Part shown: in pieces, positions 1 through 64,000 of the stretch
Position numbering within the stretch: the stretch's first letter is position 1
How the letters are laid out: each line of letters starts with the position of its first letter
Assembly: GCF_003334315.1 (NCBI RefSeq)
Contig: NZ_QOWR01000011.1
Source: Escherichia coli
GTDB taxonomy: Bacteria > Pseudomonadota > Gammaproteobacteria > Enterobacterales > Enterobacteriaceae
Direction: 5' to 3' (one strand)
DNA length: 64,000 bases
Translations under genes and position numbers: made by a program
Notes under the pieces: generated by a model
The model's database searches: none
What the model was told of the DNA's origin: nothing
The model's input: the letters and a program-made list of their open reading frames with translations, nothing else

Positions 1-1190
<1,190 letters not shown>

Positions 1191-1289
1191 TATTGCTGAC
1201 ACGGTTTTCCCCTCACCCTAACCCTCTCCCCAGAGGGGCGAGGGGACCGACCGAGCGCCTTTTTGACTCTGTACACGGTTAACACTTTG

Positions 1290-1325
1290 CCGGATGCGGC
1301 GTGAACGCCTGATCCGGCCTACGGT
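1290..1325. repeat. REP (repetitive extragenic palindrome) unit in pstA-pstB spacer; additional GC-rich inverted repeat at about 1205-1250
   Basis: gccggatgcggcgtgaacgcctgatccggcctac matches the canonical REP consensus; upstream ccctctccccagaggggcgagggg is an imperfect palindrome. Confidence 0.6.
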
Positions 1326-1333
1326 AAGCCTGA

Positions 1334-2146
<813 letters not shown>

Positions 2147-2160
2147 TTCAGGAGTGCGTT

Positions 2161-2886
2161 ATGGACAGTCTCAATCTTAATAAACATATTTCCGGCCAGT
2201 TCAACGCCGAACTGGAAAGTATCCGCACGCAGGTGATGACCATGGGCGGCATGGTGGAGCAGCAGCTTTCTGATGCAATCACCGCGATGCATAACCAGGA
2301 CAGCGATCTGGCGAAGCGCGTCATCGAAGGCGACAAGAACGTCAACATGATGGAAGTGGCGATCGATGAAGCCTGCGTGCGCATTATCGCCAAACGTCAG
2401 CCGACGGCGAGCGACCTGCGACTGGTTATGGTGATCAGTAAAACCATTGCCGAGCTGGAGCGTATTGGCGACGTGGCGGACAAAATCTGCCGTACTGCGC
2501 TGGAGAAATTCTCCCAGCAGCATCAGCCGTTGCTGGTAAGTCTGGAGTCGCTGGGCCGTCATACCATCCAGATGCTGCACGACGTGCTGGACGCGTTCGC
2601 GCGGATGGACATTGACGAAGCGGTACGTATTTATCGTGAAGATAAAAAAGTCGATCAGGAATACGAAGGTATTGTTCGTCAACTGATGACCTACATGATG
2701 GAAGATTCGCGTACCATTCCGAGCGTACTTACTGCGCTGTTCTGCGCGCGTTCTATCGAACGTATTGGCGACCGCTGCCAGAATATTTGTGAGTTTATCT
2801 TCTACTACGTGAAGGGGCAGGATTTCCGTCACGTCGGTGGCGATGAGCTGGATAAACTGCTGGCGGGGAAAGATAGCGACAAATAA
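2161..2886 (+). CDS. phoU: Phosphate signalling complex protein PhoU
   Basis: 241 aa from ATG 2161 ([14 protein letters not shown]...); the ORF-track start at 2143 is an upstream extension; duplicated PhoU-domain motifs. Confidence 0.92.
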
Positions 2887-2896
2887 TTCACCAGAC

Positions 2897-2930
2897 AAAT
2901 CCCAATAACTTAATTATTGGGATTTGTTAT
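2897..2930 (+). terminator. Rho-independent terminator of the pst-phoU operon
   Basis: Inverted repeat aaatcccaataa/ttattgggattt followed by a T/A-rich tract. Confidence 0.6.
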
Positions 2931-2939
2931 ATATAACTT

Positions 2940-3080
2940 TATAAATTCCTAAAATTACACAAAGTTAATAACTGCGAGCATGGTCATATTTTTATCAATA
3001 GCGCATTGCTATTTTCTCTGCACGCAATTAAATTAATTTCCGAACCTGGATGTTCGTTATAAAAACCATTAATAAATGAC
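2940..3080 (+). promoter_or_regulatory. bgl promoter region: AT-rich upstream silencer and weak CAP-like site
   Basis: Very AT-rich tract; TGCGAgcatggTCATA (2974-2989) resembles the CAP half-site arrangement TGTGA-N6-TCACA; positioned upstream of the bglG leader. Confidence 0.45.
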
Positions 3081-3081
3081 T

Positions 3082-7431
<4,350 letters not shown>

Positions 7432-7435
7432 CCAA

Positions 7436-7481
<46 letters not shown>

Positions 7482-7482
7482 A

Positions 7483-10329
<2,847 letters not shown>

Positions 10330-10334
10330 AATAA

Positions 10335-11066
<732 letters not shown>

Positions 11067-11078
11067 GCTGAAGAAATA

Positions 11079-11763
<685 letters not shown>

Positions 11764-12237
11764 TTAACTTAAAGAGTCTGTTTCAGGACATGAAATATCC
11801 AATCCGGGCAGACGGGTAATGATTCTGCTCATCACCACACCTGCCAGCAATGCAGGAATGATGCGGACAACGAGACTGTCACCAGAAAGAATGTTTTCAA
11901 ACAACTCCGAGGAAGCCATGCCCTTAATATGTACAATAACTGCACAATAGATCTCGGTGATAACGACGCCACCTATGCCACCAGCCAGACAACGATAATT
12001 TTTCTGTGACCCGATCTTTTCCGGCAGACAGGCGACCATCACGCCGGTTAACAATGCAGGAATAGCTCCCGTAGTAATCGACAATAAGAGAAACAATGGA
12101 AGTACCTGTATTATTACCAAAAGAACCAGCGGTTCTTTTGCGAAGAATATGTAGAGGACAAGAAACAGAACACCAATTAACGGTCCTAAAACCGCAAAAT
12201 AAAGTCCGTGATGTATTACCCGACGTGAAACAGACAT
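11764..12237 (-). CDS. cbrB: Inner membrane protein CbrB
   Basis: Hydrophobic about 157-aa protein starting at internal Met (MSVSRRVIHHGLYFAVLG...); the ORF-track N-terminal extension was rejected; exact start uncertain. Confidence 0.7.
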   Translation of the reverse strand: MSVSRRVIHHGLYFAVLGPLIGVLFLVLYIFFAKEPLVLLVIIQVLPLFLLLSITTGAIPALLTGVMVACLPEKIGSQKNYRCLAGGIGGVVITEIYCAVIVHIKGMASSELFENILSGDSLVVRIIPALLAGVVMSRIITRLPGLDISCPETDSLS

Positions 12238-12284
12238 ATCAAACACCCTTAACTTACCTTTGAGCGCCAATTTAAGCGGGGTAA

Positions 12285-12300
12285 GTGAAGGGAGTGTGAA
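12285..12300 (-). promoter_or_regulatory. cre-tag (CreB response-regulator binding direct repeat) upstream of cbrB
   Basis: Minus strand reads TTCACactcccTTCAC, matching the TTCACnnnnnnTTCAC cre-tag consensus, about 50 bp upstream of the cbrB start. Confidence 0.65.
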
Positions 12301-12303
12301 GAA

Positions 12304-12969
12304 CTATGCCGTAATATCCCAACCACGCGCTTTCCACAGTTCCGGTAACTGCGAAAGATGGGTAAAGGTGGTGACTTTCGGGTGAACGATCGGCTTATTG
12401 TGCGGGTCGGCGCAGAAGTAGAACACTTCCATACCTGCGTCGATACCAGATTGCGCACCGGCAACTGAGTCATCAACCAGAATGCAGTTTTCTACATTTA
12501 CATTCATCGCTTTTGCCGCATGGAACATTAACGCCGGGTCTGGCTTCCAGCGCTGAATATCGTAGCCGCTGAACAGTTTATCCGGGAAGTAGTGCAACAT
12601 ATTCAGCTTGCCCATAGAATGCTGCATTTTGTTATTTGGGCCGTTAGATACCACACACATTGGCGCAGTGATCGCTGACAGGAGCGCTCCAGCCCCTTCG
12701 ATGGCTTCCAGTTCTGAATCGAACAGCCGAGCGACTTCTGCACGGTAAACGTGTTCAGCTTCTGTTTTCGCTAACGTAACACCATGTTCAAGGGAAACAA
12801 TATCGATAATTTCGTACAGTTTTACACCTTTGAAACGTTTGAATACCTCTTCAGGATCGAGCGTAATACCAAATTCCTGAAACATCGTTACATATGCGCG
12901 AGAGCAAATGACTTCACTGTCGACCAGCGTACCGTCGCAGTCGAAAAATACCGCTTCTATCCGGGACAT
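12304..12969 (-). CDS. yieH: HAD-superfamily phosphatase (6-phosphogluconate phosphatase-like)
   Basis: 221-aa ORF with HAD motif I FFDCDGTLVDSE near the N-terminus. Confidence 0.85.
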   Translation of the reverse strand: MSRIEAVFFDCDGTLVDSEVICSRAYVTMFQEFGITLDPEEVFKRFKGVKLYEIIDIVSLEHGVTLAKTEAEHVYRAEVARLFDSELEAIEGAGALLSAITAPMCVVSNGPNNKMQHSMGKLNMLHYFPDKLFSGYDIQRWKPDPALMFHAAKAMNVNVENCILVDDSVAGAQSGIDAGMEVFYFCADPHNKPIVHPKVTTFTHLSQLPELWKARGWDITA

Positions 12970-13133
12970 GCCTTTCCTTTTTAATCAGTTTAACGTTTTC
13001 GTAGAGCCGATTTGCGCAACGCAATCGTTGCCGTATAAGTAAATCCAATAAAAAAGTCTCTCACAAACGCGCCTATTGTCGCATTTTGGTATACGATAGC
13101 GACGGATTTTCCCTCCTTGTTCGGAAATAGATA

Positions 13134-14471
13134 ATGAGTCAACAACACACAACCCAGGCTTCTGGCCAGGGGATGCTGGAACGCGTGTTTAAACTGCGCG
13201 AACATGGCACGACGGCACGGACCGAAGTGATCGCTGGTTTTACCACCTTCCTGACGATGGTTTACATCGTTTTTGTTAACCCGCAAATTCTTGGCGTTGC
13301 TGGCATGGATACCAGCGCCGTCTTCGTCACTACCTGTCTGATTGCTGCATTCGGCAGTATTATGATGGGACTGTTTGCTAACCTGCCAGTTGCACTGGCA
13401 CCCGCTATGGGCCTGAATGCGTTCTTCGCTTTTGTCGTTGTGCAGGCGATGGGCTTGCCGTGGCAGGTCGGGATGGGCGCAATCTTCTGGGGCGCGATAG
13501 GTCTGCTGTTACTGACGATTTTCCGCGTTCGCTACTGGATGATTGCCAACATTCCGGTGAGTCTGCGTGTGGGCATCACCAGCGGTATCGGTCTGTTCAT
13601 TGGTATGATGGGACTGAAGAATGCAGGTGTGATTGTCGCTAACCCGGAAACGCTGGTCAGCATCGGTAATCTGACTTCTCACAGCGTGCTGCTGGGGATC
13701 CTCGGCTTCTTCATCATCGCCATTCTGGCCTCGCGCAACATTCACGCGGCGGTGCTGGTTTCCATCGTGGTGACAACGCTGCTGGGCTGGATGCTGGGTG
13801 ATGTCCACTATAATGGCATCGTTTCTGCGCCGCCGAGCGTAATGACTGTCGTGGGTCATGTAGATTTAGCCGGTTCGTTTAACCTCGGCCTGGCAGGGGT
13901 GATTTTCTCTTTCATGCTGGTCAACCTGTTTGACTCCTCCGGTACGCTGATTGGCGTGACCGATAAAGCAGGTCTGGCGGATGAGAAGGGTAAATTCCCG
14001 CGCATGAAGCAGGCGCTATATGTCGACAGTATCTCTTCTGTTACCGGTTCGTTTATCGGTACTTCTTCTGTTACGGCGTATATCGAGTCTTCTTCCGGCG
14101 TTTCTGTTGGTGGTCGTACCGGTCTGACGGCAGTCGTTGTTGGTCTGCTGTTCCTGCTGGTTATCTTTCTGTCGCCGCTGGCGGGGATGGTGCCAGGCTA
14201 CGCTGCAGCTGGTGCGCTGATTTACGTTGGCGTGCTGATGACTTCCAGTCTGGCACGCGTGAACTGGCAGGATCTTACTGAATCTGTTCCGGCGTTTATT
14301 ACCGCCGTGATGATGCCGTTCAGCTTTTCGATTACCGAAGGTATTGCGCTGGGCTTTATCTCCTACTGCGTAATGAAAATCGGTACCGGACGTCTGCGTG
14401 ATCTAAGCCCGTGCGTAATCATCGTTGCGCTGCTGTTTATCCTGAAGATTGTGTTTATCGACGCTCACTAA
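13134..14471 (+). CDS. adeP: Adenine permease (NCS2/AzgA family)
   Basis: 445-aa polytopic membrane ORF; divergent from yieH. Confidence 0.88.
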   Translation: MSQQHTTQASGQGMLERVFKLREHGTTARTEVIAGFTTFLTMVYIVFVNPQILGVAGMDTSAVFVTTCLIAAFGSIMMGLFANLPVALAPAMGLNAFFAFVVVQAMGLPWQVGMGAIFWGAIGLLLLTIFRVRYWMIANIPVSLRVGITSGIGLFIGMMGLKNAGVIVANPETLVSIGNLTSHSVLLGILGFFIIAILASRNIHAAVLVSIVVTTLLGWMLGDVHYNGIVSAPPSVMTVVGHVDLAGSFNLGLAGVIFSFMLVNLFDSSGTLIGVTDKAGLADEKGKFPRMKQALYVDSISSVTGSFIGTSSVTAYIESSSGVSVGGRTGLTAVVVGLLFLLVIFLSPLAGMVPGYAAAGALIYVGVLMTSSLARVNWQDLTESVPAFITAVMMPFSFSITEGIALGFISYCVMKIGTGRLRDLSPCVIIVALLFILKIVFIDAH

Positions 14472-14486
14472 AATCGATAGCGCGTT

Positions 14487-14526
14487 AAAAACCCGCCATG
14501 CATGATTGCTGGCGGGTTATTTATTT
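14487..14526. terminator. Bidirectional rho-independent terminator between adeP and yieF
   Basis: aaaaacccgccatgcatgattgctggcgggttatttattt: GC stem cccgcca/tggcggg flanked by A-run and T-run. Confidence 0.7.
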
Positions 14527-15091
14527 AGATCTTAACTCGCTGAATAAACTCACCAAATGCGGTCAATTGCCCGGTCAGGTGGTCCAGCGTACCCTGGTCA
14601 ATCACTTCTCCGGTTTGCGGATCAACTTTGTTCTGAATCACGCCGCCCATAAATTCCGGCTTGTTCATCACCATTGCATCGAGGAAAACCAGAATCTGGC
14701 GCAGGTGATACTGACAGCGCGCGCCGCCAATCACGCCCATTGAGCTGGTCTGAATCAATACCGGTTTACCGGCCAGCGGTTGATCCGGCAGGCGGGAAAG
14801 CCAGTCGATGGCATTTTTCAGCCCACCCGGTACCGAGTAGTTATATTCCGGCGTGACGATCACCACACCGTCAGCCTGACGGATCTGTTCCGCCAGAGCT
14901 TCAACCGTTGCTGGAAAACCGTCTTCCTGCTGTACGTCAGCGTCATACAAGGGAATGTCGGCAATGGAAGGTAACGCATTGACTTCCATGCTCGCCGGAG
15001 CAATTTTCGGCAGGGTACGTGCAACCATGCCATTAAATGAGCCTTTGCGCAGGCTCCCCAGTAACGTAACCACCTGCAATTTTTCAGACAT
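14525..15091 (-). CDS. chrR: NAD(P)H-dependent FMN reductase / chromate reductase
   Basis: 188-aa ORF, flavodoxin-like NADPH-dependent FMN reductase signature (LGSLRKGSFN). Confidence 0.85.
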   Translation of the reverse strand: MSEKLQVVTLLGSLRKGSFNGMVARTLPKIAPASMEVNALPSIADIPLYDADVQQEDGFPATVEALAEQIRQADGVVIVTPEYNYSVPGGLKNAIDWLSRLPDQPLAGKPVLIQTSSMGVIGGARCQYHLRQILVFLDAMVMNKPEFMGGVIQNKVDPQTGEVIDQGTLDHLTGQLTAFGEFIQRVKI

Positions 15092-15112
15092 GATGACTCC
15101 TGTGGTTGTCTA

Positions 15113-15874
15113 TCAATTTGGCGAAAAAGCCTTCACGGTAGAGAGTTGGGCAAAACGCATCATCCGGCTGGTAGGATTGTTGGCGCGGCTGTGAATATCC
15201 GGCAGGCTTTTCCAGCCGTGTTTGCCATCTAACTCCCAGACACTGAGCTTTTCAATCGTGGGCGTGACCGCCACGGACCACACCAGCACGTCTTCCGCGT
15301 CGCATAACGCTTCTACATGATTTACATGAGCACATTTCAGGCGTCCGGCAATGGGCAGCAGCTGCAGATCGCGCGGATCGTCATTCAAAACATCACCGGT
15401 TAGTTTTAGCACGCTTCGGCGCAGCGTGATGAGCTGCGCCCGCGCTTCGTTAGGATCGTTTTGTTTACTGATCCATAGCGATTCATTGCTGGAAAAGGTG
15501 TGGTTATCGGGCGCGTGTGGGCTATGAAACCCGCGCGTCGCACGCTGTAGTTCCATATCGAGACCACATTCACCTTCGGTTGTTAACGCCACGCCAACCA
15601 TATTCCCGGCATAGGAAATAGAAAACGAAGGCAAATTTTTATCACTGAAAACCGGTTTACCTTTCGGCAGGGTGACGATTTCCGGCAATTCGCCAATGCC
15701 ATACAGCATGAACATCAGTTCTGCGAGTAAACCTCTAGACGCCAGAAAACGGCTTTGACGATGAGGGGGAATGTTTCGGGCTTCTTGATGACACTGGGAG
15801 GGGAGACGAACAGAAATCAGATGTCCTTCCGTTAAAATCCCTCGGGCAAAGTGAGTCGCCATTTTTCGCTCCAT
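15113..15874 (-). CDS. yieE: Putative 4'-phosphopantetheinyl transferase family protein
   Basis: 253-aa ORF; synteny upstream of yieF; family assignment from recognition, not search. Confidence 0.7.
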   Translation of the reverse strand: MERKMATHFARGILTEGHLISVRLPSQCHQEARNIPPHRQSRFLASRGLLAELMFMLYGIGELPEIVTLPKGKPVFSDKNLPSFSISYAGNMVGVALTTEGECGLDMELQRATRGFHSPHAPDNHTFSSNESLWISKQNDPNEARAQLITLRRSVLKLTGDVLNDDPRDLQLLPIAGRLKCAHVNHVEALCDAEDVLVWSVAVTPTIEKLSVWELDGKHGWKSLPDIHSRANNPTSRMMRFAQLSTVKAFSPN

Positions 15875-16018
15875 GCTTAATGGTCCATTATGAATACAAG
15901 AGTAATCATTTACTGGAATGATGGACAGACTAAAGCGGCTAAAAGTTCGATTCAGACAAGCTTATTACAACTTTTTTACATTTTATTGTGAAATTGGGTC
16001 GCGTTTCATACGATTCGG

Positions 16019-16978
16019 TTATGCCATCGACGCGTAAAGGTTTTTAATGGTTTCCCGTAACCAGACGATCTTCGGATTATGGCTGTTCCGTTTATGCCAC
16101 AGCAGGGTAAAAGGAACTTCCAGCTTTTTTTGCTGGCTTTCGTCAAACGGGAGAGGAAGAGCAACCAACGGCAGTTGATGGAGTTGATTGTAGTACTGAC
16201 AGTAGCGCGGCGCGGTCGCCAGTAGCAGATTGTCGGGTTGCGCTGCCATAAACAGTGACTGCTCAAATTCCGGCAGGCTCATAGCAATCGTGCGTTCGCG
16301 CCCCAGCTCCTGTAACACATTGTCCAGCGCCCAGGTGTCGCTCTGTTCCCAGCAAATGCTGATATGCGGATAACGTAAAAAGGTGTCCAGATTCCACGTT
16401 TCATGCAGTGCCGGATGATCTTTGCGTAACCAGACGCAGGGTACATCACTAAACAGCACTTCATAATCAATGGCTAACGGTAGCGAGCTTAACAGCTCCC
16501 GCGAGCGAGGATGGCTTTCGCGACCGGAAAAACCAATATCCACTTCACCACGAGTAATGGCATCTAAGGAATCGTAATCCCAGTTACGTAGTTTGATGGT
16601 CGCCTGCGGGTAACGTTGGTAGATCCGTTTCGACAGCGCATTAAGCATGATCATCATCAGCGGCGATTCCGCCGCCAACTCAAACTTCAGGCCGCGCGGT
16701 GTCTGGTGGTGCGGTTTATCCAGCAGCAGATTGCTCATTTGCATCTATTCCGCCAGATTTTGCTCCATGCTGACCATCAGCGGTGTGGGCGACAGACCCA
16801 GCGGTGAGTTCACAAAGAGCGGGTCGTCAAACCACGCTCTTAACTTTGCCAGCGACTTACTCACCGCCGAAGGTGTCACGTTTATCCGCTTCGCCGCTTT
16901 GGTTACGCTGCGCTCCTGCATCAGCAGTTGCAGACAAAGCAGCAGATTGAGATCAAGCGTGGTGATGGATTTCTTCAT
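16019..16978 (-). pseudogene. yidZ: LysR-family transcriptional regulator YidZ interrupted by an in-frame TAG (amber) between the HTH and effector domains
   Basis: ORF-track pieces 16745..16987 (HTH: ...[16 protein letters not shown]...) and 16019..16744 (substrate-binding domain) are in the same frame, separated only by TAG at 16745-16747 (minus strand); combined length matches the expected 319 aa. Confidence 0.7.
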
Positions 16979-18128
16979 GAGCGGCAACGGGGCGTCCAGG
17001 CGCGACGAACATAATCAGCAACAGGCTCACTATGCTACAGGCAATCAGAATCCCGATCAGCATATTCCATGCGCCGATACCAACCACCGCTGCCAGCCAA
17101 ATCCACAGTGACGAACCGCAAACCTGCGCAATACCTAAGGTCGAGCTGGCTACGCCCGCGCGTAATGAAAACGGCCCTAACGCCTGACTCATCGCCACAC
17201 CAAAACCTACCGAGAAACCGGCGCAAATCAGCGTGATACCAAACAGAGAAACCGCATGGGAAGGTGAAACGGCAAGAGTGATCCCCGCCGCCAGGAATAA
17301 CACCTGCGAGGTGATCATCAACGTACGTGGCTTAAAAATTCCCAGCGCAAATGGCGTGGAGAATGAAACGGTCATGCTGACGCCAGCGGTCAGCGCCATA
17401 ATGGTGGCGTATTCACCGCGCTCAAACCCCATGATTTCCATCAGCAATACCGGTGACGTGTTGACGAAAGTGAGGATCACCGAAACGCTGAGGGTGGTGA
17501 TAACAACACGGCTGAGGAAAAAACGGTTAAGCAGCGACTCGCTATTTTCTCGTGGTTTATCCGAAGCTGCGGGGGCCGCTGGGCGCGTTTCTTTTAAAAT
17601 AAACAAAGACAACATCAGTACCGCGATGCCCATCATTGCCATCGCCCAGAACAGACTCTGCCACGGGAATTTAAGCATAATCAGATGTCCGAGCACTGGC
17701 GCTAACACCGGAATGATGCAGGTAATACCGTTGAGTAATGACAGCACTTTAGCCCGACGTCGATCATCCAGCGTGTCGCGCAAAATAGCGAACGCCACTA
17801 CGTAACAACAGCCTGCGCCCAACCCCTGTAGAAATCGGCCTGCAAGAAATAACGTGCTGGTTTCAGCCAGTGAACAGAACACCGAGGCAATAATAAATAG
17901 CGCCGCGCCGGGTATGGCGACCGGCTTTCTCCCTGAACGATCGGCCACTTTACCGGCAAATAACATCGCAGCTGCCATCCCCGCCAGATATACGGAGAAC
18001 GCAATATGCAACTGCGCTTCGCTGGCATTGAGATCGGCGGCGATGCGCGGTAAACCAACGAGGTACATATCAATCCCGGCGGGATAAAGTAAAACCAGGG
18101 CAAAACTACAAATCAAAAAGCGGGACAT
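16953..18128 (-). CDS. mdtL: MFS multidrug efflux transporter MdtL
   Basis: 391-aa 12-TM MFS ORF; 3' end overlaps the yidZ start by about 26 bp. Confidence 0.88.
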
Positions 18129-18259
18129 GGGCTAAAGCGTCCTGATAGTAAGGTGACGCAAAGCATACGTGGTGAAGGAGGATCAGGCGAGTTGCCATTT
18201 GGACATAAGTGATTTCCTGAGAGGCAAGAAGCCAGCGAATGGCTGGCTTCTTGAAGGAT

Positions 18260-19507
18260 TTAGCCAAATTTAGGTAACACGTTAAAGACGTTGCCGAACC
18301 AGCACAAAATCACGGTTATACCAAAGAGAATGACAATCGCCGGAATAAGATTGCCGCCCCAGACCGTGAACATCTGATTGGGAAACTTCTTGCGAGCTTT
18401 GATTGCAAGCACTGCGGGAATAATGACCGCCCAGATGGTGGCGCACAGCCCGGCACCGCCGATCCCGTAAATAAAGCCGTTCGGGAAGATCAGATACAAC
18501 AACGCAGGTGGCAGGAAGGTTAACAGCACGGTTTTGAAACGCCCGCCGTGGGAGTTATCAATCTTAAACAGGTCCGCCAGATAATCGAACAACCCCAGCG
18601 TGACACCAAAGAACGAACTGGCAACAGCTAAGTTAGAGAACACCAGCAGGCAAAACTCGATAATGCCGTGCTGTTTGGTGCCGAGGAACGATTTCACCAG
18701 CGAATCAACGTTGCCGCCTGAGGAGATAATCGCCTTAAAGCTTTCTCGCGGAATATTCCCCATGGTGCAATAGAGCCAGAAGAGATAAATCACCAGCGCC
18801 AGCAGCGAACCAAATACTACGCTTTTGATTAACTTATCTTTGCGTTTTCCATAGCAAATAATCAGGCTGGGAATATTGCCGTGGAAACCAAATGACGCCA
18901 GACACACCGGCAAAGCCATAAAGATATACGGGAAGTAAGACGTTCCCGCAGTGGAGCTGGTGGCGTCGCGCAGAATGGAGTAATCGACCTGGAAGAAAAA
19001 AGAACCAAACACGATCACAAAGGAGATAATCTTCAGCCCGAGGAACAATGAGGTAATACGACTGGCGGCTAACGAACTTAACCACAATACGCTGGCAACG
19101 AAAATGGCTGTGCAGATCCCGACAATACGTGGATTAGCGTGATAACCCAAATTCATTGATATCGTTTCACTAATGATCGCACCATTAGCAGAGATATAGG
19201 CATAAGTGAGGATATAGAGAACGAAGGCAACGGTAATACCGCTGATAATGTTCCAGGTGTTACCGATTAAATCTTTGGTGATGGTGTTAAAACTGGAGCC
19301 GACGGGATAATTTAAATTTGCTTCTAATAACAATAACCCGGAATGAAGCATTGAAAACCAGGCAATGATAAGGATAAAGGCACCCCAGAAAAACCAGGCA
19401 CCGGCAAGATCAACAGGTAAAGCAAACATACCTCCACCAATTACTGTACCTGCTATAACCATAACACCCCAAAATGCAGAGTGCTTTTTTTCAGCTTGAT
19501 CAGTCAT
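18260..19507 (-). CDS. tnaB: Low-affinity tryptophan permease
   Basis: 415-aa aromatic amino acid permease ORF downstream of tnaA. Confidence 0.9.
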   Translation of the reverse strand: MTDQAEKKHSAFWGVMVIAGTVIGGGMFALPVDLAGAWFFWGAFILIIAWFSMLHSGLLLLEANLNYPVGSSFNTITKDLIGNTWNIISGITVAFVLYILTYAYISANGAIISETISMNLGYHANPRIVGICTAIFVASVLWLSSLAASRITSLFLGLKIISFVIVFGSFFFQVDYSILRDATSSTAGTSYFPYIFMALPVCLASFGFHGNIPSLIICYGKRKDKLIKSVVFGSLLALVIYLFWLYCTMGNIPRESFKAIISSGGNVDSLVKSFLGTKQHGIIEFCLLVFSNLAVASSFFGVTLGLFDYLADLFKIDNSHGGRFKTVLLTFLPPALLYLIFPNGFIYGIGGAGLCATIWAVIIPAVLAIKARKKFPNQMFTVWGGNLIPAIVILFGITVILCWFGNVFNVLPKFG

Positions 19508-19597
19508 GATGCCACCTTTAGAGGAAGGCTATTTTTGTTATTGAGGATGTAGGGTAAGAGAGTGGCTAACATCCTTATAGCCACTCTGTAGTATTAA

Positions 19598-21013
19598 TTA
19601 AACTTCTTTAAGTTTTGCGGTGAAGTGACGCAATACTTTCGGTTCGTACGTAAAGGTTAATCCTTTAATATTCGCCGCGTTCTCTTTCACATGTTTAAAG
19701 GCTTCAATAATGAAGTCCATATGTGTTTGAGTATATGTTGCGCGCGGAATGGTTAAACGCAGCAGTTCAGCCGGGCATGGCAGTTGTTTACCGGTTTTCG
19801 GATCGCGGCCTAACAGGAAAGAGCCAATTTCTACCGCACGGATACCGGCGACTTTATACAGCTCGCAGGCCAGCGCCTGTGCCGGGAACTGGTCTGCCGG
19901 GATATGCGGCAACAGTTTACCGGCATCAACGAATGCCGCGTGACCGCCCGCCTGCTGGCAGACAACGCCAATCTCTTCCAGACCATCGACCAGATACTGT
20001 ACCTGCGCGATACGATAAGCCAGCCAGTCGAGATTCATGCCGTCATACAGACCTACCGCCAGACGCTCCATCGCGCCGCCTTCCAGGCCGCCATATGTCG
20101 GGAAGCCTTCCTGCACCACGCAAAGGGTTCTGCACTCGGTGTACACATCAAAGAAGCTGTCGTCTTTCATGCACAGCAGGCCGCCCATCGGCACCATCGC
20201 ATCTTTCTTGGCGGACATCGCCAGCATATCGGCATATTTGTAGGTTTCGCGGGTGATCTGCTCGATGGTCCAGTCTTTGTATTCTGCTTCACGCTGCTTG
20301 ATGAAATAGGCGTTTTCAGCAAAGCGCGCGGAGTCCATTACCACCGGAATATCGTATTTCTTCGCGATGCTGTACATCGCTTTTAAGTTTGCCAGTGAAA
20401 CCGGCTGACCACCTGCAGAGTTACTGGTGATGGTTGCAACGATATACGGCACGTTATTCGGACCAACTTCTTCAATACCGCGTTCTAATCCCTCAAGGTC
20501 AAAGTTGCCTTTAAAGTCGTAACGCACGCCCGTATCGAAGGCTTCTTTGATATAGACGTTACGCACGGTACAGCCGTTGATCTGGCTATGGCCCTGCGTG
20601 GTATCAAAGAAATAGTTAGAGAACGCCACCATTTTGCTGCGATCCAGGCCTTTTTCCTGCTCGCGTTTTTTAATCAGTACCGGAATATAGATTTGCTCTG
20701 CGCCACGGCCCTGGTGAGTCGGAATGGTGTATTGATAACCAAAGATATTTTTCACTGACTCGGCTAACGCATAGTAGCTACGACTGCCGCTGTAGGCTTC
20801 GTCGCCGCGCATCATCGCAGCCTGCATGCTCTGCGTCACCGCCCCGGTGCCGCTGTCGGTCAGTAAATCGATAAACACATCTTCGCTATCCAGCAGGAAC
20901 GGGTTCATACCGGATTTAATAATTGCCTCTTCACGATAAGCGCGAGTGGTACGTTTTACTGGCTCAATAACACGAATGCGGAACGGTTCAGGGAGATGTT
21001 TAAAGTTTTCCAT
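19598..21013 (-). CDS. tnaA: Tryptophanase (tryptophan indole-lyase), PLP-dependent
   Basis: 471 aa from internal Met ([24 protein letters not shown]...); the ORF-track start MKDYV is an upstream extension. Confidence 0.93.
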
Positions 21014-21233
21014 TACATAATCCTTCATTTATTTTAATTACAGTGATCCCTGTGAATATTACATCTGCTATACCGATTAATTCGCCAGATATATATGCAA
21101 GCACCATCATTTACTAAAACAAGTAAATAAACGAGAGATGACCTTTGCAAAAGGCAAAATTAAGATATAGCAAACAAATAGATCACATTGAATCTAATCG
21201 GTTTGGCTCTGGTGATGGCTACAGAAGGGCAAA

Positions 21234-21308
21234 TCAAGGGCGGTGATCGACAATTTTGTTGTCAATATTGAACCATTTTGAGGTCACACATATATGTAAG
21301 ATATTCAT
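21234..21308 (-). CDS. tnaC: tna operon leader peptide TnaC (24 aa)
   Basis: Minus-strand ORF atgaatatcttacatatatgtgtgacctcaaaatggttcaatattgacaacaaaattgtcgatcaccgcccttga = MNILHICVTSKWFNIDNKIVDHRP*; below the ORF-track size cutoff. Confidence 0.9.
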   Translation of the reverse strand: MNILHICVTSKWFNIDNKIVDHRP

Positions 21309-21470
21309 AATGCACTTATCCTCGCAAGACACGAGGCTACATTATTACACTCAGAGTTTTTGTCTATTCTGAAATTGTTTAAATGTGAATCGAATCACAA
21401 TCGTTCGGGGAGCAATATTAAATGCTTTTTTTAAAGATTATAAATTACGTAAGAATTTTAATGTTTAAAA
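21309..21470 (-). promoter_or_regulatory. tna promoter region (AT-rich, catabolite-controlled)
   Basis: AT-rich segment upstream of tnaC; position-based inference, exact -35/-10 not assigned. Confidence 0.4.
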
Positions 21471-21550
21471 AAAGGGTTGAGGAATAACAGGAGTGGTAAC
21501 AATGAAGCGAAGCCGCATCTGACAGTCAGAATGCGGCTTCGTAAGCGCGG

Positions 21551-22915
21551 TTACTTACCAATACAGAAGCTGGAGAAAATCCGCCCCAGCAGGTCGTCTG
21601 AAGTAAATTCCCCGGTGATTTCGCTTAAGTTCTGCTGTGCCAGACGCAACTCTTCCGCCAGCAGTTCACCTGCCCAGGCTCCCAACAGTTGCGCTTTGCC
21701 CTGTTGTAGATGTTCCGCTGCCTGTTCCAGCGCCTGTAGGTGGCGACGACGCGCCAGGAAGCCGCCTTCCATGTTGGTGTCAAAGCCCATGCTCTGTTTG
21801 AGATGGTTACGCAGCACGTCCACGCCTTCACCAGTCCTTGCCGAGAGACGAATTAACGCGTGACCGTTCACTTCACTCATTCCCAGCGTTTCGCCGGTGA
21901 TATCGGCTTTATTGCGCACCACGGTGATCGGCAGTTTCGCTGGCAGACGGGCAATAAATTCCGGCCAGATCTCTGCCGGATCCACGGCGTCTGTTGTGGT
22001 GCCATCGACCATAAACAGCACGCGGTCGGCCTGTTCAATTTCCTGCCACGCGCGCTCGATACCAATACGTTCTACTTCGTCACTGGCTTCACGTAGCCCG
22101 GCGGTATCGATGATATGCAGCGGCATTCCGTCAATGTGGATATGCTCACGCAGCACGTCACGCGTAGTTCCGGCGATATCGGTTACGATTGCCGCTTCAC
22201 GCCCCGCCAGCGCGTTTAACAGGCTCGATTTACCGGCGTTAGGACGTCCGGCAATCACCACTTTCATCCCTTCGCGCAACAAACTACCCTGACGTGCTTC
22301 AGCACGCACTGCATCAAGATCGGCAATAACGTCATTGAGCTGGGCTTCAATTTTTCCGTCGGAGAGGAAATCGATCTCTTCATCGGGGAAATCAATTGCC
22401 GCTTCGACGTAAATGCGCAAGTGGGTGAGGGCTTCTACCAGATGATTAACCCGTGCGGAGAATGCGCCTTGCAGCGAGTTAAGTGCCGAACGGGCCGCCT
22501 GTTCCGAACTGGCGTCGATAAGATCGGCAATCGCCTCGGCCTGGGCTAAGTCAAGTTTATCGTTAAGAAACGCGCGTTCGGAAAACTCACCAGGGCGAGC
22601 AATCCGCAGGCCGGGAATGGTCAGAATGCGTTTTAACAGCAGGTCGAGGATCACCGGACCGCCATGACCTTGCAGTTCCAGCACATCTTCGCCGGTGAAC
22701 GAGTTCGGGCCAGGGAACCATAGCGCAATCCCCTGATCGAGCACGCTGCCGTCGGCGTCTTTAAACGGAAGATAATCGGCGTAGCGCGGCTTAGGCAGTT
22801 TACCCAGCACGGTTTCGGCAACTTCACGGGCTTTGAAGCCGGAGATGCGCAGGATGCCAACGCCGCCACGTCCCGGAGGCGTGGCCTGGGCTACGATAGT
22901 GTCATTATCGCTCAT
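21551..22915 (-). CDS. mnmE: tRNA modification GTPase MnmE
   Basis: 454-aa ORF with G-domain motifs ([18 protein letters not shown]) and C-terminal CIGK. Confidence 0.93.
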
Positions 22916-22971
22916 GATGTTCCTGTTGCTTTGTGTGGCGGATGCGCGGTGCTTATCCGCCCTACGAAAAG

Positions 22972-23003
22972 AAAAAAGGCGGTCAACTGACCGCCCTTAT
23001 TTT
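22972..23003 (-). terminator. Hairpin plus T-run downstream of yidC
   Basis: Minus strand: ggcggtcagttgaccgcc followed by tttttt; a REP-like palindrome lies at about 22940-22968. Confidence 0.55.
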
Positions 23004-23020
23004 AGCGAAAACTCACCGAA

Positions 23021-24667
23021 TCAGGATTTTTTCTTCTCGCGGCTATGCAGGCCACGTTTTTCCAGACCACGGTAAATCAGCTGCTGCTGAATAATGGTTA
23101 CCAGGTTGCTGACGATATAGTACAGCACCAGACCTGACGGGAACCACAGGAAGAACACGGTGAAGATGACCGGCATAAAGGTCATGATCTTCTGCTGCAT
23201 CGGGTCGGTCACTGTGGTCGGCGACATCTTCTGAATGAAGAACATCGTTACGCCCATCAGGATCGGCAGGATGTAGTACGGGTCCTGTGCCGACAGGTCG
23301 TGGATCCACAGTGCAAACGGTGCCTGACGCAGTTCAACGGAACCCATCAGCATGTAGTACAACGCCAGGAAGATTGGCATCTGGATCAGCAGCGGGAAGC
23401 AGCCGCCCAGCGGGTTAACCTTCTCAGCTTTGTACAGCGCCATCATTTCCTGGCTGATACGCTGTTTGTCATCGCCCAGACGCTCACGCATTGCCTGAAT
23501 CTTCGGCTGCAACATACGCATCTTCGCCATGGAGGTGTACTGCGCTTTGGTCAGCGGGTACATGATGCCACGAACGATAAAGGTGATGATGATAATGGAG
23601 AAGCCCCAGTTACCCACAAAGCTATGGATCCATTTCAGCAGTTTGAACAGCGGCTGAGAGATGAACCACAACCAACCGTAATCAACGGTCAGATCCAGGT
23701 GCGGAGCAACAGCTGCCATTTTGTCCTGGATTTCCGGGCCAACCCACAGGGTGCTGTTCATCGCGCCAGTCTGACCAGGCTGAACCAATACCGGCTGAGA
23801 TTTATAGCCGATAGCGGCGATGCCGTTACCCAGATTAGCGGTATAGAAGTTGTTGGTACCGTCGTTATGCGGGATCCACGCCGTCGCGAAATACTGTTGC
23901 AGCATCGCCACCCAACCACCTTTCGAAGAGATGTTCAGGTTTTCGTTATCGGCAATGGTATCGAACTTGTATTTCTCATACTTCTCGTCAGGCGTGGAGT
24001 ACGCCGCGCCACGGAAGGTGTGCAGTGCGAAGTTGCTGCTTCCGGTATCGAGATGCGGTGGCAGAGTGATGGATTGCTTCAACTGACCAAACGAGGAGAT
24101 TTCCAGCGGTTTCTCGCCAGCGTTCTGCACGTTGTAGTTGACGTTGACAGCGTAATCACCACGTTTCAGGACAAACGTTTTGGTAAACGTGTTGCCTGCC
24201 GCGTCGGTATACGTCATCGGCACCTGCAGTTCGTTTTGACCTTCAGCCAGCACATAAGCGTCTTTTTCAACGTTATACAGCGGACGCGGGCCGTTAGCCG
24301 GGTTATCCGGGCCATCACGACCGGTCAGACCGCTCTGTGCCTGATAAATAAACTGCGGTGAAGTTTCCAACAGCTGGAACGGCTGGGTAGAGTTCAGCTC
24401 TTTCGGGTAAGCAGGCAGCAGAGCTTGCTCAACATCACCACCACGGGTGTTGATGGTCAGATCAAGCACGTCGGTCTTAACCGAGATCAGTTTCCCCTGG
24501 CCACTGGCCGGTACGCCCTGGTCGGCGGCGCTACCCGCTGCGGTGGTCGTTGTCTGCGTGGTCTGTTGGGCCTGAGGTTGCGGGTTTTTATCCTGCTCCC
24601 AGGCTTGCCAGATCATGAAAGACACGAACAGCAAAGCGATGACTAAAAGATTGCGTTGCGAATCCAT
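23021..24667 (-). CDS. yidC: Membrane protein insertase YidC
   Basis: 548-aa ORF; N-terminal TM, large periplasmic domain, conserved C-terminal 5-TM core. Confidence 0.93.
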
Positions 24668-24669
24668 CG

Positions 24670-24927
24670 TTAGTGTTCTCTGGTATCAAATGGTCCGGGC
24701 GGGACGGGATCGTCACCACCAGGGTGTAAAGGGTGGCATTTTAATACGCGTTTCACCGTCAACCAACTGCCTTTTATCACTCCAAACCTGCGCAATGCCT
24801 CAATTCCGTAGCTTGAACAGGTTGGAGTGAAACGACAATGCGGCCCGAGTAGCGGACTAATCAGGCGTTGATAGACCCGAATGAGGGCTATCAGGACCCG
24901 CGAGCCAGGCGACAGTGGCGGCGCCAT
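24670..24927 (-). CDS. yidD: Membrane protein insertion efficiency factor YidD
   Basis: 85-aa ORF; conserved rnpA-yidD-yidC arrangement; 5' end overlaps rnpA 3' end. Confidence 0.85.
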
Positions 24928-25250
24928 AATTTTTCCAACGCTTCCGAGAGAGCACGGTTATCGAGGTCGGCAACCCCTTTTTTCGCCACCACCACGAAAT
25001 CCATAGCCGGGAGTTCATGTTGGCGCAGACGGAAGCTTTCACGCGTCAGACGTTTAATCCGATTGCGTTCATGGGCGCGTCGAACGTTTTTCTTGGCGAC
25101 TGTAAGACCGATACGGGGATGCCCCAGCGAATTCAGGCGGCCGAGAATGGTAATTTGCGGCGTGCCAGCCCGTTGTGGCTGCTGGAAGACGAATGTGAAT
25201 TGACTGGGAGTTAACAAGCGTAACTCCCTGGGAAATGCGAGCTTAACCAC
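24891..25250 (-). CDS. rnpA: RNase P protein component
   Basis: 119-aa basic protein; conserved rpmH-rnpA order. Confidence 0.92.
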
Positions 25251-25266
25251 TCAGGGGTTAGCTTTA

Positions 25267-25419
<153 letters not shown>

Positions 25420-25772
25420 CTAAACTTGAATAAATTCAATGGCTTTATTGGATATCCGCCGAAAAATGAAACGATGGACACCGAAGCCATGGGTGATTAA
25501 AGAGGCCGGATTGTAATAATTGTACACTCCGGAGTCAATTCTCTTTCCTTATTTACCGCGCTTTTCCGCACCTTTTCGCAGGGAAAATGTACGACCTCAC
25601 ACCAGTGGAAACCAGCATGGCGCGCCGGGTGGAGGATTATACGGGCTGATGGGTAAAGCGCAAGGATCGTCCTGGATCTTTATTAGATCGATTAAGCCAA
25701 TTTTTGTCTATGGTCATTAAATTTTCCAATATGCGGCGTAAATCGTGCCCGCCTCGCGGCAGGATCGTTTAC

Positions 25773-25900
25773 ACTTAGCGAGTTCTGGAAAGTCCTGTGG
25801 ATAAATCGGGAAAATCTGTGAGAAACAGAAGATCTCTTGCGCAGTTTAGGCTATGATCCGCGGTCCCGATCGTTTTGCAGGATCTTGATCGGGCATATAA
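25773..25900. promoter_or_regulatory. GATC (Dam methylation) cluster in the dnaA promoter region
   Basis: At least six GATC sites within about 130 bp (25773, 25830, 25855, 25868, 25881, 25888). Confidence 0.65.
25796..25804. promoter_or_regulatory. Consensus DnaA box in the dnaA promoter region (autoregulation)
   Basis: tgtggataa (reverse complement TTATCCACA) is a perfect 9-mer DnaA box, about 210 bp upstream of the dnaA start. Confidence 0.75.
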
Positions 25901-26013
25901 CCGCAGACAGCGGTTCGTGCGTCACCCTCAAGCAGGGTCTTTTCGACGTACGTCAACAATCATGAATGTTTCAGCCTTAGTCATTATCGACTTTTGTTCG
26001 AGTGGAGTCCGCC

Positions 26014-27417
26014 GTGTCACTTTCGCTTTGGCAGCAGTGTCTTGCCCGATTGCAGGATGAGTTACCAGCCACAGAATTCAGTATGTGGATACGCCCATTG
26101 CAGGCGGAACTGAGCGATAACACGCTGGCCCTGTACGCGCCAAACCGTTTTGTCCTCGATTGGGTACGGGACAAGTACCTTAATAATATCAATGGACTGC
26201 TAACCAGTTTCTGCGGAGCGGATGCCCCACAGCTGCGTTTTGAAGTCGGCACCAAACCGGTGACGCAAACGCCACAAGCGGCAGTGACGAGCAACGTCGC
26301 GGCCCCTGCACAGGTGGCGCAAACGCAGCCGCAACGTGCTGCGCCTTCTACGCGCTCAGGTTGGGATAACGTCCCGGCCCCGGCAGAACCGACCTATCGT
26401 TCTAACGTAAACGTCAAACACACGTTTGATAACTTCGTTGAAGGTAAATCTAACCAACTGGCGCGCGCGGCGGCTCGCCAGGTGGCGGATAACCCTGGCG
26501 GTGCCTATAACCCGTTGTTCCTTTATGGCGGCACGGGTCTGGGTAAAACTCACCTGCTGCATGCGGTGGGTAACGGCATTATGGCGCGCAAGCCGAATGC
26601 CAAAGTGGTTTATATGCACTCCGAGCGCTTTGTTCAGGACATGGTTAAAGCCCTGCAAAACAACGCGATCGAAGAGTTTAAACGCTACTACCGTTCCGTA
26701 GATGCACTGCTGATCGACGATATTCAGTTTTTTGCTAATAAAGAACGATCTCAGGAAGAGTTTTTCCACACCTTCAACGCCCTGCTGGAAGGTAATCAAC
26801 AGATCATTCTCACCTCGGATCGCTATCCGAAAGAGATCAACGGCGTTGAGGATCGTTTGAAATCCCGCTTCGGTTGGGGACTGACTGTGGCGATCGAACC
26901 GCCAGAGCTGGAAACCCGTGTGGCGATCCTGATGAAAAAGGCCGACGAAAACGACATTCGTTTGCCGGGCGAAGTGGCGTTCTTTATCGCCAAGCGTCTA
27001 CGATCTAACGTACGTGAGCTGGAAGGGGCGCTGAACCGCGTCATTGCCAATGCCAACTTTACCGGACGGGCGATCACCATCGACTTCGTGCGTGAGGCGC
27101 TGCGCGACTTGCTGGCATTGCAGGAAAAACTGGTCACCATCGACAATATTCAGAAGACGGTGGCGGAGTACTACAAGATCAAAGTCGCGGATCTCCTTTC
27201 CAAGCGTCGATCCCGCTCGGTGGCGCGTCCGCGCCAGATGGCGATGGCGCTGGCGAAAGAGCTGACTAACCACAGTCTGCCGGAGATTGGCGATGCGTTT
27301 GGTGGCCGTGACCACACGACGGTGCTTCATGCCTGCCGTAAGATCGAGCAGTTGCGTGAAGAGAGCCACGATATCAAAGAAGATTTTTCAAATTTAATCA
27401 GAACATTGTCATCGTAA
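26014..27417 (+). CDS. dnaA: Chromosomal replication initiator DnaA
   Basis: 467 aa from GTG 26014 ([13 protein letters not shown]...); AAA+ Walker [12 protein letters not shown]; C-terminal DNA-binding domain. Confidence 0.95.
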
Positions 27418-27421
27418 ACCT

Positions 27422-28521
27422 ATGAAATTTACCGTAGAACGTGAGCATTTATTAAAACCGCTACAACAGGTGAGCGGTCCGTTAGGTGGTCGTCCTACGC
27501 TACCGATTCTCGGTAATCTGCTGTTACAGGTTGCTGACGGTACGTTGTCGCTGACCGGTACTGATCTCGAGATGGAAATGGTGGCACGTGTTGCGCTGGT
27601 TCAGCCACACGAGCCAGGAGCGACGACCGTTCCGGCGCGCAAATTCTTTGATATCTGCCGTGGTCTGCCTGAAGGCGCGGAAATTGCCGTGCAGCTGGAA
27701 GGTGAACGGATGCTGGTACGCTCCGGGCGTAGCCGTTTTTCGCTGTCTACCCTGCCAGCGGCGGATTTCCCGAACCTCGATGACTGGCAGAGTGAAGTCG
27801 AATTTACCCTGCCGCAGGCAACGATGAAGCGTCTGATTGAAGCGACCCAGTTTTCTATGGCGCATCAGGACGTTCGCTATTACTTAAATGGTATGCTGTT
27901 TGAAACCGAAGGTGAAGAACTGCGCACCGTGGCAACCGACGGCCACCGTCTGGCGGTCTGTTCAATGCCAATTGGTCAATCTTTGCCAAGCCATTCGGTG
28001 ATCGTACCGCGTAAAGGCGTGATTGAACTGATGCGTATGCTCGACGGCGGCGACAATCCGCTGCGCGTACAGATTGGCAGCAACAACATTCGCGCCCACG
28101 TTGGCGACTTTATCTTCACCTCCAAACTGGTGGATGGTCGCTTCCCGGATTATCGCCGCGTTCTGCCGAAGAACCCGGACAAACATCTGGAAGCTGGCTG
28201 CGATCTGCTCAAGCAGGCGTTTGCTCGCGCGGCGATTCTCTCTAACGAGAAATTCCGCGGCGTACGTCTTTATGTCAGCGAAAACCAGCTGAAAATCACC
28301 GCCAACAACCCGGAACAGGAAGAAGCGGAAGAGATCCTCGACGTTACCTATAGCGGTGCGGAGATGGAAATCGGCTTCAACGTCAGTTATGTGCTGGATG
28401 TTCTGAACGCGCTGAAATGCGAAAACGTCCGCATGATGCTGACCGATTCGGTTTCCAGCGTGCAGATTGAAGATGCGGCCAGCCAGAGCGCGGCTTATGT
28501 TGTCATGCCAATGAGACTGTA

Positions 28522-28522
<1 letters not shown>
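27422..28522 (+). CDS. dnaN: DNA polymerase III beta sliding clamp
   Basis: 366-aa [20 protein letters not shown]...; conserved dnaA-dnaN-recF order. Confidence 0.95.
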
Positions 28523-32038
<3,516 letters not shown>

Positions 32039-32039
32039 T

Positions 32040-32160
32040 GGCGCTAACCATGCGAGCGTGCCTGATGCGCTACGCTTATCAGGCCTACGAAAATCTTGCA
32101 ATGTATTGAATTTTCATGATTTTGTAGGCCGGATAAGGCGTTCACGCCGCATCCGGCAAG
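32040..32160. repeat. Tandem REP/BIME-like palindromic units downstream of gyrB
   Basis: gcctgatgcgctacgcttatcaggcctac and ggccggataaggcgttcacgccgcatccggc, REP consensus in opposite orientations. Confidence 0.65.
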
Positions 32161-32170
32161 AAGCTATAAG

Positions 32171-32200
32171 AAAAGGGCGGAGATCATCTCCGCCCTTTTT
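32171..32200 (+). terminator. Rho-independent terminator after gyrB
   Basis: aaaagggcggagatcatctccgcccttttt: perfect GC stem with flanking A-run and T-run. Confidence 0.8.
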
Positions 32201-32277
32201 ATTTCTGCAATCCGCAATTATCATCCCGCAAATCTATACTTTTTGGGTCAACACGTAACGCTTTACAGGTGATTATC

Positions 32278-32676
32278 ATGGGGCTTTTTGATGAAGTTGT
32301 CGGTGCCTTTCTGAAAGGCGATGCGGGGAAATATCAGGCTATTTTAAGTTGAGTTGAGGAGCAGGGCGGCATTCAGGTGCTGCTGGAAAAACTGCAAAGT
32401 GGCGGCTTAGGGGCCATTCTCTCAACCTGGCTGAGTAATCAACAGGGCAATCAATCGGTTAGTGGCGAGCAACTGGAATCGGCGCTCGGCACAAATGCGG
32501 TGTCCGATCTCGGGCAAAAACTTGGCGTGGATACCAGTACAGCTTCCAGTTTACTGGCAGAACAATTGCCGAAGATTATTGATGCGCTCTCACCGCAAGG
32601 TGAAGTGTCACCACAAGCCAATAACGATCTGCTTTCCGCAGGCATGGAACTGCTGAAAGGGAAACTCTTCCGCTAA
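32278..32676 (+). pseudogene. yidB: Small DUF937-type protein YidB interrupted by an in-frame TGA at codon 25
   Basis: ATG 32278 MGLFDEVVGAFLKGDAGKYQAILS then TGA (32350-32352), and the same frame continues VEEQGGIQVLLEKLQSGG... to 32676; the ORF track only reports the downstream piece 32377..32676. Confidence 0.65.
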
Positions 32677-32679
32677 GCA

Positions 32680-32722
32680 AAAAGGGAGCACGCAACGCGC
32701 GTTGCATCCCCCTTTTCCCTCG
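32680..32722 (+). terminator. Hairpin with perfect palindrome between yidB and yidA
   Basis: gggagcacgcaacgcgcgttgcatccccc followed by ttttccc. Confidence 0.5.
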
Positions 32723-32790
32723 GGTGTTGTACTGATTTTTGAGCGGAATCGCGTTAGCATGGGTCAGGAACCAATCTACCTGGGGAACTC

Positions 32791-33603
32791 ATGGCTATTA
32801 AACTCATTGCTATCGATATGGATGGCACCCTTCTGCTGCCCGATCACACCATTTCACCCGCCGTTAAAAATGCGATTGCCGCAGCTCGCGCCCGTGGCGT
32901 GAATGTCGTGCTAACGACGGGTCGCCCGTATGCAGGTGTGCACAACTACCTGAAAGAGCTGCATATGGAACAGCCGGGCGACTACTGCATTACTTATAAC
33001 GGCGCGCTGGTACAGAAGGCCGCTGATGGTAGCACCGTGGCGCAAACTGCTCTCAGCTATGACGACTATCGTTTCCTGGAAAAACTCTCTCGCGAAGTCG
33101 GTTCTCATTTCCACGCCCTGGACCGCACCACGCTGTACACCGCCAACCGTGATATCAGCTACTACACGGTGCATGAATCCTTCGTTGCCACCATTCCGCT
33201 GGTGTTCTGCGAAGCGGAGAAAATGGACCCCAATACCCAGTTCCTGAAAGTGATGATGATTGATGAACCCGCCATCCTCGACCAGGCTATCGCGCGTATT
33301 CCGCAGGAAGTGAAAGAGAAATATACCGTGCTGAAAAGTGCGCCGTACTTCCTCGAAATCCTCGATAAACGCGTTAACAAAGGTACGGGGGTGAAATCAC
33401 TGGCCGACGTGTTAGGTATTAAACCGGAAGAAATCATGGCGATTGGCGATCAGGAAAACGATATCGCAATGATTGAATATGCAGGCGTCGGTGTGGCGAT
33501 GGATAACGCTATTCCTTCAGTGAAAGAAGTGGCGAACTTTGTCACCAAATCTAACCTTGAAGATGGCGTGGCGTTTGCTATTGAGAAGTATGTGCTGAAT
33601 TAA
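32791..33603 (+). CDS. yidA: HAD-superfamily sugar phosphatase (Cof subfamily)
   Basis: 270-aa ORF with HAD motif I IAIDMDGTLL. Confidence 0.9.
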   Translation: MAIKLIAIDMDGTLLLPDHTISPAVKNAIAAARARGVNVVLTTGRPYAGVHNYLKELHMEQPGDYCITYNGALVQKAADGSTVAQTALSYDDYRFLEKLSREVGSHFHALDRTTLYTANRDISYYTVHESFVATIPLVFCEAEKMDPNTQFLKVMMIDEPAILDQAIARIPQEVKEKYTVLKSAPYFLEILDKRVNKGTGVKSLADVLGIKPEEIMAIGDQENDIAMIEYAGVGVAMDNAIPSVKEVANFVTKSNLEDGVAFAIEKYVLN

Positions 33604-33610
33604 TCTGTGG

Positions 33611-33641
33611 GCGGGCAAACAGCATAAACGCGTTTGCCCGC
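33611..33641. terminator. Bidirectional terminator hairpin between convergent yidA and yidX
   Basis: gcgggcaaacagcataaacgcgtttgcccgc, a 10-bp perfect stem. Confidence 0.7.
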
Positions 33642-33648
33642 TTACTGA

Positions 33649-34305
33649 TTATTGGTTTACTGCATATACAACCAGAAATTGCAGCGGTGCAGTAATGATG
33701 TCCAGCGTAACAGTCACTGGCAGTAATGCTGCGGAAACACCATCCGGAATGCCTCTGGGTGAATAGTATTCATAAAATCGCACTTTAAATGGATGGTAGA
33801 ACGCCATCACCTTTGAGTAATCCATGTTTTTATTTTTCTCATGGATTGTGCCTTTTAGGTTTTCCAGTGACCTGGTACAGTGTTGAACACCACAGGCAAA
33901 ACCATAATGCGTTGCCAGTGCCTTTTCTTCTTCGTTATTCCAGTAGTAGTAAAGCGATATTGTGCCGGTAAATTTCTTTTTCCCCGCATTTAAAACAAAT
34001 CTTGCGTCATCGGCAACCTGAATATTGTGCCGGTTAAGTGCTGGATCATTGAGCATCTTAACGATGTCATCGGCACCATCAGTGATAAGGTAATCCAGCG
34101 ATTCCCCTACAAAAACATAGCCTTTTGTTCCATTACTATCTTTTGCCTGCGATAGCCCAGTGATGGTGTCTGACTGCGATTGATACTTTCCTGAACTACC
34201 CTTTGCGGTATGGGAAACCAGAGCATACGAGATACAGCCTGAAAGCATCAGCGCCAGTGGGAATAAACCGGCAGCCTTAAAAAATCCCTTAAAATTCAAC
34301 TTCAT
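33649..34305 (-). CDS. yidX: Putative lipoprotein YidX
   Basis: 218 aa from internal Met with lipoprotein signal peptide [24 protein letters not shown] (lipobox LSGC). Confidence 0.75.
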
Positions 34306-34442
34306 GATTAATCCTTTAAACGAGTAGCTAAGCCGTTGAAAGCATACTCTTCTTTCCCTCCTGTTTAGCGCCTGATATCCCTTTTCAGATTTCTGCCCGA
34401 CGCATGTCATTTTTTTATGCATTGTTCTTTTTGTGATCTAAA

Positions 34443-34519
34443 TTGTAGTACAACAATATAAGTTTGTACTACATTACACGCACGGCAAACGCGAACGTCA
34501 TCACGCTGGTACTACAAAG
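34443..34519. promoter_or_regulatory. DgoR operator repeats in the dgo promoter
   Basis: Three copies of the GntR-type half-palindrome: ttgTAGTACAac (34443-34453), tgTACTACAt (34465-34473), gGTACTACAaag (34507-34519). Confidence 0.6.
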
Positions 34520-34582
34520 TTGCCGCGTTATGCATCGATCGGGGTAAAGTAGAGAAGAACATACAGAGCACAAGGACTCTCC

Positions 34583-35272
34583 ATGACTCTCAATAAAACC
34601 GATCGCATTGTCATTACGCTGGGTAAACAGATCGTTCACGGCAAATACGTGCCAGGCTCGCCGCTTCCGGCTGAGGCGGAACTCTGTGAGGAGTTTGCAA
34701 CCTCGCGCAACATCATCCGTGAGGTGTTCCGTTCGCTGATGGCGAAGCGGCTGATTGAAATGAAACGTTATCGCGGGGCGTTTGTGGCACCGCGTAACCA
34801 GTGGAATTACCTCGACACTGACGTACTGCAATGGGTGCTGGAAAATGACTACGACCCACGGCTTATCAGTGCCATGAGCGAAGTGCGAAATCTGGTGGAA
34901 CCGGCGATTGCCCGTTGGGCAGCAGAGCGCGCGACTTCCAGCGATCTGGCGCAGATTGAATCGGCGCTGAACGAGATGATTGCCAACAATCAGGACCGCG
35001 AAGCGTTTAACGAAGCGGATATTCGCTACCACGAGGCGGTGCTGCAGTCGGTGCATAACCCGGTGTTACAGCAACTTAGCATTGCGATCAGTTCGCTGCA
35101 GCGGGCGGTTTTTGAACGAACCTGGATGGGCGATGAGGCCAACATGCCGCAAACGCTCCAGGAACATAAGGCGCTGTTCGATGCGATACGACATCAGGAC
35201 GGCGATGCGGCAGAGCAGGCGGCGCTTACCATGATCGCCAGCTCGACACGAAGGTTAAAGGAAATCACATGA
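34583..35272 (+). CDS. dgoR: GntR/FadR-family repressor of the galactonate operon
   Basis: 229-aa ORF with N-terminal winged-HTH and FadR-type C-terminal domain. Confidence 0.9.
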   Translation: MTLNKTDRIVITLGKQIVHGKYVPGSPLPAEAELCEEFATSRNIIREVFRSLMAKRLIEMKRYRGAFVAPRNQWNYLDTDVLQWVLENDYDPRLISAMSEVRNLVEPAIARWAAERATSSDLAQIESALNEMIANNQDREAFNEADIRYHEAVLQSVHNPVLQQLSIAISSLQRAVFERTWMGDEANMPQTLQEHKALFDAIRHQDGDAAEQAALTMIASSTRRLKEIT

Positions 35273-36147
35273 CAGCTCGCTACATCGCAATTGACTGGGG
35301 ATCGACCAATCTGCGCGCCTGGCTTTATCAGGGCGACCACTGCCTGGAGAGCAGGCAATCAGAAGCAGGCGTCACGCGCCTGAACGGAAAATCTCCGGCT
35401 GCGGTGTTAGCAGAAGTCACGACCGACTGGCGTGAAGAGAAAACGCCAGTGGTAATGGCAGGAATGGTTGGCAGCAACGTCGGCTGGAAAGTTGCACCGT
35501 ATTTATCTGTTCCTGCCTGTTTTTCGTCTATTGGCGAACAATTAACGTCAGTTGGCGACAATATCTGGATTATTCCCGGATTATGCGTCTCTCATGACGA
35601 TAACCACAATGTGATGCGCGGCGAAGAAACACAATTGATCGGCGCGCGAACTCTGGCTCCTTCCTCTCTTTATGTTATGCCCGGTACGCATTGCAAATGG
35701 GTGCAGGCCGATAGCCAGCAAATCAACGATTTTCGCACCGTGATGACCGGTGAATTACATCATTTACTGTTAAATCACTCATTGATTGGCGCAGGTTTGC
35801 CGCCGCAGGAAAACTCTGCCGATGCCTTCGCGGCTGGCCTTGAGCGCGGCCTTAATGCGCCCGCCATATTGCCGCAGCTTTTTGAAGTTCGCGCCTCGCA
35901 TGTGCTGGGAACACTTCCCCGCGAACAGGTCAGCGAATTTCTCTCTGGTTTGTTGATTGGCGCAGAGGTTGCCAGTATGCGCGACTATGTGACCCATCAA
36001 CACGCCATCACCCTTGTCGCCGGAACATCGCTGACCGCGCGCTACCAGCAAGCCTTTCAGGCGATGGGTTGCGACGTGACGGCGGTGGCGGGCGACACGG
36101 CATTTCAGGCTGGTATAAGGAGCATCGCTCATGCAGTGGCAAACTAA
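35269..36147 (+). CDS. dgoK: 2-dehydro-3-deoxygalactonokinase
   Basis: 292-aa ORF; 4-bp overlap with the dgoR stop. Confidence 0.88.
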   Translation: MTARYIAIDWGSTNLRAWLYQGDHCLESRQSEAGVTRLNGKSPAAVLAEVTTDWREEKTPVVMAGMVGSNVGWKVAPYLSVPACFSSIGEQLTSVGDNIWIIPGLCVSHDDNHNVMRGEETQLIGARTLAPSSLYVMPGTHCKWVQADSQQINDFRTVMTGELHHLLLNHSLIGAGLPPQENSADAFAAGLERGLNAPAILPQLFEVRASHVLGTLPREQVSEFLSGLLIGAEVASMRDYVTHQHAITLVAGTSLTARYQQAFQAMGCDVTAVAGDTAFQAGIRSIAHAVAN

Positions 36148-36748
36148 ACTTCCGCTGATCGCCATTTTGCGCGGCATTAAGCCCGACGAGGCGCTGGCGC
36201 ATGTTGGCGCGGTGATTGACGCCGGGTTCGACGCGGTTGAAATCCCGCTGAATTCCCCACAATGGGAGCAAAGCATTCCCGCCATCGTTGATGCGTATGG
36301 CGACAAGGCGTTGATTGGCGCAGGTACGGTACTGAAACCTGAACAGGTCGATGCGCTCGCCAGGATGGGCTGTCAGCTCATCGTTACGCCCAATATCCAT
36401 AGTGAAGTGATCCGCCGTGCGGTGGGCTACGGCATGACCGTCTGCCCCGGCTGCGCGACGGCGACCGAAGCCTTTACCGCGCTCGAAGCGGGCGCGCAGG
36501 CGCTGAAAATATTTCCGTCATCGGCTTTTGGTCCGCAATACATCAAAGCGTTAAAAGCGGTATTGCCATCGGACATCGCAGTCTTTGCCGTTGGCGGCGT
36601 GACGCCAGAAAACCTGGCGCAGTGGATAGACGCAGGTTGTGCTGGGGCGGGCTTAGGCAGCGATCTCTATCGCGCCGGGCAGTCCGTAGAACGCACCGCG
36701 CAGCAGGCAGCAGCATTTGTTAAGGCGTATCGAGAGGCAGTGCAATGA
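36131..36748 (+). CDS. dgoA: 2-dehydro-3-deoxy-6-phosphogalactonate aldolase
   Basis: 205-aa ORF, KDPG-aldolase family; overlaps the dgoK 3' end by 17 bp. Confidence 0.88.
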
Positions 36749-37893
36749 AAATCACCAAAATTACCACGTATCGTTTACCTCCCCGCTGGATGTTCCTGAA
36801 AATTGAAACCGATGAAGGCGTGGTCGGCTGGGGCGAGCCAGTGATTGAAGGCCGCGCCCGCACGGTGGAAGCGGCAGTTCACGAGCTGAGCGACTATTTG
36901 ATTGGTCAGGATCCATCGCGCATCAACGACTTATGGCAAGTGATGTATCGCGCCGGATTTTATCGTGGCGGTCCAATCCTGATGAGCGCCATCGCCGGGA
37001 TCGACCAGGCGTTATGGGATATCAAAGGCAAAGTGCTGAATGCGCCGGTCTGGCAACTGATGGGCGGCCTGGTTCGCGACAAAATTAAAGCCTACAGTTG
37101 GGTCGGCGGCGATCGTCCGGCGGATGTTATCGACGGCATTAAAACGCTACGCGAAATCGGCTTCGATACCTTTAAACTGAACGGTTGTGAAGAACTGGGG
37201 CTAATTGATAACTCCCGCGCGGTAGATGCGGCAGTCAACACCGTGGCACAAATTCGTGAAGCTTTTGGCAATCAGATTGAGTTTGGTCTTGATTTCCACG
37301 GTCGCGTCAGCGCGCCGATGGCGAAAGTGCTGATTAAAGAACTGGAGCCGTATCGCCCACTGTTTATTGAAGAGCCGGTGCTGGCAGAACAAGCCGAATA
37401 CTACCCGAAACTGGCGGCACAAACGCATATTCCGCTGGCGGCGGGTGAGCGCATGTTCTCACGCTTCGATTTTAAACGCGTGCTGGAGGCGGGCGGTATT
37501 TCGATTCTGCAACCGGATCTCTCCCACGCGGGCGGTATTACCGAATGCTACAAAATTGCCGGAATGGCAGAAGCCTATGATGTGACCCTTGCGCCGCACT
37601 GTCCGCTCGGACCGATTGCACTGGCGGCTTGTCTGCATATCGACTTTGTTTCCTATAACGCGGTACTTCAGGAACAAAGTATGGGCATTCATTACAACAA
37701 AGGCGCGGAGTTACTCGACTTTGTGAAAAACAAAGAAGACTTCAGCATGGTTGGCGGCTTCTTTAAACCGTTAACGAAACCGGGCTTAGGCGTGGAAATC
37801 GACGAAGCTAAAGTTATTGAGTTCAGTAAAAATGCCCCGGACTGGCGTAATCCGCTCTGGCGTCATGAAGATAACAGCGTAGCAGAGTGGTAA
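36745..37893 (+). CDS. dgoD: D-galactonate dehydratase (enolase superfamily)
   Basis: 382-aa [35 protein letters not shown]... Confidence 0.92.
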
Positions 37894-38012
37894 TTCCTGC
37901 CACGTAAGCCCCTCATCGGGCACTAAAACAGCAATACAAAAATATAACCCTCTGTAAATTACAGGGCATGGTGAGCGGCTTCGCTATGCCCAAAATCTGG
38001 AGAAAGCTCGCT

Positions 38013-39305
38013 ATGGATATCCCCGTTAATGCAGCAAAGCCGGGGCGTCGGCGTTATCTGACGCTGGTGATGATCTTTATTACGGTGGTCATTTGTTATG
38101 TTGACCGCGCTAACCTGGCCGTGGCTTCCGCCCATATTCAGGAAGAGTTCGGCATTACGAAAGCGGAAATGGGCTATGTATTTTCGGCCTTCGCCTGGCT
38201 TTATACGCTATGCCAGATCCCCGGCGGTTGGTTTTTAGATCGCGTAGGTTCTCGCGTGACTTATTTTATTGCGATATTTGGTTGGTCAGTGGCGACTTTA
38301 TTCCAGGGCTTTGCCACGGGATTAATGTCATTAATTGGTCTGCGTGCGATAACCGGTATTTTCGAAGCGCCCGCTTTCCCGACCAATAACCGGATGGTGA
38401 CCAGCTGGTTCCCGGAACATGAACGCGCTTCCGCCGTTGGTTTTTATACGTCTGGTCAGTTTGTCGGTCTGGCGTTTTTGACTCCGCTGCTGATCTGGAT
38501 TCAGGAGATGTTGAGCTGGCACTGGGTGTTCATTGTCACTGGTGGTATCGGCATTATCTGGTCGCTGATTTGGTTTAAGGTTTATCAGCCGCCGCGCCTG
38601 ACCAAAGGTATCAGCAAAGCTGAACTGGATTACATTCGTGATGGCGGCGGTCTGGTGGATGGTGATGCGCCGGTGAAAAAAGAGGCACGTCAGCCGTTAA
38701 CAGCCAAAGACTGGAAGCTGGTGTTCCATCGTAAACTGATCGGCGTTTATCTTGGGCAATTTGCGGTGGCTTCTACACTGTGGTTTTTCTTAACCTGGTT
38801 CCCGAACTATTTAACCCAGGAAAAAGGAATCACGGCGCTGAAAGCAGGCTTTATGACCACGGTGCCATTCCTCGCGGCGTTTGTCGGCGTCCTGCTCTCT
38901 GGCTGGGTCGCGGATCTGCTGGTACGTAAGGGCTTTTCACTGGGCTTTGCGCGTAAAACGCCGATTATCTGCGGCTTGCTGATCTCCACCTGCATTATGG
39001 GCGCTAACTACACTAACGATCCGATGATGATTATGTGCCTGATGGCGCTGGCATTCTTCGGTAACGGTTTTGCTTCGATTACCTGGTCGCTGGTCTCTTC
39101 TCTGGCACCGATGCGCCTGATTGGTTTAACCGGCGGCGTGTTTAACTTCGCCGGTGGTCTGGGCGGCATCACCGTTCCGCTGGTGGTGGGGTACCTGGCG
39201 CAGGGTTACGGTTTCGCACCTGCACTGGTTTATATCTCCGCCGTCGCGTTGATTGGCGCGCTCTCTTACATCCTGCTGGTGGGCGATGTGAAGCGCGTTG
39301 GCTAA
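38013..39305 (+). CDS. dgoT: D-galactonate:H+ symporter (MFS, anion:cation symporter family)
   Basis: 430 aa from internal Met ([22 protein letters not shown]...); the ORF-track start 37968 is an extension. Confidence 0.88.
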
Positions 39306-40366
39306 TCTTTCAACTGTGGAATATGCGCCATACCACTGCGCATAATCCACTTTCTTAAAGCCGGTGCGGTCAGGCATCGGCTTTTTACTATCTTGCCGAA
39401 GAGTTTTAAACGCAGTTTGCGGGTGGCGCGCCAGTAAGCGGTATTGAGCTTCTCTGGCTGCTTCAGTAACACCGCACGCAGAATGTCTGCGCTATCCAGC
39501 GCATAGCTAATCCCCTCCAGCGAACTGGCGCTGATAAATCCTGCCGCTTCGCCAATCAGAAAGGCGTTGTCCTTACCGCAGACAAAATCCTGCCAGCGTG
39601 AGGGAAACAGCACCGTGCATTTTTCGCTTTTCACCGCCTTACCAAACTGGAACTGAAAGGCGCTCATTTTCTCTTTCAGCGTCGTGAAACGCGTCTGACC
39701 GTCTTTCATTGGATAAGCACCGCCAAAGATAAAATAACCGTCTTTGCTGATACTCCATGAATAACAGTTAGTTATCGAATTATCAAAGATGCAGGAGTAG
39801 AACGGCACCGGATGTTTCTCCGCGAACCACTGCTGGATAGCGACATATTTACGGATTTGATGATCCGGGTAGAGATGTCGCCGCACCATCGAGTTTGCGC
39901 CATCGGCACCGACCAGATAGCGGGCGGTAATATGTTGCTCCCAGCCGTCTGCACGAAAAATGACATGCCATTTATCATCCTCACGCCAGATTTTTCGGCA
40001 CAGGCTATCGTGATAAACCTCAACGCTGGTGGGGATCAGCGATTTCATCCACAAGTCGAAAGCATGGCGATTAATATTGATATAGCTTCGCTGGTAGTTA
40101 CGCGTGAGCGATGCGGCGACGTCGACAGTTTTGACGCTGAAAATCTGCGGGTTGGCGATCACATCGACAGGAAGCGTCAGTCCATCGCGAATAAAAGATC
40201 GCTGCGCGTCCGGTGCCAGCAGACCGCCGCAAGGTTTGCTGAAACCTTCAGTACCACACTGGTGCTTTTTATCCAGCGCGATCACCTGCATTTTGCCTGC
40301 TAATTTTCGCGCCAACGCCGATCCTGCCGGGCCGATGCCAATAATCGCCACGTCGAAATGTTCCAT
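39302..40366 (-). CDS. cbrA: FAD-dependent oxidoreductase, colicin E2 tolerance protein CbrA
   Basis: 354 aa from internal Met; Rossmann FAD motif [14 protein letters not shown]. Confidence 0.85.
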
Positions 40367-40412
40367 CTTTTCACTCACATTCATCACGATGGCAAAAGAC
40401 TATTGTCTGAAA

Positions 40413-40428
40413 GTGAAGTCCTTGTGAA
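40413..40428 (-). promoter_or_regulatory. cre-tag (CreB binding direct repeat) upstream of cbrA
   Basis: Minus strand reads TTCACaaggacTTCAC, about 47 bp upstream of the cbrA ATG. Confidence 0.65.
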
Positions 40429-40466
40429 GTATGATGGCGGGACCCGTTTTGTATCAGGACCGCGCC

Positions 40467-41681
40467 ATGAAACAGATAACCTTTGCTCCCCGTAATCACC
40501 TGCTCACCAATACCAATACCTGGACGCCCGACAGCCAGTGGCTGGTATTTGACGTGCGTCCTTCTGGCGCGTCGTTTACCGGAGAGAGCATTGAGCGTGT
40601 GAATATCCATACCGGCGAGGTCGAGGTTATCTATCGCGCGTCACAGGGCGCACACGTCGGCGTGGTGACCGTTCATCCGAAGTCAGAGAAGTATGTCTTC
40701 ATCCACGGCCCGGAAAATCCTGATGAAACATGGCATTACGACTTCCATCATCGGCGCGGAGTGATTGTTGAAGGCGGCAAGATGAGTAACCTTGATGCGA
40801 TGGATATTACCGCGCCGTATACGCCTGGAGCGCTGCGCGGCGGCAGCCATGTGCATGTCTTTAGCCCGAACGGTGAAAGGGTGAGCTTTACCTATAACGA
40901 CCATGTAATGCATCAACTCGATCCGGCGCTGGATTTGCGAAACGTCGGTGTTGCTGCACCGTTTGGCCCGGTCAATGTACAAAAGCAGCATCCGCGTGAG
41001 TACAGCGGTAGCCACTGGTGCGTGCTGGTGAGTAAAACCACGCCCACGCCGCAGCCAGGCAGTGATGAAATCAATCGTGCTTATGAAGAAGGATGGGTAG
41101 GAAATCACACGCTGGCGTTTATTGGCGACACACTTTCGCCAAAGGGCGAGAAAGTGCCGGAGCTGTTTATCGTTGAGTTACCGCAAGATGAAGCTGGCTG
41201 GAAAGCGGCAGGTGATGCGCCGTTAAGTGGAACGGAAACCACCCTGCCCGCGCCACCGCGCGGCGTCGTGCAGCGACGTTTAACCTTTACCCACCATCGG
41301 GCTTATCCGGGGTTAGTCAACGTCCCGCGCCACTGGGTGCGCTGTAATCCGCAGGGTACGCAAATCGCGTTTTTAATGCGTGATGATAACGGCATTGTGC
41401 AACTATGGCTTATCTCGCCACAGGGCGGCGAGCCGCGCCAGTTAACCCATAACAAAACGGATATTCAGTCTGCATTTAACTGGCATCCATCAGGAGAATG
41501 GTTGGGCTTTGTGCTGGATAATCGAATTGCTTGTGCCCATGCGCAAAGCGGCGAGGTTGAGTATTTAACCGAAAACCACGCCAATCCGCCTTCTGCGGAT
41601 GCCGTGGTCTTCTCACCGGATGGTCAATGGCTGGCGTGGATGGAAGGTGGCCAGCTGTGGATCACCGAAACTGATCGCTAA
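40467..41681 (+). CDS. yidR: Uncharacterized beta-propeller-like protein YidR
   Basis: ORF MKQITFAPRNHLLTNTNTWTPDSQWLVFDVRP...; start ambiguous (ATGs at 40431/40434 also in frame); 40467 chosen for its better RBS context. Confidence 0.7.
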   Translation: MKQITFAPRNHLLTNTNTWTPDSQWLVFDVRPSGASFTGESIERVNIHTGEVEVIYRASQGAHVGVVTVHPKSEKYVFIHGPENPDETWHYDFHHRRGVIVEGGKMSNLDAMDITAPYTPGALRGGSHVHVFSPNGERVSFTYNDHVMHQLDPALDLRNVGVAAPFGPVNVQKQHPREYSGSHWCVLVSKTTPTPQPGSDEINRAYEEGWVGNHTLAFIGDTLSPKGEKVPELFIVELPQDEAGWKAAGDAPLSGTETTLPAPPRGVVQRRLTFTHHRAYPGLVNVPRHWVRCNPQGTQIAFLMRDDNGIVQLWLISPQGGEPRQLTHNKTDIQSAFNWHPSGEWLGFVLDNRIACAHAQSGEVEYLTENHANPPSADAVVFSPDGQWLAWMEGGQLWITETDR

Positions 41682-41682
41682 A

Positions 41683-42015
41683 TCAGTTATCAGGCATTCT
41701 GGCCGGTGGAATAACCGCATTGGTGGCTTGCGCGTTGGCTTCGCTTTTTTCAACGCGTGAGCGCACCGAGCTGTCTTTGCGGAACACATCCCACGGCAGT
41801 AAAAGCGTGTCCATCACAGCGGTAAACGGCATATCGAGAATCGCCAGCGACTTAGTGCCCCAGTTGGTTTCATCGTCGCCAATCATGGTGGCGCTGGCGC
41901 GGGTGCCGGGATACGTTCCTTCTTTCCCCCCGGTATGGGACATCACGCTGGAGCATCCTCCGAGTAATGTCATTCCGCTGCATATCATGAACGCTAACAA
42001 CACATTTCTTATCAT
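41683..42015 (-). CDS. yidQ: Small lipoprotein YidQ
   Basis: 110 aa from internal Met with lipobox (MIRNVLLAFMICSGMTLLGGCSS). Confidence 0.75.
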   Translation of the reverse strand: MIRNVLLAFMICSGMTLLGGCSSVMSHTGGKEGTYPGTRASATMIGDDETNWGTKSLAILDMPFTAVMDTLLLPWDVFRKDSSVRSRVEKSEANAQATNAVIPPARMPDN

Positions 42016-42188
42016 AATAAATTCATCTGTTGATCGTGGGTGTTGGCCTGATGAGTTATAGCGATCCCTTGCTGAAAATAACATCATCATTACGTCGCTC
42101 TGTGGCGGCAATCGCACTTTAACGTTTCGTGCTGCCCCCTCAGTCTATGCAATAGACCATAAACTGCAAAAAAAAGTCCGCTGATAAG

Positions 42189-42218
42189 GCTTGAAAAGTT
42201 CATTTCCAGACCCATTTT
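42189..42218 (+). promoter_or_regulatory. sigma32 (heat-shock) promoter of ibpAB
   Basis: CTTGAAA (42189-42195), 14-bp spacer, CCCATTTT (42210-42217); matches sigma32 consensus CTTGAAA-N13-15-CCCCATNT. Confidence 0.75.
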
Positions 42219-42320
42219 TACATCGTAGCCGATGAGGACGCGCCTGATGGGTGTTCTGGCTACCTGACCTGTCCATTGTGGAAGGTCTTACATTCTCGCT
42301 GATTTCAGGAGCTATTGATT

Positions 42321-42734
42321 ATGCGTAACTTTGATTTATCCCCGCTTTACCGTTCTGCTATTGGATTTGACCGTTTGTTTAACCACTTAGAAAACAACCA
42401 GAGCCAGAGTAATGGCGGCTACCCTCCGTATAACGTTGAACTGGTAGACGAAAACCATTACCGCATTGCTATCGCTGTGGCTGGTTTTGCTGAGAGCGAA
42501 CTGGAAATTACCGCCCAGGATAATCTGCTGGTGGTGAAAGGTGCTCACGCCGACGAACAAAAAGAGCGCACCTATCTGTACCAGGGCATCGCTGAACGCA
42601 ACTTTGAACGCAAATTCCAGTTAGCTGAGAACATTCATGTTCGTGGGGCTAACCTGGTAAATGGTTTGCTGTATATCGATCTCGAACGCGTGATTCCGGA
42701 AGCGAAAAAACCGCGCCGTATCGAAATCAACTAA
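42321..42734 (+). CDS. ibpA: Small heat-shock protein IbpA (alpha-crystallin family)
   Basis: 137 aa [24 protein letters not shown]...; alpha-crystallin domain. Confidence 0.93.
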
Positions 42735-42845
42735 TTCCCTAAGGCCGCCTGGCGCGGCCTGACATCTCCATGCTCGCCGTCAGGGAGCATATGCGAATCT
42801 TCGGATTTGCAGGTACTTACTCGCTTCTTAGAAGGAGAAATGACT

Positions 42846-43274
42846 ATGCGTAACTTCGATTTATCCCCACTGATGCGTCAATGGATCGGTTTTGACAAAC
42901 TGGCCAACGCACTGCAAAACGCCGGTGAAAGCCAGAGCTTCCCGCCGTACAACATTGAGAAAAGCGACGATAACCACTACCGCATTACCCTTGCGCTGGC
43001 AGGTTTCCGTCAGGAAGATTTAGAGATTCAACTGGAAGGTACGCGCCTGAGCGTAAAAGGCACGCCGGAGCAGCCAAAAGAAGAGAAAAAATGGCTGCAT
43101 CAAGGGCTTATGAATCAGCCATTTAGCCTGAGCTTTACGCTGGCTGAAAATATGGAAGTCTCTGGCGCAACCTTCGTAAACGGTTTACTGCATATTGATT
43201 TAATTCGTAATGAGCCTGAACCCATCGCAGCGCAGCGTATCGCTATCAGCGAACGTCCCGCGTTAAATAGCTAA
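42846..43274 (+). CDS. ibpB: Small heat-shock protein IbpB
   Basis: 142 aa from ATG 42846 ([24 protein letters not shown]...); paralog of ibpA; good SD (aggag) upstream. Confidence 0.92.
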
Positions 43275-43288
43275 CTAGCTATTCTCTT

Positions 43289-43316
43289 TGCCCCGCCATT
43301 CTGGTGGGGCTTTTTT
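43289..43316 (+). terminator. Rho-independent terminator of ibpAB
   Basis: gccccgccattctggtggggcttttttt. Confidence 0.8.
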
Positions 43317-43469
43317 TGTCTTACTTACTCAACAATGCGTTAAATTTCGACTGTTTAAGATATTTCGGCACGTTCTTTCCCGTGATAATGTGCGCTATAA
43401 GGCAAATCTGCTTCACCGATTCAGCCATAATCCGTAGCAATTAAAATGTTATCTCAAGAGAAATGGACG

Positions 43470-45131
43470 ATGAGTGATATAGCATTAACGGTCAGTATTC
43501 TGGCTTTGGTGGCAGTCGTCGGTTTGTTTATCGGCAACGTCAAATTTCGCGGCATAGGATTAGGTATTGGCGGCGTGCTGTTTGGTGGGATCATCGTCGG
43601 CCATTTTGTTTCTCAGGCGGGGATGACATTAAGTAGCGATATGCTGCATGTTATTCAGGAATTTGGCCTGATCCTGTTCGTTTATACCATCGGGATTCAG
43701 GTAGGGCCGGGCTTCTTTGCCTCATTGCGCGTCTCCGGATTACGCCTCAACCTGTTTGCTGTTCTGATCGTCATCATCGGTGGTCTGGTTACCGCCATCC
43801 TGCATAAACTGTTTGATATTCCACTGCCGGTAGTGCTGGGGATTTTCTCCGGTGCGGTTACCAATACGCCAGCGCTGGGGGCAGGGCAGCAGATTTTGCG
43901 CGACCTGGGTACACCAATGGAAATGGTCGATCAGATGGGGATGAGTTACGCGATGGCGTATCCATTCGGCATTTGCGGGATTTTGTTCACCATGTGGATG
44001 TTGCGGGTTATTTTCCGCGTCAATGTCGAGACAGAAGCTCAGCAGCACGAGTCTTCACGCACCAATGGCGGCGCGCTGATCAAGACTATCAATATTCGCG
44101 TTGAGAACCCTAACCTGCATGATTTAGCCATTAAAGATGTACCGATTCTCAACGGCGACAAAATTATCTGCTCGCGTCTGAAACGCGAAGAAACCCTAAA
44201 AGTTCCTTCGCCAGATACCATTATCCAACTGGGCGATTTGCTGCATCTGGTGGGTCAGCCAGCGGATTTACATAATGCGCAACTGGTGATTGGTCAGGAG
44301 GTCGATACCTCGCTGTCTACGAAAGGCACTGATTTGCGCGTCGAGCGTGTGGTGGTCACCAATGAAAACGTGCTCGGAAAACGTATTCGCGACCTGCACT
44401 TTAAAGAACGCTATGACGTTGTTATCTCGCGCCTGAACCGTGCCGGGGTCGAACTGGTCGCCAGTGGCGATATCAGCCTGCAGTTCGGCGATATCCTCAA
44501 TCTGGTGGGGCGTCCGTCCGCAATTGATGCCGTTGCCAATGTGCTGGGGAATGCGCAGCAAAAACTGCAACAGGTTCAGATGCTGCCAGTGTTTATTGGC
44601 ATCGGGCTTGGCGTATTGTTAGGTTCTATTCCCGTCTTTGTGCCTGGGTTCCCGGCCGCGTTGAAACTGGGGCTGGCGGGCGGTCCGCTGATTATGGCGT
44701 TGATCCTCGGGCGTATCGGCAGTATCGGCAAGCTGTACTGGTTTATGCCGCCAAGCGCCAACCTCGCGCTGCGGGAACTGGGGATCGTGCTGTTCCTCTC
44801 GGTCGTTGGTCTGAAATCTGGTGGGGATTTTGTGAATACCCTGGTCAATGGCGAAGGGCTAAGCTGGATTGGTTATGGTGCCCTGATCACCGCCGTTCCG
44901 CTGATTACTGTTGGCATTCTGGCGCGGATGTTAGCCAAAATGAATTACCTGACCATGTGCGGGATGCTGGCAGGTTCCATGACCGATCCTCCGGCGCTGG
45001 CGTTTGCTAATAATCTTCATCCAACCAGTGGTGCGGCGGCGCTCTCTTACGCCACTGTCTATCCGTTAGTGATGTTTCTGCGAATTATCACCCCCCAATT
45101 ACTGGCGGTGCTCTTCTGGAGTATCGGTTAA
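43470..45131 (+). CDS. yidE: Putative transporter YidE (AAE family, duplicated membrane domains with central TrkA-C/RCK_C domains)
   Basis: 553 aa from internal Met ([20 protein letters not shown]...); two hydrophobic halves flanking a soluble middle. Confidence 0.82.
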
Positions 45132-45844
45132 CTCTTTTCCGGGTGGAGTCGCCGTAAATGGTACTCCACCTGGTATTCGCTGGCATTTCTGAACATCACT
45201 GAATAATTCAAAAACTCCCCGCTCTCGCTATATGACAACGAGGTGATCCGCAGCAGTGGCGTGTGTTCCGCTACCTTCATTTGCCGCGCCAGCAGTCTAT
45301 CGGCGAGCACTGGCGTCAGGCTTTCATAATTACCGCCAATCAAAATCCCGCACTCTTGTTCAATATATTCAAACTTCGACCCTTCCAGATGTTGCAGCGA
45401 AAGATTACGGAACAGTTTTACCGGCATATAGCTGTCTTCCAGCATCAGCGGTTTCCCTTCCACAAAACGAACGCGACGGGAGAAGTAGATCTGCTCGTTG
45501 ATTTGAATCCGTAACTGGCTGGCAATGGCCGGAGGCGCAGGCATGATTTCAAAAATCAGCACCTGGCTGGTGACCGTTTTTCCCTGCCGTTTTAACACCT
45601 CCACCAGTCCGGTCAGGCTGGCGGTTTGATGCAGCACATCTTTGCGCACCAGGTAAGTGCCGCTGCCGTGGCGGCGGACCACCAGCCCCCACGCTACCAG
45701 CAGGTCAATCGCTTTACGGATGGTCATCCGGGATACTGCAAATTCTTCCGCCAACTTTTTTTCACCGGGAAGAAGGCTGTTTAGCGTGAAATCTGCGGAA
45801 TTAAGTCGAATTCTTAACCGCTCCGCAATGCTTTTGTAGATCAT
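45128..45844 (-). CDS. yidP: GntR-family transcriptional regulator (HutC subfamily, UTRA effector domain)
   Basis: 238 aa from internal Met ([16 protein letters not shown]...), wHTH motif [22 protein letters not shown]; ORF-track upstream extension rejected. Confidence 0.82.
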
Positions 45845-46139
45845 CTCTAGATCTCTTTTTTGCCTGCAAGCCCGGGTAATGCGCCCACAAGTTCTGCTTA
45901 ATCGATTGAAAAAACATCTTTTTTTTAAAGATGTGTTCGATGCTGTGTACCAGTGCTCACAGATGTCTACTTTTTCGCGAAAACGTAGATCTCTACCGCC
46001 CAACGAAAAGCATGAAAGCGATCACGAATCCCATTGGGTCGTCATGTTCTGTCGATCGCATCTTCCTATCCTCGCTCCAGGCCTGCCGCATAACCAATCA
46101 GGCTTCCTACTTACAGAATTGAGAAAAGAGGATGTGGAA

Positions 46140-49490
<3,351 letters not shown>

Positions 49491-49626
49491 AACCTGAACT
49501 TAACAGAAAACAATCCGTTCAGGGATACGACGTTTGTATTTTAAGAATCTGACTGCCTGACCCGACGCATTTTACCTCTCCCTATATTCATGCGTCCGGG
49601 ACATAAACATAAATAAGGGCTATGAG

Positions 49627-51342
49627 ATGAATTCGTTACAAATCTTGAGTTTTGTCGGTTTTACGCTGCTGGTGGCGGTGATCACCTGGTGGAAGGTCCG
49701 CAAAACAGATACCGGATCGCAACAAGGCTATTTTCTTGCCGGACGTTCACTAAAAGCGCCGGTTATTGCCGCTTCGTTAATGCTAACCAACCTTTCCACG
49801 GAACAACTGGTCGGCCTTTCCGGGCAGGCCTACAAAAGCGGCATGTCGGTGATGGGCTGGGAAGTGACTTCAGCGGTGACGCTGATCTTCCTCGCGCTAA
49901 TCTTTTTACCGCGCTATCTGAAGCGCGGCATTGCCACCATCCCCGATTTTCTGGAGGAACGTTATGATAAAACGACGCGTATTATCATCGACTTCTGCTT
50001 CCTAATTGCCACCGGCGTCTGCTTTCTGCCGATTGTTCTCTACTCCGGCGCGTTGGCGCTCAACAGCCTGTTTCACGTCGGGGAATCGCTACAGATTTCT
50101 CACGGTGCGGCTATCTGGCTACTGGTAATTTTGCTTGGTCTGGCGGGAATTTTGTATGCGGTGATCGGCGGACTGCGCGCAATGGCAGTGGCGGACTCCA
50201 TCAACGGTATTGGGCTGGTTATCGGCGGGTTGATGGTGCCGGTATTTGGCCTGATCGCGATGGGCAAGGGCAGCTTTATGCAGGGCATTGAGCAACTCAC
50301 CACCGTTCACGCCGAGAAATTAAACTCAATCGGTGGCCCGACCGTTCCCTTGCCGATTGGCGCGGCATTTACCGGTTTGATTCTGGTGAACACCTTTTAC
50401 TGGTGTACAAATCAGGGCATCGTGCAACGCACGCTGGCGTCAAAAAGCCTGGCGGAAGGGCAAAAGGGGGCGCTGTTAACGGCGGTGCTGAAAATGCTCG
50501 ACCCGCTGGTACTGGTGCTGCCAGGGTTGATTGCGTTTCATCTGTATCAGGATTTACCGAAAGCCGACATGGCCTACCCGACGCTGGTCAATAACGTTCT
50601 GCCAGTGCCAATGGTGGGTTTCTTCGGCGCGGTGTTATTTGGTGCGGTGATCAGTACCTTCAACGGCTTTCTGAATAGCGCCAGTACGTTATTCAGTATG
50701 GGTATTTACCGTCGCATCATTAACCAGAATGCCGAGCCGCAGCAGCTGGTCACCGTCGGGCGCAAATTTGGTTTCTTTATCGCTATCGTTTCGGTGCTGG
50801 TCGCGCCGTGGATCGCCAACGCGCCGCAGGGGCTGTATAGCTGGATGAAACAGCTCAACGGCATTTACAACGTGCCGCTGGTTACCATCATCATTATGGG
50901 CTTTTTCTTCCCGCGCATCCCGGCGCTGGCGGCAAAAGTAGCGATGGGGATTGGCATAATCAGCTACATCACCATCAACTACCTGGTGAAGTTCGACTTC
51001 CATTTCCTCTATGTGCTGGCCTGTACGTTCTGCATCAACGTGGTCGTGATGCTGGTGATCGGTTTTATCAAACCGCGCGCCACGCCGTTCACCTTCAAAG
51101 ATGCGTTTGCGGTGGACATGAAACCGTGGAAAAACGTCAAGATCGCGTCAATTGGCATCCTGTTCGCGATGATTGGCGTCTATGCCGGGCTGGCTGAATT
51201 CGGCGGCTACGGTACGCGCTGGTTAGCGATGATCAGTTATTTCATTGCCGCCGTAGTGATTGTCTACCTGATTTTTGACAGCTGGCGGCATCGTCACGAC
51301 CCAGCCGTAACCTTTACTCCCGACGGGAAGGATAGCCTATGA
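49627..51342 (+). CDS. yidK: Sodium:solute symporter (SSS family) transporter
   Basis: 571-aa polytopic ORF; co-directional with and overlapping yidJ. Confidence 0.85.
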   Translation: MNSLQILSFVGFTLLVAVITWWKVRKTDTGSQQGYFLAGRSLKAPVIAASLMLTNLSTEQLVGLSGQAYKSGMSVMGWEVTSAVTLIFLALIFLPRYLKRGIATIPDFLEERYDKTTRIIIDFCFLIATGVCFLPIVLYSGALALNSLFHVGESLQISHGAAIWLLVILLGLAGILYAVIGGLRAMAVADSINGIGLVIGGLMVPVFGLIAMGKGSFMQGIEQLTTVHAEKLNSIGGPTVPLPIGAAFTGLILVNTFYWCTNQGIVQRTLASKSLAEGQKGALLTAVLKMLDPLVLVLPGLIAFHLYQDLPKADMAYPTLVNNVLPVPMVGFFGAVLFGAVISTFNGFLNSASTLFSMGIYRRIINQNAEPQQLVTVGRKFGFFIAIVSVLVAPWIANAPQGLYSWMKQLNGIYNVPLVTIIIMGFFFPRIPALAAKVAMGIGIISYITINYLVKFDFHFLYVLACTFCINVVVMLVIGFIKPRATPFTFKDAFAVDMKPWKNVKIASIGILFAMIGVYAGLAEFGGYGTRWLAMISYFIAAVVIVYLIFDSWRHRHDPAVTFTPDGKDSL

Positions 51343-52832
51343 AACGCCCCAATTTTCTGTTCGTCATGACCGATACCCAGGCCACCAATATGGTCGGTTG
51401 CTATAGCGGTAAACCGCTGAATACGCAAAATATTGATAGTCTGGCGGCGGAAGGTATTCGCTTTAATTCCGCCTACACCTGTTCACCGGTTTGTACGCCT
51501 GCACGGGCCGGACTATTTACCGGTATCTACGCTAACCAGTCCGGCCCGTGGACCAACAACGTCGCGCCAGGCAAAAACATCTCCACTATGGGGCGCTACT
51601 TTAAGGATGCCGGCTATCACACCTGTTACATCGGCAAATGGCATCTCGACGGTCATGACTATTTCGGCACTGGCGAGTGTCCGCCGGAGTGGGACGCTGA
51701 TTACTGGTTCGATGGGGCGAACTATCTTAGCGAACTGACGGAAAAAGAGATTAGCCTGTGGCGCAATGGCCTAAACAGCGTCGAAGATTTACAGGCGAAC
51801 CATATCGACGAAACCTTCACCTGGGCGCATCGTATCAGCAATCGGGCGGTGGATTTTCTGCAACAGCCTGCGCGCGCAGACGAGCCTTTCCTGATGGTGG
51901 TTTCGTATGATGAGCCGCATCACCCGTTCACCTGTCCGGTGGAGTATTTAGAGAAATACGCTGATTTTTACTACGAGCTGGGCGAGAAAGCACAGGATGA
52001 CCTGGCTAACAAACCGGAACATCACCGCTTATGGGCGCAGGCGATGCCATCGCCAGTCGGTGATGACGGGCTTTATCACCATCCGCTCTATTTTGCCTGT
52101 AATGACTTTGTTGATGACCAAATCGGACGGGTCATCAATGCCTTAACGCCAGAGCAACGTGAAAATACGTGGGTTATTTATACCTCCGATCACGGCGAAA
52201 TGATGGGCGCACATAAGCTGATCAGTAAAGGGGCGGCGATGTATGACGACATCACCCGCATTCCGCTGATCATCCGTTCGCCGCAAGGGGAGCGGCGACA
52301 GGTCGATACGCCAGTCAGTCATATCGATTTACTGCCGACAATGATGGCGCTGGCAGATATTGAAAAACCAGAGATTCTGCCGGGGGAAAATATCCTTGCC
52401 GTGAAAGAGCCACGCGGCGTGATGGTGGAATTTAACCGCTACGAGATTGAGCATGACAGCTTTGGCGGTTTTATTCCGGTGCGTTGCTGGGTGACGGATG
52501 ACTTTAAACTGGTACTCAACCTCTTCACCAGTGATGAACTTTACGATCGCCGTAATGACCCAAATGAAATGCATAACCTGATCGATGATATCCGTTTTGC
52601 AGACGTTCGCAGCAAAATGCATGACGCCTTATTGGATTACATGGACAAAATTCGCGATCCGTTCCGCAGTTACCAATGGAGTCTGCGTCCGTGGCGTAAA
52701 GATGCACGGCCGCGCTGGATGGGGGCGTTTCGTCCACGTCCACAAGATGGCTATTCGCCAGTTGTACGCGACTATGACACCGGCCTACCGACACAAGGGG
52801 TGAAGGTGGAGGAGAAAAAACAGAAGTTCTGA
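51339..52832 (+). CDS. yidJ: Putative sulfatase (type I sulfatase family)
   Basis: 497-aa ORF with sulfatase signature region CSPVCTPARAGLFTG (C/S-x-P-x-R) near the N-terminus. Confidence 0.88.
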   Translation: MKRPNFLFVMTDTQATNMVGCYSGKPLNTQNIDSLAAEGIRFNSAYTCSPVCTPARAGLFTGIYANQSGPWTNNVAPGKNISTMGRYFKDAGYHTCYIGKWHLDGHDYFGTGECPPEWDADYWFDGANYLSELTEKEISLWRNGLNSVEDLQANHIDETFTWAHRISNRAVDFLQQPARADEPFLMVVSYDEPHHPFTCPVEYLEKYADFYYELGEKAQDDLANKPEHHRLWAQAMPSPVGDDGLYHHPLYFACNDFVDDQIGRVINALTPEQRENTWVIYTSDHGEMMGAHKLISKGAAMYDDITRIPLIIRSPQGERRQVDTPVSHIDLLPTMMALADIEKPEILPGENILAVKEPRGVMVEFNRYEIEHDSFGGFIPVRCWVTDDFKLVLNLFTSDELYDRRNDPNEMHNLIDDIRFADVRSKMHDALLDYMDKIRDPFRSYQWSLRPWRKDARPRWMGAFRPRPQDGYSPVVRDYDTGLPTQGVKVEEKKQKF

Positions 52833-52878
52833 CGATAATGTCCGCTGATGATCACCCGGCGGGCATTATTCAGGCTGC

Positions 52879-53328
52879 TTAAACCAGTGAACCGCCGGTC
52901 AGGAAGGAAAAGATAAGGAATATCAGCAAAATGCTGCACACGATGCCGATACCAAAAAGCAAGGTATGGAAAGCCAGCGTCCCGCCGCCAAAAACCAGCG
53001 CGCCGCGAATGCCCCAGCGATTTTCCTTACGCATACCGCCAATAAATGCGCAAAGTAGCGCAGCAATGGCCAGTGCGATACCGCTTTGATTGAGGATTTT
53101 ATCGACATCTACGTCCTCTTTTTTCTCCACGGTGGTAATTTTTTCGCCTTTTATTCCGGCGAGAAGACCTCTTTTAATTTCAGCCGTTTTGTCCGCCACG
53201 ATGCTTTCAAACGTTGGCGGTGGTGCGGAGAAAGGGCCGAATGAAAAGTGGATAATCCCCATCATTAAAGCGATGGCACCGAACAGCATGCCCAATGAAC
53301 TGATTTTATTTTGAGCTATGATACCCAT
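52879..53328 (-). CDS. yidI: Inner membrane protein YidI
   Basis: 149 aa from internal Met with strong SD (ggaggtcagATG); three predicted TM segments. Confidence 0.75.
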   Translation of the reverse strand: MGIIAQNKISSLGMLFGAIALMMGIIHFSFGPFSAPPPTFESIVADKTAEIKRGLLAGIKGEKITTVEKKEDVDVDKILNQSGIALAIAALLCAFIGGMRKENRWGIRGALVFGGGTLAFHTLLFGIGIVCSILLIFLIFSFLTGGSLV

Positions 53329-53435
53329 CTGACCTCCTTGTAGCGGATGGCAAAAGCATATCAGGAAACGGGCGGACGAAATTCTTAAAAAAACCGCTAA
53401 AGGTAGAGCGTTAGTGAAATTGCAAAGGAGCAACA

Positions 53436-53783
53436 ATGAAAATTTCCCGCCTCGGAGAAGCGCCTGATTACCGCTTCTCGCTGGCTAATGAGCGTACTTT
53501 TCTGGCGTGGATCCGTACTGCACTAGGATTTCTGGCGGCGGGGGTTGGGCTTGATCAACTTGCGCCAGATTTCGCCACGCCCGTCATTCGCGAACTGCTG
53601 GCGTTGTTGTTGTGTCTGTTTTCCGGCGGGTTAGCGATGTATGGCTACTTGCGCTGGTTACGCAATGAAAAAGCGATGCGTCTGAAAGAGGACCTGCCCT
53701 ACACCAACAGCTTATTAATCATTAGCTTAATATTGATGGTCGTGGCGGTGATCGTTATGGGACTGGTGTTGTATGCCGGATAG
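53436..53783 (+). CDS. yidH: Inner membrane protein YidH (DUF202)
   Basis: 115-aa ORF with 3 TM segments. Confidence 0.8.
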   Translation: MKISRLGEAPDYRFSLANERTFLAWIRTALGFLAAGVGLDQLAPDFATPVIRELLALLLCLFSGGLAMYGYLRWLRNEKAMRLKEDLPYTNSLLIISLILMVVAVIVMGLVLYAG

Positions 53784-54135
53784 CCGCAAAGCCAGACGCA
53801 TTGCCGACCCAGGACTGCAGCCGGAGCGCACATCACTGGCGTGGTTTCGTACCATGCTGGGCTACGGCGCGTTGATGGCGTTGGCTATCAAACACAACTG
53901 GCACCAGGCGGGCATGTTATTCTGGATTTCGATTGGCATTCTCGCCATCGTGGCGCTGATCCTCTGGCACTACACCCGTAATCGCAATTTAATGGATGTC
54001 ACGAATAGCGATTTTTCCCAATTTCACGTAGTCCGTGACAAATTTTTGATCTCCCTCGCGGTGTTATCTCTCGCAATACTGTTTGCTGTAACGCATATAC
54101 ATCAACTTATCGTATTTATTGAGAGAGTCGCATGA
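53773..54135 (+). CDS. yidG: Inner membrane protein YidG
   Basis: 120-aa ORF overlapping the yidH end by 11 bp. Confidence 0.8.
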   Translation: MPDSRKARRIADPGLQPERTSLAWFRTMLGYGALMALAIKHNWHQAGMLFWISIGILAIVALILWHYTRNRNLMDVTNSDFSQFHVVRDKFLISLAVLSLAILFAVTHIHQLIVFIERVA

Positions 54136-54629
54136 CAGGAAGTCAGGTCATTGATGCTGAAGAGGACAGGCATAAACTGGTTGTAGAGTACAAGGATGCT
54201 CTGCAACCTGCCGATTTTTATCACAATTTCAAACAGCGGGGCATCCGCTCCGTACAGCTCATTCCCTATCTTGAATTTGATGACCGGGGCGATCTGACGG
54301 CCGCTTCGGTGACAGCAGAGCTGTGGGGGAAATTTTTAATTGCCCTGTTCGAGTGTTGGGTGCGGGCAGATATCAGTCGTATCTCGATTGAGCTTTTTGA
54401 CGCCACCTTACAAAAATGGTGTGGCAGCGAAAACCCGCAACCGCGCTGTGACTGCCAGGCGTGCGACTGGCATCGCCTGTGCCCGCACGCTCGGCAGGAG
54501 ACGCCAGACAGCGTGCTTTGTGCGGGCTATCAGGCGTTTTATTCTTACTCCGCACCGCATATGCGGGTGATGCGTGATCTGATAAAGCAGCATCGTTCTC
54601 CCATGGAGCTGATGACGATGCTGCGGTGA
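54132..54629 (+). CDS. yidF: Cys-rich protein resembling the C-terminal (SPASM-like) part of anaerobic sulfatase-maturating enzymes; no radical-SAM core
   Basis: 165-aa ORF with a CxxCxxxxxCP-type cysteine cluster (CDCQACDWHRLCP) but no CxxxCxxC motif. Confidence 0.7.
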   Translation: MTGSQVIDAEEDRHKLVVEYKDALQPADFYHNFKQRGIRSVQLIPYLEFDDRGDLTAASVTAELWGKFLIALFECWVRADISRISIELFDATLQKWCGSENPQPRCDCQACDWHRLCPHARQETPDSVLCAGYQAFYSYSAPHMRVMRDLIKQHRSPMELMTMLR

Positions 54630-54636
54630 CGTGCGC

Positions 54637-55821
54637 TTAAACGGGCTGCCCCTGATGCGACATCCGCGTCGCCAGCGGCAGCCAGCACAGCACGATCAAC
54701 AATCCCATTAAGGTCATCAACAACCCCAGGCTGCCCTGACCGGTTTGCGGCAACATCGCAGAGAGCGACGCCAGCACGCCGGAACCAATGTTTTGCAGAC
54801 CGCCGACCAGCGCGCCAGCCGTGCCCGCCAGGAAGGGGAACGGCTCCATCGCGCCGCTGGTCGCCAGCGGAAACAGCATCCCGGCACCGAAAAAGAACAG
54901 CGCGGCGGGAACGAGCAGCGTCCAGACATTCATCACGCCAAACCAGTCGGGGATCCACATCAGCAAGCCAGCCAGCAGGCAGCAGATAACCGACTGCCAC
55001 ATTAACGTGGAGAAGCGTTTATTGGGACGTCCGGCAAACCATGCGCCAAAAAACGCTGCCGGAATCGGCAGAATAAACAAAATACTGACCGTCATACTGC
55101 TCAGCCCTAACACCGCGCCCATCAGCACGCCGGAGCAGGCTTCAAAGGCGGCAATCCCGGCCAGACCGCCAATCAGCATCAGCAAATAACAGTTAAAACC
55201 GCTGTTACCGAAAAGCGTTTTATAACTGGTAAGCAGGCGCGTGCGCGGTGCATCGACCGGACGCGTTTCCGGCATCCAGCGGGCCATACTGAAGGTCACA
55301 CCAGCACAAAGAACCAACAAAAAGAGATAACAGGCGCGCCAGTTCCACATCGTATCCAGCAGACCGCCGATTAGCGGTGCGAGCAACGGACTGACGAGAA
55401 TCCCCATGTTTAACAGGCTGTTAGCATGGCGCAACTGTGTCCGTTCATATAAATCTCGCGGTAAAGTACGCGCCATTACGCCGCCAACGCCGGTGCCCAT
55501 CCCCTGCATCGCGCTGGCGGCAATCAACACCGTCAAACTGGAGGTCGTGACCGCGACCAGCGTTGCCAGCATAAAAATGGACATTCCGACGAGGATCACC
55601 GGTCGGCGGCCCACGCGGTCGGAAATCGGGCCATAAAACAGCTGTGAGACACCGTAAGTCAGCAGATAAGCGCCCATTACGCTCTGCACCGCCCCTTCAC
55701 GGACGTTGAGATCGCGCGCCATATCGGCAATAGCTGGAATATAAATGGTTTGCGCCATCTGACCGACGGCCACGAGTAATACCAACATCAATAACAAATT
55801 GACGTTTCTTTGCCTTTTCAT
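54637..55821 (-). CDS. emrD: MFS multidrug efflux pump EmrD
   Basis: 394 aa from MKRQRNVNLLLMLVLLVAVGQ...; 12-TM MFS. Confidence 0.9.
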   Translation of the reverse strand: MKRQRNVNLLLMLVLLVAVGQMAQTIYIPAIADMARDLNVREGAVQSVMGAYLLTYGVSQLFYGPISDRVGRRPVILVGMSIFMLATLVAVTTSSLTVLIAASAMQGMGTGVGGVMARTLPRDLYERTQLRHANSLLNMGILVSPLLAPLIGGLLDTMWNWRACYLFLLVLCAGVTFSMARWMPETRPVDAPRTRLLTSYKTLFGNSGFNCYLLMLIGGLAGIAAFEACSGVLMGAVLGLSSMTVSILFILPIPAAFFGAWFAGRPNKRFSTLMWQSVICCLLAGLLMWIPDWFGVMNVWTLLVPAALFFFGAGMLFPLATSGAMEPFPFLAGTAGALVGGLQNIGSGVLASLSAMLPQTGQGSLGLLMTLMGLLIVLCWLPLATRMSHQGQPV

Positions 55822-55995
55822 TATCACGGATGCTTTTATAAAAATAATTAGAATAAGTCACTACGCATTCCCATAAATGCGGGAGAGGAATCTATCACAT
55901 TGATGAATGTTAGCCAGATATACGCCAGGAATGGGGAATTGTTTAGCGGCAGAATATGTAAACAAAAGCGGCAATAAATGTTGCCGGGAGAGATG

Positions 55996-56033
55996 GTAGG
56001 GCGGATAAGATGCGTCAGCATCGCATCCGACAC
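55996..56033. repeat. REP-like palindromic unit
   Basis: gtagggcggataagatgcgtcagcatcgcatccgacacc matches the REP consensus. Confidence 0.6.
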
Positions 56034-56052
56034 CAACCCGCACGCTAAATAT

Positions 56053-56083
56053 AAAAGGGGAGCGGTTTCCCGCTCCCCTTTGG
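56053..56083 (-). terminator. Rho-independent terminator of tisAB
   Basis: Minus strand: aaaggggagcgggaaaccgctcccctttt followed by atattt; immediately 3' of tisB. Confidence 0.7.
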
Positions 56084-56100
56084 TGCGACTTGAATCTGAA

Positions 56101-56190
56101 TTACTTCAGGTATTTCAGAACAGCATCAAGCAGTTGCAGTGCTGCAACAATGAGTTTGAGGATAAGAATGGCGATATCCACCAGGTTCAT
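56101..56190 (-). CDS. tisB: Type I toxin TisB (29-aa membrane peptide, SOS-induced)
   Basis: Minus-strand ORF translates exactly to MNLVDIAILILKLIVAALQLLDAVLKYLK*; SD caggag 7 nt upstream; not in the ORF track (too short). Confidence 0.92.
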   Translation of the reverse strand: MNLVDIAILILKLIVAALQLLDAVLKYLK

Positions 56191-56300
56191 ACGCGTCTCC
56201 TGTGGTTCAGGAGCACTGCCAGCTGACGTACCTTTCCGCTGCCTGTTGCCAGCTGTTGTGCACGCGGTATCTCAAGGAGAAACGTTGTGCTTGTTGACAT
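56187..56300 (-). other. tisA: tisA upstream ORF of the tisAB transcript (37 codons)
   Basis: Minus-strand ORF MSTSTTFLLEIPRAQQLATGSGKVRQLAVLLNHRRRV* whose stop overlaps the tisB ATG (ATGA); contains the IstR-complementary region. Confidence 0.55.
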
Positions 56301-56424
56301 AACACAGTGTGCTCACGCGGGGTTAAGGCGCTGACGGCACCACCCGTTTCAGCCAGGACTTAGTGCGCCGGGTAACGATGCGGCCCCCGCATAACACATT
56401 GCGTACAGTGATATTATAGAAGTT

Positions 56425-56444
56425 TACTGTATAAATAAACAGTA
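56425..56444. promoter_or_regulatory. LexA box (SOS box) controlling tisAB and the divergent istR-2 promoter
   Basis: TACTGTATAAATAAACAGTA: palindromic CTGT-N8-ACAG with AT-rich core, near-perfect match to the LexA consensus. Confidence 0.85.
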
Positions 56445-56550
56445 ATATTTGGACAAAACGCAAACTGTGATCGATACTCAACTATGCACTAAATACGTCA
56501 AAATTCGTGCCGAAATTGCGCGTTCTGCGCGGAACACGTATACTTTCAGT

Positions 56551-56625
56551 GTTGACATAATACAGTGTGCTTTGCGGTTACCAGCCGCAGGCGACTGACG
56601 AAACCTCGCTCCGGCGGGGTTTTTT
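56551..56625 (+). ncRNA. istR: IstR-1 antitoxin sRNA (about 75 nt); the longer SOS-induced IstR-2 would start upstream near the LexA box
   Basis: TATACT -10 at 56539-56544; 5' segment gttgacataatacagtgtgct complementary to tisAB mRNA (plus-strand 56293-56313); ends in GC hairpin plus U-run (56600-56625). Confidence 0.65.
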
Positions 56626-56754
56626 GTTATCTGCAATTCAGTACAAAACGTGATCAACCCCTCAATTTTCCCTTGCTGAAAAATTTTCCATTGTCTCCCC
56701 TGTAAAGCTGTGCTTGTATAAATATTGTTAAACACAAAACCAACAAGGTCCCCA

Positions 56755-56853
56755 ATGACTACTTCCATGCTCAACGCAAAACTACTACCAACTGCGCCAT
56801 CCGCCGCAGTGGTCGTCGTGCGTGTGGTGGTGGTCGTCGGCAATGCGCCGTAG
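56755..56853 (+). CDS. ivbL: ilvB operon leader peptide IvbL (32 aa)
   Basis: MTTSMLNAKLLPTAPSAAVVVVRVVVVVGNAP*: Val/Leu-rich run typical of attenuation leaders; below the ORF-track cutoff. Confidence 0.9.
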   Translation: MTTSMLNAKLLPTAPSAAVVVVRVVVVVGNAP

Positions 56854-56877
56854 GGACTGGAACAACACACGATTCCA

Positions 56878-56913
56878 AAACCCCGCCGGCGCAAACCGGG
56901 CGGGGTTTTTCGT
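56878..56913 (+). terminator. ilvB attenuator (rho-independent terminator)
   Basis: aaaaccccgccggcgcaaaccgggcggggtttttcgttt. Confidence 0.8.
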
Positions 56914-56958
56914 TTAAGCACCTCCCGGAAAGTCGGCCCAGAAGAAAAGGACTGGAGC

Positions 56959-58647
56959 ATGGCAAGTTCGGGCACAACATCGACGCGTAAGCGCTTTACC
57001 GGCGCAGAATTTATCGTTCATTTCCTGGAACAGCAGGGCATTAAGATTGTGACAGGCATTCCGGGCGGTTCTATCCTGCCTGTTTACGATGCCTTAAGCC
57101 AAAGCACGCAAATCCGCCATATTCTGGCCCGTCATGAACAGGGCGCGGGCTTTATCGCTCAGGGAATGGCGCGCACCGACGGTAAACCGGCGGTCTGTAT
57201 GGCCTGTAGCGGACCGGGTGCGACTAACCTGGTGACCGCCATTGCCGATGCGCGGCTGGACTCCATCCCGCTGATTTGCATCACTGGTCAGGTTCCCGCC
57301 TCGATGATCGGCACCGACGCCTTCCAGGAAGTGGACACCTACGGCATCTCTATCCCCATCACCAAACACAACTATCTGGTCAGACATATCGAAGAACTCC
57401 CGCAGGTCATGAGCGATGCCTTCCGCATTGCGCAATCAGGCCGCCCAGGCCCGGTGTGGATAGACATTCCTAAGGATGTGCAAACGGCAGTTTTTGAGAT
57501 TGAAACACAGCCCGCTATGGCAGAAAAAGCCGCCGCCCCCGCCTTTAGCGAAGAAAGCATTCGTGACGCAGCGGCGATGATTAACGCTGCCAAACGCCCG
57601 GTGCTTTATCTGGGCGGCGGTGTGATCAATGCGCCCGCACGGGTGCGTGAACTGGCGGAGAAAGCGCAACTGCCTACCACCATGACTTTAATGGCGCTGG
57701 GCATGTTGCCAAAAGCGCATCCGTTGTCGCTGGGTATGCTGGGGATGCACGGCGTGCGCAGCACCAACTATATTTTGCAGGAGGCGGATTTGTTGATAGT
57801 GCTCGGTGCGCGTTTTGATGACCGGGCGATTGGCAAAACCGAGCAGTTCTGTCCGAATGCCAAAATCATTCATGTCGATATCGACCGTGCAGAGCTGGGT
57901 AAAATCAAGCAGCCGCACGTGGCGATTCAGGCGGATGTTGATGACGTGCTGGCGCAGTTGATCCCGCTGGTGGAAGCGCAACCGCGTGCAGAGTGGCACC
58001 AGTTGGTAGCGGATTTGCAGCGTGAGTTTCCGTGTCCAATCCCGAAAGCGTGCGATCCGTTAAGCCATTACGGCCTGATCAACGCCGTTGCCGCCTGTGT
58101 CGATGACAATGCAATTATCACCACCGACGTTGGTCAGCATCAGATGTGGACCGCGCAAGCTTATCCGCTCAATCGCCCACGCCAGTGGCTGACCTCCGGT
58201 GGGCTGGGCACGATGGGTTTTGGCCTGCCTGCGGCGATTGGCGCTGCGCTGGCGAACCCGGATCGCAAAGTGTTGTGTTTCTCCGGCGACGGCAGCCTGA
58301 TGATGAATATTCAGGAGATGGCGACCGCCAGTGAAAATCAGCTGGATGTCAAAATCATTCTGATGAACAACGAAGCGCTGGGGCTGGTGCATCAGCAACA
58401 GAGTCTGTTCTACGAGCAAGGCGTTTTTGCCGCCACCTATCCGGGCAAAATCAACTTTATGCAGATTGCCGCCGGATTCGGCCTCGAAACCTGTGATTTG
58501 AATAACGAAGCCGATCCGCAGGCTTCATTGCAGGAAATCATCAATCGCCCTGGCCCGGCGCTGATCCATGTGCGCATTGATGCCGAAGAAAAAGTTTACC
58601 CGATGGTGCCGCCAGGTGCGGCGAATACTGAAATGGTGGGGGAATAA
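56959..58647 (+). CDS. ilvB: Acetolactate synthase I large subunit
   Basis: 562-aa ThDP-dependent enzyme ORF (GDGS...MNIQE ThDP-binding region). Confidence 0.93.
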   Translation: MASSGTTSTRKRFTGAEFIVHFLEQQGIKIVTGIPGGSILPVYDALSQSTQIRHILARHEQGAGFIAQGMARTDGKPAVCMACSGPGATNLVTAIADARLDSIPLICITGQVPASMIGTDAFQEVDTYGISIPITKHNYLVRHIEELPQVMSDAFRIAQSGRPGPVWIDIPKDVQTAVFEIETQPAMAEKAAAPAFSEESIRDAAAMINAAKRPVLYLGGGVINAPARVRELAEKAQLPTTMTLMALGMLPKAHPLSLGMLGMHGVRSTNYILQEADLLIVLGARFDDRAIGKTEQFCPNAKIIHVDIDRAELGKIKQPHVAIQADVDDVLAQLIPLVEAQPRAEWHQLVADLQREFPCPIPKACDPLSHYGLINAVAACVDDNAIITTDVGQHQMWTAQAYPLNRPRQWLTSGGLGTMGFGLPAAIGAALANPDRKVLCFSGDGSLMMNIQEMATASENQLDVKIILMNNEALGLVHQQQSLFYEQGVFAATYPGKINFMQIAAGFGLETCDLNNEADPQASLQEIINRPGPALIHVRIDAEEKVYPMVPPGAANTEMVGE

Positions 58648-58650
58648 GCC

Positions 58651-58941
58651 ATGCAAAACACAACTCATGACAACGTAATTCTGGAGCTCACCGTTCGCAA
58701 CCATCCGGGCGTAATGACCCACGTTTGTGGCCTTTTTGCCCGCCGCGCTTTTAACGTTGAAGGCATTCTTTGTCTGCCGATTCAGGACAGCGACAAAAGC
58801 CATATCTGGCTACTGGTCAATGACGACCAGCGTCTGGAGCAGATGATAAGCCAAATCGATAAGCTGGAAGATGTCGTGAAAGTGCAGCGTAATCAGTCCG
58901 ATCCGACGATGTTTAACAAGATCGCGGTGTTTTTTCAGTAA
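58651..58941 (+). CDS. ilvN: Acetolactate synthase I small (regulatory) subunit
   Basis: 96-aa ACT-domain ORF immediately after ilvB. Confidence 0.92.
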
Positions 58942-59016
58942 CCGCTCAAGGCTTGAACAACATCGCGCTTATCGTTAAGGTAAGCGCGTATTTTTTTTAC
59001 CCGCCAGGACAAGACC

Positions 59017-59607
59017 ATGATCACCGTTGCCCTTATAGACGATCACCTCATCGTCCGCTCCGGCTTTGCGCAGCTGCTGGGGCTGGAACCTGATTTGCAG
59101 GTAGTTGCCGAGTTTGGTTCGGGGCGCGAGGCGCTGGCGGGGCTGCCGGGGCGCGGTGTGCAGGTGTGTATTTGCGATATCTCCATGCCCGATATCTCCG
59201 GTCTGGAGCTGCTAAGCCAGCTGCCGAAAGGTATGGCGACGATTATGCTCTCCGTTCACGACAGTCCTGCGCTGGTTGAGCAGGCGCTTAACGCGGGGGC
59301 ACGCGGCTTTCTTTCCAAACGCTGTAGCCCGGATGAACTCATTGCTGCGGTGCATACGGTTGCCACGGGCGGCTGTTATCTGACGCCGGATATTGCCATT
59401 AAACTGGCATCCGGTCGTCAGGACCCGCTAACCAAACGTGAACGCCAGGTGGCGGAAAAACTGGCGCAAGGAATGGCGGTGAAAGAGATTGCCGCCGAAC
59501 TGGGCTTGTCACCGAAAACGGTACACGTCCATCGCGCCAATCTGATGGAAAAACTGGGCGTCAGTAACGACGTAGAGCTGGCGCGCCGCATGTTTGATGG
59601 CTGGTGA
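59017..59607 (+). CDS. uhpA: Response regulator UhpA (NarL/FixJ family)
   Basis: 196-aa ORF; receiver domain plus LuxR-type HTH. Confidence 0.93.
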
Positions 59608-61109
59608 TGAAGACGTTGTTCTCCCGCTTAATTACCGTTATTGCCTGCTTTTTTATCTTCTCTGCCGCATGGTTTTGCCTGTGGAGTATCAGCCTGCATC
59701 TGGTTGAGCGCCCTGATATGGCGGTGCTGTTATTTCCGTTTGGTCTGCGTCTGGGGCTAATGCTGCAATGCCCGCGCGGATACTGGCCCGTATTGCTGGG
59801 CGCGGAGTGGCTGCTGATTTACTGGCTAACGCAGGCGGTCGGTTTAACCCATTTTCCGTTATTGATGATCGGTAGTTTACTGACGTTACTGCCCGTAGCG
59901 CTGATCTCGCGCTATCGCCATCAGCGTGACTGGCGCACCTTGCTGTTACAGGGGGCGGCGTTAACGGCGGCGGCGTTGTTGCAGTCGCTGCCCTGGCTTT
60001 GGCACGGCAAAGAGTCGTGGAATGCGCTGTTGCTGACTTTAACTGGCGGCCTGACGCTGGCCCCGATATGTCTGGTGTTCTGGCACTATCTCGCCAATAA
60101 CACCTGGCTGCCGCTCGGTCCGTCACTGGTTTCTCAGCCAATCAACTGGCGCGGGCGACATCTGGTCTGGTACTTGCTGCTGTTTGTTATCAGTCTCTGG
60201 CTCCAGTTGGGATTGCCGGACGAACTGTCGCGCTTTACGCCATTCTGTCTGGCGCTGCCGATTATCGCGCTGGCCTGGCACTATGGTTGGCAAGGGGCGC
60301 TGATTGCGACGTTGATGAACGCCATCGCGCTGATCGCCAGTCAAACCTGGCGCGATCATCCGGTGGATTTATTGCTCTCGCTGCTGGTGCAAAGTCTGAC
60401 AGGGTTGTTGCTTGGCGCTGGCATCCAGCGGTTGCGTGAACTTAACCAGTCGCTGCAAAAGGAACTGGCGCGCAATCAGCATCTGGCTGAACGGTTGCTG
60501 GAAACCGAAGAGAGCGTGCGCCGTGATGTGGCGCGTGAGCTGCATGATGATATCGGTCAGACCATCACTGCTATTCGTACTCAGGCGGGCATTGTTCAGC
60601 GGCTGGCGGCAGATAACGCCAGCGTGAAGCAGAGCGGGCAGCTCATCGAACAACTATCGCTGGGCGTTTACGACGCGGTGCGCCGTTTGTTGGGTCGGTT
60701 ACGTCCGCGCCAGTTGGATGATCTCACCCTGGAGCAGGCCATCCGCTCACTGATGCGGGAAATGGAGCTGGAAGGGCGCGGTATTGTCAGCCATCTCGAA
60801 TGGCGAATCGATGAATCAGCGTTAAGCGAAAACCAGCGCGTGACGCTGTTTCGTGTCTGCCAGGAAGGGCTGAACAACATTGTGAAACATGCTGATGCCA
60901 GCGCGGTCACCCTGCAAGGCTGGCAGCAGGATGAACGGTTGATGCTGGTTATTGAAGACGATGGCAGCGGTTTGCCGCCGGGTTCCGGGCAACAAGGTTT
61001 TGGCCTCACCGGAATGCGCGAGCGCGTAACGGCGCTGGGTGGCACATTACACATTTCCTGTCTGCACGGCACGCGTGTCAGCGTTTCTCTACCTCAACGC
61101 TATGTCTAA
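59607..61109 (+). CDS. uhpB: Sensor histidine kinase UhpB
   Basis: 500 aa from ATG 59607 (overlaps the uhpA stop, gGTGATGa); N-terminal multi-TM domain; H-box ELHDDIGQ. Confidence 0.92.
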
Positions 61110-61118
61110 GGTTTGATG

Positions 61119-62438
61119 ATGTTGCCGTTTCTGAAAGCGCCTGCCGATGCGCCATTAATGACTGATAAATATGAAATTGATGCCCGCTATCGCTACTGGC
61201 GTCGGCATATTCTGCTGACCATCTGGCTGGGTTACGCGCTGTTTTACTTCACGCGGAAAAGTTTTAACGCCGCCGTACCAGAAATCCTTGCTAACGGCGT
61301 GCTCAGCCGTAGCGATATCGGCCTGTTAGCGACCCTGTTTTACATTACCTATGGCGTGTCGAAGTTTGTCTCCGGCATTGTCAGCGATCGCTCAAATGCC
61401 CGTTATTTTATGGGGATAGGGCTTATCGCCACGGGCATTATCAACATTCTGTTTGGCTTCTCGACGTCGCTATGGGCGTTTGCCGTGCTCTGGGTGCTGA
61501 ACGCCTTTTTCCAGGGCTGGGGTTCACCGGTGTGTGCGCGTCTGTTAACGGCCTGGTATTCACGTACCGAGCGCGGCGGTTGGTGGGCATTATGGAACAC
61601 GGCGCATAACGTCGGCGGCGCACTCATTCCCATTGTGATGGCAGCGGCTGCGCTGCATTACGGCTGGCGTGCCGGGATGATGATTGCTGGTTGTATGGCG
61701 ATAGTCGTGGGGATTTTTCTCTGCTGGCGGCTACGCGATCGCCCGCAGGCGTTAGGTTTACCGGCGGTCGGTGAATGGCGACACGACGCGCTGGAAATTG
61801 CTCAACAACAAGAAGGGGCAGGGTTGACGCGTAAAGAGATCCTCACCAAATATGTGTTGCTGAATCCGTATATCTGGCTGCTTTCGTTTTGCTATGTGCT
61901 GGTCTATGTGGTCCGGGCGGCGATCAACGACTGGGGCAATTTGTATATGTCCGAGACACTGGGCGTCGATCTGGTCACGGCGAATACGGCAGTGACGATG
62001 TTTGAACTGGGCGGATTTATCGGTGCGCTGGTAGCCGGTTGGGGCTCGGACAAATTGTTTAACGGCAACCGAGGGCCGATGAATTTGATTTTCGCCGCCG
62101 GAATTTTGCTTTCAGTCGGCTCCCTGTGGCTGATGCCATTTGCCAGCTACGTGATGCAGGCAACCTGCTTCTTCACCATTGGTTTTTTTGTCTTTGGCCC
62201 ACAGATGTTAATCGGTATGGCGGCGGCAGAGTGTTCCCACAAAGAGGCGGCAGGGGCGGCGACGGGGTTTGTCGGCTTGTTTGCTTATCTGGGGGCGTCG
62301 CTTGCTGGTTGGCCGCTGGCGAAAGTACTCGATACCTGGCACTGGAGCGGATTTTTTGTGGTTATCTCTATCGCCGCCGGGATTTCCGCACTGCTGTTAC
62401 TGCCCTTTTTGAACGCCCAGACACCGCGCGAAGCGTGA
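61119..62438 (+). CDS. uhpC: Membrane sensor protein UhpC (MFS, organophosphate:Pi antiporter family)
   Basis: 439 aa from ATG 61119 (MLPFLKAPADAPLMTDKYEID...); paralogous to uhpT. Confidence 0.9.
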   Translation: MLPFLKAPADAPLMTDKYEIDARYRYWRRHILLTIWLGYALFYFTRKSFNAAVPEILANGVLSRSDIGLLATLFYITYGVSKFVSGIVSDRSNARYFMGIGLIATGIINILFGFSTSLWAFAVLWVLNAFFQGWGSPVCARLLTAWYSRTERGGWWALWNTAHNVGGALIPIVMAAAALHYGWRAGMMIAGCMAIVVGIFLCWRLRDRPQALGLPAVGEWRHDALEIAQQQEGAGLTRKEILTKYVLLNPYIWLLSFCYVLVYVVRAAINDWGNLYMSETLGVDLVTANTAVTMFELGGFIGALVAGWGSDKLFNGNRGPMNLIFAAGILLSVGSLWLMPFASYVMQATCFFTIGFFVFGPQMLIGMAAAECSHKEAAGAATGFVGLFAYLGASLAGWPLAKVLDTWHWSGFFVVISIAAGISALLLLPFLNAQTPREA

Positions 62439-62439
62439 T

Positions 62440-62575
62440 GCATCTCACCTTTTCACTTCATATCCGGCAAAACTAAGAAATTTTCCAGGTTTTGCCTGGA
62501 CGCTATCTCAGGCCTGATTTGCTGCTGATTTTTACAATGCATGCCTCACGCAGGTATTCATTTCAGGAGTAACCC
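62440..62575 (+). promoter_or_regulatory. uhpT promoter region (UhpA/CAP-dependent)
   Basis: Intergenic uhpC-uhpT; inverted repeat ccaggttttgcctgg (about 62486-62500); assignment by position, sites not individually validated. Confidence 0.45.
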
Positions 62576-63967
62576 ATGCTGGCTTTCTTAAACCAGGTTC
62601 GCAAGCCGACCCTGGACCTTCCGCTCGAAGTGCGGCGCAAAATGTGGTTCAAACCGTTCATGCAATCCTACCTGGTGGTCTTTATCGGCTACCTGACGAT
62701 GTACCTGATTCGCAAGAACTTTAACATCGCGCAGAACGATATGATTTCGACCTACGGGTTGAGCATGACGCAGCTGGGGATGATCGGCCTGGGTTTCTCC
62801 ATCACTTATGGCGTGGGTAAAACGCTGGTTTCCTACTACGCCGACGGCAAAAACACCAAACAATTCCTGCCGTTCATGCTGATCCTCTCTGCTATTTGTA
62901 TGCTGGGCTTCAGTGCCAGTATGGGCAGCGGCTCGGTTAGCCTGTTCCTGATGATTGCCTTCTACGCCTTAAGCGGCTTTTTCCAGAGTACCGGCGGTTC
63001 GTGCAGTTACTCCACCATCACCAAATGGACGCCGCGTCGTAAACGCGGGACATTCCTCGGTTTCTGGAATATTTCTCACAACCTTGGCGGTGCAGGCGCA
63101 GCAGGTGTGGCGCTGTTCGGGGCAAATTACCTGTTCGATGGCCATGTCATCGGCATGTTTATCTTCCCGTCGATTATCGCGCTGATTGTCGGTTTTATCG
63201 GCCTGCGTTACGGCAGCGACTCCCCGGAATCTTATGGCCTCGGCAAAGCTGAAGAACTGTTCGGCGAGGAGATCAGCGAAGAGGACAAAGAGACAGAATC
63301 TACCGATATGACCAAGTGGCAGATCTTTGTTGAGTATGTGCTGAAAAACAAAGTGATCTGGCTGCTGTGCTTCGCCAACATTTTCCTCTATGTGGTACGT
63401 ATTGGTATCGACCAGTGGTCAACCGTATACGCGTTCCAGGAACTGAAACTCTCTAAAGCGGTGGCGATTCAGGGCTTTACGCTGTTTGAAGCTGGTGCGC
63501 TGGTCGGTACGCTGCTGTGGGGCTGGCTCTCTGACCTGGCGAACGGTCGCCGTGGCCTGGTGGCCTGCATCGCGCTGGCGCTGATTATCGCCACGCTCGG
63601 TGTGTATCAACATGCCAGTAACGAATATATCTATCTGGCTTCTCTCTTTGCGTTGGGTTTCCTGGTCTTTGGCCCGCAATTGTTGATTGGTGTGGCTGCT
63701 GTTGGCTTTGTACCTAAAAAAGCGATTGGCGCTGCCGATGGTATTAAAGGCACCTTTGCTTACCTGATTGGTGACAGCTTTGCCAAGTTAGGTCTGGGAA
63801 TGATTGCCGATGGGACGCCGGTATTCGGCCTTACCGGCTGGGCAGGCACCTTCGCCGCGCTGGATATCGCCGCGATTGGTTGTATCTGCCTGATGGCGAT
63901 AGTGGCGGTAATGGAAGAACGCAAAATCCGCCGCGAGAAAAAAATTCAGCAGTTGACAGTGGCATAA
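62576..63967 (+). CDS. uhpT: Hexose-6-phosphate:phosphate antiporter UhpT
   Basis: 463-aa [36 protein letters not shown]... Confidence 0.93.
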
Positions 63968-64000
63968 ACGTAACTGGTGACTTTTGCCCGGCATGACGCC

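Follow-up and report, generated by a model that had tools for sequence, protein, structure and literature searches.

Within a 64-kb stretch of Escherichia coli DNA (here termed the window), a perfect TTCAC-N6-TTCAC direct repeat lies on the minus strand between yieH and cbrB, and we judge, at roughly nine chances in ten, that it serves as the operator for CreB in an activator-dependent promoter driving cbrB and, in this strain, also cbrC. Functionally, it is almost certainly the site at which the CreBC stress sensor turns on these two colicin-tolerance genes. The membership of cbrB and cbrC in the CreBC regulon has already been published; hence, control of these genes by CreBC is known, and the site is a genuine member of a described class. 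It explains the switching-on of cbrB and cbrC in E. coli and offers nothing new for K-12-type strains; what the present analysis adds is a footprint across genera, a -10-like element at a fixed offset, and a candidate insulation hairpin. The elements of the locus, named after strain 13C1065T (a 100% match to region 11000..13200, with adeP, yieH, cbrB, cbrC, and yieK annotated), are as follows.

12304..12969, minus strand: yieH (6-phosphogluconate phosphatase, 221 aa), the co-oriented upstream core gene, with its TAG stop at 12306..12304
12285..12300, minus strand: cre tag, the putative CreB binding site, with TTCAC repeats at 12300..12296 and 12289..12285, ACTCCC between them, and an 11-bp period
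12269..12274, minus strand: -10-like hexamer TAAATT, exactly 10 nt past the tag; predicted -10
12244..12250, minus strand: Shine-Dalgarno (SD) sequence of cbrB, AAGGGTG, which reads AAGGGAG in the K-12-type and B2-type alleles
11764..12237, minus strand: cbrB (yieI), a small inner-membrane protein of 157 aa (Pfam code PF26516), the first gene 3' of the tag, with its ATG at 12237..12235
11128..11715, minus strand: cbrC (yieJ), a colicin E2 tolerance protein, whose gene follows cbrB after 48 nt

The repeat, TTCAC-ACTCCC-TTCAC (TTCACACTCCCTTCAC), occupies 12300..12285 on the minus strand, starting 3 nt past the yieH stop and ending 47 nt 5' of the cbrB ATG, on the cbrB strand. The gap between the two genes (12303..12238) is exactly 66 bp, a spacing that recurs in the RefSeq annotation of other strains, including K-12 MG1655. 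Direct reading of the sequence thus bears out the initial annotation with respect to the motif, its position at 12285-12300, and the 66-bp gap. The tandem TTCAC half-sites have a period of 5 + 6 = 11 bp, i.e., one helical turn, as in PhoB/OmpR-type sites. The adjacent cbrC is presumed to be cotranscribed with cbrB, and a terminator scan found no terminator-like site after cbrB toward cbrC down to 11600.

The designation cbr stands for CreB-regulated, and yieI was reportedly placed among the tag-bearing genes by Avison et al. in 2001. The TTCAC-N6-TTCAC tag (TTCACnnnnnnTTCAC) is the published recognition signature of CreB/BlrA (the cre/blr tag; PMC3660660); CreB binds the cre tag in vitro (PMC3962086; review), and the tag of creD is critical for its binding (PMC4689548). 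The label “creBC regulon” is applied to cbrB in a study of the response to colicin M, in which creD, cbrA, cbrB, and cbrC are jointly upregulated no later than 30 min after exposure and are among the first induced genes (PMC3599342). In a CreC-activated mutant, six genes are upregulated more than 10-fold in a CreB-dependent manner, and the text of this Avison-lab preprint attributes the colicin E2 tolerance of the mutant to overproduction of YieI (10.1101/615310), whereas a 2010 paper that it cites names YieJ/CbrC instead. The CreB-dependent expression of cbrB and cbrC that had been proposed for the window is hence consistent with both of these papers (PMC3599342; 10.1101/615310), and published work ties the response of these genes under CreBC to colicin E2 tolerance and envelope stress. 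As Salmonella CreB can bind a promoter without the typical tag (PMC7873081), the tag is not the sole determinant of binding.

A search of the whole window recovered one further perfect tag, located before another cbr gene.

40413..40428, minus strand: another perfect cre tag, TTCACAAGGACTTCAC, located between the divergent genes yidR and cbrA and ending 46 nt before the cbrA (yidS) ATG (40366)

Could such matches be functionless chance occurrences? A motif with 10 specified bases is expected about 0.16 times per 64 kb, and when one mismatch is allowed the count (7 observed versus 3.7 expected) is at chance level, so that only perfect sites stand out from the background. The two perfect matches, however, were reached in just 1 of 100 dinucleotide shuffles of the window, and both lie 46 to 47 nt before the start codons of cbr genes (cbrB and cbrA), on the coding strand. 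Moreover, the tag is invariant among E. coli lineages despite varying flanks, and it precedes homologues of cbrB with 31 to 38% identity in four other genera in different contexts (see below). These comparative data, drawn from sequence, effectively refute chance as an explanation, and we accord it a practically negligible probability. A candidate auxiliary site, the one-mismatch tag TTCACCCGAAAGTCAC at 12386..12371 (minus strand), which is 70 nt upstream of the perfect one and within the 3'-terminal part of yieH, was dropped as probably meaningless because one-mismatch matches occur at chance frequency.

Within E. coli, we aligned 91 nt from five lineages that carry cbrB, namely, the K-12 type (cbrBC), the B2 type (cbrB only), Esc31, ECAMP047, and the window. 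The 16-nt tag and TAAATT are invariant in all five, and seven other positions vary, including the one immediately preceding the tag and two between the tag and TAAATT. Of 5426 complete E. coli genomes, about 4274 have the yieH-cbrB junction; cbrA, in comparison, is a core gene, with coverage of at least 80% in 5417 of the 5426. In two O157-type strains (L002 and L003), yieH is retained, espY4 stands in place of cbrB, and there is no tag; homology of both strains to the window stops at the yieH stop. The bgl-yieJ-yieI region has been described as a horizontally acquired island abutting yieH (PMC2646131), an account with which the absence of the tag in these cbrB-less strains agrees. The last ~110 nt of yieH (window 12304-12420) show only 82 to 86% identity to the window in the same two strains. 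Judging from the sequences, the island seems to have its boundary within the 3'-terminal part of yieH.

The CbrB family (PF26516) is very small, with 53 matches among 50%-identity cluster representatives, many of which are fragments. Using the narrow family alignment as the query, we placed 10 diverged full-length members on contigs or genomes, comprising loci from three Citrobacter species, C. youngae, two Silvania species, Klebsiella spallanzanii, Pragia fontium, and two metagenome contigs. Their protein identity in the family alignment is 31 to 38%. All 10 have a tag before the start codon, in five of them as TTCAC-N6-TTCAC and in the other five as TTCAT-N6-TTCAC, with the first repeat altered. 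The perfect form is seen in C. youngae, the two Silvania species, P. fontium, and the metagenome contigs L009 and L010; the altered form is seen in the three Citrobacter species, K. spallanzanii, and the metagenome contigs L011-L013. Altogether, a perfect or one-mismatch tag occupies the equivalent place before 12 cbrB-family genes. From the end of the tag to the start codon, the distance is 47 to 50 nt in the two perfect-tag contigs and in the genomes of Enterobacteriaceae; in Pragia, it is 59 nt. The upstream neighbor varies: L010 has a yieH-like gene, Citrobacter and Silvania have a Lactamase_B_2 (phnP-like) gene, and Klebsiella and Pragia have other sequence. Given that the tag is kept when the upstream gene differs, it moves with cbrB, and comparison of these sequences places it with cbrB, outside the yieH core region.

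In contig L010 (615-755), the yieH-like gene is followed by a cbrB allele with only 37% protein identity, and the 66-nt promoter gap between them, with its tag, hairpin, and SD sequence, is nearly identical to that of E. coli; here, the promoter is thus conserved far better than the protein. One seeming homologue with 69% identity to CbrB (P0128/L008) was set aside as an artifact of the protein collection: it is E. coli DNA in which T replaces every C, probably through assembly of bisulfite-converted reads from a public run. P0137, which resembles it in look, was also set aside.

The second element of the promoter is a hexamer of the form TAnnnT. In an alignment anchored on the tag (the window and loci L001 and L009-L021), all 12 cbrB-family promoters and that of cbrA (13/13) have it at precisely the same offset, 10 nt past the tag, in the forms TAAATT, TAATCT, TATCTT, TACTTT, TATTGT, TATCCT, TACCTT, and TAGTCT; the sequence of the 10-nt spacer itself is not conserved. 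A consensus scan of 11600..13200 found no consensus sigma-70 -35/-10 promoter, as is expected for an activator-dependent promoter, and the spacings from the two TTCAC repeats to TAnnnT, 20 and 9 bp, are neither of them 16 to 18 bp. Phosphorylated CreB, a response regulator of the OmpR/PhoB family, would bind the two TTCAC half-sites as a head-to-tail dimer. Its site would span roughly -38 to -23, standing in for a -35 element, and the bound regulator would bring in RNA polymerase with sigma-70 at TAAATT (12274..12269), a weak -10 lying 10 bp downstream. Transcription is predicted to start at ~12265..12260, ~25 nt before the cbrB ATG and within the 66-bp gap, giving a leader of ~25 nt that carries the SD sequence AAGGGTG.

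This arrangement recalls PhoB-dependent promoters, in which the activator site replaces the -35 element and ends ~10 bp upstream of the -10 hexamer; indeed, CreC was first described as PhoM. Shared with those promoters are direct repeats of 11-bp period, a winged-helix regulator of the OmpR/PhoB family, and an apparent lack of a usable -35, and the fixed 10-nt offset fits, by analogy, a PhoB-like geometry. The differences are that the half-site is TTCAC rather than CTGTCAT and that the -10 and start are here only predicted; we infer these two elements, together with the PhoB-like mode of recruitment, from the alignment and the analogy. There is no yieH or cbrB entry in the Term-seq 3'-end supplements of PMC7815308, and neither the gene name nor the coordinate prefix of cbrB gave a match in the supplements of PMC4782308 and PMC3415461. 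With a start inside the 66-bp gap, transcription would not depend on the yieH promoter. The earlier suggestion that cbrB is transcribed independently of yieH hence gains inferential support: the tag and -10-like element occur behind unrelated genes and are missing where cbrB is missing, and the promoter elements lie wholly within the gap.

Two other tag-bearing promoters set this geometry in context. That of cbrA matches cbrB closely, with 46 rather than 47 nt to the ATG and the TAnnnT element, here TAGTCT (40402..40397), 10 nt past the tag; it differs in that its upstream neighbor, yidR, is divergent and in having no hairpin. The proven CreB target creD has the same tag at the creC/creD junction of MG1655, inside the last codons of creC. 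Like the cbrB tag, this TTCAC-N6-TTCAC repeat is read on the coding strand, coincides with or closely follows the stop codon of a co-oriented upstream gene (creC and yieH, respectively), and precedes the start codon by a few tens of nucleotides. It differs in ending 61 nt before the ATG and in lacking TAnnnT at +10, with a TAGTCT found instead 22 nt after the tag. The fixed 10-nt offset is hence a feature of the cbr promoters that not all members of the regulon share.

A distinct regulator, either NsrR or another response regulator of the OmpR/PhoB family, might be the chief user of the site, which we regard as highly unlikely. The repeats are an exact CreB/BlrA signature, and we take them to be unlike the PhoB or CpxR consensus sites. 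For NsrR, a low-ranking ChIP-seq peak has been reported in the yieH-cbrB intergenic region of strain CFT073, 4 bp from the yieI start, together with TACTTACCTTT, a weak motif at a distance of 18 nt from yieI (PMC5320621). The score of this motif is low, however, and it is part of the 3' arm of the hairpin described below, clear of the TTCAC repeats. Furthermore, cbrB is coinduced with creD and cbrA (PMC3599342), which also speaks for CreB as the regulator acting at the tag.

The tag and the cbrB ribosome-binding site are in turn embedded in a predicted RNA hairpin.

12239..12299, minus strand: imperfect inverted repeat (hairpin) with 20-nt arms that are 85% complementary and a 21-nt loop

Its 5' arm (12299..12280) comprises nearly the whole tag plus TTACC, its 3' arm (12258..12239) runs through the ribosome-binding site of cbrB as far as the base preceding the ATG, and the -10-like hexamer sits in the 21-nt loop. 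For the window, the predicted fold has an energy of -23.2 kcal/mol and a z score of -4.22, with 0 of 200 shuffles as stable. The z scores, each computed against 200 dinucleotide shuffles per sequence, are as follows.

Escherichia-type promoters: K-12 type, -5.87; B2 type, -4.92; L010, -6.96 (0/200 shuffles)
Other genera: C. youngae, -4.25; K. spallanzanii, -3.37; Silvania, -2.51; Pragia, -4.23
Others: MG1655 creD, -4.12; L009, +0.21; Citrobacter R56, -0.53; cbrA, +0.81

In L010, a T is inserted in one arm and a matching A in the other, so that TTACC/GGTAA becomes TTATCC/GGATAA and the stem is longer. The hairpins of C. youngae, K. spallanzanii, Silvania, Pragia, and creD are nonhomologous to that of E. 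coli; they likewise bury the ribosome-binding site, with a 5' arm that coincides with or precedes the predicted -10 and start. For creD (L005 3138-3181, the MG1655 creC-creD junction), CATAGTCTTC, which holds the -10-like TAGTCT, pairs with GAAGACTATG, which contains the creD SD sequence and start codon, an expression of the same design idea as in the cbrB hairpin.

These folds raise the question of whether the repeat is kept mainly as the 5' arm of a hairpin, serving as a terminator or stabilizer of yieH or sequestering the cbrB ribosome-binding site, rather than as a protein site. The pairing of the tag with the SD/ATG region through a 20-nt inverted repeat, the z scores of -4.2 to -7.0 with 0/200 shuffles in the Escherichia-type sequences, and the matching T/A insertion of L010 would all suit such a role. 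Against it, the tag of C. youngae, K. spallanzanii, and Silvania is located upstream of the 5' arm; no significant hairpin is present in L009 and Citrobacter R56; and cbrA has a perfect tag with no hairpin. Even where the hairpin is shifted or absent, the promoters retain the TTCAC repeats, the 11-bp period of these repeats, and the distance separating them from the start codon. An intrinsic yieH terminator was considered and rejected, as the loop is 21 nt long and the tail, UUUGAUAU, is only half U; accordingly, the terminator scan (11600..13200) found no terminator in the 66-bp gap. A search of 11000..13300 gave no Rfam match at an E value of ≤1. Since the tag is kept without, or apart from, the hairpin, the latter is more likely an added layer than the reason for the tag, and we consider a mainly structural role to be a long shot. 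Part of the conservation of the tag within Escherichia could nevertheless reflect the hairpin.

Returning to the CreB operator as the preferred reading, the cassette repeatedly lies directly behind a co-oriented gene, and one possibility is that the hairpin insulates it from that gene. RNA reading through from upstream would be folded shut, with the ribosome-binding site as the 3' arm, or terminated, while the 5' arm would be missing from CreB-initiated transcripts, leaving them translatable. cbrA, the sole tag-bearing promoter examined with a divergent upstream gene, can be reached by no such read-through, and there is no hairpin there. With predicted starts, the accessibility of the ribosome-binding site is lower in the long than in the short transcript for 12 of 13 cbrB-family sequences. 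When compared with shuffles of the 5' part, the fractions are 0.06 to 0.6, with no single sequence being significant; hence, despite the strong fold z scores, insulation is not statistically established by the accessibility measure. Taking these findings together, we tentatively put forward, as a proposal that we ourselves hold to be doubtful, that the cbrB promoter may be a portable cassette (tag, 10 nt, and TAnnnT), found from Escherichia to Pragia and mostly wrapped in a hairpin, which would make expression strictly CreB gated. The tag-SD hairpin is previously unreported, and it may silence read-through from yieH. If true, this would be a compact way for a promoter behind another gene to depend strictly on its activator.

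With regard to the encoded protein, an exact match to the CbrB sequence of this strain is found in one 214-aa ENA entry only. The 157-aa CbrB of the window has ~95 to 96% identity to the common form of 155 aa.

Follow-up and report, generated by a model that had tools for sequence, protein, structure and literature searches.

The yidZ Locus and Its Neighbourhood

The window, by which we mean the whole stretch of 64,000 nucleotides analysed here, is a piece of the Escherichia coli chromosome that extends from pstC to uhpT and has dnaA in between. On its minus strand, at 16019..16978, lies yidZ, which codes for a LysR-type transcriptional regulator (LTTR) of 319 codons plus stop and is present in the window as a pseudogene allele, broken by an in-frame stop. 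The gene had been named yidZ in the original prediction, and this name is borne out by a 99.9% match (1 mismatch in 963 bases) to the annotated yidZ of many genomes and by the gene order tnaB-mdtL-yidZ-yieE-yieF-adeP, which is the same as in the relatives; sequence identity and the mdtL-yidZ-yieE locus together identify the gene as the orthologue of YidZ-coding genes elsewhere. In these relatives, annotated yidZ measures 960 nt and codes for 319 aa, and the gene is essentially full-length in 5,422 of the 5,426 complete E. coli genomes. As the window departs from this by one base change, the split frame described below is not a chance pattern of open reading frames (ORFs).

Directly upstream, the gene of the MFS efflux transporter MdtL is intact (16953..18128, minus strand, from the ORF list and synteny), and its last 26 nt overlap the start of yidZ, an overlap that had been predicted as well. 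Such an arrangement is consistent with one operon and with translational coupling of the two genes. A scan for promoters and terminators near yidZ returned sites no more numerous than in shuffled sequence, and for this reason it says nothing on polarity.

An Amber Codon Between the Two Domains

At the break, the minus strand reads ...CTG GCG GAA TAG ATG CAA ATG AGC..., which translates to LAE-stop-MQMS. The amber codon occupies 16745..16747 (minus strand) and corresponds to codon 78 of yidZ, so that the allele is referred to as W78am; according to the sequence and its alignment to relatives, the mutated base is 16746, where the plus strand has T in the window and C in the relatives. When 16019..16978 is translated in one frame, 77 residues are followed by the stop, by 241 further residues and by the natural stop, and 77 + 1 + 241 gives the 319 codons of the annotated gene. 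The N-terminal fragment (16748..16978, minus strand, from translation and Pfam), counted from the annotated ATG, comprises 77 codons with the winged helix-turn-helix (HTH) and the beginning of the interdomain linker. In the ORF list it appears as 16745..16987, which amounts to 80 aa if counted from an upstream TTG and to 77 aa if the annotated ATG at 16978 is taken as the start. The C-terminal ORF (16019..16744, minus strand, from the ORF list and Pfam) has 241 codons and a stop, begins at the native Met79 codon right after TAG, contains the whole effector-binding domain, and shows no further disabling change relative to intact alleles.

The position of the stop with respect to the domains has been determined on the reconstructed YidZ. 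HTH_1 (PF00126, E = 1.7e-13) covers residues 10-66, that is 16781..16951 of the window, and lies wholly upstream of the stop, while LysR_substrate (PF03466, E = 1.8e-16) covers residues 101-313, or 16040..16678, and lies wholly downstream. With the first domain ending at residue 66 and the second beginning at 101, the stop at codon 78 falls into the interdomain linker. When YidZ is aligned to 2esn and DntR, two full-length LTTR structures, the alignment continues unbroken through the stretch around this codon. The original prediction had described the sequence at the break, the two same-frame ORFs parted by TAG only, their sum of 319, the location of the stop between the HTH and the effector domain and the ATG directly behind it, and each of these elements has been recovered in the sequence, its translation, the ORF list or the domain search.

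A functional member of the family would have one frame of ~300-320 codons in which both domains are uninterrupted. Since the window has TAG at codon 78 instead, its yidZ is a disrupted allele (pseudogene) and not such a member. It has the marks of an internal-stop pseudogene, with TAG in place of TGG and a truncated product of 77 out of 319 residues (24%, where well under 80% serves as the criterion). Gene callers that were run on other assemblies of the W78am allele have likewise reported a 77-aa HTH_1 product.

Comparison with Intact Alleles and Reality of the Mutation

Intact yidZ (b3711), as found in the form of allele WP_001460148.1 in strains CP53, S171-1, 30EVA2 and RCAD0514, has the same locus and synteny as the window, and the two share 962 of 963 bases, every residue but 78 and the make-up of HTH_1 and LysR_substrate. 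In contrast to the intact allele, the window has TAG for TGG at codon 78, and normal decoding cannot make a single 319-aa polypeptide from it. The alignment to CP53 contains one difference only; it lies at the second base of codon 78 (window TAG, CP53 TGG) and is the single G-to-A change that had been postulated. Codon 78 is TGG also in S171-1 and 30EVA2, and TAG is a difference specific to the window against RCAD0514 as well as against S171-1. Over the whole 64 kb, 9 substitutions, a 1-bp indel and two insertions of IS1 separate the window from S171-1, the nearest complete genome. Taking into account that the rest of yidZ is undecayed, with 1 mismatch in 963 bases to intact alleles, the mutation is recent, as judged from the sequence.

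A search for exact copies of the 77-aa product led to a 30.9-kb contig from an independent Logan assembly of read set SRR1122540. It matches the window at 100% identity, TAG included, both in a comparison of 6.2 kb and in one whose wider flanks extended it to 20,234 bp (6745..26978); the contig is recorded in 3 samples and has the private 1-bp deletion of the window in bglB (412-aa product) as well. Repeated sequencing of the clone of the window has thus given one and the same outcome, so an assembly error is very unlikely, and the lesion on which the pseudogene status depends is real. If codon 78 were truly TGG and yidZ intact, one would understand why the allele occurs in no complete genome, and the private loss of 1 bp from a G run of bglB is indeed of a kind that may be an artefact. 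Against this stand the independent assembly, in which the TAG recurs together with the bglB deletion over 20.2 kb and in 3 samples, the presence of the codon-78 stop on other haplotypes of unrelated read sets, and the nature of the change, as a substitution in non-repetitive sequence is an atypical consensus error. A sequencing or assembly error is therefore hardly credible. A comparison with reference yidZ alleles, which the original prediction had called for, has given TGG in the close relatives and, for the four 80-bp contexts queried, a codon-78 stop in no complete genome, and the TGG that reads might have revealed at this codon has not been seen in the SRR1122540 assembly, which has TAG there.

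Rarity and Recurrence of Stops at Codon 78

The frequency of the allele has been assessed with queries of 80 bp centred on codon 78, for which one mismatch already lowers the identity below 99%, in four contexts, namely the TAG of the window, a K-12-like TAG, the TAG of two further sequences (L081/L077) and a TGA variant. Of the 5,426 complete RefSeq genomes of E. coli, ~5,411 contain the segment, and in these none of the four contexts found an exact match; the TAG context had no match either in a collection with one genome per GTDB species. The allele is accordingly rare, at less than roughly 1 in 5,000 finished genomes.

Public read-set assemblies, on the other hand, contain codon-78 stops on about six haplotype backgrounds. 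Beyond the clone of the window, TAG is carried by the sequences labelled L018, L019, L077 and L081. A K-12-like haplotype has it in two strains (ERR4027834 and SRR33896483), each of which has 3-4 SNPs relative to MG1655 in 6.2 kb; as they depart from the window at positions only 2 bp and 16 bp away from the mutated base, this K-12-like TAG has an independent origin. TAG also occurs on a divergent mdtL background in SRR32881812 and GCA_052418355.1 (L077, L081), the contig of the latter having been seen in 17 samples (L081). As the tract from ~15898 to 16777 is identical in the window, L077 and L081, these three could share the stop by recombination and not by separate mutation. Two further haplotypes, in SRR11484440 and SRR23715445 (L074, L084), have TGA at codon 78. 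From the surrounding haplotypes, at least three origins are secure (window-type TAG, K-12-type TAG and TGA), and there may have been up to six.

Several matches were set aside. When the 241-aa ORF was looked up exactly, the matches listed (10) were contigs that start 0-2 bases before the ATG, and where two extra bases were present they read GG, as in TGG, which marks the matches as partial calls at contig edges and not as amber alleles. Among the matches to the 77-aa product, L021-L026 are contig-end artefacts and not alleles, and in L020 (GCA_003859075.1) a run of N begins within the codon. As a separate observation, the cbrC-yieK stretch (equivalent to ~11100-11750) of the W78am carrier ERR4027834 (L085) is rearranged or partly deleted, with cbrC uncalled and yieK in two pieces, so that this lineage has further lesions nearby.

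Other Lesions in yidZ

For comparison, the products expected from other nonsense transitions in yidZ have been looked up exactly as controls. Q73*, W49* and, on the haplotype of the window, W133* yielded contig-edge artefacts only. True alleles were obtained for Q80* (CAA>TAA) and for Q92* (CAG>TAG), the latter on each of the two major protein haplotypes; a query with a single 80-bp context did not find Q92* in complete genomes. The look-up of the 239-aa downstream product has added E72* (GAG>TAG), deletions of 4 bp and ~77 bp, two of 1 bp and a rearrangement. The 4-bp deletion (L076) removes the equivalent of 16746..16749 of the window, between ATG..ATG repeats, and hence sits at the spot of codon 78. 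Two of the lesions are in metagenome scaffolds: in L079, ~77 bp are replaced by 10 bp and the end of the HTH region is lost, and in L082 two 1-bp deletions lead to a 463-aa product that continues from mdtL into the yidZ region. Like W78am, the lesions E72*, W78opal, Q80*, Q92* and the 4-bp and ~77-bp deletions fall into the N-terminal or linker part, would be expected to truncate the protein after the HTH, and are each rare; unlike W78am, they concern another codon or are of another lesion type, and an ATG directly next to the stop exists only for codons 78 and 80. In sum, yidZ is sporadically broken, in many ways and in many E. coli lineages.

W78* has been the most often seen among the nonsense sites that could be tested, in a comparison that is biased, since exact-product look-ups favour short and conserved products, a Trp codon offers two nonsense transitions and clones are sampled unevenly. 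The occurrence of codon-78 stops on about six backgrounds, as both TAG and TGA, together with the 4-bp deletion at the same spot (L076) and the lack of true alleles at three of the five control sites (Q73*, W49*, W133*), leaves room, besides neutral decay, for a mutational hotspot at codon 78 or for positive selection of YidZ loss in some niches, either of which would be compatible with loss of function. These options are nevertheless unlikely, as the controls Q80* and Q92* did return true alleles, Q92* even on two haplotypes, as two nonsense transitions are open to a Trp codon, and as the stops of the window, L077 and L081 may be shared via recombination. By a rough estimate, moreover, any near-neutral transition is expected to turn up a few times at the sequencing depth that is publicly available for E. 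coli. Deamination at a Dcm site has been rejected as the cause of a hotspot, the plus-strand context GCATCCATTCC not being CCWGG. Published changes in yidZ (a deletion associated with an IS, in an irradiated mutant of W3110, and A38T, in a sanguinarine study) are uninformative for W78am.

Expected Consequence for YidZ

We consider it probable, at about 0.8, that the window has a recent, clone-specific loss-of-function allele of yidZ, a dispensable LysR-type regulator gene, and that it arose by spontaneous mutation. A G-to-A transition has converted Trp78 from TGG to the amber codon TAG, and translation from the native start, coupled to that of mdtL, would stop after 77 residues. The product would consist of the winged HTH and would be devoid of most of the linker helix by which LTTRs dimerise, as well as of the whole effector-binding and oligomerisation domain. 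DNA binding by LTTRs needs dimerisation through the linker helix and tetramerisation driven by the effector domains, both in cis. Since the DNA-binding domains depend on these contacts, the 77-residue fragment should bind palindromic targets poorly, and we infer that the strain would act as a yidZ null or a strong hypomorph. As a counterpoint, the HTH fragment could keep some DNA binding.

Regarding the physiological effect, a yidZ knockout is viable, which makes the gene dispensable, and shows 74 differentially expressed genes, among them gadA, gadBC, hdeAB, mal and rbs, while 118 chromosomal ChIP-exo sites have been reported for YidZ (PMC8464067). The clone of the window would thus be expected to resemble the knockout in the acid-resistance genes gad/hde and in the mal/rbs genes. 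The sporadic inactivation of yidZ and the repeated hits at codon 78 fit weak selection on a poorly understood regulator, and natural null alleles of this kind could be used to study the function of YidZ.

Possible Restart and Read-Through

The nucleotides behind the amber codon offer two candidate restart codons (16736..16744, minus strand), ATG79 at 16742..16744, directly after TAG, and ATG81 at 16736..16738, 6 nt beyond. A weak Shine-Dalgarno-like element, GGCGGA (16749..16754, minus strand), precedes ATG79 by 4 nt and ATG81 by 10 nt, a spacing that is non-ideal for either of them. Its calculated duplex with the 16S 3′ end has an energy of −4.8 kcal/mol; the 29 annotated starts of the region have a median of −5.1, and the native yidZ start, which is coupled to mdtL, has −3.0. 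The gene caller applied to the Logan assemblies has begun a 239-aa product at ATG81. From these features, restart at ATG79 or ATG81 is plausible: ribosomes halted at UAG may resume at one of the two codons and thus deliver some effector-domain polypeptide, which in the absence of the HTH would not bind DNA. The combination of the UAG-AUG junction with the weak Shine-Dalgarno-like element would in this way allow a second polypeptide and is a further counterpoint to a complete null.

The closest analogy, a comparison of arrangement between unrelated families, may be found in early amber mutants of lacI, for which Platt, Files, Weber and Miller reportedly demonstrated restart proteins biochemically in the 1970s. 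In both cases, an early nonsense codon parts the N-terminal DNA-binding region from the core for ligand binding and oligomerisation, and a nearby restart gives, or in yidZ would give, a core that does not bind DNA. The lacI restart differs in having been demonstrated biochemically, whereas that of yidZ is suggested by sequence features, the UAG-AUG junction and the weak Shine-Dalgarno-like element; in addition, LacI and the LTTRs are unrelated.

One may go further and postulate a functional split regulator, in which translation stops at UAG and restarts at AUG79 or AUG81, and separate HTH and effector polypeptides have new or residual activity. The adjoining stop and start, an element whose −4.8 kcal/mol come near the regional median of −5.1, the 239-aa product from ATG81 called by gene callers and several independent disruptions of the linker (E72*, W78*, Q80*, Q92*) speak for such a device. 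The clustering in the linker is, however, largely an ascertainment effect, as the look-ups targeted products that end or start there; there are also frameshifts and deletions from which no clean split can result, the alleles are all rare and have not become fixed in any major lineage, and the above-mentioned need of LTTRs for dimerisation and tetramerisation in cis conflicts with two free polypeptides. We therefore regard a functional split as improbable. The stronger claim that the linker or codon 78 is hit repeatedly because a cut there is advantageous, with UAG-AUG yielding a free HTH and a free effector domain as a recurrent adaptive switch and not as decay, is likewise improbable; under it, the split would rewire or switch off a regulator that binds the chromosome at over 100 sites.

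Read-through of the amber codon, by a suppressor tRNA or by near-cognate decoding, would have to supply enough full-length YidZ for function. The intact, undecayed state of the 241 downstream codons and the presence of the stop in several natural lineages speak for it, but the absence of decay is equally expected of a very recent mutation, and only ~10 changes in 64 kb separate the window from its nearest relative. Codon 78 is TGA in two lineages (L074, L084), and TAA and frameshifts occur at neighbouring positions; an amber suppressor would rescue none of these, so the alleles at and next to codon 78 argue against a design that depends on suppression. The 64-kb window contains no tRNA gene, wild isolates seldom carry suppressors, and basal read-through of UAG in E. 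coli amounts to ~1% or less. A programmed recoding signal would be conserved in orthologues, yet a stop at codon 78, in three TAG contexts and one TGA context, occurs in 0 of ~5,411 complete genomes, and the closest relatives have TGG. Functional read-through is consequently highly improbable. Most likely, W78am is an ordinary, rare, clone-specific gene-breaking mutation of the internal-stop kind that annotation pipelines commonly flag as a pseudogene, and not a special coding device; yidZ of this clone should be annotated as a pseudogene (W78am), which has little import beyond the annotation of the strain.

Neighbouring Pseudogenes and IS1 Sites

Other genes of the window allow W78am to be placed among routine internal-stop pseudogenes. 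In yidB (32278-32676, plus strand), codon 25 is an in-frame stop (..AILS*VEEQ..), which is common to S171-1, 30EVA2 and RCAD0514 and is annotated there as an internal-stop pseudogene. Like the stop in yidZ, those in yidB and, in related strains, in bglG are single-lineage stops in non-essential genes; they differ in that the yidB stop is common to the whole group of close relatives, whereas that of yidZ is, among these, private to the clone of the window.

A second clone-private gene-inactivating mutation is found ~9.5 kb from the yidZ stop. In the bglB ORF (6038..7276, plus strand), 1 bp is deleted in a G run at 7246-7248, which is GGG in the window and GGGG in relatives, and the resulting frameshift leads to 412 aa rather than 464; the context of the deletion had an exact match in 0 of the 4,234 complete genomes that contain the segment. 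The closest relatives differ from the window mainly by movements of IS1, as sites that are empty in the window are filled in them: IS1 occupies the tnaC-mnmE spacer and yidL in S171-1, and bglB in RCAD0514 and 30EVA2, corresponding to the empty sites at ~21425-21432 (tnaC-mnmE spacer), ~49364-49371 (yidL) and ~7304-7313 (3′ part of bglB).

Follow-up and report, generated by a model that had tools for sequence, protein, structure and literature searches.

The window analyzed here, a 64,000-nt stretch of Escherichia coli DNA, carries mnmE, tnaC, tnaA, tnaB, and mdtL in the order in which these genes are found in E. coli (Table 1). tnaC, tnaA, and tnaB all lie on the minus strand, and the tnaA ATG at position 21013 is located 220 nt downstream of tnaC. 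In the ORF listing, tnaA opens with the in-frame ATG of position 21028 (476 aa, MKDYVMENF...); the ATG at 21013, which gives a protein of 471 aa, is both the annotated start and the start of the profile match, and it is preceded by the Shine-Dalgarno sequence AAGGA. Elsewhere in the window, four matches at gathering score to Rfam families were found: the istR sRNA (56496-56625, plus strand), AsdA, an antisense RNA of the dnaA mRNA (26524-26604, minus strand), a ROSE_2 thermoregulator (42255-42327, plus strand), and the ES036 (CssrF) sRNA (32081-32123, minus strand). These are consistent with the region of the E. coli chromosome around dnaA.

Table 1. Features of the tna locus and its flanks, in the coordinates of the 64,000-nt window
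Feature	Position	Strand	Description
mnmE	21551-22915	minus	Upstream of tnaC; passes the MnmE equivalog model
CRP/CAP-type site, TGTGATTCGATTCACA	21384-21399	minus	Upstream of the tna promoter; both half-sites exact (TGTGA-N6-TCACA)
Candidate -10 element of the tna promoter, TAATAAT	21341-21347	minus	Putative; read from the sequence
Shine-Dalgarno sequence of tnaC, GAGGA	21319-21323	minus	Read from the sequence; 10 nt to the ATG at 21308
tnaC leader ORF	21234-21308	minus	24 codons plus TGA stop; product MNILHICVTSKWFNIDNKIVDHRP
tnaC codon Trp12, TGG	21275-21273	minus	
tnaC codon Asp16	21263-21261	minus	
tnaC codon Ile19	21254-21252	minus	
tnaC codon Pro24, CCT	21239-21237	minus	
tnaC stop codon, TGA	21236-21234	minus	
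boxA-like sequence, CGCCCTTGA	21234-21242	minus	Overlaps Pro24 and the stop codon; two mismatches to the boxA consensus CGCTCTTTA
Putative rut-like patch	21191-21270	minus	More C than G, little structure; 3' end of tnaC plus roughly 40 nt at the start of the spacer
Transcribed tnaC-tnaA spacer	21014-21233	minus	220 nt; includes the tnaA Shine-Dalgarno sequence AAGGA (21025-21021)
tnaA	19598-21013	minus	Tryptophanase, 471 aa; TIGR02617 equivalog, 1010 bits (cutoff, 825.8); RefSeq annotation
tnaB	18260-19507	minus	Low-affinity tryptophan permease, 415 aa; NF007235, 925 bits (cutoff, 497); RefSeq annotation
mdtL	16953-18128	minus	Downstream of tnaB; passes an MdtL-family subfamily model

The minus strand at 21234-21308 reads ATGAATATCTTACATATATGTGTGACCTCAAAATGGTTCAATATTGACAACAAAATTGTCGATCACCGCCCTTGA, which translates as MNILHICVTSKWFNIDNKIVDHRP followed by a stop. 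The product has all four of the residues W12, D16, I19, and P24, which have been described as the critical residues of TnaC (PMC10941005). Its proline lies 12 residues past the tryptophan, and the proline codon directly adjoins the stop codon (CCT TGA, 21239-21234). A 32-aa version of the same frame appears in the ORF listing, beginning at an in-frame GTG at 21332, upstream of the ATG; the tnaC start is the ATG at 21308, which is the start in every RefSeq annotation and is served by a Shine-Dalgarno sequence. Directly upstream of tnaC there is also an inverted repeat, CCTCG-N7-CGAGG (21320-21336, minus strand), the 3' arm of which overlaps the GAGGA of the Shine-Dalgarno sequence. Among the alleles described below, the O157:H7 allele differs at position 21335, in the 5' arm of the repeat, and all four non-K-12 alleles differ at position 21325, in its loop.

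A 24-codon ORF is unremarkable on its own, because the 12 kb around it hold 173 listed ORFs with a length of 20 aa or more, and the case for tnaC therefore rests on sequence matches. The peptide matches the NCBIfam equivalog TIGR02616 (tnaC_leader) with 44.3 bits against a cutoff of 23.55 (E = 1.1e-11), residues 3 to 24 aligning with positions 1 to 22 of the 22-position profile. Chain 7 of PDB entry 6I0Y, a stalled-ribosome structure in which this chain is named "Tryptophanase operon leader peptide", is the same as the peptide at all 24 residues (E = 3.4e-14), and residues 5 to 24 of the peptide (20 aa) are identical to the TnaC chain of PDB entry 4UY8. At the DNA level, the 161-nt leader is 100% identical to positions 3888403-3888563 of E. 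coli K-12 MG1655 (NC_000913.3), where the matching ORF is annotated as tnaC (b3707, 3888435..3888509). The 161-nt leader is present in 5,400 of 5,426 complete E. coli genomes, on the chromosome in every case, and RefSeq annotates tnaC at the same place in E. coli genomes. The first-pass annotation, made from the letters alone, had read this ORF as TnaC, with Trp12 and a C-terminal Pro-stop, upstream of tnaA. Its translation was recovered exactly; the name is borne out by the TIGR02616 score above cutoff, the identity to the 6I0Y chain, and the b3707 annotation, and that it precedes tnaA on the same strand is borne out by the tnaA and tnaB profile matches and by RefSeq. The element is one that is already known, and the allele in the window is the reference K-12 allele.

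The sequence upstream of tnaC contains a CRP/CAP-type site, all 16 bases of which are unchanged in the five aligned E. coli alleles. Initiation at tna has been described as under catabolite repression (PMC8429421, PMC10941005), and this repression probably acts through the site at 21384-21399. No full sigma-70 match turned up on this strand in a scan for consensus promoters, as would be expected for a promoter that depends on an activator. E. coli alleles differ in the candidate -10 element, at positions 21348, 21346, and 21342; over the interval 21341-21358, K-12 has GTGTAATAATG where the other alleles have GTATTATACTG, and positions 21354-21358 differ too. The published tna leader, which we take to be about 319 nt long, would place the start of transcription near 21332.

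A C-rich, G-poor, rut-like spacer between tnaC and tnaA had been put forward as a check on the leader, and this expectation held for one part of the region only. The 220-nt spacer as a whole is AT-rich (A+T 66%, with C at 15.9% and G at 17.7%), but the 3' end of tnaC and the approximately 40 nt that follow its stop codon do contain more C than G. Of the first 40 nt past the stop, 13 are C and 7 are G, and in 60-nt windows within 21270-21191 the excess of C over G amounts to 10 to 11; because this excess reaches only about the 95th percentile of the 64,000-nt window, a rut site could not be recognized from composition by itself. C also exceeds G in the 40 nt past the stop in all 51 distinct leaders examined (28 of 28 of the Enterobacteriaceae type and 23 of 23 of the Morganellaceae type), and in the remainder of each of these spacers C is about equal to or lower than G. 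The local signature is thus conserved although the sequence is not. The 86-nt segment around the stop codon folds no better than its shuffles (z = 0.12), the fold of the spacer is not significantly stable (z = -1.48), and a terminator scan found no intrinsic-terminator-like site on the minus strand in 21014-21233. The boxA-like sequence at the very end of tnaC touches on the subject of a study by Konan and Yanofsky from 2000, which reportedly concerned the role of boxA in tna termination. In the literature, the rut site is placed "immediately adjacent" to the tnaC stop codon (PMC8429421, PMC10941005), and, judged by its composition and lack of structure, the patch next to the stop appears to agree with that position. 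Furthermore, the spacer measured here has the published length of 220 nt, and ribosomal protein L4 has been reported to bind the 220-nt spacer RNA and to lower TnaA translation (PMC7186457).

To describe variation within the species, five E. coli alleles were aligned, that of the window and four others (L095 to L098), and positions 21400 down to 20930 were interpreted. The 161-nt leaders of the four other alleles show 96 to 98% nucleotide identity, and all four carry the TnaC protein accession WP_001364348.1; the TnaC peptide is invariant in the alleles sampled. The 75-nt tnaC ORF has five variable sites in the five alleles, comprising four synonymous changes (at Ile15, Asn17, Lys18, and His22) and a TGA-to-TAA change of the stop codon. 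In the tnaC-tnaA spacer, 25 of 220 sites vary (11%), with a single variable site in approximately the first 50 nt past the tnaC stop. The stop codon is TGA in the window, in K-12, in the O157:H7 allele (L095), and in L098, and it is TAA in L096 and L097, which represent a class of about 96% identity that makes up about one-third of the ranked genome list.

Larger differences were seen farther upstream. In O157:H7 strain JEONG-1266 (L095), the sequence upstream of the CRP site does not align with that of K-12 (compared with window positions 21400-21550), and no mnmE annotation is present within 250 nt of the upstream segment. Coverage of a 611-nt query falls below 80% in 791 of 5,420 genomes. 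A sizeable minority of E. coli strains therefore have a variable or replaced distal part of the mnmE-tnaC intergenic region. Strains E70 and AH62 have IS1 transposase genes annotated inside the mnmE-tnaC-tnaA interval; in AH62, the tnaC annotation is absent and only 17% of the query is matched. In STEC388, only 42% of the leader is matched. E. coli records with an altered tna leader, at the equivalent of approximately 21200-21550, are NZ_CM173937.1, NZ_CP055259.1, and NZ_CP041425.1. The IS1 insertions and partial leader matches therefore indicate that the tna regulatory region is disrupted in some strains.

Conservation beyond E. coli was examined by scanning one genome per species with a degenerate DNA motif, back-translated from K-W-F-N-I-D followed by seven codons and Pro. 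This gave 92 matches, in which the conservation and spacing of K, W, F, N, I, D, and the Pro at +12 from Trp are partly circular, being forced by a motif that also misses variants. For 50 of the 92, a TnaA homologue follows on the same strand at a distance of 88 to 274 nt, four more are clearly TnaC but sit on DNA that ends within 350 nt of the stop, and one is the tnaC of Proteus penneri, without an intact tnaA. The other 37 are found in unrelated reading frames, mostly in long ORFs; the number expected by chance, estimated by hand, is a few tens. Several features that the pattern did not force, the linkage to tnaA among them, nevertheless characterize the tnaA-linked set. Residue 19 is I (27 ORFs) or L (23 ORFs) in all 50 of these ORFs, and in all 27 of the Enterobacteriaceae type the Pro is followed by the stop and an in-frame ATG places Trp at position 12 or 13. 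Such unforced features are uniform in the tnaA-linked set and scattered in the chance set. The first-pass annotation had named a lack of conservation in related tna operons as the result that would speak against it; what we find is a TnaC-like ORF ahead of tnaA at 50 loci from Enterobacteriaceae and Morganellaceae, and a peptide that does not vary among the E. coli alleles sampled.

Two types of leader can be distinguished among these loci. Leaders of the Enterobacteriaceae type have the form ...SKWFNIDxxIVNHRP-stop, with a spacer of 221 to 274 nt, and those of the Morganellaceae type (Proteus, Providencia, Xenorhabdus, and Moellerella) have the form ...KKWFNIDxxLAFFFPxK-stop, with a spacer of 88 to 111 nt and a TnaA that is about 53% identical. 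The two types share the K-W-F-N-I-D core, the Pro at +12, a hydrophobic residue 19, a downstream tnaA, and a stretch past the stop with more C than G, which in the Morganellaceae is very poor in G. In contrast, the Morganellaceae peptides have a longer N terminus, with Trp at about position 19 or 20, and one or two extra codons past the Pro (for example, ...AFFFPEK-stop), so that the Pro does not adjoin the stop codon. Stop codons in the 50 tnaA-linked leaders are TAA in 41, TAG in 5, and TGA in 4, and the RF2-specific UGA of K-12 is therefore a minority state.

The Proteus penneri locus (strain ATCC 33519; L008, 3494-3750) keeps a TnaC-like ORF, SMFSSFNVLIILRGFFRLNKWFNIDSELAFFFPEK followed by a stop, with no intact tnaA after it. 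The remnant of tnaA there comprises TnaA residues 449 to 471 only, and in comparison with P. faecis (L026), stretches of about 370, 900, and 1,000 nt are absent from the tnaA/tnaB region. P. penneri is an indole-negative Proteus, which would fit the loss of tnaA.

Overall, the feature at 21234-21308 is almost certainly tnaC, which acts in cis as the leader ORF of the tnaCAB operon in E. coli K-12 and at which tryptophan-induced arrest relieves Rho-dependent termination. Transcription would begin at the CRP-dependent promoter, and a ribosome would then translate the 24 codons of tnaC. When free L-tryptophan is low, release factor (RF2 at the UGA) would act at the stop codon to cleave TnaC-tRNAPro, and the ribosome would depart, exposing unstructured rut RNA with more C than G next to the stop; Rho would load there and terminate transcription at pause sites in the 220-nt spacer, before tnaA is reached. 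At high L-tryptophan levels, the amino acid would be bound jointly by the nascent peptide and the exit tunnel, with contributions from W12, D16, and I19, and with P24 at the peptidyl-transferase center, release-factor-mediated hydrolysis would be blocked. The stalled ribosome would then stay on the stop codon and cover rut, and RNA polymerase would continue into tnaA and tnaB.

Published work on the identical K-12 sequence has reported that ribosomes arrest at codon 24 in response to tryptophan and that Rho terminates transcription in the spacer (PMC8429421, PMC10941005, PMC12360218). According to the same studies, W12 and D16 lie at the tunnel constriction and I19 is involved with A2058, a compacted nascent chain captures L-Trp together with the tunnel, and P24 and residue 23 block RF2-mediated hydrolysis (PMC8429421, PMC10941005, PMC12360218). 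The mechanism that had been assigned to the ORF at the outset, in which a ribosome stalled in the presence of tryptophan blocks Rho termination, is the one that this literature describes (PMC8429421, PMC10941005, PMC12360218). Our own computations established what the sequence is identical to, in which operon it lies, that it is conserved, and that the rut region is locally biased in composition and unstructured. Stalling, Rho dependence, and tryptophan binding are taken from the literature on the identical K-12 sequence. Nothing was found against reading the feature as tnaC.

Short leader ORFs with one or more Trp codons and read-through controlled by tryptophan are also known from trpL of the trp biosynthetic operon, which senses charged tRNA-Trp via tandem Trp codons and works through alternative hairpins and an intrinsic terminator. 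An attenuator of that kind at tna, with ribosomes pausing at the Trp codon according to the charging of tRNA-Trp, would account for a short leader ORF with a Trp codon ahead of a tryptophan-related operon, but it is very improbable. The ORF contains a single Trp codon and not a tandem pair, the spacer on this strand lacks a terminator-like hairpin with a T-run, and the folding scores given above describe a spacer that is not significantly stable and a segment past the stop that is unstructured. A search of 18000-24000 found no match to an Rfam leader family at E values up to 1; this is expected and is not counter-evidence to tnaC, because the leader is peptide based. The logic is also inverted, in that tryptophan induces tna instead of repressing it. 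Furthermore, the published arrest occurs at Pro24 and the stop codon, with Trp12 acting as an exit-tunnel residue (PMC8429421, PMC10941005), and toeprints at the stop codon, not at codon 12, have been reported along with termination that is sensitive to Rho inhibition (PMC8429421, PMC12360218). tnaC differs from trpL in having one Trp codon, no terminator hairpin, free tryptophan as its signal, and Rho as its terminator (PMC8429421, PMC12360218).

It is more improbable still that the product is a free small protein of 24 residues that acts in trans and only happens to be encoded ahead of tnaA. The peptide is detectable as a product in vitro (PMC7186457), but its conserved features are those needed inside the ribosome (W12, D16, I or L at residue 19, and P24 by the stop), and the composition of the RNA adjoining the stop co-varies with the ORF. 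In addition, a passage in a review cites work by Gish and Yanofsky from 1995 as evidence for action in cis (PMC12360218). That the ORF is a functionless product of chance in the mnmE-tnaA intergenic region, for which only the abundance of short ORFs speaks, is just as implausible and is refuted by the match to a curated model, the identity to the peptide chain of a ribosome structure, the absence of amino acid changes in E. coli alleles against 11% variable spacer sites, and the 50 loci from other genera at which it is linked to tnaA.

TnaC, as the ORF is identified here, is among the best-studied ribosome-arrest peptides, with genetics dating from 1985 and cryo-electron microscopy structures. 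The tna locus of the window shows no difference from the K-12 system (b3707; TIGR02616; 6I0Y and 4UY8), having the same peptide, leader DNA, 220-nt spacer, and gene order, and it differs from other E. coli alleles in that some of these have TAA in place of the TGA stop and a different -10 region. The regulatory logic is shared with SpeFL and speF, where an arrest peptide encoded by an upstream ORF senses a small molecule, ornithine, in the exit tunnel, and ribosome stalling likewise keeps Rho from terminating transcription; that system has another peptide, another ligand, and another operon, and the likeness is one of logic as drawn in a review (PMC12360218). TnaC is also in use as a tryptophan biosensor (PMC12360218).

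These results show that a functional ORF of 24 codons, below the usual ORF-length cutoffs, was recognized from sequence alone at its exact coordinates. The comparison yielded three by-products: two architectural classes of leader, a conserved patch past the stop with more C than G, and a variable stop codon. With respect to the last of these, UGA is read by RF2 only and UAA by both RF1 and RF2, and for this reason we raise the speculative idea, which we regard as rather unlikely, that the stop-codon, -10, and distal-spacer haplotypes of E. coli might set different levels of basal and induced indole production. If this were true, the identity of the tnaC stop codon would serve in nature to tune a ribosome-arrest switch.

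Follow-up and report, generated by a model that had tools for sequence, protein, structure and literature searches.

Intact YidB is a 132-amino acid helical protein (PDB 1Z67) of the family described by Pfam PF20159 (YidB; related to DUF937) and by the NCBIfam equivalog NF008509. In E. coli K-12, yidB (b3698) is part of a gyrB–yidB–yidA locus, and its position between gyrB and yidA is conserved in Escherichia. The YidB protein has been detected in strain MG1655, in which it is induced by enrofloxacin, a fluoroquinolone; a ΔyidB mutant of MG1655 is viable and showed no marked phenotype there (PMC12287860). In addition, an antisense RNA from the gyrB–yidB spacer is reported to cover the 5′UTR of yidB (PMC7967276). 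A literature search found no paper that gives YidB a function. Frames that continue past an in-frame UGA are also found in bacterial selenoprotein genes of the fdhF type, where the UGA is accompanied by a SECIS element.

Here, we describe the yidB allele carried by a stretch of 64,000 nucleotides of E. coli DNA (the window), which comes from the dnaA–gyrB side of the chromosomal origin. The gene order in the window is gyrB (29624–32038, plus strand), yidB (32278–32676, plus), yidA (32791–33603, plus), yidX (minus), and dgoR (plus), so that yidB occupies the same place between gyrB and yidA as in K-12. The window allele differs from that of K-12 at one base. The elements of the locus are as follows:

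32278–32676, plus strand: yidB pseudogene of 132 codons and a stop, broken at codon 25; the same sequence is entered in RefSeq as ‘YidB family protein, pseudo, internal stop’
32350–32352, plus strand: premature opal stop TGA at codon 25; the mutated base, 32352, is A here and G in the intact allele
32267–32272, plus strand: native Shine–Dalgarno sequence AGGTGA, 5 nt upstream of ATG 32278 and the same as in K-12
32278–32352, plus strand: leftover N-terminal open reading frame (from the ORF reading), the 24-residue peptide MGLFDEVVGAFLKGDAGKYQAILS and its stop
32377–32676, plus strand: candidate re-initiation ORF of 99 amino acids from GTG (codon 34), in the same frame as yidB
32356–32361, plus strand: Shine–Dalgarno-like GAGGAG within yidB, with a spacing of 9 nt to the in-frame ATT 32371 downstream and of 15 nt to GTG 32377
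32692–32705: perfect palindrome GCAACGCGCGTTGC in the yidB–yidA gap, read from the sequence as a terminator-like hairpin with the flanks AAAAGGG and CCCCCTTTT

Read from ATG 32278, the frame has 24 sense codons, the TGA, another 107 sense codons, and TAA at 32674–32676, which makes 132 sense positions and a stop when codon 25 is counted. A reading of this DNA made from the letters and their open reading frames (hereafter, the sequence-only reading) had placed an in-frame TGA at codon 25 and a possible GTG restart at 32377; the TGA is confirmed, and the GTG does open the 99-residue ORF. The duplex energy of the native Shine–Dalgarno sequence with the anti-Shine–Dalgarno sequence is −3.8 kcal/mol. 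A promoter and terminator scan of positions 32030–32800 returned no sigma-70 match upstream of yidB on the plus strand and called the palindrome at 32692–32705 a terminator on the minus strand only. The gyrB–yidB spacer also holds REP-type elements at 32081–32123 (minus) and 32127–32201 (plus), and two Rfam families match there: ES036 (CssrF) exceeds its gathering score (44.8 against 37.6 bits), and naRNA4 falls short of its own (47.1 against 59.5 bits).

Once Trp25 is restored, the protein of the window matches NF008509 with 288.5 bits (cut-off 243) over residues 1–132 of 132, in agreement with the 132-codon full-length protein that the sequence-only reading had expected. It also matches Pfam PF20159 (E = 1.2e-17) and aligns over all 132 of 132 residues with PDB 1Z67 (E = 3.9e-77), which is S4005 of Shigella flexneri and is identical at 129 of the 132 residues. 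Given the matches to NF008509 (end to end), PF20159, and 1Z67 (all residues), the two halves are one interrupted gene and not a chance pair of ORFs. The residue affected by the stop is strictly conserved. When 30 full-length homologues with 53–97% identity, from Escherichia to Klebsiella, Mixta, Franconibacter, and Jejubacter, are aligned, Trp25 is invariant in 30/30, as are M1, D5, G9, Q20, Q29, G30, and G31 in the N-terminal third. YidB has only two tryptophans, W25 and W51, and both are invariant in the 30 homologues. In an AlphaFold model (pLDDT 69, moderate confidence), used for helix boundaries only, Trp25 lies within helix 2 (residues 15–28). Members of the YidB family are recognized by an unbroken frame with the N-terminal helices and Trp25; the window copy is broken by TGA at codon 25, and the locus is therefore classed as a pseudogene of the family.

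The stop is the result of a single substitution. Across 2.9 kb (window positions 30878–33777), an ungapped comparison with a K-12-type strain, whose intact yidB product is WP_000522208.1, gave one difference, G to A at 32352, which changes TGG (Trp) into TGA. The sequence-only reading had interpreted the TGA as a premature stop one G-to-A change away from TGG, and the alignment with this intact allele bears it out. Codon 25 is also TGG in strain 25-07233. (For that strain, RefSeq starts the intact yidB 42 nt further upstream, giving 441 nt and WP_463725820.1; the start region is identical to that of K-12, which points to an inconsistency of the RefSeq annotation.) To count the alleles, exact matches of 61-mers centered on base 32352 were searched in 5,426 complete E. 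coli genomes: the form with TGA occurs in 84 of them (~1.5%) and the form with TGG in 3,072. The sense codon is thus ancestral, given TGG in the close alleles and in these 3,072 genomes and Trp in the 30 homologues. Over a stretch of 521 bp that contains the TGA, the window and at least 40 complete genomes are 100% identical. Every carrier that was opened (CP53, 97.3, NCTC9699, S171-1, 027_SK3, and 2017.17.03CC) has yidB annotated by PGAP as a pseudogene with an internal stop. The RefSeq pseudogenes EAH50_RS02160 (CP53), EL118_RS00025 (NCTC9699), and HZS87_RS15255 (S171-1) have nucleotides identical to those of the window over the whole gene and its flanks; these three strains differ from the window by a few private SNPs elsewhere and by none at yidB. 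The carriers were obtained from animals (pigs, poultry, ducks, farmed frogs, cattle, and a pangolin), from humans, and from river water and wastewater, those opened coming from China, Viet Nam, the USA, and Switzerland, and NCTC9699 is a culture-collection strain. Since the identical allele is present in 84 complete genomes, in the PGAP records, and on at least 1,000 public contigs, and is linked to other SNPs, it is real, heritable, and already catalogued by PGAP as a pseudogene. It is an established polymorphism and not a fresh lesion.

The history of the allele was approached with a SNP matrix over ~37 kb (window positions 14403–51605) that compares the window and four TGA carriers with three strains in which codon 25 is TGG. 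One group of sites is fully linked with the TGA allele in this matrix:

38678–38717, plus strand: three synonymous SNPs in dgoT (38678 A, 38687 A, and 38717 G)

These SNPs are present in the window and the four carriers and absent from 3/3 TGG strains. Because they are common to all compared carriers and missing from the non-carriers, a single origin of the TGA allele is supported; for the window and four carriers against three non-carriers, it is well supported but not proven. Over the ~37 kb, the window has 4 differences from S171-1 and 6 from 2017.17.03CC. The carriers 97.3 and 027_SK3 have 76–78 differing sites, in blocks at 35191–35550 and 45685–48205, and clustering in blocks, as seen in these alignments, is the usual signature of recombination. 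Moreover, all four gametes are seen between sites 28824–30079 and 32352, which implies that the flanks have recombined since the TGA mutation. A search with 25 kb does not discriminate as to clonality, as many TGG strains also show ~100.0% identity there. Three public contigs from sublineages of the TGA allele have one extra missense change each downstream of the stop, G57S (32446) or E67K (32476); these were found via protein clusters and are uninformative on dN/dS.

Loss of yidB is not confined to this allele. Although yidB is a core gene, full length in 5424 of 5426 complete genomes, other disruptions of it were found in E. coli:

Equivalent of 32428–32430 (base 32429), plus strand: W51*, TGG to TAG, in DXMF6-3R; its exact 61-mer is found in 30/5426 complete genomes
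Codon 29, plus strand: Q29*, CAG to TAG, in a divergent O157-like allele (GCA_054591135.1)
Codons 3–4, plus strand: frameshift by one additional T in a T5 run, in the draft assembly of O157:H- H 2687, where a homopolymer error is possible
Near codon 27: IS1B insertion that splits yidB, in EC529

Several carriers of W51* are among the closest relatives of the window haplotype (EC-107, PK8241, 30EVA1, TB354, the Z1323CEC strains, and NCTC9080). Like W25*, W51* is a G-to-A change in a Trp codon within the same haplotype family, but it is a different event at a different position. The 99-residue downstream ORF, which W25* leaves open, is lost in W51* and in the IS1 allele. Thus, yidB has been inactivated repeatedly and independently in E. 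coli, by at least four or five knockouts.

Taken together, the TGA allele is with high confidence a lineage-specific loss-of-function allele of yidB, that is, a pseudogene, for which we infer both the loss of the protein and its neutrality. A single G-to-A transition at 32352 has changed codon 25, invariably Trp in the homologues, from TGG to the opal codon TGA, so that translation from the native start would stop after 24 residues and full-length YidB would not be made in normal amounts. The mutation probably arose once, in a phylogroup-A-like haplotype family near K-12 in this region, and would then have been inherited by many animal, human, and water strains while being recombined onto partly different flanking haplotypes. 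Its persistence would follow from the dispensability of yidB, a gene that has been lost independently several times in E. coli.

Other explanations leave YidB with some activity. The part of the gene downstream of the stop could encode a functional protein if ribosomes that terminate at TGA 32350 re-initiated at GTG 32377 and produced an N-terminally truncated YidB of 99 residues that keeps some function. Termination–reinitiation is well established in bacteria over distances as short as this, and the GTG is in frame and only 25 nt past the stop. The strong Shine–Dalgarno-like GAGGAG (duplex energy −8.0 to −8.5 kcal/mol) lies upstream of it, and a weaker G-rich match of −6.6 kcal/mol is found 5–7 nt 5′ of the GTG; the ORF is routinely predicted by gene callers, and no fewer than 1,000 public contigs carry exactly its product (for example, AUY89592.1 and BBJ89468.1). 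To judge from these motifs, re-initiation at GTG 32377 is mechanistically possible. However, the 15-nt spacer between GAGGAG and GTG is well past the usual optimum, and the product would be without residues 1–33, which contain the conserved helices 1–2 of the model and eight invariant residues (the seven listed above and W25). The sequence-only reading had counted conserved truncated homologues starting at this GTG as evidence against a premature stop; none was found outside E. coli, where all homologues are full length with a conserved N-terminus, and most homologues have Ala, not Val, at codon 34. The 99-residue forms occur only in E. coli genomes in which the 5′ part of yidB is disrupted. 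W51* and the IS1 insertion remove this ORF as well, yet they are tolerated. A truncated YidB that still functions is therefore very unlikely. Full-length protein could instead be supplied by a leaky UGA, read by near-cognate Trp-tRNATrp, in which case the gene would be down-tuned and not dead. No stop codon of E. coli leaks more than UGA. UGA readthrough, in which Trp-tRNATrp competes with RF2, amounts to ~2% at 37°C and ~4% at 25°C in K-12 reporters (PMC10570021). As the inserted residue would be the Trp of the intact protein, the TGA allele may be strongly hypomorphic and not null; in addition, the yidB ORF of the five carriers examined has no second disabling mutation. K-12 has a weak RF2 variant, and readthrough figures from K-12 overestimate those of natural isolates. 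A trace of authentic YidB made by basal readthrough is likely, but nothing points above the basal level: the fold after the stop is within the range of shuffled controls and has no Rfam match, trpT is wild type in the carrier, and the stop is not conserved, the TGA allele being a minority of 1.5%. Sublineages have acquired further missense changes downstream (the G57S and E67K noted above), and knockouts of yidB by TAG and by IS1 are likewise tolerated. On these grounds, it is likewise very unlikely that leakage supplies functional YidB.

Programmed recoding, with the TGA specifying selenocysteine or being read by a dedicated suppressor, would fit a stop that is TGA and a frame that stays open afterward, the features shared with the fdhF-type genes. 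In contrast to those genes, yidB is without a SECIS element, and its ancestral codon is Trp. The sequence-only reading had considered selenocysteine unlikely since no SECIS-like hairpin was evident, and the finer analysis agrees with it: neither SECIS nor any other Rfam family is found at 32000–32900 even at E ≤ 10, and the 71 nt from the UGA have a minimum free energy of −21.5, where shuffled sequences average −20.6 (z = −0.33). The hairpin located 11 nt 3′ of the TGA is no more stable than the shuffles and occurs equally in TGG alleles. Among the 30 homologues, Trp is invariant and neither Cys nor Sec is found at the homologous position, and in the other species examined there is no stop at codon 25. 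On the side of the decoding machinery, trpT of S171-1 (one carrier, trpT only) is identical to that of the K-12-type strain, with anticodon CCA, and the 64,000-nt window has no tRNA genes. Both a selenocysteine or other structured recoding signal (by the Rfam scan and the folding against shuffles) and a suppressor tRNA (by the trpT comparison) were rejected, which leaves programmed recoding with a negligible probability. An error of sequencing or assembly at 32352 is conceivable for a single-base difference, the more so as the same window has two private disruptions shared by no other genome (yidZ W78* and a frameshift in bglB, described below). Nevertheless, the TGA is linked to other SNPs, and an identical allele recurs on the public contigs and in 84 complete genomes that are independent of one another, with several countries, hosts, and sequencing projects represented. 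Sequencing error was rejected on the strength of the 84 identical genomes, and its probability is practically nil.

It is also unlikely that either the UGA allele acts as a leaky hypomorph that still supplies a few per cent of genuine protein with Trp25, or the loss of yidB has been repeatedly favored, and not just tolerated, in some lineages. For favored loss speak the two Trp-to-stop alleles within one haplotype family, which reach 84 and 30 of the 5426 genomes and include many livestock-associated isolates. The position of yidB next to gyrB and the induction of its product by a fluoroquinolone in MG1655 point in the same direction (PMC12287860). For the pseudogene reading, the yidB TGA is a routine case that the NCBI pipeline has flagged in dozens of RefSeq genomes, and TGA at codon 25 can serve as a clean SNP marker of one sublineage of E. 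coli. Only one point is of mild interest, namely that an uncharacterized core gene is inactivated repeatedly in nature: together, the W25*, W51*, Q29*, IS1, and frameshift alleles indicate that yidB is dispensable in nature, which narrows the hypotheses about its function. A practical caution is that the downstream 99-residue ORF should not be annotated as a protein. Its product is named inconsistently in GenBank and UniRef, and one of the names, ‘radical SAM domain-containing protein’, seems to be an annotation error; yidF, the genuine radical SAM gene, is ~22 kb away from this ORF. A 99-residue ORF of a metagenome scaffold was also considered as a disruption of yidB and was rejected as an artefact of an N-gap.

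Other genes elsewhere in the window are disrupted in it or in compared genomes. The gene for the LysR-type regulator YidZ (16019–16978, minus strand) has the change W78*, TGG to TAG at 16745–16747, with T at 16746, where 7/7 compared genomes have C. The exact 61-mer with yidZ W78* is found in 0/5426 complete genomes; the change is therefore private to the source strain, without an independent assembly behind it. The bglB ORF (6038–7276, plus strand) is missing one base at ~7245 relative to 2017.17.03CC, which leaves 412 amino acids instead of 464; the missing base reflects a private frameshift or, alternatively, an error in a homopolymer, in an operon (bgl) that is cryptic anyway. A glv-like gene annotated as ‘PTS sugar transporter subunit IIB’ (~46140–47756, plus strand) is intact in S171-1 and 2017.17.03CC, the strains nearest to the window, and has an internal stop in the K-12-type strain and DXMF6-3R. 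The adjoining gene for a family-4 glycosyl hydrolase (~47756–48570, plus strand) is frameshifted in every genome examined. The window also contains three known RNAs, each in its expected place:

56496–56625, plus strand: istR, next to tisB
26524–26604, minus strand: AsdA, antisense to dnaA
42255–42327, plus strand: ROSE_2 thermometer, 5′ of ibpA

Follow-up and report, generated by a model that had tools for sequence, protein, structure and literature searches.

The regulatory region upstream of dgoR in Escherichia coli raises the question of how many operators its repressor uses, given two repeats that are proven operators and a third of the same form further downstream. The window analyzed here, by which we mean the whole stretch of 64,000 nucleotides, is E. 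coli K-12 DNA, and the 301 bases around the repeats are 100% identical to BW25113. RefSeq annotation gives yidX on the minus strand followed by dgoR-dgoK-dgoA-dgoD-dgoT. The yidX–dgoR intergenic region (34306-34582, 277 bp) contains all three repeats, and dgoR is the first gene of the dgoRKADT operon, which ends at 39305. The gene that the region precedes is listed below.

34583 to 35272, plus strand: dgoR, encoding a GntR/FadR-family repressor of 229 aa, with its ATG at 34583 (ORF list and RefSeq annotation)

The dgoR product joins an N-terminal GntR winged-helix domain (Pfam PF00392, E 7e-14) to a C-terminal FCD domain (Pfam PF07729, E 3e-27), the composition of a FadR-subfamily regulator, and it aligns from end to end (residues 1-229) with DgoR of PDB 7C7E (E 3.7e-149). 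NCBIfam confirms dgoA as an aldolase, dgoD as galactonate dehydratase and dgoT as the galactonate transporter. On the other side of the region, the ORF list makes yidX 257 aa long (33649-34422, minus strand) and carries it into the regulatory DNA. RefSeq yidX has 218 aa and stops at window position 34305, so the longer frame is no evidence for coding under the CRP site described further below.

Inspection of the intergenic region reveals that all three repeats share the general form of an 11-bp dyad, TTGTA-N-TACAA, in which the half-sites TTGTA and TACAA are arranged round one central base.

34443 to 34453, no strand assigned: IR1 (O1), TTGTAGTACAA, a perfect dyad TTGTA-G-TACAA that starts at -140 from the dgoR ATG
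34464 to 34474, no strand assigned: IR2 (O2), TTGTACTACAT, TTGTA-C-TACAT with one mismatch, starting at -119 from the ATG
34507 to 34517, no strand assigned: site 3 (putative O3), TGGTACTACAA, TGGTA-C-TACAA with one mismatch (position 2), starting at -76

The second and third repeats had initially been recorded as TGTACTACA at 34465-34473 and TGGTACTACAAAG at 34507-34519. Each copy is a near-perfect dyad by itself, and it is solely the difference in the central base (G versus C) that makes copy 1 the reverse complement of the other two. FadR-subfamily operators are palindromes with TKGT-N3-ACMA boxes, and DgoR has been put in the class with a 3-nt spacer (PMC4494728). The GT-N3-AC core of such operators is present in TTGTAGTACAA, TTGTACTACAT and TGGTACTACAA, and the sole departure of IR2 from TKGT-N3-ACMA is its last base (T for A). 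An 11-mer inverted repeat with half-sites TTGTA and TACAA is taken to bind one DgoR dimer (PMC11705089). All three copies are thus whole operators of the FadR type, with one dimer to each, and the initial annotation, which had rightly recognized FadR-subfamily GntR-type motifs, was mistaken in calling them half-sites.

Four matches to TTGTANTACAA with at most one mismatch occur in the 64-kb window against 1.78 expected, which places the overall motif count at chance level. Three of the four are the dgo sites, which fall within 75 bp; the remaining one (23352) is found within the coding sequence of yidC. A triple within 75 bp arose in 0 of 300 Markov-simulated windows, and its Poisson expectation is 2.6e-6 per 64-kb window and 2e-4 per genome. 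The presence of three repeats upstream of dgoR, at 34443, 34464/34465 and 34507, is accordingly confirmed and is far from chance. Motifs of 9 to 11 bp with one mismatch do arise by chance, as the match at 23352 illustrates. It is nonetheless exceedingly improbable that the dgo triple is itself a chance cluster, or that a local duplication left it behind as a neutral relic whose third copy is devoid of function, given the expectation above and given that the position of the third copy is held in 77 of 79 species despite flanking spacers that are only ~56% conserved. The shuffles and the Poisson estimate reject chance clustering, and the conservation refutes the relic reading.

The match in yidC (23021-24667, minus strand) was inspected in its own right. 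It reads ATGTAGTACAA at 23352-23362, a DgoR dyad with one mismatch, and two weaker 9-mers (23116 and 23272) lie less than 250 bp from it, also inside yidC.

The first two copies in the window are the published IR1 and IR2, which are experimentally established operators for the same repressor and effector in the same DNA, with the same overlap of the CRP site and the -10 element (PMC11705089, PMC12288454, PMC6003448). The published IR1 oligonucleotide CTAAATTGTAGTACAACAATAT corresponds to window positions 34438-34459, and IR2 is described with one mismatch (PMC11705089). Both inverted repeats are credited to Singh et al. (2019, J Bacteriol), as relayed by PMC11705089 and PMC12288454. Electrophoretic mobility shift assays (EMSA) used 55-nt oligonucleotides described as covering the two inverted repeats, IR1 and IR2 (PMC11705089; PMC12288454), and one of these papers plots a Hill coefficient for its IR1+IR2 probe (PMC12288454). 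Sort-Seq located a repressor signal at -140 to -110 that is lost in a dgoR deletion and in D-galactonate (Belliveau 2018, PMC6003448), and DNA-affinity chromatography with mass spectrometry enriches DgoR on dgo promoter DNA (PMC6003448). It is practically certain that IR1 and IR2 are DgoR operators. Autorepression of dgoRKADT by DgoR, which the initial annotation had suggested, is established (PMC11705089; PMC6003448). The attribution of all three motifs to DgoR fared unevenly: IR1 and IR2 have it from EMSA, Sort-Seq and DNA-affinity mass spectrometry, and copy 3 from a computational prediction (PMC4494728).

A stringent consensus promoter and terminator scan of 34250-34650 found nothing. Since P1 and the downstream promoter are both weak or activator-dependent, promoter positions were taken from Belliveau 2018 (PMC6003448) and not from the scan. 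The elements of P1 are the following.

34432 to 34447, no strand assigned: CRP class II site TGTGA-N6-TTGTA, with TGTGA at 34432-34436 and its right half common to IR1 (PMC6003448)
34470 to 34475, plus strand: -10 hexamer TACATT of P1, the D-galactonate-inducible, CRP-dependent promoter, which PMC6003448 places at -120 to -100

Class II activation by CRP is reported with TGTGA at -160 to -140 (PMC6003448). From the position of the -10 hexamer and a CRP center at 34439.5 (~-41.5), the P1 start would fall at ~34481 ± 2. The left half of IR1 and the right half of the CRP site overlap, IR1 covers the P1 -35 region and IR2 overlaps the -10 hexamer, so that both operators overlap the core promoter when its elements are taken from PMC6003448. 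When D-galactonate is lacking, DgoR on IR1 and IR2 covers parts of the CRP site, the -35 and the -10 and thereby shuts out CRP and RNA polymerase, a repression of P1 that covers the whole operon, dgoR included. D-galactonate bound to the FCD domain frees DgoR from DNA.

The published dgo model has two sites, and copy 3 stands outside it. The triple arrangement is nevertheless already known, because it appears in a published computational prediction: in their 2015 supplement, Suvorova, Korostelev and Gelfand predict three DgoR sites for E. coli b4479, with CACGCTGGTACTACAAAGTTG in third place, and three sites each in E. fergusonii, Enterobacter 638, Cronobacter, Klebsiella, Shigella, Salmonella and Serratia (PMC4494728). 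Their prediction is entirely in silico; it assigns the sites neither a position nor a role and does not rank them by affinity. A full-text search of main texts for TGGTACTACAA returned no match, the string being present solely in the PMC4494728 supplement. No report of DgoR binding to site 3, or of a regulatory effect of site 3, was found in the literature searched, outside which Singh et al. 2019 lies. The experimental groups name two inverted repeats only. Belliveau 2018 describes a repressor signal solely at -140 to -110 and none at -76 to -66 (PMC6003448), and the preprint text of that study holds nothing further on a downstream DgoR site. The Reg-Seq paper sees reason to believe that the dgoR promoter is without undiscovered sites, and it names a 'DgoR (right site)' that could be either IR2 or site 3 (PMC7567609). 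The dgo regulatory region is therefore ordinary and known, with two proven operators and all three sites predicted in 2015. What is added here is the never-perfect pattern of site 3, its helical phasing and its relation to the downstream promoter.

Conservation was assessed with dgoR loci from 80 Enterobacterales species (protein identity 79 to 99%), of which 79 were usable. Because these species share ancestry and may exchange the dgo locus by recombination, the counts that follow are not independent events. Per-column identity across the 79 species is 0.99 for IR1, 0.95 for IR2 and 0.915 for site 3, as against 0.56 to 0.59 for the spacers, and the left half of the CRP site is conserved at 0.98. 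The islands of conservation are the CRP half-site with IR1, IR2, site 3, a GGTAAAGTAG block and the ribosome-binding site. All three dyads are thus conserved both in sequence and in position upstream of orthologous dgoR. IR1 is perfect in 73/79 species, IR2 has at least one mismatch in 78/79, and a dyad with at most two mismatches stands at the site 3 position in 77/79. Alleles within E. coli that are only 94% identical leave each of the three dyads untouched and differ in the spacers.

Several loci depart from this picture and are recorded as separate observations. The locus L056 (CACSKA010000004.1, labelled Chryseobacterium sp. 18061) has a dgoR with 90% protein identity to that of E. coli and has IR1 and IR2 arranged as in enterobacteria; its assembly probably bears a wrong label or is contaminated, and the locus is one of two without a recognizable site 3. 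In E. coli 2018-05-2CC (NZ_AP027877.1, our L084), dgoRKADT is wholly absent: a short 3' remnant of dgoT stands between yidX and cbrA, and the window is matched up to ~34400. In about 400 of 5,426 complete E. coli genomes, no place covers 80% or more of the 301-bp query from the regulatory region. Shigella flexneri SF3769 (DgoR_SFL) has TTGTAGCGCAA as its IR1 equivalent, with two core changes in one half-site (PMC4494728); its IR2 and site 3 are intact, and it could be a natural operator-down variant.

The distances between the dyads are as constant as the dyads themselves. IR1 and IR2 lie 21 bp apart from center to center in 79/79 species, IR2 and site 3 lie 43 bp apart in 70/79 (42 to 44 in the others), and the distance from IR1 to site 3 is 64 bp. 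Spacings of 21, 43 and 64 bp approximate 2, 4 and 6 helical turns, which puts all dyads on one face of the DNA. The phasing of 21 and 43 bp is compatible with cooperativity, which had been part of the initial proposal for autoregulation, and proves nothing; no cooperativity among three DgoR sites is reported in the literature found.

Site 3 differs from its two neighbors in the way it departs from the dyad. The perfect form, with T at position 2 and A at position 8, occurs in 0/79 species. A mismatch at position 8 (TTGTACTGCAA or TTGTACTTCAA) is carried by 61/79 species and a mismatch at position 2 by 16/79 (TAGTACTACAA, or TGGTACTACAA in Escherichia); both positions are mismatched in the remaining 2/79. 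Both mismatch states are found within each of Raoultella, Phytobacter and Enterobacter. Parsimony on a neighbor-joining tree counts 7 to 9 changes between the position-2 and position-8 states, with several at either position, a figure to be read as a hint only given the roughness of the tree and possible recombination. To judge from these alignments, a relic accounts for the pattern less well than does selection for a weak DgoR site.

The placement of site 3 relative to the promoters bears on what such a weak site might do. Its center would lie at ~+31 from the P1 start estimated above, with a span of about +26 to +36 inside a 5' leader of ~100 nt. The initial annotation had held that repeats downstream of the transcription start and without regulatory effect would speak against its proposal; the third copy does occupy a downstream position. 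In this leader, the conserved block could conceivably act in RNA, as a structured or protein-binding element, and the presence of a second conserved block 27 nt downstream of site 3 is in keeping with that idea. We regard an RNA role as very improbable, however. RNAalifold on 34 species returned 0 conserved pairs, Rfam gave no match at E <= 1, and the fold of the single sequence does not surpass those of its shuffled versions (z = -0.75). The block is, moreover, a DNA dyad of the same form as two proven protein-binding sites. An RNA element in the 5' leader is rejected by RNAalifold, Rfam and the fold z-score.

Site 3 also adjoins a second RNA polymerase site, reported at -30 to -70 and visible in glucose, that is, with DgoR present (PMC6003448). 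We tentatively read its promoter elements from the sequence as follows.

34520 to 34550, plus strand: P2, a weak downstream RNA polymerase site with a -35-like TTGCCG at 34520-34525, a 19-bp spacer and a -10-like TAAAGT at 34545-34550

The assignment of these hexamers to the reported -30 to -70 site is our own, and it is held to be tentative because the -35-like hexamer is poorly conserved except at TG, the spacer is 19 bp and the stringent scan was empty. The -10-like TAAAGT sits within the GGTAAAGTAG block (34542-34551), which is ~0.95 conserved across Enterobacterales, and its distance from site 3 is 27 bp in 77/79 species. The edge of site 3 lies 2 bp before the -35-like hexamer, and site 3 as a whole (-76 to -66) touches the upstream edge of the -30 to -70 region. 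A DgoR dimer on site 3 would be centered at ~-45 from the putative P2 start, near 34557, and would reach into the -35.

A further element was noted just upstream of site 3, where a semi-conserved TCACG forms part of a weak CRP-like cGcGA-N6-TCACg (34490-34505). Its center lies at ~-60 from the putative P2 start, a class I position; its left half is not conserved, and the element may mean nothing.

The proximity of site 3 to P2 also lends itself to another account, in which only IR1 and IR2 are functional and the third block is kept for the downstream promoter, where RNA polymerase would make an upstream or -35-proximal contact, or for some other factor, its likeness to a DgoR site being inherited and disused. 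We consider this account, the one serious rival, unlikely. The experimental groups' descriptions, with their two inverted repeats, agree with it, as does the assignment of -30 to -70 to RNA polymerase with no repressor signal reported there (PMC6003448), a region whose edge site 3 touches. The downstream polymerase site is active in glucose while DgoR is present (PMC6003448), and one half-site of site 3 carries a core mismatch in most species. A contact for polymerase would not, however, explain why the conserved columns of site 3 coincide with the motif positions T.GTACT.CAA of the dyad and show no -35 or UP-element pattern, nor why the spacing from IR2 is held at about four helical turns. 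A disused dyad is also hard to uphold because the one-mismatch dyad is maintained: where A is restored at position 8, position 2 is lost, and the reverse.

The best explanation as a whole, to which we give a probability of roughly three in four, is that DgoR uses IR1 and IR2 as its operators and site 3 as a weak auxiliary operator. Under this reading of two main operators and one auxiliary, one DgoR dimer would occupy each 11-bp dyad (TTGTA-N-TACAA), and IR1 and IR2 would switch the inducible promoter P1. Site 3 would be a conserved and deliberately sub-optimal auxiliary operator that lies in helical register with IR1 and IR2. It probably binds DgoR in vivo. Most likely, it would cap basal dgoR transcription from P2 once DgoR has accumulated, and it may also strengthen repression of P1, acting as a roadblock or contacting the dimers bound upstream; for each of these two specific roles, the odds are at best about even. 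The affinity of site 3 may be very low, because the core AC of one half-site is mismatched in 61/79 species. The reporters of Belliveau 2018 were carried on plasmids at 5 to 10 copies (PMC6003448), and one may speculate that such copy numbers could leave a weak site 3 unfilled.

The constancy of the mismatch suggests a more specific possibility, which we put at somewhat less than an even chance. Exactly one mismatch is present at site 3 in 77/79 species, and it moves between positions 2 and 8. Site 3 might accordingly be a third operator kept sub-optimal by stabilizing selection, a set-point device through which repressor homeostasis is decoupled from induction. It would stand at ~+31 from the inducible promoter and next to the -35 of a weak, constitutive one. 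A trickle of dgoR transcription would then go on until the level of DgoR suffices to fill the weak site.

Comparison with related and better-known repressors helps to place this arrangement. LldR, another member of the GntR/FadR family, likewise has operators upstream and downstream of the start (O1 and O2 of E. coli lldPRD); work cited in PMC8689689 holds that the spacing and angular orientation of the LldR operators matter and proposes a DNA loop. The two LldR operators flank the promoter at a larger distance, whereas dgo has two dyads on the promoter and a third 43 bp further on. A loop over 43 bp at dgo would be improbable unless the DNA were strongly bent, and the dimer is the only form in which DgoR has been described. 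NanR, also of the GntR/FadR family, resembles DgoR in being a sugar-acid repressor with three repeated elements (GGTATA) at one promoter, the nan operator. Horne et al. 2021 reportedly found cooperative binding of NanR at this operator. The NanR repeats are contiguous direct hexamers that make up one composite operator, in contrast to the three separate dyads of DgoR at distances of 21 and 43 bp. In the LacI and GalR systems, a strong operator at the promoter is backed by weaker conserved auxiliary sites (O2 and O3 of LacI, OI of GalR), among which one stands downstream of the start. Site 3 of dgo, as proposed here, would follow this logic. LacI and GalR depend on tetramerization or HU-assisted looping, while no higher-order oligomer of DgoR is documented.

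Use of D-galactonate and loss of repression by DgoR are recurrent targets of selection during E. coli colonization of the mouse gut (PMC7064181), and quantitative models of bacterial regulation use the dgo promoter as a 'gold standard' (PMC7567609). A functional site 3 would, if true, be a modest refinement of a well-understood system and not a new kind of element. The quantitative dgo models use two DgoR sites; if site 3 is functional, these models, and biosensor designs with them, omit one input.

Follow-up and report, generated by a model that had tools for sequence, protein, structure and literature searches.

Known classes of gene overlap and the analysed window

Gene pairs in which the first gene's stop codon and the second's start codon are shared as ATGA, TAATG or TGATG are established sites of termination-reinitiation (Huber et al. 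2019, 2023; Brown and Wade 2025), and reporter assays on five native E. coli ATGA pairs detected translational coupling in four of them (PMC6728339). Coupling drops steeply with distance (PMC10666635) and declines with growing overlap, a synthetic system showing none at -25 nt (reviewed in PMC12548453), and long co-directional overlaps in phase 1 (-8, -11, -14, -17, ...) have been viewed as evolutionary remnants of lost stop codons (PMC10666635). For convergent genes, Lillo and Krakauer 2007 (PMC2174442) reported 4-bp overlaps of two stop codons in CTAA, TTAA, CTAG and TTAG tetramers, and 58 convergent overlaps in E. coli. At the transcript level, a set of 165 convergent pairs whose transcription overlaps in half or more of 58 MG1655 RNA-seq samples includes cbrA-dgoT (PMC12288877). 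In the tisB/istR system, tisA is described as an ORF that is not translated, and translation of tisB proceeds via a standby site for ribosomes on a processed mRNA (PMC2826370; PMC5397157).

The window analysed here, a stretch of 64,000 nucleotides, is an unremarkable portion of the E. coli chromosome that runs from pstC to uhpT via dnaA. Its positions 26014-64000 correspond to positions 1-37987 of NZ_CP033096.1 with 3 mismatches, positions 13134-26013 were matched with 2 mismatches, and positions 1-13600 equal NZ_CP123963.1 except for a 1-bp deletion and 3 mismatches. Gene coordinates come from the RefSeq/PGAP annotation carried onto the window, and all start and stop codons were checked. An earlier note had listed 14 overlapping junctions, and the junction table and junction sequences confirm every one of them as described; the interval that it gave for them, 35269-54135, holds eight, whereas the remaining six lie outside. 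Two overlaps absent from that list are glvBC/glvG (1 bp) and glvG/yidL (convergent, 4 bp). Twelve of the 44 same-strand neighbour pairs in the window overlap, eight of them by ATGA (-4) or TAATG/TGATG (-1).

Short same-strand overlaps

These eight overlaps, all verified in the sequence and all on the plus strand, have the same geometry as the termination-reinitiation overlaps, with no structural difference, and in most of them the 3' end of the upstream gene likewise holds SD-like motifs. Stop and start codons share a 4-bp ATGA at dgoR/dgoK (35269..35272), dgoA/dgoD (36745..36748), yidK/yidJ (51339..51342) and yidG/yidF (54132..54135), and a single base at pstC/pstA (TAATG, 298..302, overlapping at 300), dnaN/recF (TAATG, 28520..28524, at 28522), glvBC (PTS IIB/IIC)/glvG (TAATG, 47754..47758, at 47756) and uhpA/uhpB (TGATG, 59605..59609, at 59607). 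The SD-like GAGGGGG located 6 nt upstream of pstA is strong (-11.1 kcal/mol), yidJ has GGGAAGGA (-6.5 kcal/mol), and glvG, a pseudogene with a frameshift, has GGAGG (-9.5 kcal/mol). The SD of recF is very weak (-2.7 kcal/mol) and that of uhpB nearly absent (-1.8 kcal/mol), which makes efficient independent initiation of these two genes unlikely.

In such an arrangement, the terminating ribosome would already be located at the downstream start, where it might re-initiate, or it might unfold the downstream ribosome-binding site; judging from the geometry and from other published E. coli pairs, either route would tie synthesis of the downstream protein to the upstream gene. By this analogy, translational coupling, which the earlier note had read from the overlapping junctions of several operons, is a reasonable expectation for the eight -4/-1 pairs and belongs to an already known type of reasoning; we found no paper in the literature testing coupling in any of these eight specific pairs.

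The spacing statistics show an enrichment of these short overlaps over a uniform null, yet nothing unusual for the species. Of the 23 same-strand pairs with a spacing from -40 to +40, eight lie at exactly -4 or -1, against 0.7 expected if every allowed spacing were equally likely (P = 2.3e-7). The frequency of pairs spaced from -8 to +6 in the window (11/44, 25%) equals that of E. coli K-12 (707/2,987, 24%; PMC10666635; binomial P = 0.48). Genes downstream of an overlap and leading genes in the window have similar SD strengths (median -5.4 versus -5.1 kcal/mol, P = 0.72) and predicted RBS-opening energies (8.6 versus 6.4 kcal/mol, P = 0.43), and the sequence therefore gives no separate sign that the former depend on the upstream gene.

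As in other reported cases, the overlaps are conserved across Enterobacterales. We compared 80 loci containing the dgo genes, which form a single autoregulated operon (PMC12288454); in 79 of these loci DgoA shares 71-92% identity. At dgoR/dgoK, all 68 Enterobacterales loci retain the ATGA (56 distinct junction sequences), with a conserved AAGGA upstream, and at dgoA/dgoD all 75 do (64 distinct junction sequences). The -17 spacing of dgoK/dgoA persists in 67 of 75, the dgoA start codon lying at the aligned position in all 75, and the non-overlapping dgoD-dgoT spacer, taken as a control, varies from -7 to +389. Part of the ATGA invariance could stem from a double coding constraint instead of from selection for coupling.

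Long same-strand overlaps and tisA/tisB

Four same-strand pairs, also verified in the sequence, overlap more extensively: yidH/yidG by 11 bp (53773..53783) and dgoK/dgoA by 17 bp (36131..36147) on the plus strand, and mdtL/yidZ by 26 bp (16953..16978) and rnpA/yidD by 37 bp (24891..24927) on the minus strand. The first three share the phase reported to be commoner for long overlaps (PMC10666635). In contrast, the -37 of rnpA/yidD falls in the rarer phase, and its overlap is fixed because the yidD ORF offers a single possible start codon. Given the loss of coupling at -25 nt in the synthetic system, coupling is doubtful for mdtL/yidZ and rnpA/yidD, and it is so for dgoK/dgoA as well. Genes downstream of long overlaps would more likely initiate independently, with weak coupling at best. 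The clearest case is dgoA, whose conserved strong TAAGGAG 7 nt upstream of the start fits independent initiation. The SD of yidZ is weak (-3.0). This strain also has W78* in yidZ, so that the 26-bp overlap leads into a truncated gene.

The known tisB/istR locus is present and intact in the window. The tisA ORF (56187-56300, minus strand, 37 codons encoding 37 aa), which has no PGAP annotation, ends in a TGA that shares an ATGA with the tisB start (56187..56190, verified in the sequence), and istR is adjacent, at 56496-56625 (Rfam, 150 bits). In the known system tisA acts as the standby site, the IstR-1 target and a 5' UTR, so the idea of coupling does not apply to it. We rejected coupling for tisA/tisB, which the published absence of tisA translation contradicts (PMC2826370; PMC5397157); this ATGA is an overlap of ORFs alone.

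Alternative explanations for the same-strand overlaps

The overlaps could be an artefact of annotation, with wrongly chosen start codons and true starts lying downstream so that no overlap exists. Long overlaps in prokaryote annotations are frequently mispredictions (PMC2478687; an example is given in PMC2716372), and pstA, recF and uhpB do have other in-frame starts 2-6 codons away. These would displace the overlap by a few bases, leaving the spacing between -4 and +14: an ATG at codon 3 of pstA opens a gap of +5, and a GTG one codon upstream in uhpB gives a GTGA with a 4-bp overlap instead. Elsewhere, however, the annotated starts resist relocation. Up to codon 45, yidD has no in-frame start besides its annotated ATG, and alignment to the YidD model TIGR00278 begins at residue 10; without another early start, the 37-bp overlap is obligatory if YidD is made. 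In yidG, the next in-frame start is codon 28 and Pfam DUF202 begins at residue 12, for which the annotated start is needed, and in yidZ the overlap could be removed only by starting at codon 20, inside the LysR HTH, whereas family models align from residues 1-7. The next in-frame starts lie at codon 46 in dgoK, codon 16 in dgoD and codon 60 in yidF, and the start codons of dgoK, dgoA and dgoD occupy exactly the aligned position in 68-75 other species. Models likewise align from residue 1 in DgoA (aldolase), residue 2 in YidJ (sulfatase) and residue 3 in RecF, and the DgoD equivalog model aligns 1-382 to 1-382. Every alternative start in yidD, yidZ, yidG, dgoK, dgoA, dgoD and yidF breaks a conserved domain, and their starts are not artefacts. 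Misannotation, largely refuted here, thus has very little probability left.

A second possibility is that the overlaps are real but harmless by-products of the loss and replacement of stop and start codons, with no role in expression and with translation from each gene's own RBS. Models based on stop-codon mutation do recover much of the phase distribution of overlaps (PMC2174442; PMC10666635), the downstream genes of the window equal leading genes in SD strength and RBS accessibility, strong SDs precede dgoA, pstA and glvG, and bioBF, one of the five E. coli ATGA pairs tested, initiated de novo (PMC6728339). Nevertheless, we consider this explanation unlikely, given that both dgo ATGA junctions persist without exception in diverged loci while the adjoining non-overlapping spacer shifts by hundreds of bases, that the -4/-1 peak is sharp genome-wide, that the other four reporter pairs were coupled, and that recF and uhpB are almost devoid of an SD.

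Convergent overlaps

Three convergent pairs overlap by 4 bp at their stop codons: dgoT (TAA) and cbrA (TAG, minus strand) in CTAA at 39302..39305, yidE and yidP in TTAA at 45128..45131, and the pseudogene glvG and yidL in TTAA at 48567..48570. They use the tetramers of Lillo and Krakauer without any difference. Where TAA or TAG follows a C or T, the opposite strand also reads a stop codon there, so that a convergent gene without an earlier stop ends exactly 4 bp inside its neighbour; the terminal tetramer creates such an antisense stop in 26 of the window's 65 genes. Among ~69 Enterobacterales loci with dgoT, cbrA is its convergent neighbour in six, five of them at -4 and one at -40. In the latter (locus L006) the tetramer is ATAA and cbrA extends 40 nt into dgoT, a direct illustration of the same mechanism, and the DgoT C-terminus is unchanged with or without an adjoining cbrA. 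The three overlaps are probably explained by a passive origin from the complementarity of stop codons (YTAA).

The earlier note held that the opposing transcripts of dgoT/cbrA and yidE/yidP interfere at their 3' ends. With this geometry the transcripts must overlap, but an overlap of 4 bp does not imply interference. For these pairs to be functional excludons, read-through would have to lower expression of the opposing gene, either because RNA polymerases collide or because RNase III cleaves the double-stranded 3' ends. In favour of this reading, there is no space for an intergenic terminator, and any terminator must sit within the partner's coding sequence (PMC2174442). At dgoT/cbrA we sought a terminator-like site and unusual structure and saw none (z = -0.4, +0.6), nor a hairpin like those of the bidirectional terminators of Ju et al. 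2019, as cited in bioRxiv 10.1101/2022.10.23.513370; yidE/yidP, also devoid of a terminator-like site, has modest hairpins without a T-tract (z = -1.75, -1.25). Moreover, termination driven by collision has been documented for convergent genes in E. coli (bioRxiv 10.1101/2022.10.23.513370), and cbrA-dgoT is listed as a convergent excludon of MG1655, the same list naming yidQ-yidR and yidX-yidA of the window as pairs whose transcription overlaps (PMC12288877). However, that listing concerns transcript overlap, which is not interference, rather than reciprocal regulation; reciprocal expression is not reported for dgoT/cbrA or yidE/yidP, and yidE-yidP is not named among the convergent excludons (PMC12288877). 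The rarity of cbrA beside dgoT and the dependence of the overlap length on a wobble-base change fit a passive origin. Finally, the excess of convergent overlaps (3 of 10 pairs versus ~8.5% in E. coli, a rate resting on an estimated denominator of ~680 convergent pairs) is marginal (P = 0.047, post hoc), and one of the three involves a pseudogene. Functional excludons at these junctions are therefore quite improbable.

Taken as a whole, the overlaps of this window are real, long known and ordinary for the tightly packed operons of E. coli, occurring at the genome-wide rate. They are very probably best explained by ordinary operon packing, in which the short same-strand overlaps would be coupled and the convergent ones would have arisen passively.

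Overlap inventory and start codons

The segment at 35269-54135 is 95-100% identical to thousands of complete E. coli chromosomes. Among the reference strains used for comparison, CP53 (NZ_CP033096.1) corresponds to window 26014-64000 with positions 1-37987 of its record (3 mismatches) and to window 13134-26013 with the end of the same record (2 mismatches), and L6-21 matches window 1-13600 save for a one-base deletion and three mismatches. RefSeq/PGAP gene coordinates were transferred to the window and every start and stop codon was checked. The gene order is pstCAB-phoU, bgl, yieLK, cbrCB, adeP, yieFE, yidZ-mdtL, tnaBAC, mnmE-yidC-yidD-rnpA-rpmH, dnaA-dnaN-recF-gyrB, yidBA, dgoRKADT, cbrA, yidRQ, ibpAB, yidE, yidP, glv, yidL, yidKJ, yidI, yidHGF, emrD, tisB/istR, ilvBN, and uhpABCT. 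The junction table and the junction sequences reproduced 13 annotated overlaps at exactly the lengths previously reported. The earlier note had placed its 14 junctions within 35269-54135; eight of them do lie there and the rest fall outside. Two further overlaps had escaped it, glvBC/glvG (1 bp) and glvG/yidL (convergent, 4 bp).

Reassigned start codons had been named as what would abolish these overlaps. We listed the in-frame ATG, GTG, and TTG codons near each downstream start and compared them with the starts of curated family-model alignments. The alternatives for yidD, yidG, yidZ, dgoK, dgoD, and yidF are too far downstream or inside domains: yidD has none before codon 45, with its family model aligned from residue 10; the next start of yidG is codon 28, yet DUF202 begins at residue 12; that of yidZ is codon 20, within the DNA-binding domain; and those of dgoK, dgoD, and yidF are codons 46, 16, and 60, respectively. 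For pstA, recF, and uhpB, alternative starts exist within 2-6 codons and the resulting spacing is still -4 to +14 (negative values denote overlaps in bp). At uhpA/uhpB (59604-59609), a GTG lies one codon 5' of the annotated uhpB ATG (GTGATG), and this junction admits two readings, GTGA (-4) or TGATG (-1).

In bglB (6038-7431) of the present strain, a GGGG run has become GGG at 7246-7249 relative to L6-21, a one-base deletion that shifts the frame and ends the ORF at 7276 (412 aa vs 464). The LysR-type regulator gene yidZ is truncated relative to CP53 by W78* (TGG to TAG at 16745-16747, minus strand); despite this, its 26-bp overlap with mdtL, in which it is the downstream partner, is intact. 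An in-frame stop occupies codon 25 of yidB (32278-32676), which the matching RefSeq record annotates as a pseudogene. The PTS gene glvBC (46140-47756) is intact (538 aa) and is followed by the frameshifted pseudogene glvG (47756-48570), which keeps both its overlaps, 1 bp upstream and 4 bp convergent with yidL. YidF (54132-54629, 165 aa) is named a ‘radical SAM protein’ and has no Pfam domain; its alignment to the 363-position anaerobic sulfatase maturase model is confined to positions 160-245, and it looks like a fragment without the radical-SAM core, close to the sulfatase gene yidJ. An Rfam scan covering all junctions placed no RNA family at any of them; its matches included the AsdA antisense RNA inside dnaA (26524-26604, minus strand), the ES036 sRNA after gyrB (32081-32123, minus strand), and the ROSE_2 thermometer before ibpA (42255-42327, plus strand).

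Frequency and spacing of same-strand overlaps

Negative spacing characterizes 12 of the 44 same-strand neighbour pairs, in all of which adjacency leaves no space for an intervening terminator or promoter. Read from the sequence, four ATGA and four TAATG/TGATG junctions have the shared stop/start codons of the NTGA (-4) or TRATG (-1) type; stop and start codons are not shared at yidH/yidG (-11), dgoK/dgoA (-17), mdtL/yidZ (-26), and rnpA/yidD (-37). Spacings of exactly -4 or -1 account for eight of the 23 pairs within -40 to +40, against 0.7 expected under equal probability for every allowed spacing (P = 2.3e-7), and the overlap pattern is therefore non-random. Of the long overlaps, all but one (-11, -17, and -26) are in the phase reported to be several-fold commoner among long overlaps (PMC10666635). 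The window nevertheless shows no enrichment in same-strand overlaps relative to E. coli: 11 of its 44 pairs (25%) are spaced at -8 to +6, versus 24% (707 of 2,987 unidirectional pairs) in strain K-12, where -4 is the commonest spacing and -1 the second (PMC10666635; P = 0.48). These overlaps are thus textbook E. coli operon packing at genome-wide frequency and nothing new.

Conservation of the dgo junctions

A census of overlap conservation was made at the dgo junctions, which belong to a single autoregulated operon (PMC12288454). Scanning species-representative genomes with DgoA yielded 80 loci (71-92% protein identity), all from Enterobacterales apart from one short contaminant contig; orthologues were located by tblastn, with the first in-frame stop taken as the end of each gene and the codon aligned with the E. 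coli start as its beginning. The spacing is -4 in 68/68 loci for dgoR/dgoK and in 75/75 for dgoA/dgoD, and -17 in 67/75 for dgoK/dgoA. The latter overlap reaches 50 bp instead of the usual 17 in four Xenorhabdus loci (L039, L040, L053, and L061 of the scan), presumably through loss of the usual dgoK stop, and is replaced by an apparent positive gap in four others (L005, L014, L015, and L017), which may reflect early dgoK stops or assembly errors. While the junction neighbourhoods have diverged into 56-64 distinct 48-mers, the ATGA never varies, and the AAGGA (dgoK) and TAAGGAG (dgoA) motifs upstream hardly do. The non-overlapping spacer between dgoD and dgoT served as a control and takes values anywhere from -7 to +389 across these loci; the overlap geometry has therefore been held constant next to a freely drifting spacer. 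Two loci have unexpected labels, a 470-bp contig assigned to ‘Terrisporobacter mayombei’ with 98% identity to E. coli dgoA (L083) and a ‘Chryseobacterium sp.’ contig with an enterobacterial-type dgo locus (L062); both are probably contaminants or mislabelled entries of the genome collection.

Possible translational coupling

The earlier note took the same-strand overlaps to imply translational coupling, a view that stands in outline for the short ones, four of five native E. coli ATGA pairs being coupled in reporter assays (PMC6728339), and overreaches for the long ones. Coupling collapses once the genes are some tens of nucleotides apart (PMC10666635) and, according to the review by Brown and Wade, declines with longer overlap, a synthetic system showing none at -25 nt (PMC12548453). 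It is best supported, by analogy with these assays, as the probable reading of the eight -4/-1 pairs and appears doubtful at mdtL/yidZ and rnpA/yidD because of its absence at -25 nt. The strong, conserved TAAGGAG motif suggests that dgoA probably has its own independent initiation. A Shine-Dalgarno motif within the end of the preceding gene commonly, though not always, accompanies coupled pairs of this type. Shine-Dalgarno duplex energies of the downstream genes range from -11.1 (pstA) to -1.8 (uhpB) kcal/mol, with a median of -5.4; dependence on the upstream ribosome is likeliest for recF and uhpB, which have almost no Shine-Dalgarno sequence. In the small sample offered by the window, genes downstream of overlaps and leading genes showed no difference in Shine-Dalgarno strength (P = 0.72) or in predicted ribosome-binding-site accessibility (P = 0.43). 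Papers measuring coupling directly were sought for dgo, dnaN-recF, and rnpA-yidD, and none turned up; the 2025 coupling review likewise contained nothing on pstC, recF, uhpB, rnpA, or dgo.

The case of tisA/tisB is different. The window carries the complete tisAB/istR type I toxin-antitoxin arrangement, with the tisB toxin ORF (56101-56190, minus strand), the upstream tisA ORF region (56187-56300, minus strand), and the divergent istR sRNA gene (56496-56625, plus strand; Rfam, 150 bits). The TGA of the tisA ORF does share an ATGA with the tisB start codon, as previously noticed, but the coupling deduced from it is contradicted by work describing tisA as untranslated and tisB as made from a processed mRNA by way of a standby site (PMC2826370; PMC5397157).

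Convergent overlaps

All three convergent overlaps carry a stop/stop tetramer of the CTAA/TTAA/CTAG/TTAG type, namely CTAA in dgoT/cbrA and TTAA in both yidE/yidP and glvG/yidL. An earlier study presented these four tetramers as the hallmark of convergent overlaps of 4 bp and counted 58 convergent overlaps in E. coli (PMC2174442). As many as 26 of the window's 65 genes finish with a tetramer that creates an opposite-strand stop codon, and the 4-bp register is therefore easily reached by chance. Overlap affects three of the ten convergent pairs in the window, compared with ~8.5% in E. coli by our own estimate of ~680 convergent pairs as denominator, a post hoc and only marginal enrichment (P = 0.047) in which one of the three pairs involves a pseudogene. 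Two other convergent pairs nearly touch, yidR/yidQ (41679-41685) and yidF/emrD (54627-54639), separated by 1 and 7 bp, respectively.

The dgo loci illuminate how the cbrA/dgoT register arose. cbrA is the convergent neighbour of dgoT in only six of them, five with TTAA and a 4-bp overlap. In the sixth, from Pseudocitrobacter vendiensis (L006:1-10615), the final glycine codon of dgoT, ahead of the TAA, is GGA rather than GGY; the resulting tetramer, ATAA, no longer holds an antisense stop, and cbrA reaches 40 nt inside dgoT. The C-terminus of DgoT (VKRVG-stop) is unchanged with or without a neighbouring cbrA. Together, the ATAA variant and this constancy argue that the 4-bp overlap is of passive origin, a consequence of stop-codon complementarity.

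The earlier note also held that the dgoT/cbrA and yidE/yidP overlaps make opposing transcript 3' ends interfere. Any terminator of such a pair must lie within the partner gene (PMC2174442). Our intrinsic-terminator scan returned 17 terminator-like sites versus 14.3 in shuffled sequence, no excess and none convincing at the convergent junctions, where no convincing unusual RNA structure was found either (fold z-scores -1.9 to +0.6); the transcripts must therefore enter the opposing gene. In agreement with this, cbrA-dgoT is one of 165 convergent pairs whose transcription overlaps in MG1655 RNA-seq data, as are yidQ-yidR and yidX-yidA, also located in the window (PMC12288877), and termination by collision has been documented for convergent genes of E. 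coli (bioRxiv 10.1101/2022.10.23.513370). The pair yidE-yidP is not named in the former study, which deals with excludons. Interference proper, in which one convergent gene lowers the expression of its partner, is unproven. If cbrA-dgoT were a working excludon, dgo transcription induced by D-galactonate would run on into cbrA and reduce CbrA, transcription of cbrA under CreBC would in turn weaken dgoT, and the pair would link sugar-acid use with colicin M tolerance. We consider this very improbable, since the gene neighbourhood lacks conservation and the register of the overlap is most likely passive.

The pattern of these overlaps, their frequency, their conservation, and their link with coupling have been on record for decades and have been quantified genome-wide in E. 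coli. Their significance is small beyond confirming a correct annotation. The dgo locus provides a clean comparative control, in which an invariant ATGA stands beside a freely varying spacer, and the P. vendiensis locus a direct natural case in which a single wobble-base change turns a 4-bp convergent overlap into one of 40 bp.

Follow-up and report, generated by a model that had tools for sequence, protein, structure and literature searches.

The repeat that lies just upstream of cbrA in Escherichia coli raises the question of whether it is an operator of the response regulator CreB and, if so, how such an operator would be built into the cbrA promoter. We examined this in a window of 64,000 nucleotides, by which we mean the whole stretch of DNA that was analysed. 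The initial annotation had placed a cre tag about 47 bp upstream of cbrA, and the minus strand, read from 40428 to 40413, indeed gives an exact match, TTCACAAGGACTTCAC, in which TTCAC is directly repeated with an 11-bp period, presumably to accommodate a dimer of phosphorylated CreB (CreB~P). The tag is 46 nt away from the cbrA start codon (ATG, 40366..40364), its last base being at -47, and an identical tag occupies 3869315-3869330 of K-12 MG1655, where the cbrA ATG is at 3869377.

The coding sequence of cbrA runs on the minus strand from 39302 to 40366 (354 aa, RefSeq annotation), under the RefSeq product name 'colicin M resistance lipid reductase CbrA'. The protein scores 686 bits with the NCBIfam equivalog NF008519, for which the cut-off is 303, and the geranylgeranyl reductase family appears as background; CbrA is thus an FAD-dependent reductase of that family which confers resistance to colicin M. 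Its divergent neighbour on the plus strand is yidR, annotated by PGAP at 40467..41681 as a 404-aa DUF3748 protein. An Rfam scan of positions 39000-42000 gave no match, which means that no riboswitch or leader is present there. Farther along, a ROSE-type RNA thermometer annotated in strain CP53 precedes ibpA at 42255-42327 (plus strand) and is ordinary for that gene. The locus is chromosomal, the 501 bases around the cbrA tag matching 5421 of 5426 complete E. coli genomes, and positions 12912-64000 of the window are 99.99% identical to CP53.

Control of cbrA by CreB, as originally proposed, agrees with published work, in which CreBC is stated to control cbrA positively and cbrA is co-induced with creD, cbrB and cbrC; after 30 min of exposure to colicin M, creD, cbrB, cbrA and cbrC (log2 5.7, 5.2, 4.3 and 3.8, respectively) are among the most induced genes (PMC3599342). 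The description of cbrA as a colicin E2 tolerance gene has to be corrected, because both RefSeq and the same study assign colicin M to cbrA and colicin E2 to cbrC: CbrA protects against the former and CbrC against the latter (PMC3599342), and in RefSeq cbrC is the 'colicin E2 tolerance protein CbrC'. Overall, the earlier reading stood in its substance, a cre tag in the cbrA promoter region, and failed in the colicin phenotype that it gave to cbrA. The symbol cbr is said, after Cariss 2010, to stand for CreB-regulated, and the shared name implies no common E2 phenotype.

Avison et al. 2001 established the cre/blr tag, TTCACnnnnnnTTCAC, bound by CreB/BlrA, as the promoter signature of the Cre regulon (PMC3660660, PMC4689548, PMC3962086, PMC13214185); binding of CreB to cre tags in vitro is cited (PMC3962086, PMC4689548), and creD serves as the marker promoter for CreBC activity (PMC4689548). 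The site upstream of cbrA is an already described cre tag, and its detection here is the rediscovery of a documented site. The eight cre-tagged genes of Avison 2001 reportedly include yidS, which is cbrA, and yieI, which is cbrB, and we take the cbrA tag to be the yidS site of that study, the motif, gene and genome position being the same and without any difference. As a discovery the site therefore carries little weight, its regulator and the site itself having been described in 2001 and the gene having been named after that regulation. Binding of CreB to the cbrA tag is expected, given the secondary citations above and the 2001 study.

Keeping in mind that the cre motif holds 20 bits of information and that, under a uniform model, about nine exact copies are expected by chance in a 4.6-Mb genome (2 x 4.64e6 / 4^10), a match to the motif alone proves nothing, and position and conservation have to carry the argument. 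On both strands of the 64 kb, exact TTCACN6TTCAC occurs twice, against 0.16 occurrences expected from 100 dinucleotide shuffles, and two or more copies were reached in 1 of the 100. A cre/blr tag is recognised by two TTCAC pentamers in direct repeat, an upstream regulatory position facing the gene, and purifying selection that preserves the pentamers among orthologues. In the cbrA tag the pentamers are exactly 6 nt apart, the site lies upstream of cbrA and faces it, and the selection is evident from a comparison of orthologues, as follows.

The comparison covered one genome per species; 44 genomes, enterobacterial and related, contained a CbrA orthologue. An exact tag is present in the cbrA promoter zone, on the cbrA strand, in 31 of these, and 8 further genomes have a tag upstream of cbrA with a single mismatch, TTCAT in one half-site; the one-mismatch carriers include Buttiauxella (two assemblies), Enterobacter sp. 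ENT03, Phytobacter massiliensis, Leminorella, Kosakonia pseudosacchari and Intestinirhabdus. Outside the cbrA promoter zone only two exact tags occur on both strands of 177 kb of orthologue loci; both lie inside the yidA coding sequence (loci L028 and L033) and were taken as chance matches. Across about ten enterobacterial genera, 38 distinct cbrA orthologue promoters retain both pentamers, as does Intestinirhabdus, with T as the last base of one pentamer in 8 of the 38, while the 6-nt spacer varies (AAGGAC, ACAGAG, GCTGAC, CGTCAC, CCTGAC, GGTCTC and others) and the flanks become unalignable. The tag is kept in three gene contexts: with yidR about 100 bp away (Escherichia, Citrobacter, Pseudocitrobacter), with yidR 125-260 bp away, and with dgoR as neighbour and no yidR (Superficieibacter, Phytobacter ursingii and diazotrophicus, Kosakonia sp. 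S29 and others). This conservation of the pentamers across genera and contexts, while spacer and flanks change, excludes chance. Within E. coli, 5186 of the 5426 complete genomes carry a 43-bp core without a single difference. No tag was found upstream of cbrA in three CbrA-bearing lineages, namely Gilliamella, an Oscillospiraceae MAG and the enterobacterial genome L047. Judged from these comparisons, the cbrA cre tag would be functional beyond reasonable doubt.

Several individual loci deserve mention. In Intestinirhabdus alba (L026, 1307-1500) the tag is followed after 10 nt by TACAGT and then by about 150 bp of extra sequence before the ATG, an insert absent in the other genera. E. coli GF4-3 (L007, NZ_CP053258.1 3050326-3051321) has neither cbrA nor the cre tag, and its dgoT-yidR interval contains a different gene, encoding a 225-aa hypothetical protein, and a gene fragment. 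In loci with dgoR divergent from cbrA, the cre tag is closely preceded by a conserved TGTACTACAAT-like sequence (L031-L033 and L036, at about 1380-1430), and this is possibly an operator of DgoR, a GntR-family protein.

The same alignments point to the architecture of the promoter. Exactly 10 nt past the tag, a TAnnnT hexamer occurs in 37 of the 38 distinct orthologue promoters, in at least 8 different versions and in unalignable contexts; the hexamers seen among the orthologues include TAGTCT, TAGCGT, TAGCAT, TACAGT, TACCGT, TAACGT, TATCGT, TACGCT, TATTCT and TAGCCT. In the window the predicted -10 hexamer is TAGTCT at 40397..40402 (minus strand). At the position of a would-be -35 hexamer with a 17-nt spacer stands ACAAGG (40420..40425, minus strand), which matches TTGACA at only 1 of 6 positions; hence there is no -35 element, and its position is occupied by the tag. 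From the position of the -10 hexamer, transcription of cbrA is predicted to start at 40390, give or take 2 nt, on the A of a CCATC sequence that is kept in Escherichia and Citrobacter (3869353 in K-12); the tag would then lie at about -38 to -23 and the 5' UTR would be about 24 nt long. No mapped start of cbrA or yidR was found in Kim 2012, in SMRT-Cappable-seq or in the part of the Cappable-seq data that was covered. A cbrA start upstream of the tag, which would bring the repeat into the transcript, is unlikely because the conserved -10 hexamer lies downstream of it.

A consensus promoter scan preferred a different arrangement, in which TTCACA, the first half-site of the tag and a match to 5 of 6 positions of the -35 consensus, is paired at an 18-nt spacer with AATAGT as the -10 hexamer. 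CreB would then overlap a self-sufficient promoter. We rejected this candidate since AATAGT, 8 nt from the tag, is not conserved outside Escherichia, whereas TAnnnT at 10 nt is.

PhoB-dependent promoters are built from repeats with an 11-bp period that end 10 bp before the -10 hexamer and stand in place of a -35 element; the repeats sit at about -40 to -20 from the start, and activation goes through sigma-70 region 4. CreB belongs, as PhoB does, to the OmpR/PhoB family. Two of the features that mark this type of promoter are found here: tandem repeats of about 11 bp ending about 10 bp before the -10 hexamer in 37 of the 38 cbrA promoters and at cbrB, and the lack of a recognisable -35 hexamer at cbrA. 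We therefore regard it as highly probable that the known cre tag is the CreB operator of a PhoB-like cbrA promoter. Two CreB molecules would sit head to tail on the TTCAC pentamers, one helical turn (11 bp) apart, on a tag that ends 10 bp before the weak -10 hexamer TAGTCT and substitutes for the missing -35 element. From the -35 position CreB~P would recruit RNA polymerase in the way PhoB does at pho boxes, through what we infer, by analogy, to be a PhoB-like contact with sigma-70. Transcription of cbrA would thereby depend on activation of CreBC, for which minimal medium and envelope or colicin M stress have been reported.

The tag may have a second role in this divergent intergenic region. 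The scan predicted a yidR promoter on the plus strand with a -35 hexamer CTGAAA at 40407..40412, invariant in 24 sequences, and, with conservation as further evidence, a putative -10 hexamer TATGAT at 40430..40435; the two are separated by a 17-nt spacer made up of the 16-nt tag and 1 nt, and together match sigma-70 consensus at 9 of 12 positions. All 24 sequences, from Escherichia, Citrobacter and Pseudocitrobacter, share a 29-bp block, ATCATAC-tag-TTTCAG, without change, although the intergenic DNA around it varies, and both flanks of the block lose their conservation where yidR is more distant or absent. The predicted cbrA and yidR promoters overlap back to back, so that only one RNA polymerase could be accommodated at a time.

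The yidR start codon itself is annotated in two ways: K-12 MG1655 has the ATG at window position 40434 (415 aa) and PGAP has it at 40467 (404 aa). In every alignment, yidR orthologues start with the first residue of the 404-aa form; in Citrobacter the 11 additional codons are out of frame, and the K-12 start codon falls inside the predicted -10 hexamer TATGAT. The K-12 start is probably placed too far upstream.

One may suppose that CreB~P, once on the tag, switches cbrA on while repressing yidR, a proposal that extends the reading of the tag as a cbrA operator rather than replacing it. It is favoured by the plus-strand promoter with its 9 of 12 matches, by flanks that are invariant in the 24 sequences and not conserved without a nearby yidR, and by the conserved yidR start at 40467, from which a 5' UTR of about 25 nt is predicted. 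It is weakened by the colicin M response, in which cbrA rises about 20-fold while yidR is absent from the changed genes (PMC3599342), and conservation of the flanks could equally reflect clade-specific contacts of CreB or of RNA polymerase. We consider this dual role conceivable, although on balance doubtful; it is a testable idea that emerged from the present checks.

Far less probable is that the repeat is read by another regulator of the OmpR/PhoB family, either PhoB, through cross-talk from CreC (PhoM), or CpxR. The reverse complement of the tag, GTGAA-N6-GTGAA, resembles the CpxR box, GTAAA-N5-GTAAA. Yet the spacing is 11 bp and not 10, and no orthologue departs from G at the third position of GTGAA. 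The Cpx target spy is also induced by colicin M (PMC3599342), but the co-induced set consists of creD, cbrA, cbrB and cbrC, each with a cre tag, and the literature assigns the tag to CreB/BlrA (PMC3660660, PMC4689548). We therefore see very little room for this alternative and retain CreB as the protein that most probably acts at the cbrA tag.

Exact tags are credited in K-12 to talA and ackA as well, 260 and 320 nt, respectively, from those start codons and without a -10 hexamer at the conserved distance. The same tags are only 13 and 3 nt from the starts of the divergent genes maeB and yfbV (L065, 1891-1906; L066, 1636-1651). The list of genes changed by colicin M does not contain talA (PMC3599342). 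Such distal exact tags may be weak sites or chance matches. That the cbrA tag, too, is a chance match that binds nothing, as the nine or so copies expected per E. coli genome and the talA and ackA tags, distal and abutting other start codons, might suggest, is on the sequence evidence effectively refuted by pentamers conserved in about ten genera and three gene contexts despite variable spacers and flanks, by 31 exact promoter-zone tags against 2 elsewhere in 177 kb of both strands, and by the co-induction of cbrA with creD and cbrBC (PMC3599342), and we give it practically no credence.

The other exact tag of the window, TTCACACTCCCTTCAC, is that of cbrB-cbrC at 12285..12300 on the minus strand; it leaves 47 nt to the cbrB ATG (12237), lies 3 nt past the yieH stop codon and is followed after 10 nt by a predicted -10 hexamer TAAATT (12269..12274, minus strand). 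The two tags are 28.1 kb apart, close to the 28 kb first given, and the replication genes that had been said to separate them, dnaA, dnaN, recF and gyrB, do lie in between (26014-32038), among about 25 other genes. In the window, yidB (32278-32676, plus strand) has an internal stop at codon 25 and is annotated as a pseudogene in CP53. The claim that the two sites are identically organised is borne out by the full pattern TTCAC-N6-TTCAC-N10-TAnnnT, of which the cbrA and cbrB strings are the only instances in the window. The cbrB tag resembles the cbrA tag in this grammar, in its orientation relative to the gene, in the lack of a -35 element and in its distance to the ATG (47 vs. 46 nt). It differs in the spacer, ACTCCC instead of AAGGAC, and in following directly on the stop codon of the co-oriented yieH rather than lying in a divergent intergenic region.

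The 3' end of yieH contains a tag with one mismatch, TTCACCCGAAAGTCAC (12371-12386, minus strand), which precedes the cbrB tag by 86 nt and may be either a chance match or an additional CreB site of lower strength. The segment 3468-12911, from the bgl genes to yieH-cbrB-cbrC, is absent from the closest complete genome, CP53, which has IS1 instead, and positions 11300-13300 are covered to at least 80% in only 3531 of 5426 E. coli genomes. These two observations indicate that the cbrBC side is much more variable within the species than the cbrA side.

A third promoter-proximal tag belongs to creD (K-12 4638101-4638116), where the exact tag is 61 nt from the ATG and overlaps the last codons of creC, the TAG stop codon of which lies one base after the tag (L064, 4102-4178). 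In K-12, Salmonella, C. koseri, E. fergusonii and C. youngae (L064, L067-L070), a block ATA[AG]CTTCAAATTC after the tag, downstream of the creC stop codon, is conserved in all five species, and 9 nt past the tag stands AATTCT in four of them and AATTCC in C. youngae. AATTCT is the likely -10 hexamer of creD on this comparison. A cbrA-like candidate, TAGTCT at 22 nt past the tag, was rejected, being not conserved in Salmonella, C. koseri and C. youngae. The creD and cbrA tags are alike in that both are exact, promoter-proximal and followed by a conserved -10-like hexamer, and they differ in the spacing to that hexamer, 9 nt vs. 10 nt.

Cumulatively, our modest additions to the documented site are the cross-genus footprint of the tag, the fixed 10-nt distance to the -10 hexamer and the overlap with the predicted yidR promoter. 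The grammar TTCAC-N6-TTCAC, N10, TAnnnT without a -35 hexamer could separate functional CreB sites from the approximately nine chance copies per genome. It is conceivable, though on balance doubtful, that the tag doubles as the spacer of the yidR promoter in Escherichia, Citrobacter and Pseudocitrobacter and serves as a toggle by which one CreB~P dimer turns cbrA on and yidR off, and that the promoter grammar splits core from distal tags. If this is true, a tag followed after 9-10 nt by a -10 hexamer would mark a strongly CreBC-induced core regulon of cbrA, cbrBC and creD, as opposed to the distal tags.

A further known counterpart of the cbrA tag is the pho box, as found at pstS and phoA. Both consist of direct repeats with an 11-bp period that are read by a regulator of the OmpR/PhoB family, end 10 bp before the -10 hexamer and replace the -35 element, whereas the half-site, CTGTCAT in the pho box and TTCAC in the cre tag, differs between them, as do the regulator and the signal.

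Follow-up and report, generated by a model that had tools for sequence, protein, structure and literature searches.

The region around ibpA and ibpB very probably carries the native, layered control of the Escherichia coli ibpAB operon, consisting of a sigma32 promoter, two leaders that mask the SD sequences as RNA thermometers, and the published layers of RNase E processing and IbpA autorepression. The analysis covered a stretch of 64,000 nucleotides, referred to here as the window. The computations made here established the control elements and how rare they are, the assignment of the ibpA leader to an Rfam family, the conserved and covarying hairpins, and the relation of both leaders as paralogues.

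Genomic context of ibpAB

The 64-kb window is a part of the E. coli chromosome. The 1.6 kb around ibpAB showed 100% identity to many complete E. coli genomes, and the ibpAB locus was found in 5420 of the 5426 complete E. coli genomes. The RefSeq annotation places the genes in the order yidR, yidQ (minus strand), a 'ROSE' feature, ibpA, ibpB and yidE. The features discussed below are collected in Table 1. The coordinates given in the original prediction, an earlier reading of the same DNA, were accurate to within one base (end of the ibpA stop codon at 42734, ibpB start at 42846, spacer of 111 nt). An alternative ATG for ibpB is present at 42840, 2 nt past the SD sequence.

Table 1. Positions of genes, control elements and RNA hairpins at the ibpAB locus, numbered along the window.
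Feature	Position	Strand	Remarks
sigma32 -35 element CTTGAAA	42190..42196	+	direct sequence reading; only match in the window
sigma32 -10 element CCCATTTT	42211..42218	+	14 nt past CTTGAAA
Predicted transcription start	42223..42227 (~42225)	+	~7 nt past the -10 element; from promoter geometry and the 5' edge of conserved hairpin I
ibpA hairpin I	42225..42263	+	-18.5 kcal/mol at 37 °C (MFE); invariant GCC-N4-GGG apex
ROSE_2 match	42255..42327	+	model positions 1-73, full length
ibpA hairpin II	42266..42287	+	-9.0 kcal/mol at 37 °C; within the ROSE_2 match
ibpA hairpin III (ROSE hairpin)	42291..42317	+	-4.6 kcal/mol at 37 °C; weakest of the three
ibpA CDS	42321..42734	+	137 aa; RefSeq
sigma54-like -24/-12 match TGGTAAATGGTTTGCT	42655..42670	+	inside ibpA; 2 mismatches to TGGCAC-N5-TTGCW; function doubtful
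ibpA-ibpB spacer	42735..42845		111 nt
ibpB hairpin 1	42742..42760	+	GC-rich, directly past the ibpA stop, no U tract; -13.9 kcal/mol
ibpB hairpin 2, GCUCGCC-GUCA-GGGAGC	42770..42790	+	-10.9 kcal/mol
ibpB hairpin 3, variable module	42792..42811	+	-9.2 kcal/mol
ibpB hairpin 4, CUCGCUUCUUAGAAGGAG	42820..42837	+	-5.4 kcal/mol; MFE structure at 25-42 °C
ibpB CDS	42846..43274	+	RefSeq start 42846
Operon intrinsic terminator	43290..43310	+	9-bp stem, 7 G-C pairs, then TTTTTTT

The sigma32 promoter of ibpA

The promoter was analyzed with the sigma32 consensus CTTGAAA, N13-15, CCCCATNT. The pattern CTTGAAA-N13-15-CCCATNT was present at a single place in the 64 kb; from 100 shuffles, 0 occurrences were expected. 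In a graded sigma32 scan of both strands of the 64 kb the top-scoring site was CTTGAAA-N13-ACCCATTT, which agreed with the consensus at 13 of 14 positions, a score that was reached by 0 sites in the shuffled sequences. The -10 element is read here in an alternative register, with ACCCATTT at 42210-42217 matching 6 of the 7 specified positions of CCCCATNT.

Conservation was assessed on the ibpA loci of 80 further species of Enterobacteriaceae, which provided 79 distinct upstream sequences. The -35 heptamer was nearly invariant across the 80 aligned upstream regions and the -10 element was kept as CCCATTTT, CCACATTTT or CCCTATTTT; the promoter spacer and the flanks varied freely. The original prediction had placed a near-consensus sigma32 promoter about 100 nt upstream of ibpA, and the scans bear this out with the top site of the window, a unique pattern and conservation in about 80 species. 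The distance from the end of the -10 element to the ibpA ATG is 103 nt. As hairpin I of the leader starts 7 nt after the -10 element, transcription probably starts at about 42225, which would give the ibpA leader a length of ∼96 nt. In the literature ibpAB is described as controlled by sigma32 (PMC8155344; PMC4316790) and counts among the recognized members of its regulon (PMC8155344); for the sigma32 control these two papers cite Allen 1992 and Chuang and Blattner 1993.

The ibpA leader is a ROSE element

The ibpA leader, from about 42225 to 42320, folds into three hairpins. The Rfam model ROSE_2 (RF01832; gathering score 65) matched it with 100.4 bits and E = 3e-23, and the same ROSE feature is part of the existing RefSeq annotation 5' of ibpA. 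In the ROSE hairpin (hairpin III) the SD sequence AGGAG (42307-42311) lies opposite UCGCU (42296-42300), with a bulged G at 42298 according to the ROSE_2 structure line, and CUC-G-CUG pairs with CAG-GAG. The segment that sequesters the SD, 42295-42311, reads CUCGCUGAUUUCAGGAG.

The three-hairpin structure was compared across 79 distinct leaders, in which 85.9% of the alignment cells were paired, as against 35-53% when the 3' partners were slid. In total 18 of the 32 pairs were compensatory, and the observed covariation was reached by 0 of 500 shuffles. Compensatory changes were seen at 7 of 9 pairs in the inner helix of hairpin I and at 3 of 9 in hairpin II, and each of the two had 94% of cells paired. 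Hairpin III had the same sequence throughout the 79 species, with 99.8% of cells paired; as it never varies, its support comes from sequence conservation and not from covariation. MAFFT gave a poor alignment of the outer stem of hairpin I (39-55% of cells paired), which probably reflects indels and not a missing stem.

The folding z-score of the ibpA leader was -1.79, which is weak taken alone, and in some sequence contexts the MFE structure was an alternative one that replaces the ROSE hairpin. The z-score of the ibpB leader, -1.42, is likewise weak taken alone. Owing to these weak z-scores, the support for the structures is taken from the Rfam model and the covariation.

The leader was further compared with the definition of ROSE elements in PMC3669281. 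It contains the U(U/C)GCU motif, an imperfect pairing with the SD sequence and a 3'-proximal hairpin of this type, and it has three hairpins, within the allowed two to four, 5' of a small heat-shock gene. Every sequence and structural feature used to test membership of the ROSE family is present in the ibpA leader.

The ibpB leader

The spacer between ibpA and ibpB folds into four hairpins, of which three covary. In hairpin 1, 4 of the 6 pairs were compensatory and 93% of cells paired; the corresponding values for hairpin 2 were 3 of 8 pairs and 96%. All eight pairs of hairpin 3 were compensatory, and this hairpin was missing in about 19 species. Hairpin 4 was invariant in sequence and 100% paired in 78 species. 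It places the ibpB SD sequence AGGAG (42833-42837) opposite UCGCU (42821-42825) with a bulged G, the same motif as in ibpA. Over the whole set of ibpB spacers (n = 78), 94.5% of cells were paired, compared to 42-52% in the slid controls, and 15 of 29 pairs were compensatory. Since neither hairpin III of ibpA nor hairpin 4 of ibpB ever varies, covariation speaks neither for nor against the SD hairpins. In each leader the SD hairpin is the weakest, with -4.6 and -5.4 kcal/mol for ibpA and ibpB, respectively, compared to -9 to -18.5 kcal/mol for the other hairpins.

With 15.2 bits and E = 9 the ibpB leader scored below the ROSE_2 gathering score of 65, and none of the other Rfam ROSE models matched it. 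The U(U/C)GCU motif, the imperfect SD pairing and the 3'-proximal hairpin that characterize ROSE elements were nevertheless all found in it. We class the ibpB leader as a ROSE-like thermometer that the present Rfam model does not cover. The original prediction of structured leaders that occlude the SD of both ibpA and ibpB is supported by the ROSE_2 score of the ibpA leader, by covariation in both leaders and by the presence of an SD hairpin in each.

A small upstream open reading frame with a regulatory role, starting in the spacer, was considered and rejected. It has an SD-like GGGAG (42783-42787) and an ATG at 42791 and spans 20 codons to its end at 42853; only 46 of the 81 sequences had the ATG, and neither the length nor the frame was conserved.

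Paralogy of the two leaders

A covariance model, R1, was built from the 79 ibpA leaders. R1 matched the ibpB leader at 42757-42854 over the full model length with 29.5 bits (E ∼8e-6), a part of this score coming from the first codons common to both genes, AUGCGUAA. It also matched 75 of the 80 ibpB leaders of other species and had no further match in 267 kb. In the alignment to R1, hairpins 2 and 4 of ibpB correspond to the apex of hairpin I and to hairpin III of ibpA, respectively. These matches indicate, at the level of sequence, that across the Enterobacteriaceae the leader of ibpB is a duplicated and since diverged form of that of ibpA, and that the two leaders are collinear. This agrees with a report that ibpB arose in Enterobacterales through a single gene duplication (bioRxiv 10.1101/2020.04.20.050740). 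The sequence and structure of the ibpB leader have been described as 'not identical' to those of the ibpA leader (PMC10410725); the R1 alignment shows the two to be collinear nevertheless.

The GCC-N4-GGG apex was invariant both in ibpA hairpin I (42225-42263) and in ibpB hairpin 2 (42770-42790), and the lower stem covaried freely. As the apex is constrained though unnecessary for masking the SD, it is a candidate for the determinant by which IbpA oligomers recognize both mRNAs, an assignment that we consider quite improbable at present. If true, the apex would be a concrete, mutable target for the choice of mRNA by IbpA, a protein without a known RNA-binding motif.

Response of the leaders to temperature

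The accessibility of the SD sequences was calculated from folding at 25 to 50 °C, and the shifts were small. For the ibpA leader including 30 nt of coding sequence, the mean unpaired probability of the SD was 0.11 at 30 °C and 0.20 at 42 °C, and for the leader without coding sequence it was 0.45 and 0.34, respectively; the direction of the shift thus depends on the coding sequence included. The values for ibpB were 0.02 at 30 °C and 0.07 at 42 °C. The isolated hairpins were predicted to melt only at temperatures far beyond the physiological range. ROSE hairpins rely on non-canonical pairs, which are not part of the energy model, and for this reason folding in silico was rejected as a decisive test of thermosensing.

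The comparison of folds at 30 and 42 °C that had been proposed as a check of the original prediction therefore has a divided outcome. The SD is sequestered in the predicted folds, so that the structure whose absence was to count against the prediction is present. The opening with temperature is small and depends on context, and it neither refutes nor proves thermosensing. In view of the small shifts in silico, the claim of thermosensing rests on published experiments. Placed behind a temperature-independent promoter, the ibpA leader gave ∼4-fold induction from 25 to 42 °C (PMC3669281). Both leaders are described as RNA thermometers on the basis of structure probing and reporter assays, as far as PMC10410725 and bioRxiv 10.1101/2020.04.20.050740 recount this work. 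The thermometer papers themselves are Waldminghaus 2009 and Gaubig 2011, as cited in PMC3669281, PMC10410725 and bioRxiv 10.1101/2020.04.20.050740.

Proposed model of ibpAB control

In the model that we favor, RNA polymerase with sigma32 (RpoH) would use CTTGAAA-N14-CCCATTTT to transcribe ibpA and ibpB as one bicistronic RNA that begins at about 42225. The leader of ibpA, ∼96 nt in length, would act as a ROSE-like RNA thermometer in which two stable 5' hairpins are followed by a weak third one that masks the SD. Access of ribosomes to ibpA would be low in the cold and would rise as hairpin III opens. The 111-nt spacer would be a diverged copy of the ibpA leader design with an added GC-rich hairpin past the ibpA stop, and its last hairpin would mask the SD of ibpB. 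According to published work the transcript would also be cut by RNase E; Gaubig 2011 reportedly described the processing of the ibpAB transcript into monocistronic RNAs. Oligomers of IbpA, again following published work, would bind both leaders and hold translation down until IbpA is drawn off by protein aggregates; repression of both the ibpA and the ibpB leader by IbpA has been reported (PMC10410725; bioRxiv 10.1101/2020.04.20.050740; PMC10474464). The sigma32 dependence, exact start, thermal melting, RNase E processing and IbpA binding in this model are taken from the literature or inferred.

Alternative explanations

An internal sigma54 promoter in or near the spacer, from which ibpB would be transcribed independently of ibpA, is very unlikely. 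Such a promoter upstream of ibpB is still cited (PMC4316790), the claim being attributed to Kuczynska-Wisnik et al. 2001, and the original prediction had likewise allowed for an additional promoter in the spacer and suggested a scan for -24/-12 elements. That scan came out negative for the spacer, as no GG-N10-GC (-24/-12) arrangement occurs in 42735-42845. The spacer also lacks sigma70-like sites, and sigma32-like sites in it reach at most 8 of 14 positions; within 42600-42846 the highest such score, 9 of 14, belongs to a site inside ibpA. The nearest sigma54-like site, TGGTAAATGGTTTGCT, is located inside ibpA as well, 176 nt upstream of ibpB. With its two mismatches and as the only GG-N10-GC in 42560-42846 it is an argument for such a promoter. 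However, about 20 sites as good as TGGTAAATGGTTTGCT are found on both strands of the 64 kb, which corresponds to a chance expectation of ∼7% for this stretch. The site also falls to 3-4 mismatches in most other species, and its GG and GC persist because the conserved LVNGLL peptide uses the preferred Leu codon CTG, so that their conservation is explained by codon usage. A scan with the sigma54 consensus at ≤3 mismatches was uninformative, yielding 300 matches in the window compared to 333 expected. Finally, genome-wide sigma54 ChIP-seq gave no more than background signal at ibpB, and the promoter was called 'not a genuine sigma54 promoter' and 'misannotated' (PMC4591121). The extra promoter of the original prediction is accordingly not supported.

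Two further readings concern the role of the hairpins, and we consider each of them possible but rather doubtful as the main explanation. The hairpins might serve mainly as an operator for IbpA autorepression, by which aggregates are sensed, with direct melting of the SD hairpins being secondary. IbpA represses reporters carrying the ibpA and ibpB leaders, mutations in stem-loops 1 and 2 that leave the SD untouched weaken the repression, and induction occurs at 30-37 °C once aggregates build up (bioRxiv 10.1101/2020.04.20.050740; PMC10410725; PMC10474464). The SD hairpins also hardly opened in silico from 30 to 42 °C, and the GCC-N4-GGG apex is invariant in both leaders though masking of the SD does not need it. 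Against this, the ibpA leader alone responded ∼4-fold between 25 and 42 °C from a promoter that is independent of temperature (PMC3669281), and the two mechanisms have been described as cooperating and not as alternatives (bioRxiv 10.1101/2020.04.20.050740). The other reading assigns hairpins 1 to 3 of the spacer mainly to processing and stability of the mRNA and less to the translational control of ibpB, where a 3' protective hairpin and RNase E sites would set the IbpA:IbpB ratio. Hairpin 1 is GC-rich, lies directly past the ibpA stop and covaries, and we infer that it could act as a 3' protective hairpin for the processed ibpA mRNA. The reported processing by RNase E into monocistronic RNAs fits with this role, as does the 3- to 10-fold higher abundance of IbpA over IbpB (PMC10410725). 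Hairpin 4, however, clearly masks the SD, and about 19 species do without hairpin 3. A role in processing would complement the layered control by promoter and thermometer leaders and would not replace it.

Significance

The sigma32 control, the thermometers of ibpA and ibpB, the RNase E processing and the IbpA autorepression are already published, and these known control elements of ibpAB could be located accurately from the sequence alone. The idea of an internal sigma54 promoter, which is repeated in reviews, finds no support in the spacer sequence and little in ibpA, in agreement with the negative ChIP-seq. The lead that goes beyond the literature consulted here is the collinearity of the paralogous leaders with their invariant GCC-N4-GGG apex; its bearing on the recognition of mRNA by IbpA is speculative. 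The shared apex could guide mutagenesis of the interaction between IbpA and mRNA.

Comparison with known systems

Compared to other sigma32 (RpoH) promoters, the ibpA promoter has an exact -35 element, a -10 element that matches 6 of the 7 specified positions and a spacing within the range, without a notable difference. The ibpA leader is the same element as the known ROSE-like thermometer of E. coli ibpA (RF01832; Waldminghaus et al. 2005 and 2009), and no difference was found between them. The ROSE1 element of Bradyrhizobium (hspA) and the ROSE-like element of Pseudomonas ibpA likewise have a U(U/C)GCU anti-SD in a 3' hairpin with imperfect pairing at a small heat-shock gene (PMC3669281). 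The thermometers of Pseudomonas are short and have two hairpins, whereas the E. coli ibpAB leaders have three to four, and the sequences of the upstream hairpins in Bradyrhizobium ROSE1 and Pseudomonas are unrelated to those of ibpAB. The ibpB leader corresponds to the locus of the E. coli ibpB thermometer of Gaubig et al. 2011, as far as that work is described where it is cited (PMC10410725; bioRxiv 10.1101/2020.04.20.050740). It differs from the ibpA leader in having four hairpins instead of three, and in being an internal leader of a polycistronic RNA, whereas the ibpA leader is a 5' UTR.

Relationship of the ibpA and ibpB leaders

A covariance model built from ibpA leaders alone matched the ibpB leader over its full length, with a score of 29.5 bits. 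The same model matched 75 of the 80 ibpB leaders from other Enterobacteriaceae, and in the loci searched from these other species it returned no further matches beyond the ibpB leaders. The ibpB leader is a duplicated ibpA leader that has since diverged. Hairpin I of the ibpA leader and hairpin 2 of the ibpB leader carry the same apex, which is invariant across ∼80 species; the lower stems of both hairpins covary and their loop letters are variable. The apex represents a constraint at the sequence level that is unexplained by masking of the Shine-Dalgarno sequence.

The ibpB leader also contains an SD-like GGGAG with an ATG 3 nt downstream, which opens a 20-codon ORF ending just within ibpB. 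A conserved upstream ORF was considered here and rejected, as the ATG was found in only 46 of the 81 species and the frame and length of the ORF vary. Most likely, the ATG is left over from the start of the duplicated ibpA (AUGCGA versus AUGCGU). The ibpB gene itself has two in-frame ATGs, and the SD spacing is workable only for the second (8 nt), which RefSeq annotates as the start. The second ibpB codon of Escherichia albertii (locus L002) is CCT (Pro), not CGT (Arg).

Hairpins 1 and 3 of the ibpA-ibpB spacer

Hairpin 1 of the ibpB leader is a GC-rich stem of 7 bp that starts 7 nt past the ibpA stop codon and is not followed by a U tract. It is conserved across species with compensatory changes and absent from a few of them (e.g., loci L025, L032, and L034). 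This hairpin may protect the 3' end of a processed monocistronic ibpA mRNA, or may attenuate read-through. Hairpin 3 is deleted in ∼19 species of the Citrobacter freundii group and Kluyvera (loci L005, L006, L010, L012, L014, L015, L017-L019, L024, L026, L054-L056, L072, and others), and in other species insertions of 20-130 nt occur between hairpins 3 and 4 (L007, L008, L031, L048, L053; Enterobacter and Lelliottia group). In its middle part, the spacer is a variable module.

Positions of leader elements, neighboring motifs and other RNA genes
Feature	Position	Strand	Motif or score
A-rich run	42166-42175		CAAAAAAAAG
ibpA leader	42223-42329		
ibpA hairpin I apex	42243-42252		GCC-N4-GGG
Sigma54-like site	42655-42670		TGGTAAATGGTTTGCT
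ibpB hairpin 1	42742-42760		
ibpB leader	42757-42854		
ibpB hairpin 2 apex	42775-42785		GCC-N4-GGG
SD-like motif	42783-42787		GGGAG
Region of 20-codon ORF	42783-42853		
ATG of 20-codon ORF	42791		
ibpB hairpin 3	42792-42811		
ibpB ATG, first	42840		
ibpB ATG, second	42846		
AsdA, antisense RNA of dnaA	26524-26604	-	Rfam, 101.9 bits
ES036/CssrF sRNA	32081-32123	-	Rfam, 44.8 bits
istR sRNA	56496-56625	+	Rfam, 150.1 bits

Other elements in the window

Three additional Rfam matches over threshold were found in the 64-kb window, which contains no tRNA genes. The A-rich run, in the divergent yidQ-ibpA intergenic region, precedes the -35 element by ∼15-25 nt and may be UP-element-like. The sigma54-like site falls within the ibpA coding sequence, and codon usage accounts for the conservation of this site. 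The sigma54 promoter of ibpB reported in 2001, which is disputed, possibly refers to it.

Follow-up and report, generated by a model that had tools for sequence, protein, structure and literature searches.

The yidF gene of Escherichia coli probably encodes the remnant of a full-length anaerobic sulfatase-maturating enzyme (anSME) of the radical SAM/SPASM type, which has undergone two deletions and is still under selection. The resemblance of YidF to anSMEs is far above chance and reflects common descent; the protein no longer works as a radical SAM enzyme, yet it is not mere junk either. The window analysed here, a stretch of 64,000 nucleotides, carries the genes in the order yidK-yidJ-(yidI)-yidH-yidG-yidF-emrD, which is the E. 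coli K-12 arrangement. It is 100% identical to K-12 MG1655, and the locus is found in 5421 of 5426 complete E. coli genomes. The genes concerned are the following:

51339..52832, plus strand: yidJ, a 497-aa cytoplasmic Cys-type type I sulfatase, assigned from its ORF, NCBIfam matches, PF00884 in its orthologs and dN/dS
52879..53328, minus strand: yidI, encoding a small membrane protein and inserted between yidJ and yidH
53436..53783, plus strand: yidH, a 115-aa DUF202 (PF02656) inner-membrane protein, first of the yidH-yidG-X trio
53773..54135, plus strand: yidG, the second DUF202 membrane protein, 120 aa
54132..54629, plus strand: yidF, 165 aa, an internally deleted derivative of an anSME

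The overlaps of yidG with yidH (11 nt) and with yidF (4 nt, ATGA) indicate translational coupling, and the ATGA overlap of the yidG stop codon with the next start codon is kept in short and full-length forms of the downstream gene alike. Many relatives and some E. coli genomes lack yidI, which is therefore placed outside the ancestral operon; in E. coli N63 (locus L001), for instance, yidH lies ~60 nt after yidJ and yidI is absent. The yidH gene is found upstream of X in every enterobacterial locus examined. Both yidH and yidG encode members of the DUF202/YidH family: PF02656 is precomputed for YidH cluster representatives that are 98-100% identical, as well as for both genes in orthologous loci, and each protein shows three long helices in a low-confidence fused model. 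Searching for YidH homologues returned at least 120 enterobacterial orthologs, all close, among the matches listed. The dN/dS of these neighbours is 0.01-0.05 for yidH and 0.04-0.13 for yidG. A promoter scan of positions 52700-54900 found no promoter.

The assignment of YidF to the anSME family is supported by profile, structure and neighbourhood. YidF matches the NCBIfam model TIGR03942, 'anaerobic sulfatase maturase', with E=5e-21, its residues 17-101 aligning with profile positions 160-245 of 363. Its whole-protein score of 75.1 bits falls short of the cutoff of 349.45, while the positional ortholog of Citrobacter werkmanii scores 483.9 bits. A phmmer search against the PDB matched only anSMEcpe (4K36/4K37), with residues 27-95 of YidF corresponding to 175-246 and residues 105-152 to 314-370, and the similarity is confined to the C-terminal ~55% of anSME. 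The AlphaFold model of YidF has an overall pLDDT of 81 and, compared with PDB folds using Foldseek, likewise matches only anSMEcpe (4K36-4K39; E=8e-6, TMq 0.6). A Pfam scan of YidF gave no match to either Radical_SAM or SPASM, so that the family assignment rests on NCBIfam, PDB and synteny; the profile search proposed in the preliminary description thus came out in favour of the maturase family through NCBIfam and negative through Pfam. A representative-library search added nothing beyond ordinary 350-450-aa anSME/SPASM proteins and fragments. In the literature search, no paper was found that ties yidF to a sulfatase, and mentions of yidF, yidH and yidJ were incidental. The 498-nt ORF is intact in the window, and the match is exactly 498 nt long in 39 of 40 sampled E. 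coli genomes.

An alignment of 62 positional orthologs, from which the stub and the deletion junctions were read, together with the alignment to anSMEcpe, resolves YidF into these parts:

54132..54158, plus strand: N-terminal stub with the ancestral start codon, residues 1-9 (MTGSQVIDA), homologous to MTGCQVMAK of full-length enzymes
54180..54416, plus strand: remnant of the radical SAM partial barrel, its last two beta/alpha units, residues 17-95, equivalent to anSMEcpe 175-246
54423..54443, plus strand: second deletion junction, residues ~98-104, where ~65 residues are missing (anSMEcpe 247-313)
54447..54521, plus strand: cysteine cluster C106, C108, C111, C117 ... C130, from the alignment to anSMEcpe
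54525..54626, plus strand: C-terminal helix and tail (GYQAFYSYSAPHMRVMRDLIKQHRSPMELMTMLR), with invariant columns P142-L160, the most conserved part of short and full-length proteins

The first deletion junction lies directly after the stub and accounts for ~140 residues (~10-150), including CxxxCxxC and the AdoMet-binding strands. Indeed, no CxxxCxxC motif occurs anywhere in the 165 residues, as the preliminary description had already remarked for the N-terminal core; the corresponding columns are gapped in all Escherichia sequences and read CCC in all intact full-length orthologs. The barrel remnant is modelled with confidence (AF2 pLDDT 85-96), as are helices 130-152 and 159-164 (pLDDT 80-92). 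The second deletion took the SPASM beta-hairpin together with Aux I ligands; a further Aux I ligand, equivalent to C330 of anSMEcpe, is lost in a 4-residue gap. The suspected likeness of the cysteine cluster to the auxiliary SPASM region is borne out: the cluster occupies residues 106-118 (CDCQACDWHRLCP), and C108, C111, C117 and C130 are equivalent to the Aux II ligands C317, C320, C326 and C348 of anSMEcpe. Across 59 sequences, C108, C111 and C130 do not vary, and C117 is conserved in at least 90%. A SPASM domain requires seven or eight cysteines holding two auxiliary [4Fe-4S] clusters; YidF has only the four Aux II equivalents. Two details count against our reading, namely the low AF2 confidence of the cysteine cluster and the replacement of the third Aux II cysteine by Tyr in 7 Citrobacter sequences. 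No trace of the lost N-terminal 160 aa or of the Aux I segment turned up in a search of the DNA from yidI to yidF and of the entire window, the only matches being at chance level (E>0.1).

From its sequence, YidF is predicted to be incapable of AdoMet radical chemistry. Since it could not generate the 5'-deoxyadenosyl radical, it would be unable to work like an anSME and should have no means of converting Cys or Ser to formylglycine by radical SAM chemistry. The RefSeq/PGAP name 'radical SAM protein' is, by the same token, misleading. What YidF shares with anSMEs (TIGR03942; anSMEcpe, PDB 4K36-4K39; the E. coli paralogs AslB and YdeM) is the last two beta/alpha units of the barrel, the CX2CX5C...C Aux II ligands and the C-terminal helix. 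In contrast to them, it lacks the AdoMet radical cluster, ~140 barrel residues, the SPASM beta-hairpin and all four Aux I ligands.

In related genera, bona fide anSME genes occupy the same genomic slot as yidF, downstream of a Cys-type sulfatase. Synteny comparison places an intact anSME of 369-381 aa right after yidH-yidG, with the same 4-nt overlap, in ~30 other Enterobacteriaceae species, where it begins with MTGCxVMAKPASSRCNLxCRYCFY. Genera with the full-length form include Kluyvera, Trabulsiella, Atlantibacter and Kosakonia, as well as Citrobacter in the case of C. werkmanii (L028:5530-6642). These positional orthologs share with YidF the slot, the ATGA overlap, the MTGC.. start and the C-terminal APHMRVMRDLIKQHRSPMELM tail, with 44-50% identity over the shared residues; they differ from it in length, in possessing all three cluster motifs and in exceeding the anSME equivalog cutoff. 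Because the same arrangement precedes the intact enzyme in ~30 species, yidH and yidG are old members of the operon. A form of ~165-178 aa is standard in all Escherichia species, Salmonella arizonae/diarizonae, the C. freundii group, Klebsiella/Raoultella and Leclercia/Silvania, and an intact ORF of constant length is found in six Escherichia species-level genomes, ~10 Citrobacter, Salmonella arizonae/diarizonae and others. The short forms lack the radical SAM ligands and three of the four Aux I ligands, with the exception of the 192-aa copy of C. amalonaticus ku-bf3, which keeps the motif. Of 33 short forms, 26 retain the Aux II ligands; in the remaining 7, at least four Cys are found in that region.

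Shortening of this kind took place more than once, in different genera. In a tree of YidH and YidG, short and full-length forms are interleaved within genus clades. The Leclercia/Silvania short forms cluster with the full-length Leclercia gene (87% bootstrap in a custom NJ tree) and share a 5-aa gap with it. The junctions vary by lineage, giving products of 213 aa (L005), 192 aa with CxxxCxxC (L026) and 249 aa (L047). A single ancient deletion behind all short forms was also weighed; against it speak the junctions, which differ, and the positions at which Leclercia/Silvania and Kluyvera are placed. As the first junction is common to Escherichia, the C. freundii group and Salmonella arizonae, these three groups may nevertheless descend from one shared deletion event. 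The independent deletions are all in frame, and the same C-terminal module is kept in all of them.

The sulfatase side of the locus shows no sign of erosion. YidJ carries the Cys-type signature C52-T-P-A-R56, confirming the type I signature reported initially, and has no signal peptide. It matches the NCBIfam arylsulfatase and choline-sulfatase models (NF010322, TIGR03417) with E=1e-59 to 1e-64, below the equivalog cutoffs, and its orthologs carry PF00884, which identifies it as a type I (formylglycine-dependent) sulfatase. Ancestrally, YidJ was the client of the maturase whose gene stood where yidF is now. Within Escherichia, yidJ has a dN/dS of 0.026-0.054, the same as in lineages with the full maturase; this strong constraint shows that the sulfatase system is not decaying and speaks against the earlier suggestion that it might be non-functional. 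In the window, a C/S-x-P-x-R sulfatase gene, yidJ, is associated with yidF and lies 1.3 kb upstream of it. The link between the two genes is nonetheless loose: yidHGF is kept without yidJ in the C. freundii group, Klebsiella, Leclercia and some E. coli (E105).

Several other accounts of the locus can be considered. The preliminary description pictured a split or rearranged maturase, in which yidH and yidG had taken the place of the N-terminal half, YidF was orphaned and the sulfatase system no longer worked. The alignment of YidF to no more than the C-terminal ~55% of anSME and the two small genes directly upstream invite such a picture, which is scarcely credible in view of the synteny of intact-maturase loci: these carry yidH and yidG at the same place, with the same overlaps. 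Moreover, YidH and YidG are genuine DUF202 proteins under strong constraint, their DNA has no similarity to the missing half, yidJ is itself strongly constrained, and YidF still opens with the ancestral MTG(C/S)xV.. stub (MTGS.., against MTGCQVMAKPASSRCNLxCRYC in full-length enzymes), the loss being one of internal in-frame deletions. Of the decayed or rearranged maturase first proposed, maturase descent and loss of the radical SAM core therefore stand, while orphaning and decay are not supported. It is unlikely, though by no means far-fetched, that YidF is a functionless relic that decays slowly and whose frame has survived by chance after another system came to mature YidJ. Every catalytic determinant is gone, Pfam gives no match, and between E. 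coli and E. whittamii YidF is 82% identical in amino-acid sequence, compared with 95-99% for its neighbours. Frameshifts (the E. albertii type strain, L. adecarboxylata NCTC13032, P. gergoviae, Kluyvera genomosp. 3 and T. odontotermitis) and complete loss (yidH-yidG without any yidF in E. kobei and one Salmonella enterica strain) favour the relic and count against our reading; the yidF-less genomes indicate that YidF is dispensable and that YidHG is independent of it. The pooled dN/dS of the short forms is 0.22 (95% CI 0.19-0.25), 2.4-fold above the 0.09 of full-length orthologs; these are pooled Nei-Gojobori estimates from non-independent pairs rather than values from a codon model, which also counts against our reading. 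Yet a value of 0.22 with an upper limit of 0.25 is hard to reconcile with a relic: dN/dS is below 0.6 in every sub-region, with 0.19 in the barrel remnant (0.07 in full-length forms) and 0.10 in the tail (0.08). Because these values were measured between species that already share the deletion, the constraint acted after it. The two hallmarks of a pseudogene, a disrupted frame (in the window) and a dN/dS close to 1, are both absent. The intact, constant-length ORF across Escherichia, Citrobacter and Salmonella arizonae/diarizonae, the presence of yidF in 5421 of 5426 E. coli genomes and the recurrence of in-frame deletions retaining the same module also oppose the relic. Overall, the short YidF is ~2.4-fold relaxed but still under purifying selection, with an unrelaxed tail. 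Conservation of a ~165-178-aa form across genera is the very pattern that the preliminary description had set against its own proposal; with a dN/dS of 0.22, it tells against simple decay by that criterion.

Two further accounts grant YidF a function, each improbable in our estimation. In one, YidF would still aid sulfatase maturation without radical chemistry, for instance by serving as scaffold, chaperone or electron-transfer subunit, perhaps jointly with YidH and YidG. Its descent from a maturase, its place in the E. coli sulfatase operon and the retained Aux II-like Cys4 site, Aux II being the cluster nearest the surface in anSME, are consistent with such a part, as is the strong selection on yidJ despite the loss of its cognate radical SAM maturase. 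In addition, the E. coli machinery for Cys-to-formylglycine conversion has been described as elusive, citing Benjdia et al. 2007 on aslB and ydeM mutants (PMC6189696). However, the short YidF is selected in many genomes that lack yidJ (the yidJ-less groups listed above), and the deletions have taken the Aux I region and most of the barrel that binds the substrate. The other account, to which we likewise give only a slim chance, holds that the short YidF is a repurposed Aux II-only Fe-S mini-protein, repeatedly selected and working with YidH/YidG in a role unrelated to AdoMet radical chemistry. That role may be either part of the E. coli Cys-type sulfatase maturation system or D-amino acid tolerance or export. 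The latter version draws on the gene table of one paper, where YidF overexpression is entered as raising D-serine resistance, on a mention of YidH as having come up in a D-alanine exporter screen, and on the position of the yidH-yidG-yidF trio, which adjoins dsdAXC in many genera. A fused YidH-linker-YidG-linker-YidF AlphaFold model built with 28 paired rows (pLDDT 59, pTM 0.38) gave no support for a complex, nor any evidence against one.

Altogether, these findings lead to a model in which YidF is a doubly deleted anSME remnant kept by selection. Comparison of the loci shows an ancestral operon of yidK (a transporter), yidJ (a cytoplasmic Cys-type sulfatase), yidH, yidG and the anSME gene. 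Two in-frame deletions shortened the last of these genes in the Escherichia lineage, and the same happened independently in several other enterobacterial groups. One deletion took out residues ~10-150, and with them the CxxxCxxC cluster and the barrel that binds AdoMet; the other took out that half of the SPASM domain which contains Aux I. The yidF start codon is still the original one, coupled to the yidG stop codon, and what is left of the protein is two beta/alpha units and the C-terminal helix, together with the four Aux II cysteines. YidF has persisted in genomes from which yidJ has been lost. We infer that YidF is now a small non-catalytic protein binding a Cys4 metal or a [4Fe-4S] cluster, that translational coupling sets a fixed ratio of YidF to YidH and YidG, and that YidJ is now matured by a different E. 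coli system. Such redundancy in YidJ maturation would make the catalytic half dispensable. It resembles pseudoenzymes and domain remnants in having a catalytic ancestor, lost catalytic residues and relaxed but continuing purifying selection; it differs from them in its parallel reduction in several lineages, which is unusual.

The finding corrects the 'radical SAM protein' annotation carried by thousands of E. coli genomes, as YidF has neither a radical SAM cluster nor an AdoMet site. It also links YidH and YidG, two DUF202 membrane proteins that are uncharacterised, with an operon that ancestrally encoded a sulfatase and its maturase, and the strong selection on yidJ without its cognate maturase sharpens the old question of where formylglycine comes from in E. 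coli. Finally, the locus offers a natural deletion series, from 370 through 249, 213 and 192 to ~165 aa and then to loss. With the Aux II cysteines and the C-terminal helix kept, this series provides a case for the modularity of radical SAM/SPASM proteins and for the origin of pseudoenzymes.

The locus is laid out in the window as in E. coli K-12, the region being 100% identical to MG1655, and the yidF sequence is found in 5421 of 5426 complete E. coli genomes:

yidK, 49627-51342
yidJ (sulfatase), 51339-52832
yidI, 52879-53328, minus strand
yidH, 53436-53783
yidG, 53773-54135
yidF, 54132-54629
emrD, 54637-55827, minus strand

The overlaps are 11 nt between yidH and yidG and 4 nt (ATGA) between yidG and yidF; YidF is translationally coupled to yidG, and the arrangement of the three genes reads as the usual signature of such coupling. 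yidF and emrD are convergent, and because their stop codons lie only 7 nt apart (window 54627-54640), each transcript must terminate within the opposite gene. Terminator-like hairpins lie within yidF (54373-54391, plus strand) and emrD (54739-54726, minus strand), and the 'yidF terminator' serves as a model in a 2026 bioRxiv preprint. yidI is a presence/absence polymorphism: E. coli genomes of one class (82% query coverage; E. coli N63, locus L001), in which yidH comes directly after yidJ, lack it, and so do most genera other than Escherichia.

YidF comprises 165 aa, with CDCQACDWHRLCP at residues 106-118 and no CxxxCxxC motif anywhere along its length. The Pfam scan returned no match, and the NCBIfam model TIGR03942 ('anaerobic sulfatase maturase') matched with E=5e-21, residues 17-101 aligning to profile positions 160-245 of 363, at a score of 75 bits, below the curated cutoff of 349. 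Among PDB sequences, its sole relatives are 4K36/4K37, the anaerobic sulfatase-maturating enzyme (anSME) of Clostridium perfringens (anSMEcpe), with YidF 27-95 aligning to anSMEcpe 175-246 and 105-152 to 314-370. An AlphaFold model given 59 homologs reached pLDDT 81, with high confidence at residues 10-100 and 130-165 and low confidence in the cysteine region, and among PDB folds it significantly matches 4K36-4K39 alone (E about 1e-5, TMq 0.6). The resemblance to anSMEs noticed in the preliminary description is confirmed and far above chance. By the alignment and the ligand assignment published for 4K36-4K39, YidF C108, C111, C117 and C130 correspond to the Aux II ligands C317, C320, C326 and C348. 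The Aux I ligands include C255, C261, C276 and C330; aligned to anSMEcpe, YidF lacks the stretch bearing the first three, and the equivalent of C330 is also gone. YidF is an anSME derivative with two deletions, in which a four-cysteine site resembling Aux II and a conserved helix remain, and it cannot be a radical SAM enzyme. One RefSeq/EcoGene name for it was 'putative Cys-type oxidative YidJ-maturating enzyme'. The present PGAP name, 'radical SAM protein' (thousands of RefSeq records), is an annotation error propagated by homology, since YidF lacks the radical SAM cluster motif, gets no Pfam match and scores below the NCBIfam cutoff.

A protein search recovered YidF-like proteins (164-178 aa, 42-85% identity) from E. 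albertii, E. marmotae, Citrobacter, Superficieibacter, Klebsiella, Leclercia and Silvania. Citrobacter and Leclercia-like genomes carry yidE-yidH-yidG-yidF with identical overlaps and no sulfatase, and one metagenome-assembled genome carries yidL-yidK-yidJ-yidH-yidG followed by a full-length maturase gene, which begins MTGCHVMAKPASSRCNLRCRYCFY. Scanning one genome per bacterial species gave 77 loci, sorted by script. An intact enzyme of 369-381 aa with all cluster motifs follows yidH-yidG in about 30 species, including C. werkmanii, C. braakii, C. sedlakii, C. amalonaticus, Kluyvera, Trabulsiella, Atlantibacter, Pluralibacter, Kosakonia, Leclercia sp. 29361 and several Enterobacter-like genomes; with 483.9 bits on TIGR03942, the C. 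werkmanii copy is a true anSME. Short forms of 160-186 aa occupy the slot in all Escherichia, Salmonella arizonae/diarizonae, the C. freundii group, Superficieibacter, Klebsiella/Raoultella, K. sichuanensis and Leclercia/Silvania, and intermediate lengths of 249, 213 and 192 aa also occur. In E. kobei and in one Salmonella enterica strain, yidH-yidG are present and yidF is absent altogether. The short gene is frameshifted in E. albertii NBRC 107761 (L022:4259-4739) and L. adecarboxylata NCTC13032 (L064), and the full-length gene in Kluyvera genomosp. 3, P. gergoviae and T. odontotermitis (L037, L053, L083); several lineages are in the course of losing the gene that occupies this slot, and some frameshifts in draft assemblies could be sequencing errors. 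In the metagenome-assembled genome at L004, the anSME gene is broken only by two N bases (L004:7956-7957), so that two separate ORFs, 162 and 204 aa long, are called, an assembly artefact mistakable for a natural split.

Across the alignment of 62 positional orthologs, every short form retaining the yidG overlap opens with the ancestral MTG(C/S)xV stub and resumes at the equivalent of residue ~150 of the full enzyme; ~65 further residues, the Aux I/beta-hairpin part of SPASM, are absent too. The N-terminal half was thus removed by an in-frame excision inside the gene. It had been proposed instead that yidH and yidG stand in its place. They do directly precede yidF; however, the synteny comparison, which revealed the intact maturases, places the same two genes upstream of those as well, and together with the retained stub this shows that they did not replace it. 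No trace of the deleted N-terminal and Aux I segments was found within the window. In the cysteine table, the radical SAM motif is lost from all short forms except the 192-aa C. amalonaticus ku-bf3 copy, and the first three Aux I ligands are lost from all. The Aux II ligands are retained in 26 of 33 (Escherichia being scored by CX2CX5C spacing); the remaining seven carry Tyr in the third position, with other cysteines preserved close by. No variation is seen at C108, C111 and C130 (n=59 sequences).

Deletion junctions vary by lineage. In a tree of shared residues, Leclercia/Silvania short forms cluster with the full-length Leclercia gene (87% bootstrap), with which they share a 5-residue gap. 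In the flanking YidH+YidG protein tree, short and full-length forms are intermixed within genus clades: K. sichuanensis sits within Kluyvera, and the full-length Leclercia gene nests with two short ones at 100%, inside a 97% clade to which the short Silvania genes and the 213-aa intermediate also belong; support for the deep nodes is weak. Differing junctions and interleaved trees mean that shortening occurred on at least two occasions, and probably on five or more. Escherichia, the C. freundii group and Salmonella arizonae have the first junction in common and may derive from a single event.

Selection was estimated by the Nei-Gojobori method, over columns present in E. coli YidF, from within-clade pairs already sharing the deletion (dS<1).

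dN/dS of short and full-length forms; pairs are pooled and non-independent, and the estimates do not come from a codon model
Whole shared region: short 0.22 (95% bootstrap CI 0.19-0.25), full-length 0.09 (0.07-0.11)
Barrel remnant: short 0.19, full-length 0.07
Cysteine region: short 0.33, full-length 0.14
C-terminal tail: short 0.10, full-length 0.08

For the same pairs, the neighbours gave 0.026-0.054 (yidJ), 0.01-0.05 (yidH), 0.04-0.13 (yidG) and 0.02-0.06 (emrD). One rival explanation is that YidF is a neutral relic, and the ratios of the short forms are the higher ones throughout; they show real though relaxed purifying selection on the remnant, with a tail constrained as much as in working enzymes. 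The ratios of yidJ indicate a gene that is not in decay, contrary to the earlier suggestion of a possibly non-functional sulfatase system.

YidJ has the Cys-type signature C52-T-P-A-R56, strong sulfatase-family matches and no signal peptide. Another rival explanation is that YidF keeps a residual non-radical part in maturation. yidJ is the ancestral neighbour of the yidF slot, and the link is loose. The C. freundii group, Klebsiella and Leclercia keep short YidF in the absence of yidJ, and E. coli E105 (L088, 3176-4957) lacks the whole yidL-yidK-yidJ-yidI block with yidHGF intact, the upstream region holding an IS200/IS605 tnpA pseudogene, a TnpB/InsQ gene and glv-type PTS/6-phospho-alpha-glucosidase genes. 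Query coverage from yidJ to yidF falls below 80% in 305 of 5421 E. coli genomes. Kosakonia has the full-length enzyme and yidHG without an adjacent sulfatase; full-length anSME genes follow yidH-yidG with yidK-yidJ absent within about 5 kb upstream at L040, L060, L065, L067, L070 (Kosakonia), L057, L081 and L075, so the yidH-yidG-anSME trio can persist with no sulfatase next to it. As separate observations, yidJ is a frameshifted pseudogene per RefSeq in the CSF isolate N63 (L001:3001-4493), with yidH, yidG and yidF intact, and all that is left of it at L048 is an 18-residue remnant of its 3' end.

The likeness of YidF to sulfatase maturases and its nearness to yidJ were already known via annotations. 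As far as our literature search shows, the following findings are new: YidF is positionally orthologous to intact enzymes, the loss was internal and in frame, Aux II alone was retained, shortening recurred across lineages, and the remnant is under purifying selection.

YidF could conceivably act together with YidH and YidG, but the idea of a complex is not supported, because the fused YidH-YidG-YidF AlphaFold model reached only pTM 0.38 and some genomes have YidHG but no YidF. yidHGF may be linked to D-amino acids. A screen for D-alanine exporters yielded YidH, and YidG in its first round; the YidH transport assay was negative (PMC10299036). The D-serine deaminase locus (dsdA, dsdX, dsdC, named by NCBIfam equivalog matches) lies convergent to yidF/yidG in Citrobacter, Leclercia, E. 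kobei and C. koseri (L002:8544-12389, also L006, L007, L085, L086). E. coli is reported to modify Cys-type sulfatases only, by machinery described as 'elusive' with citation of aslB and ydeM mutant work (PMC6189696). Redundancy of this kind in maturation would account for the catalytic half at the yidF slot having become dispensable. YidF itself would most likely be a small, non-catalytic protein with a Cys4 metal or Fe-S site.
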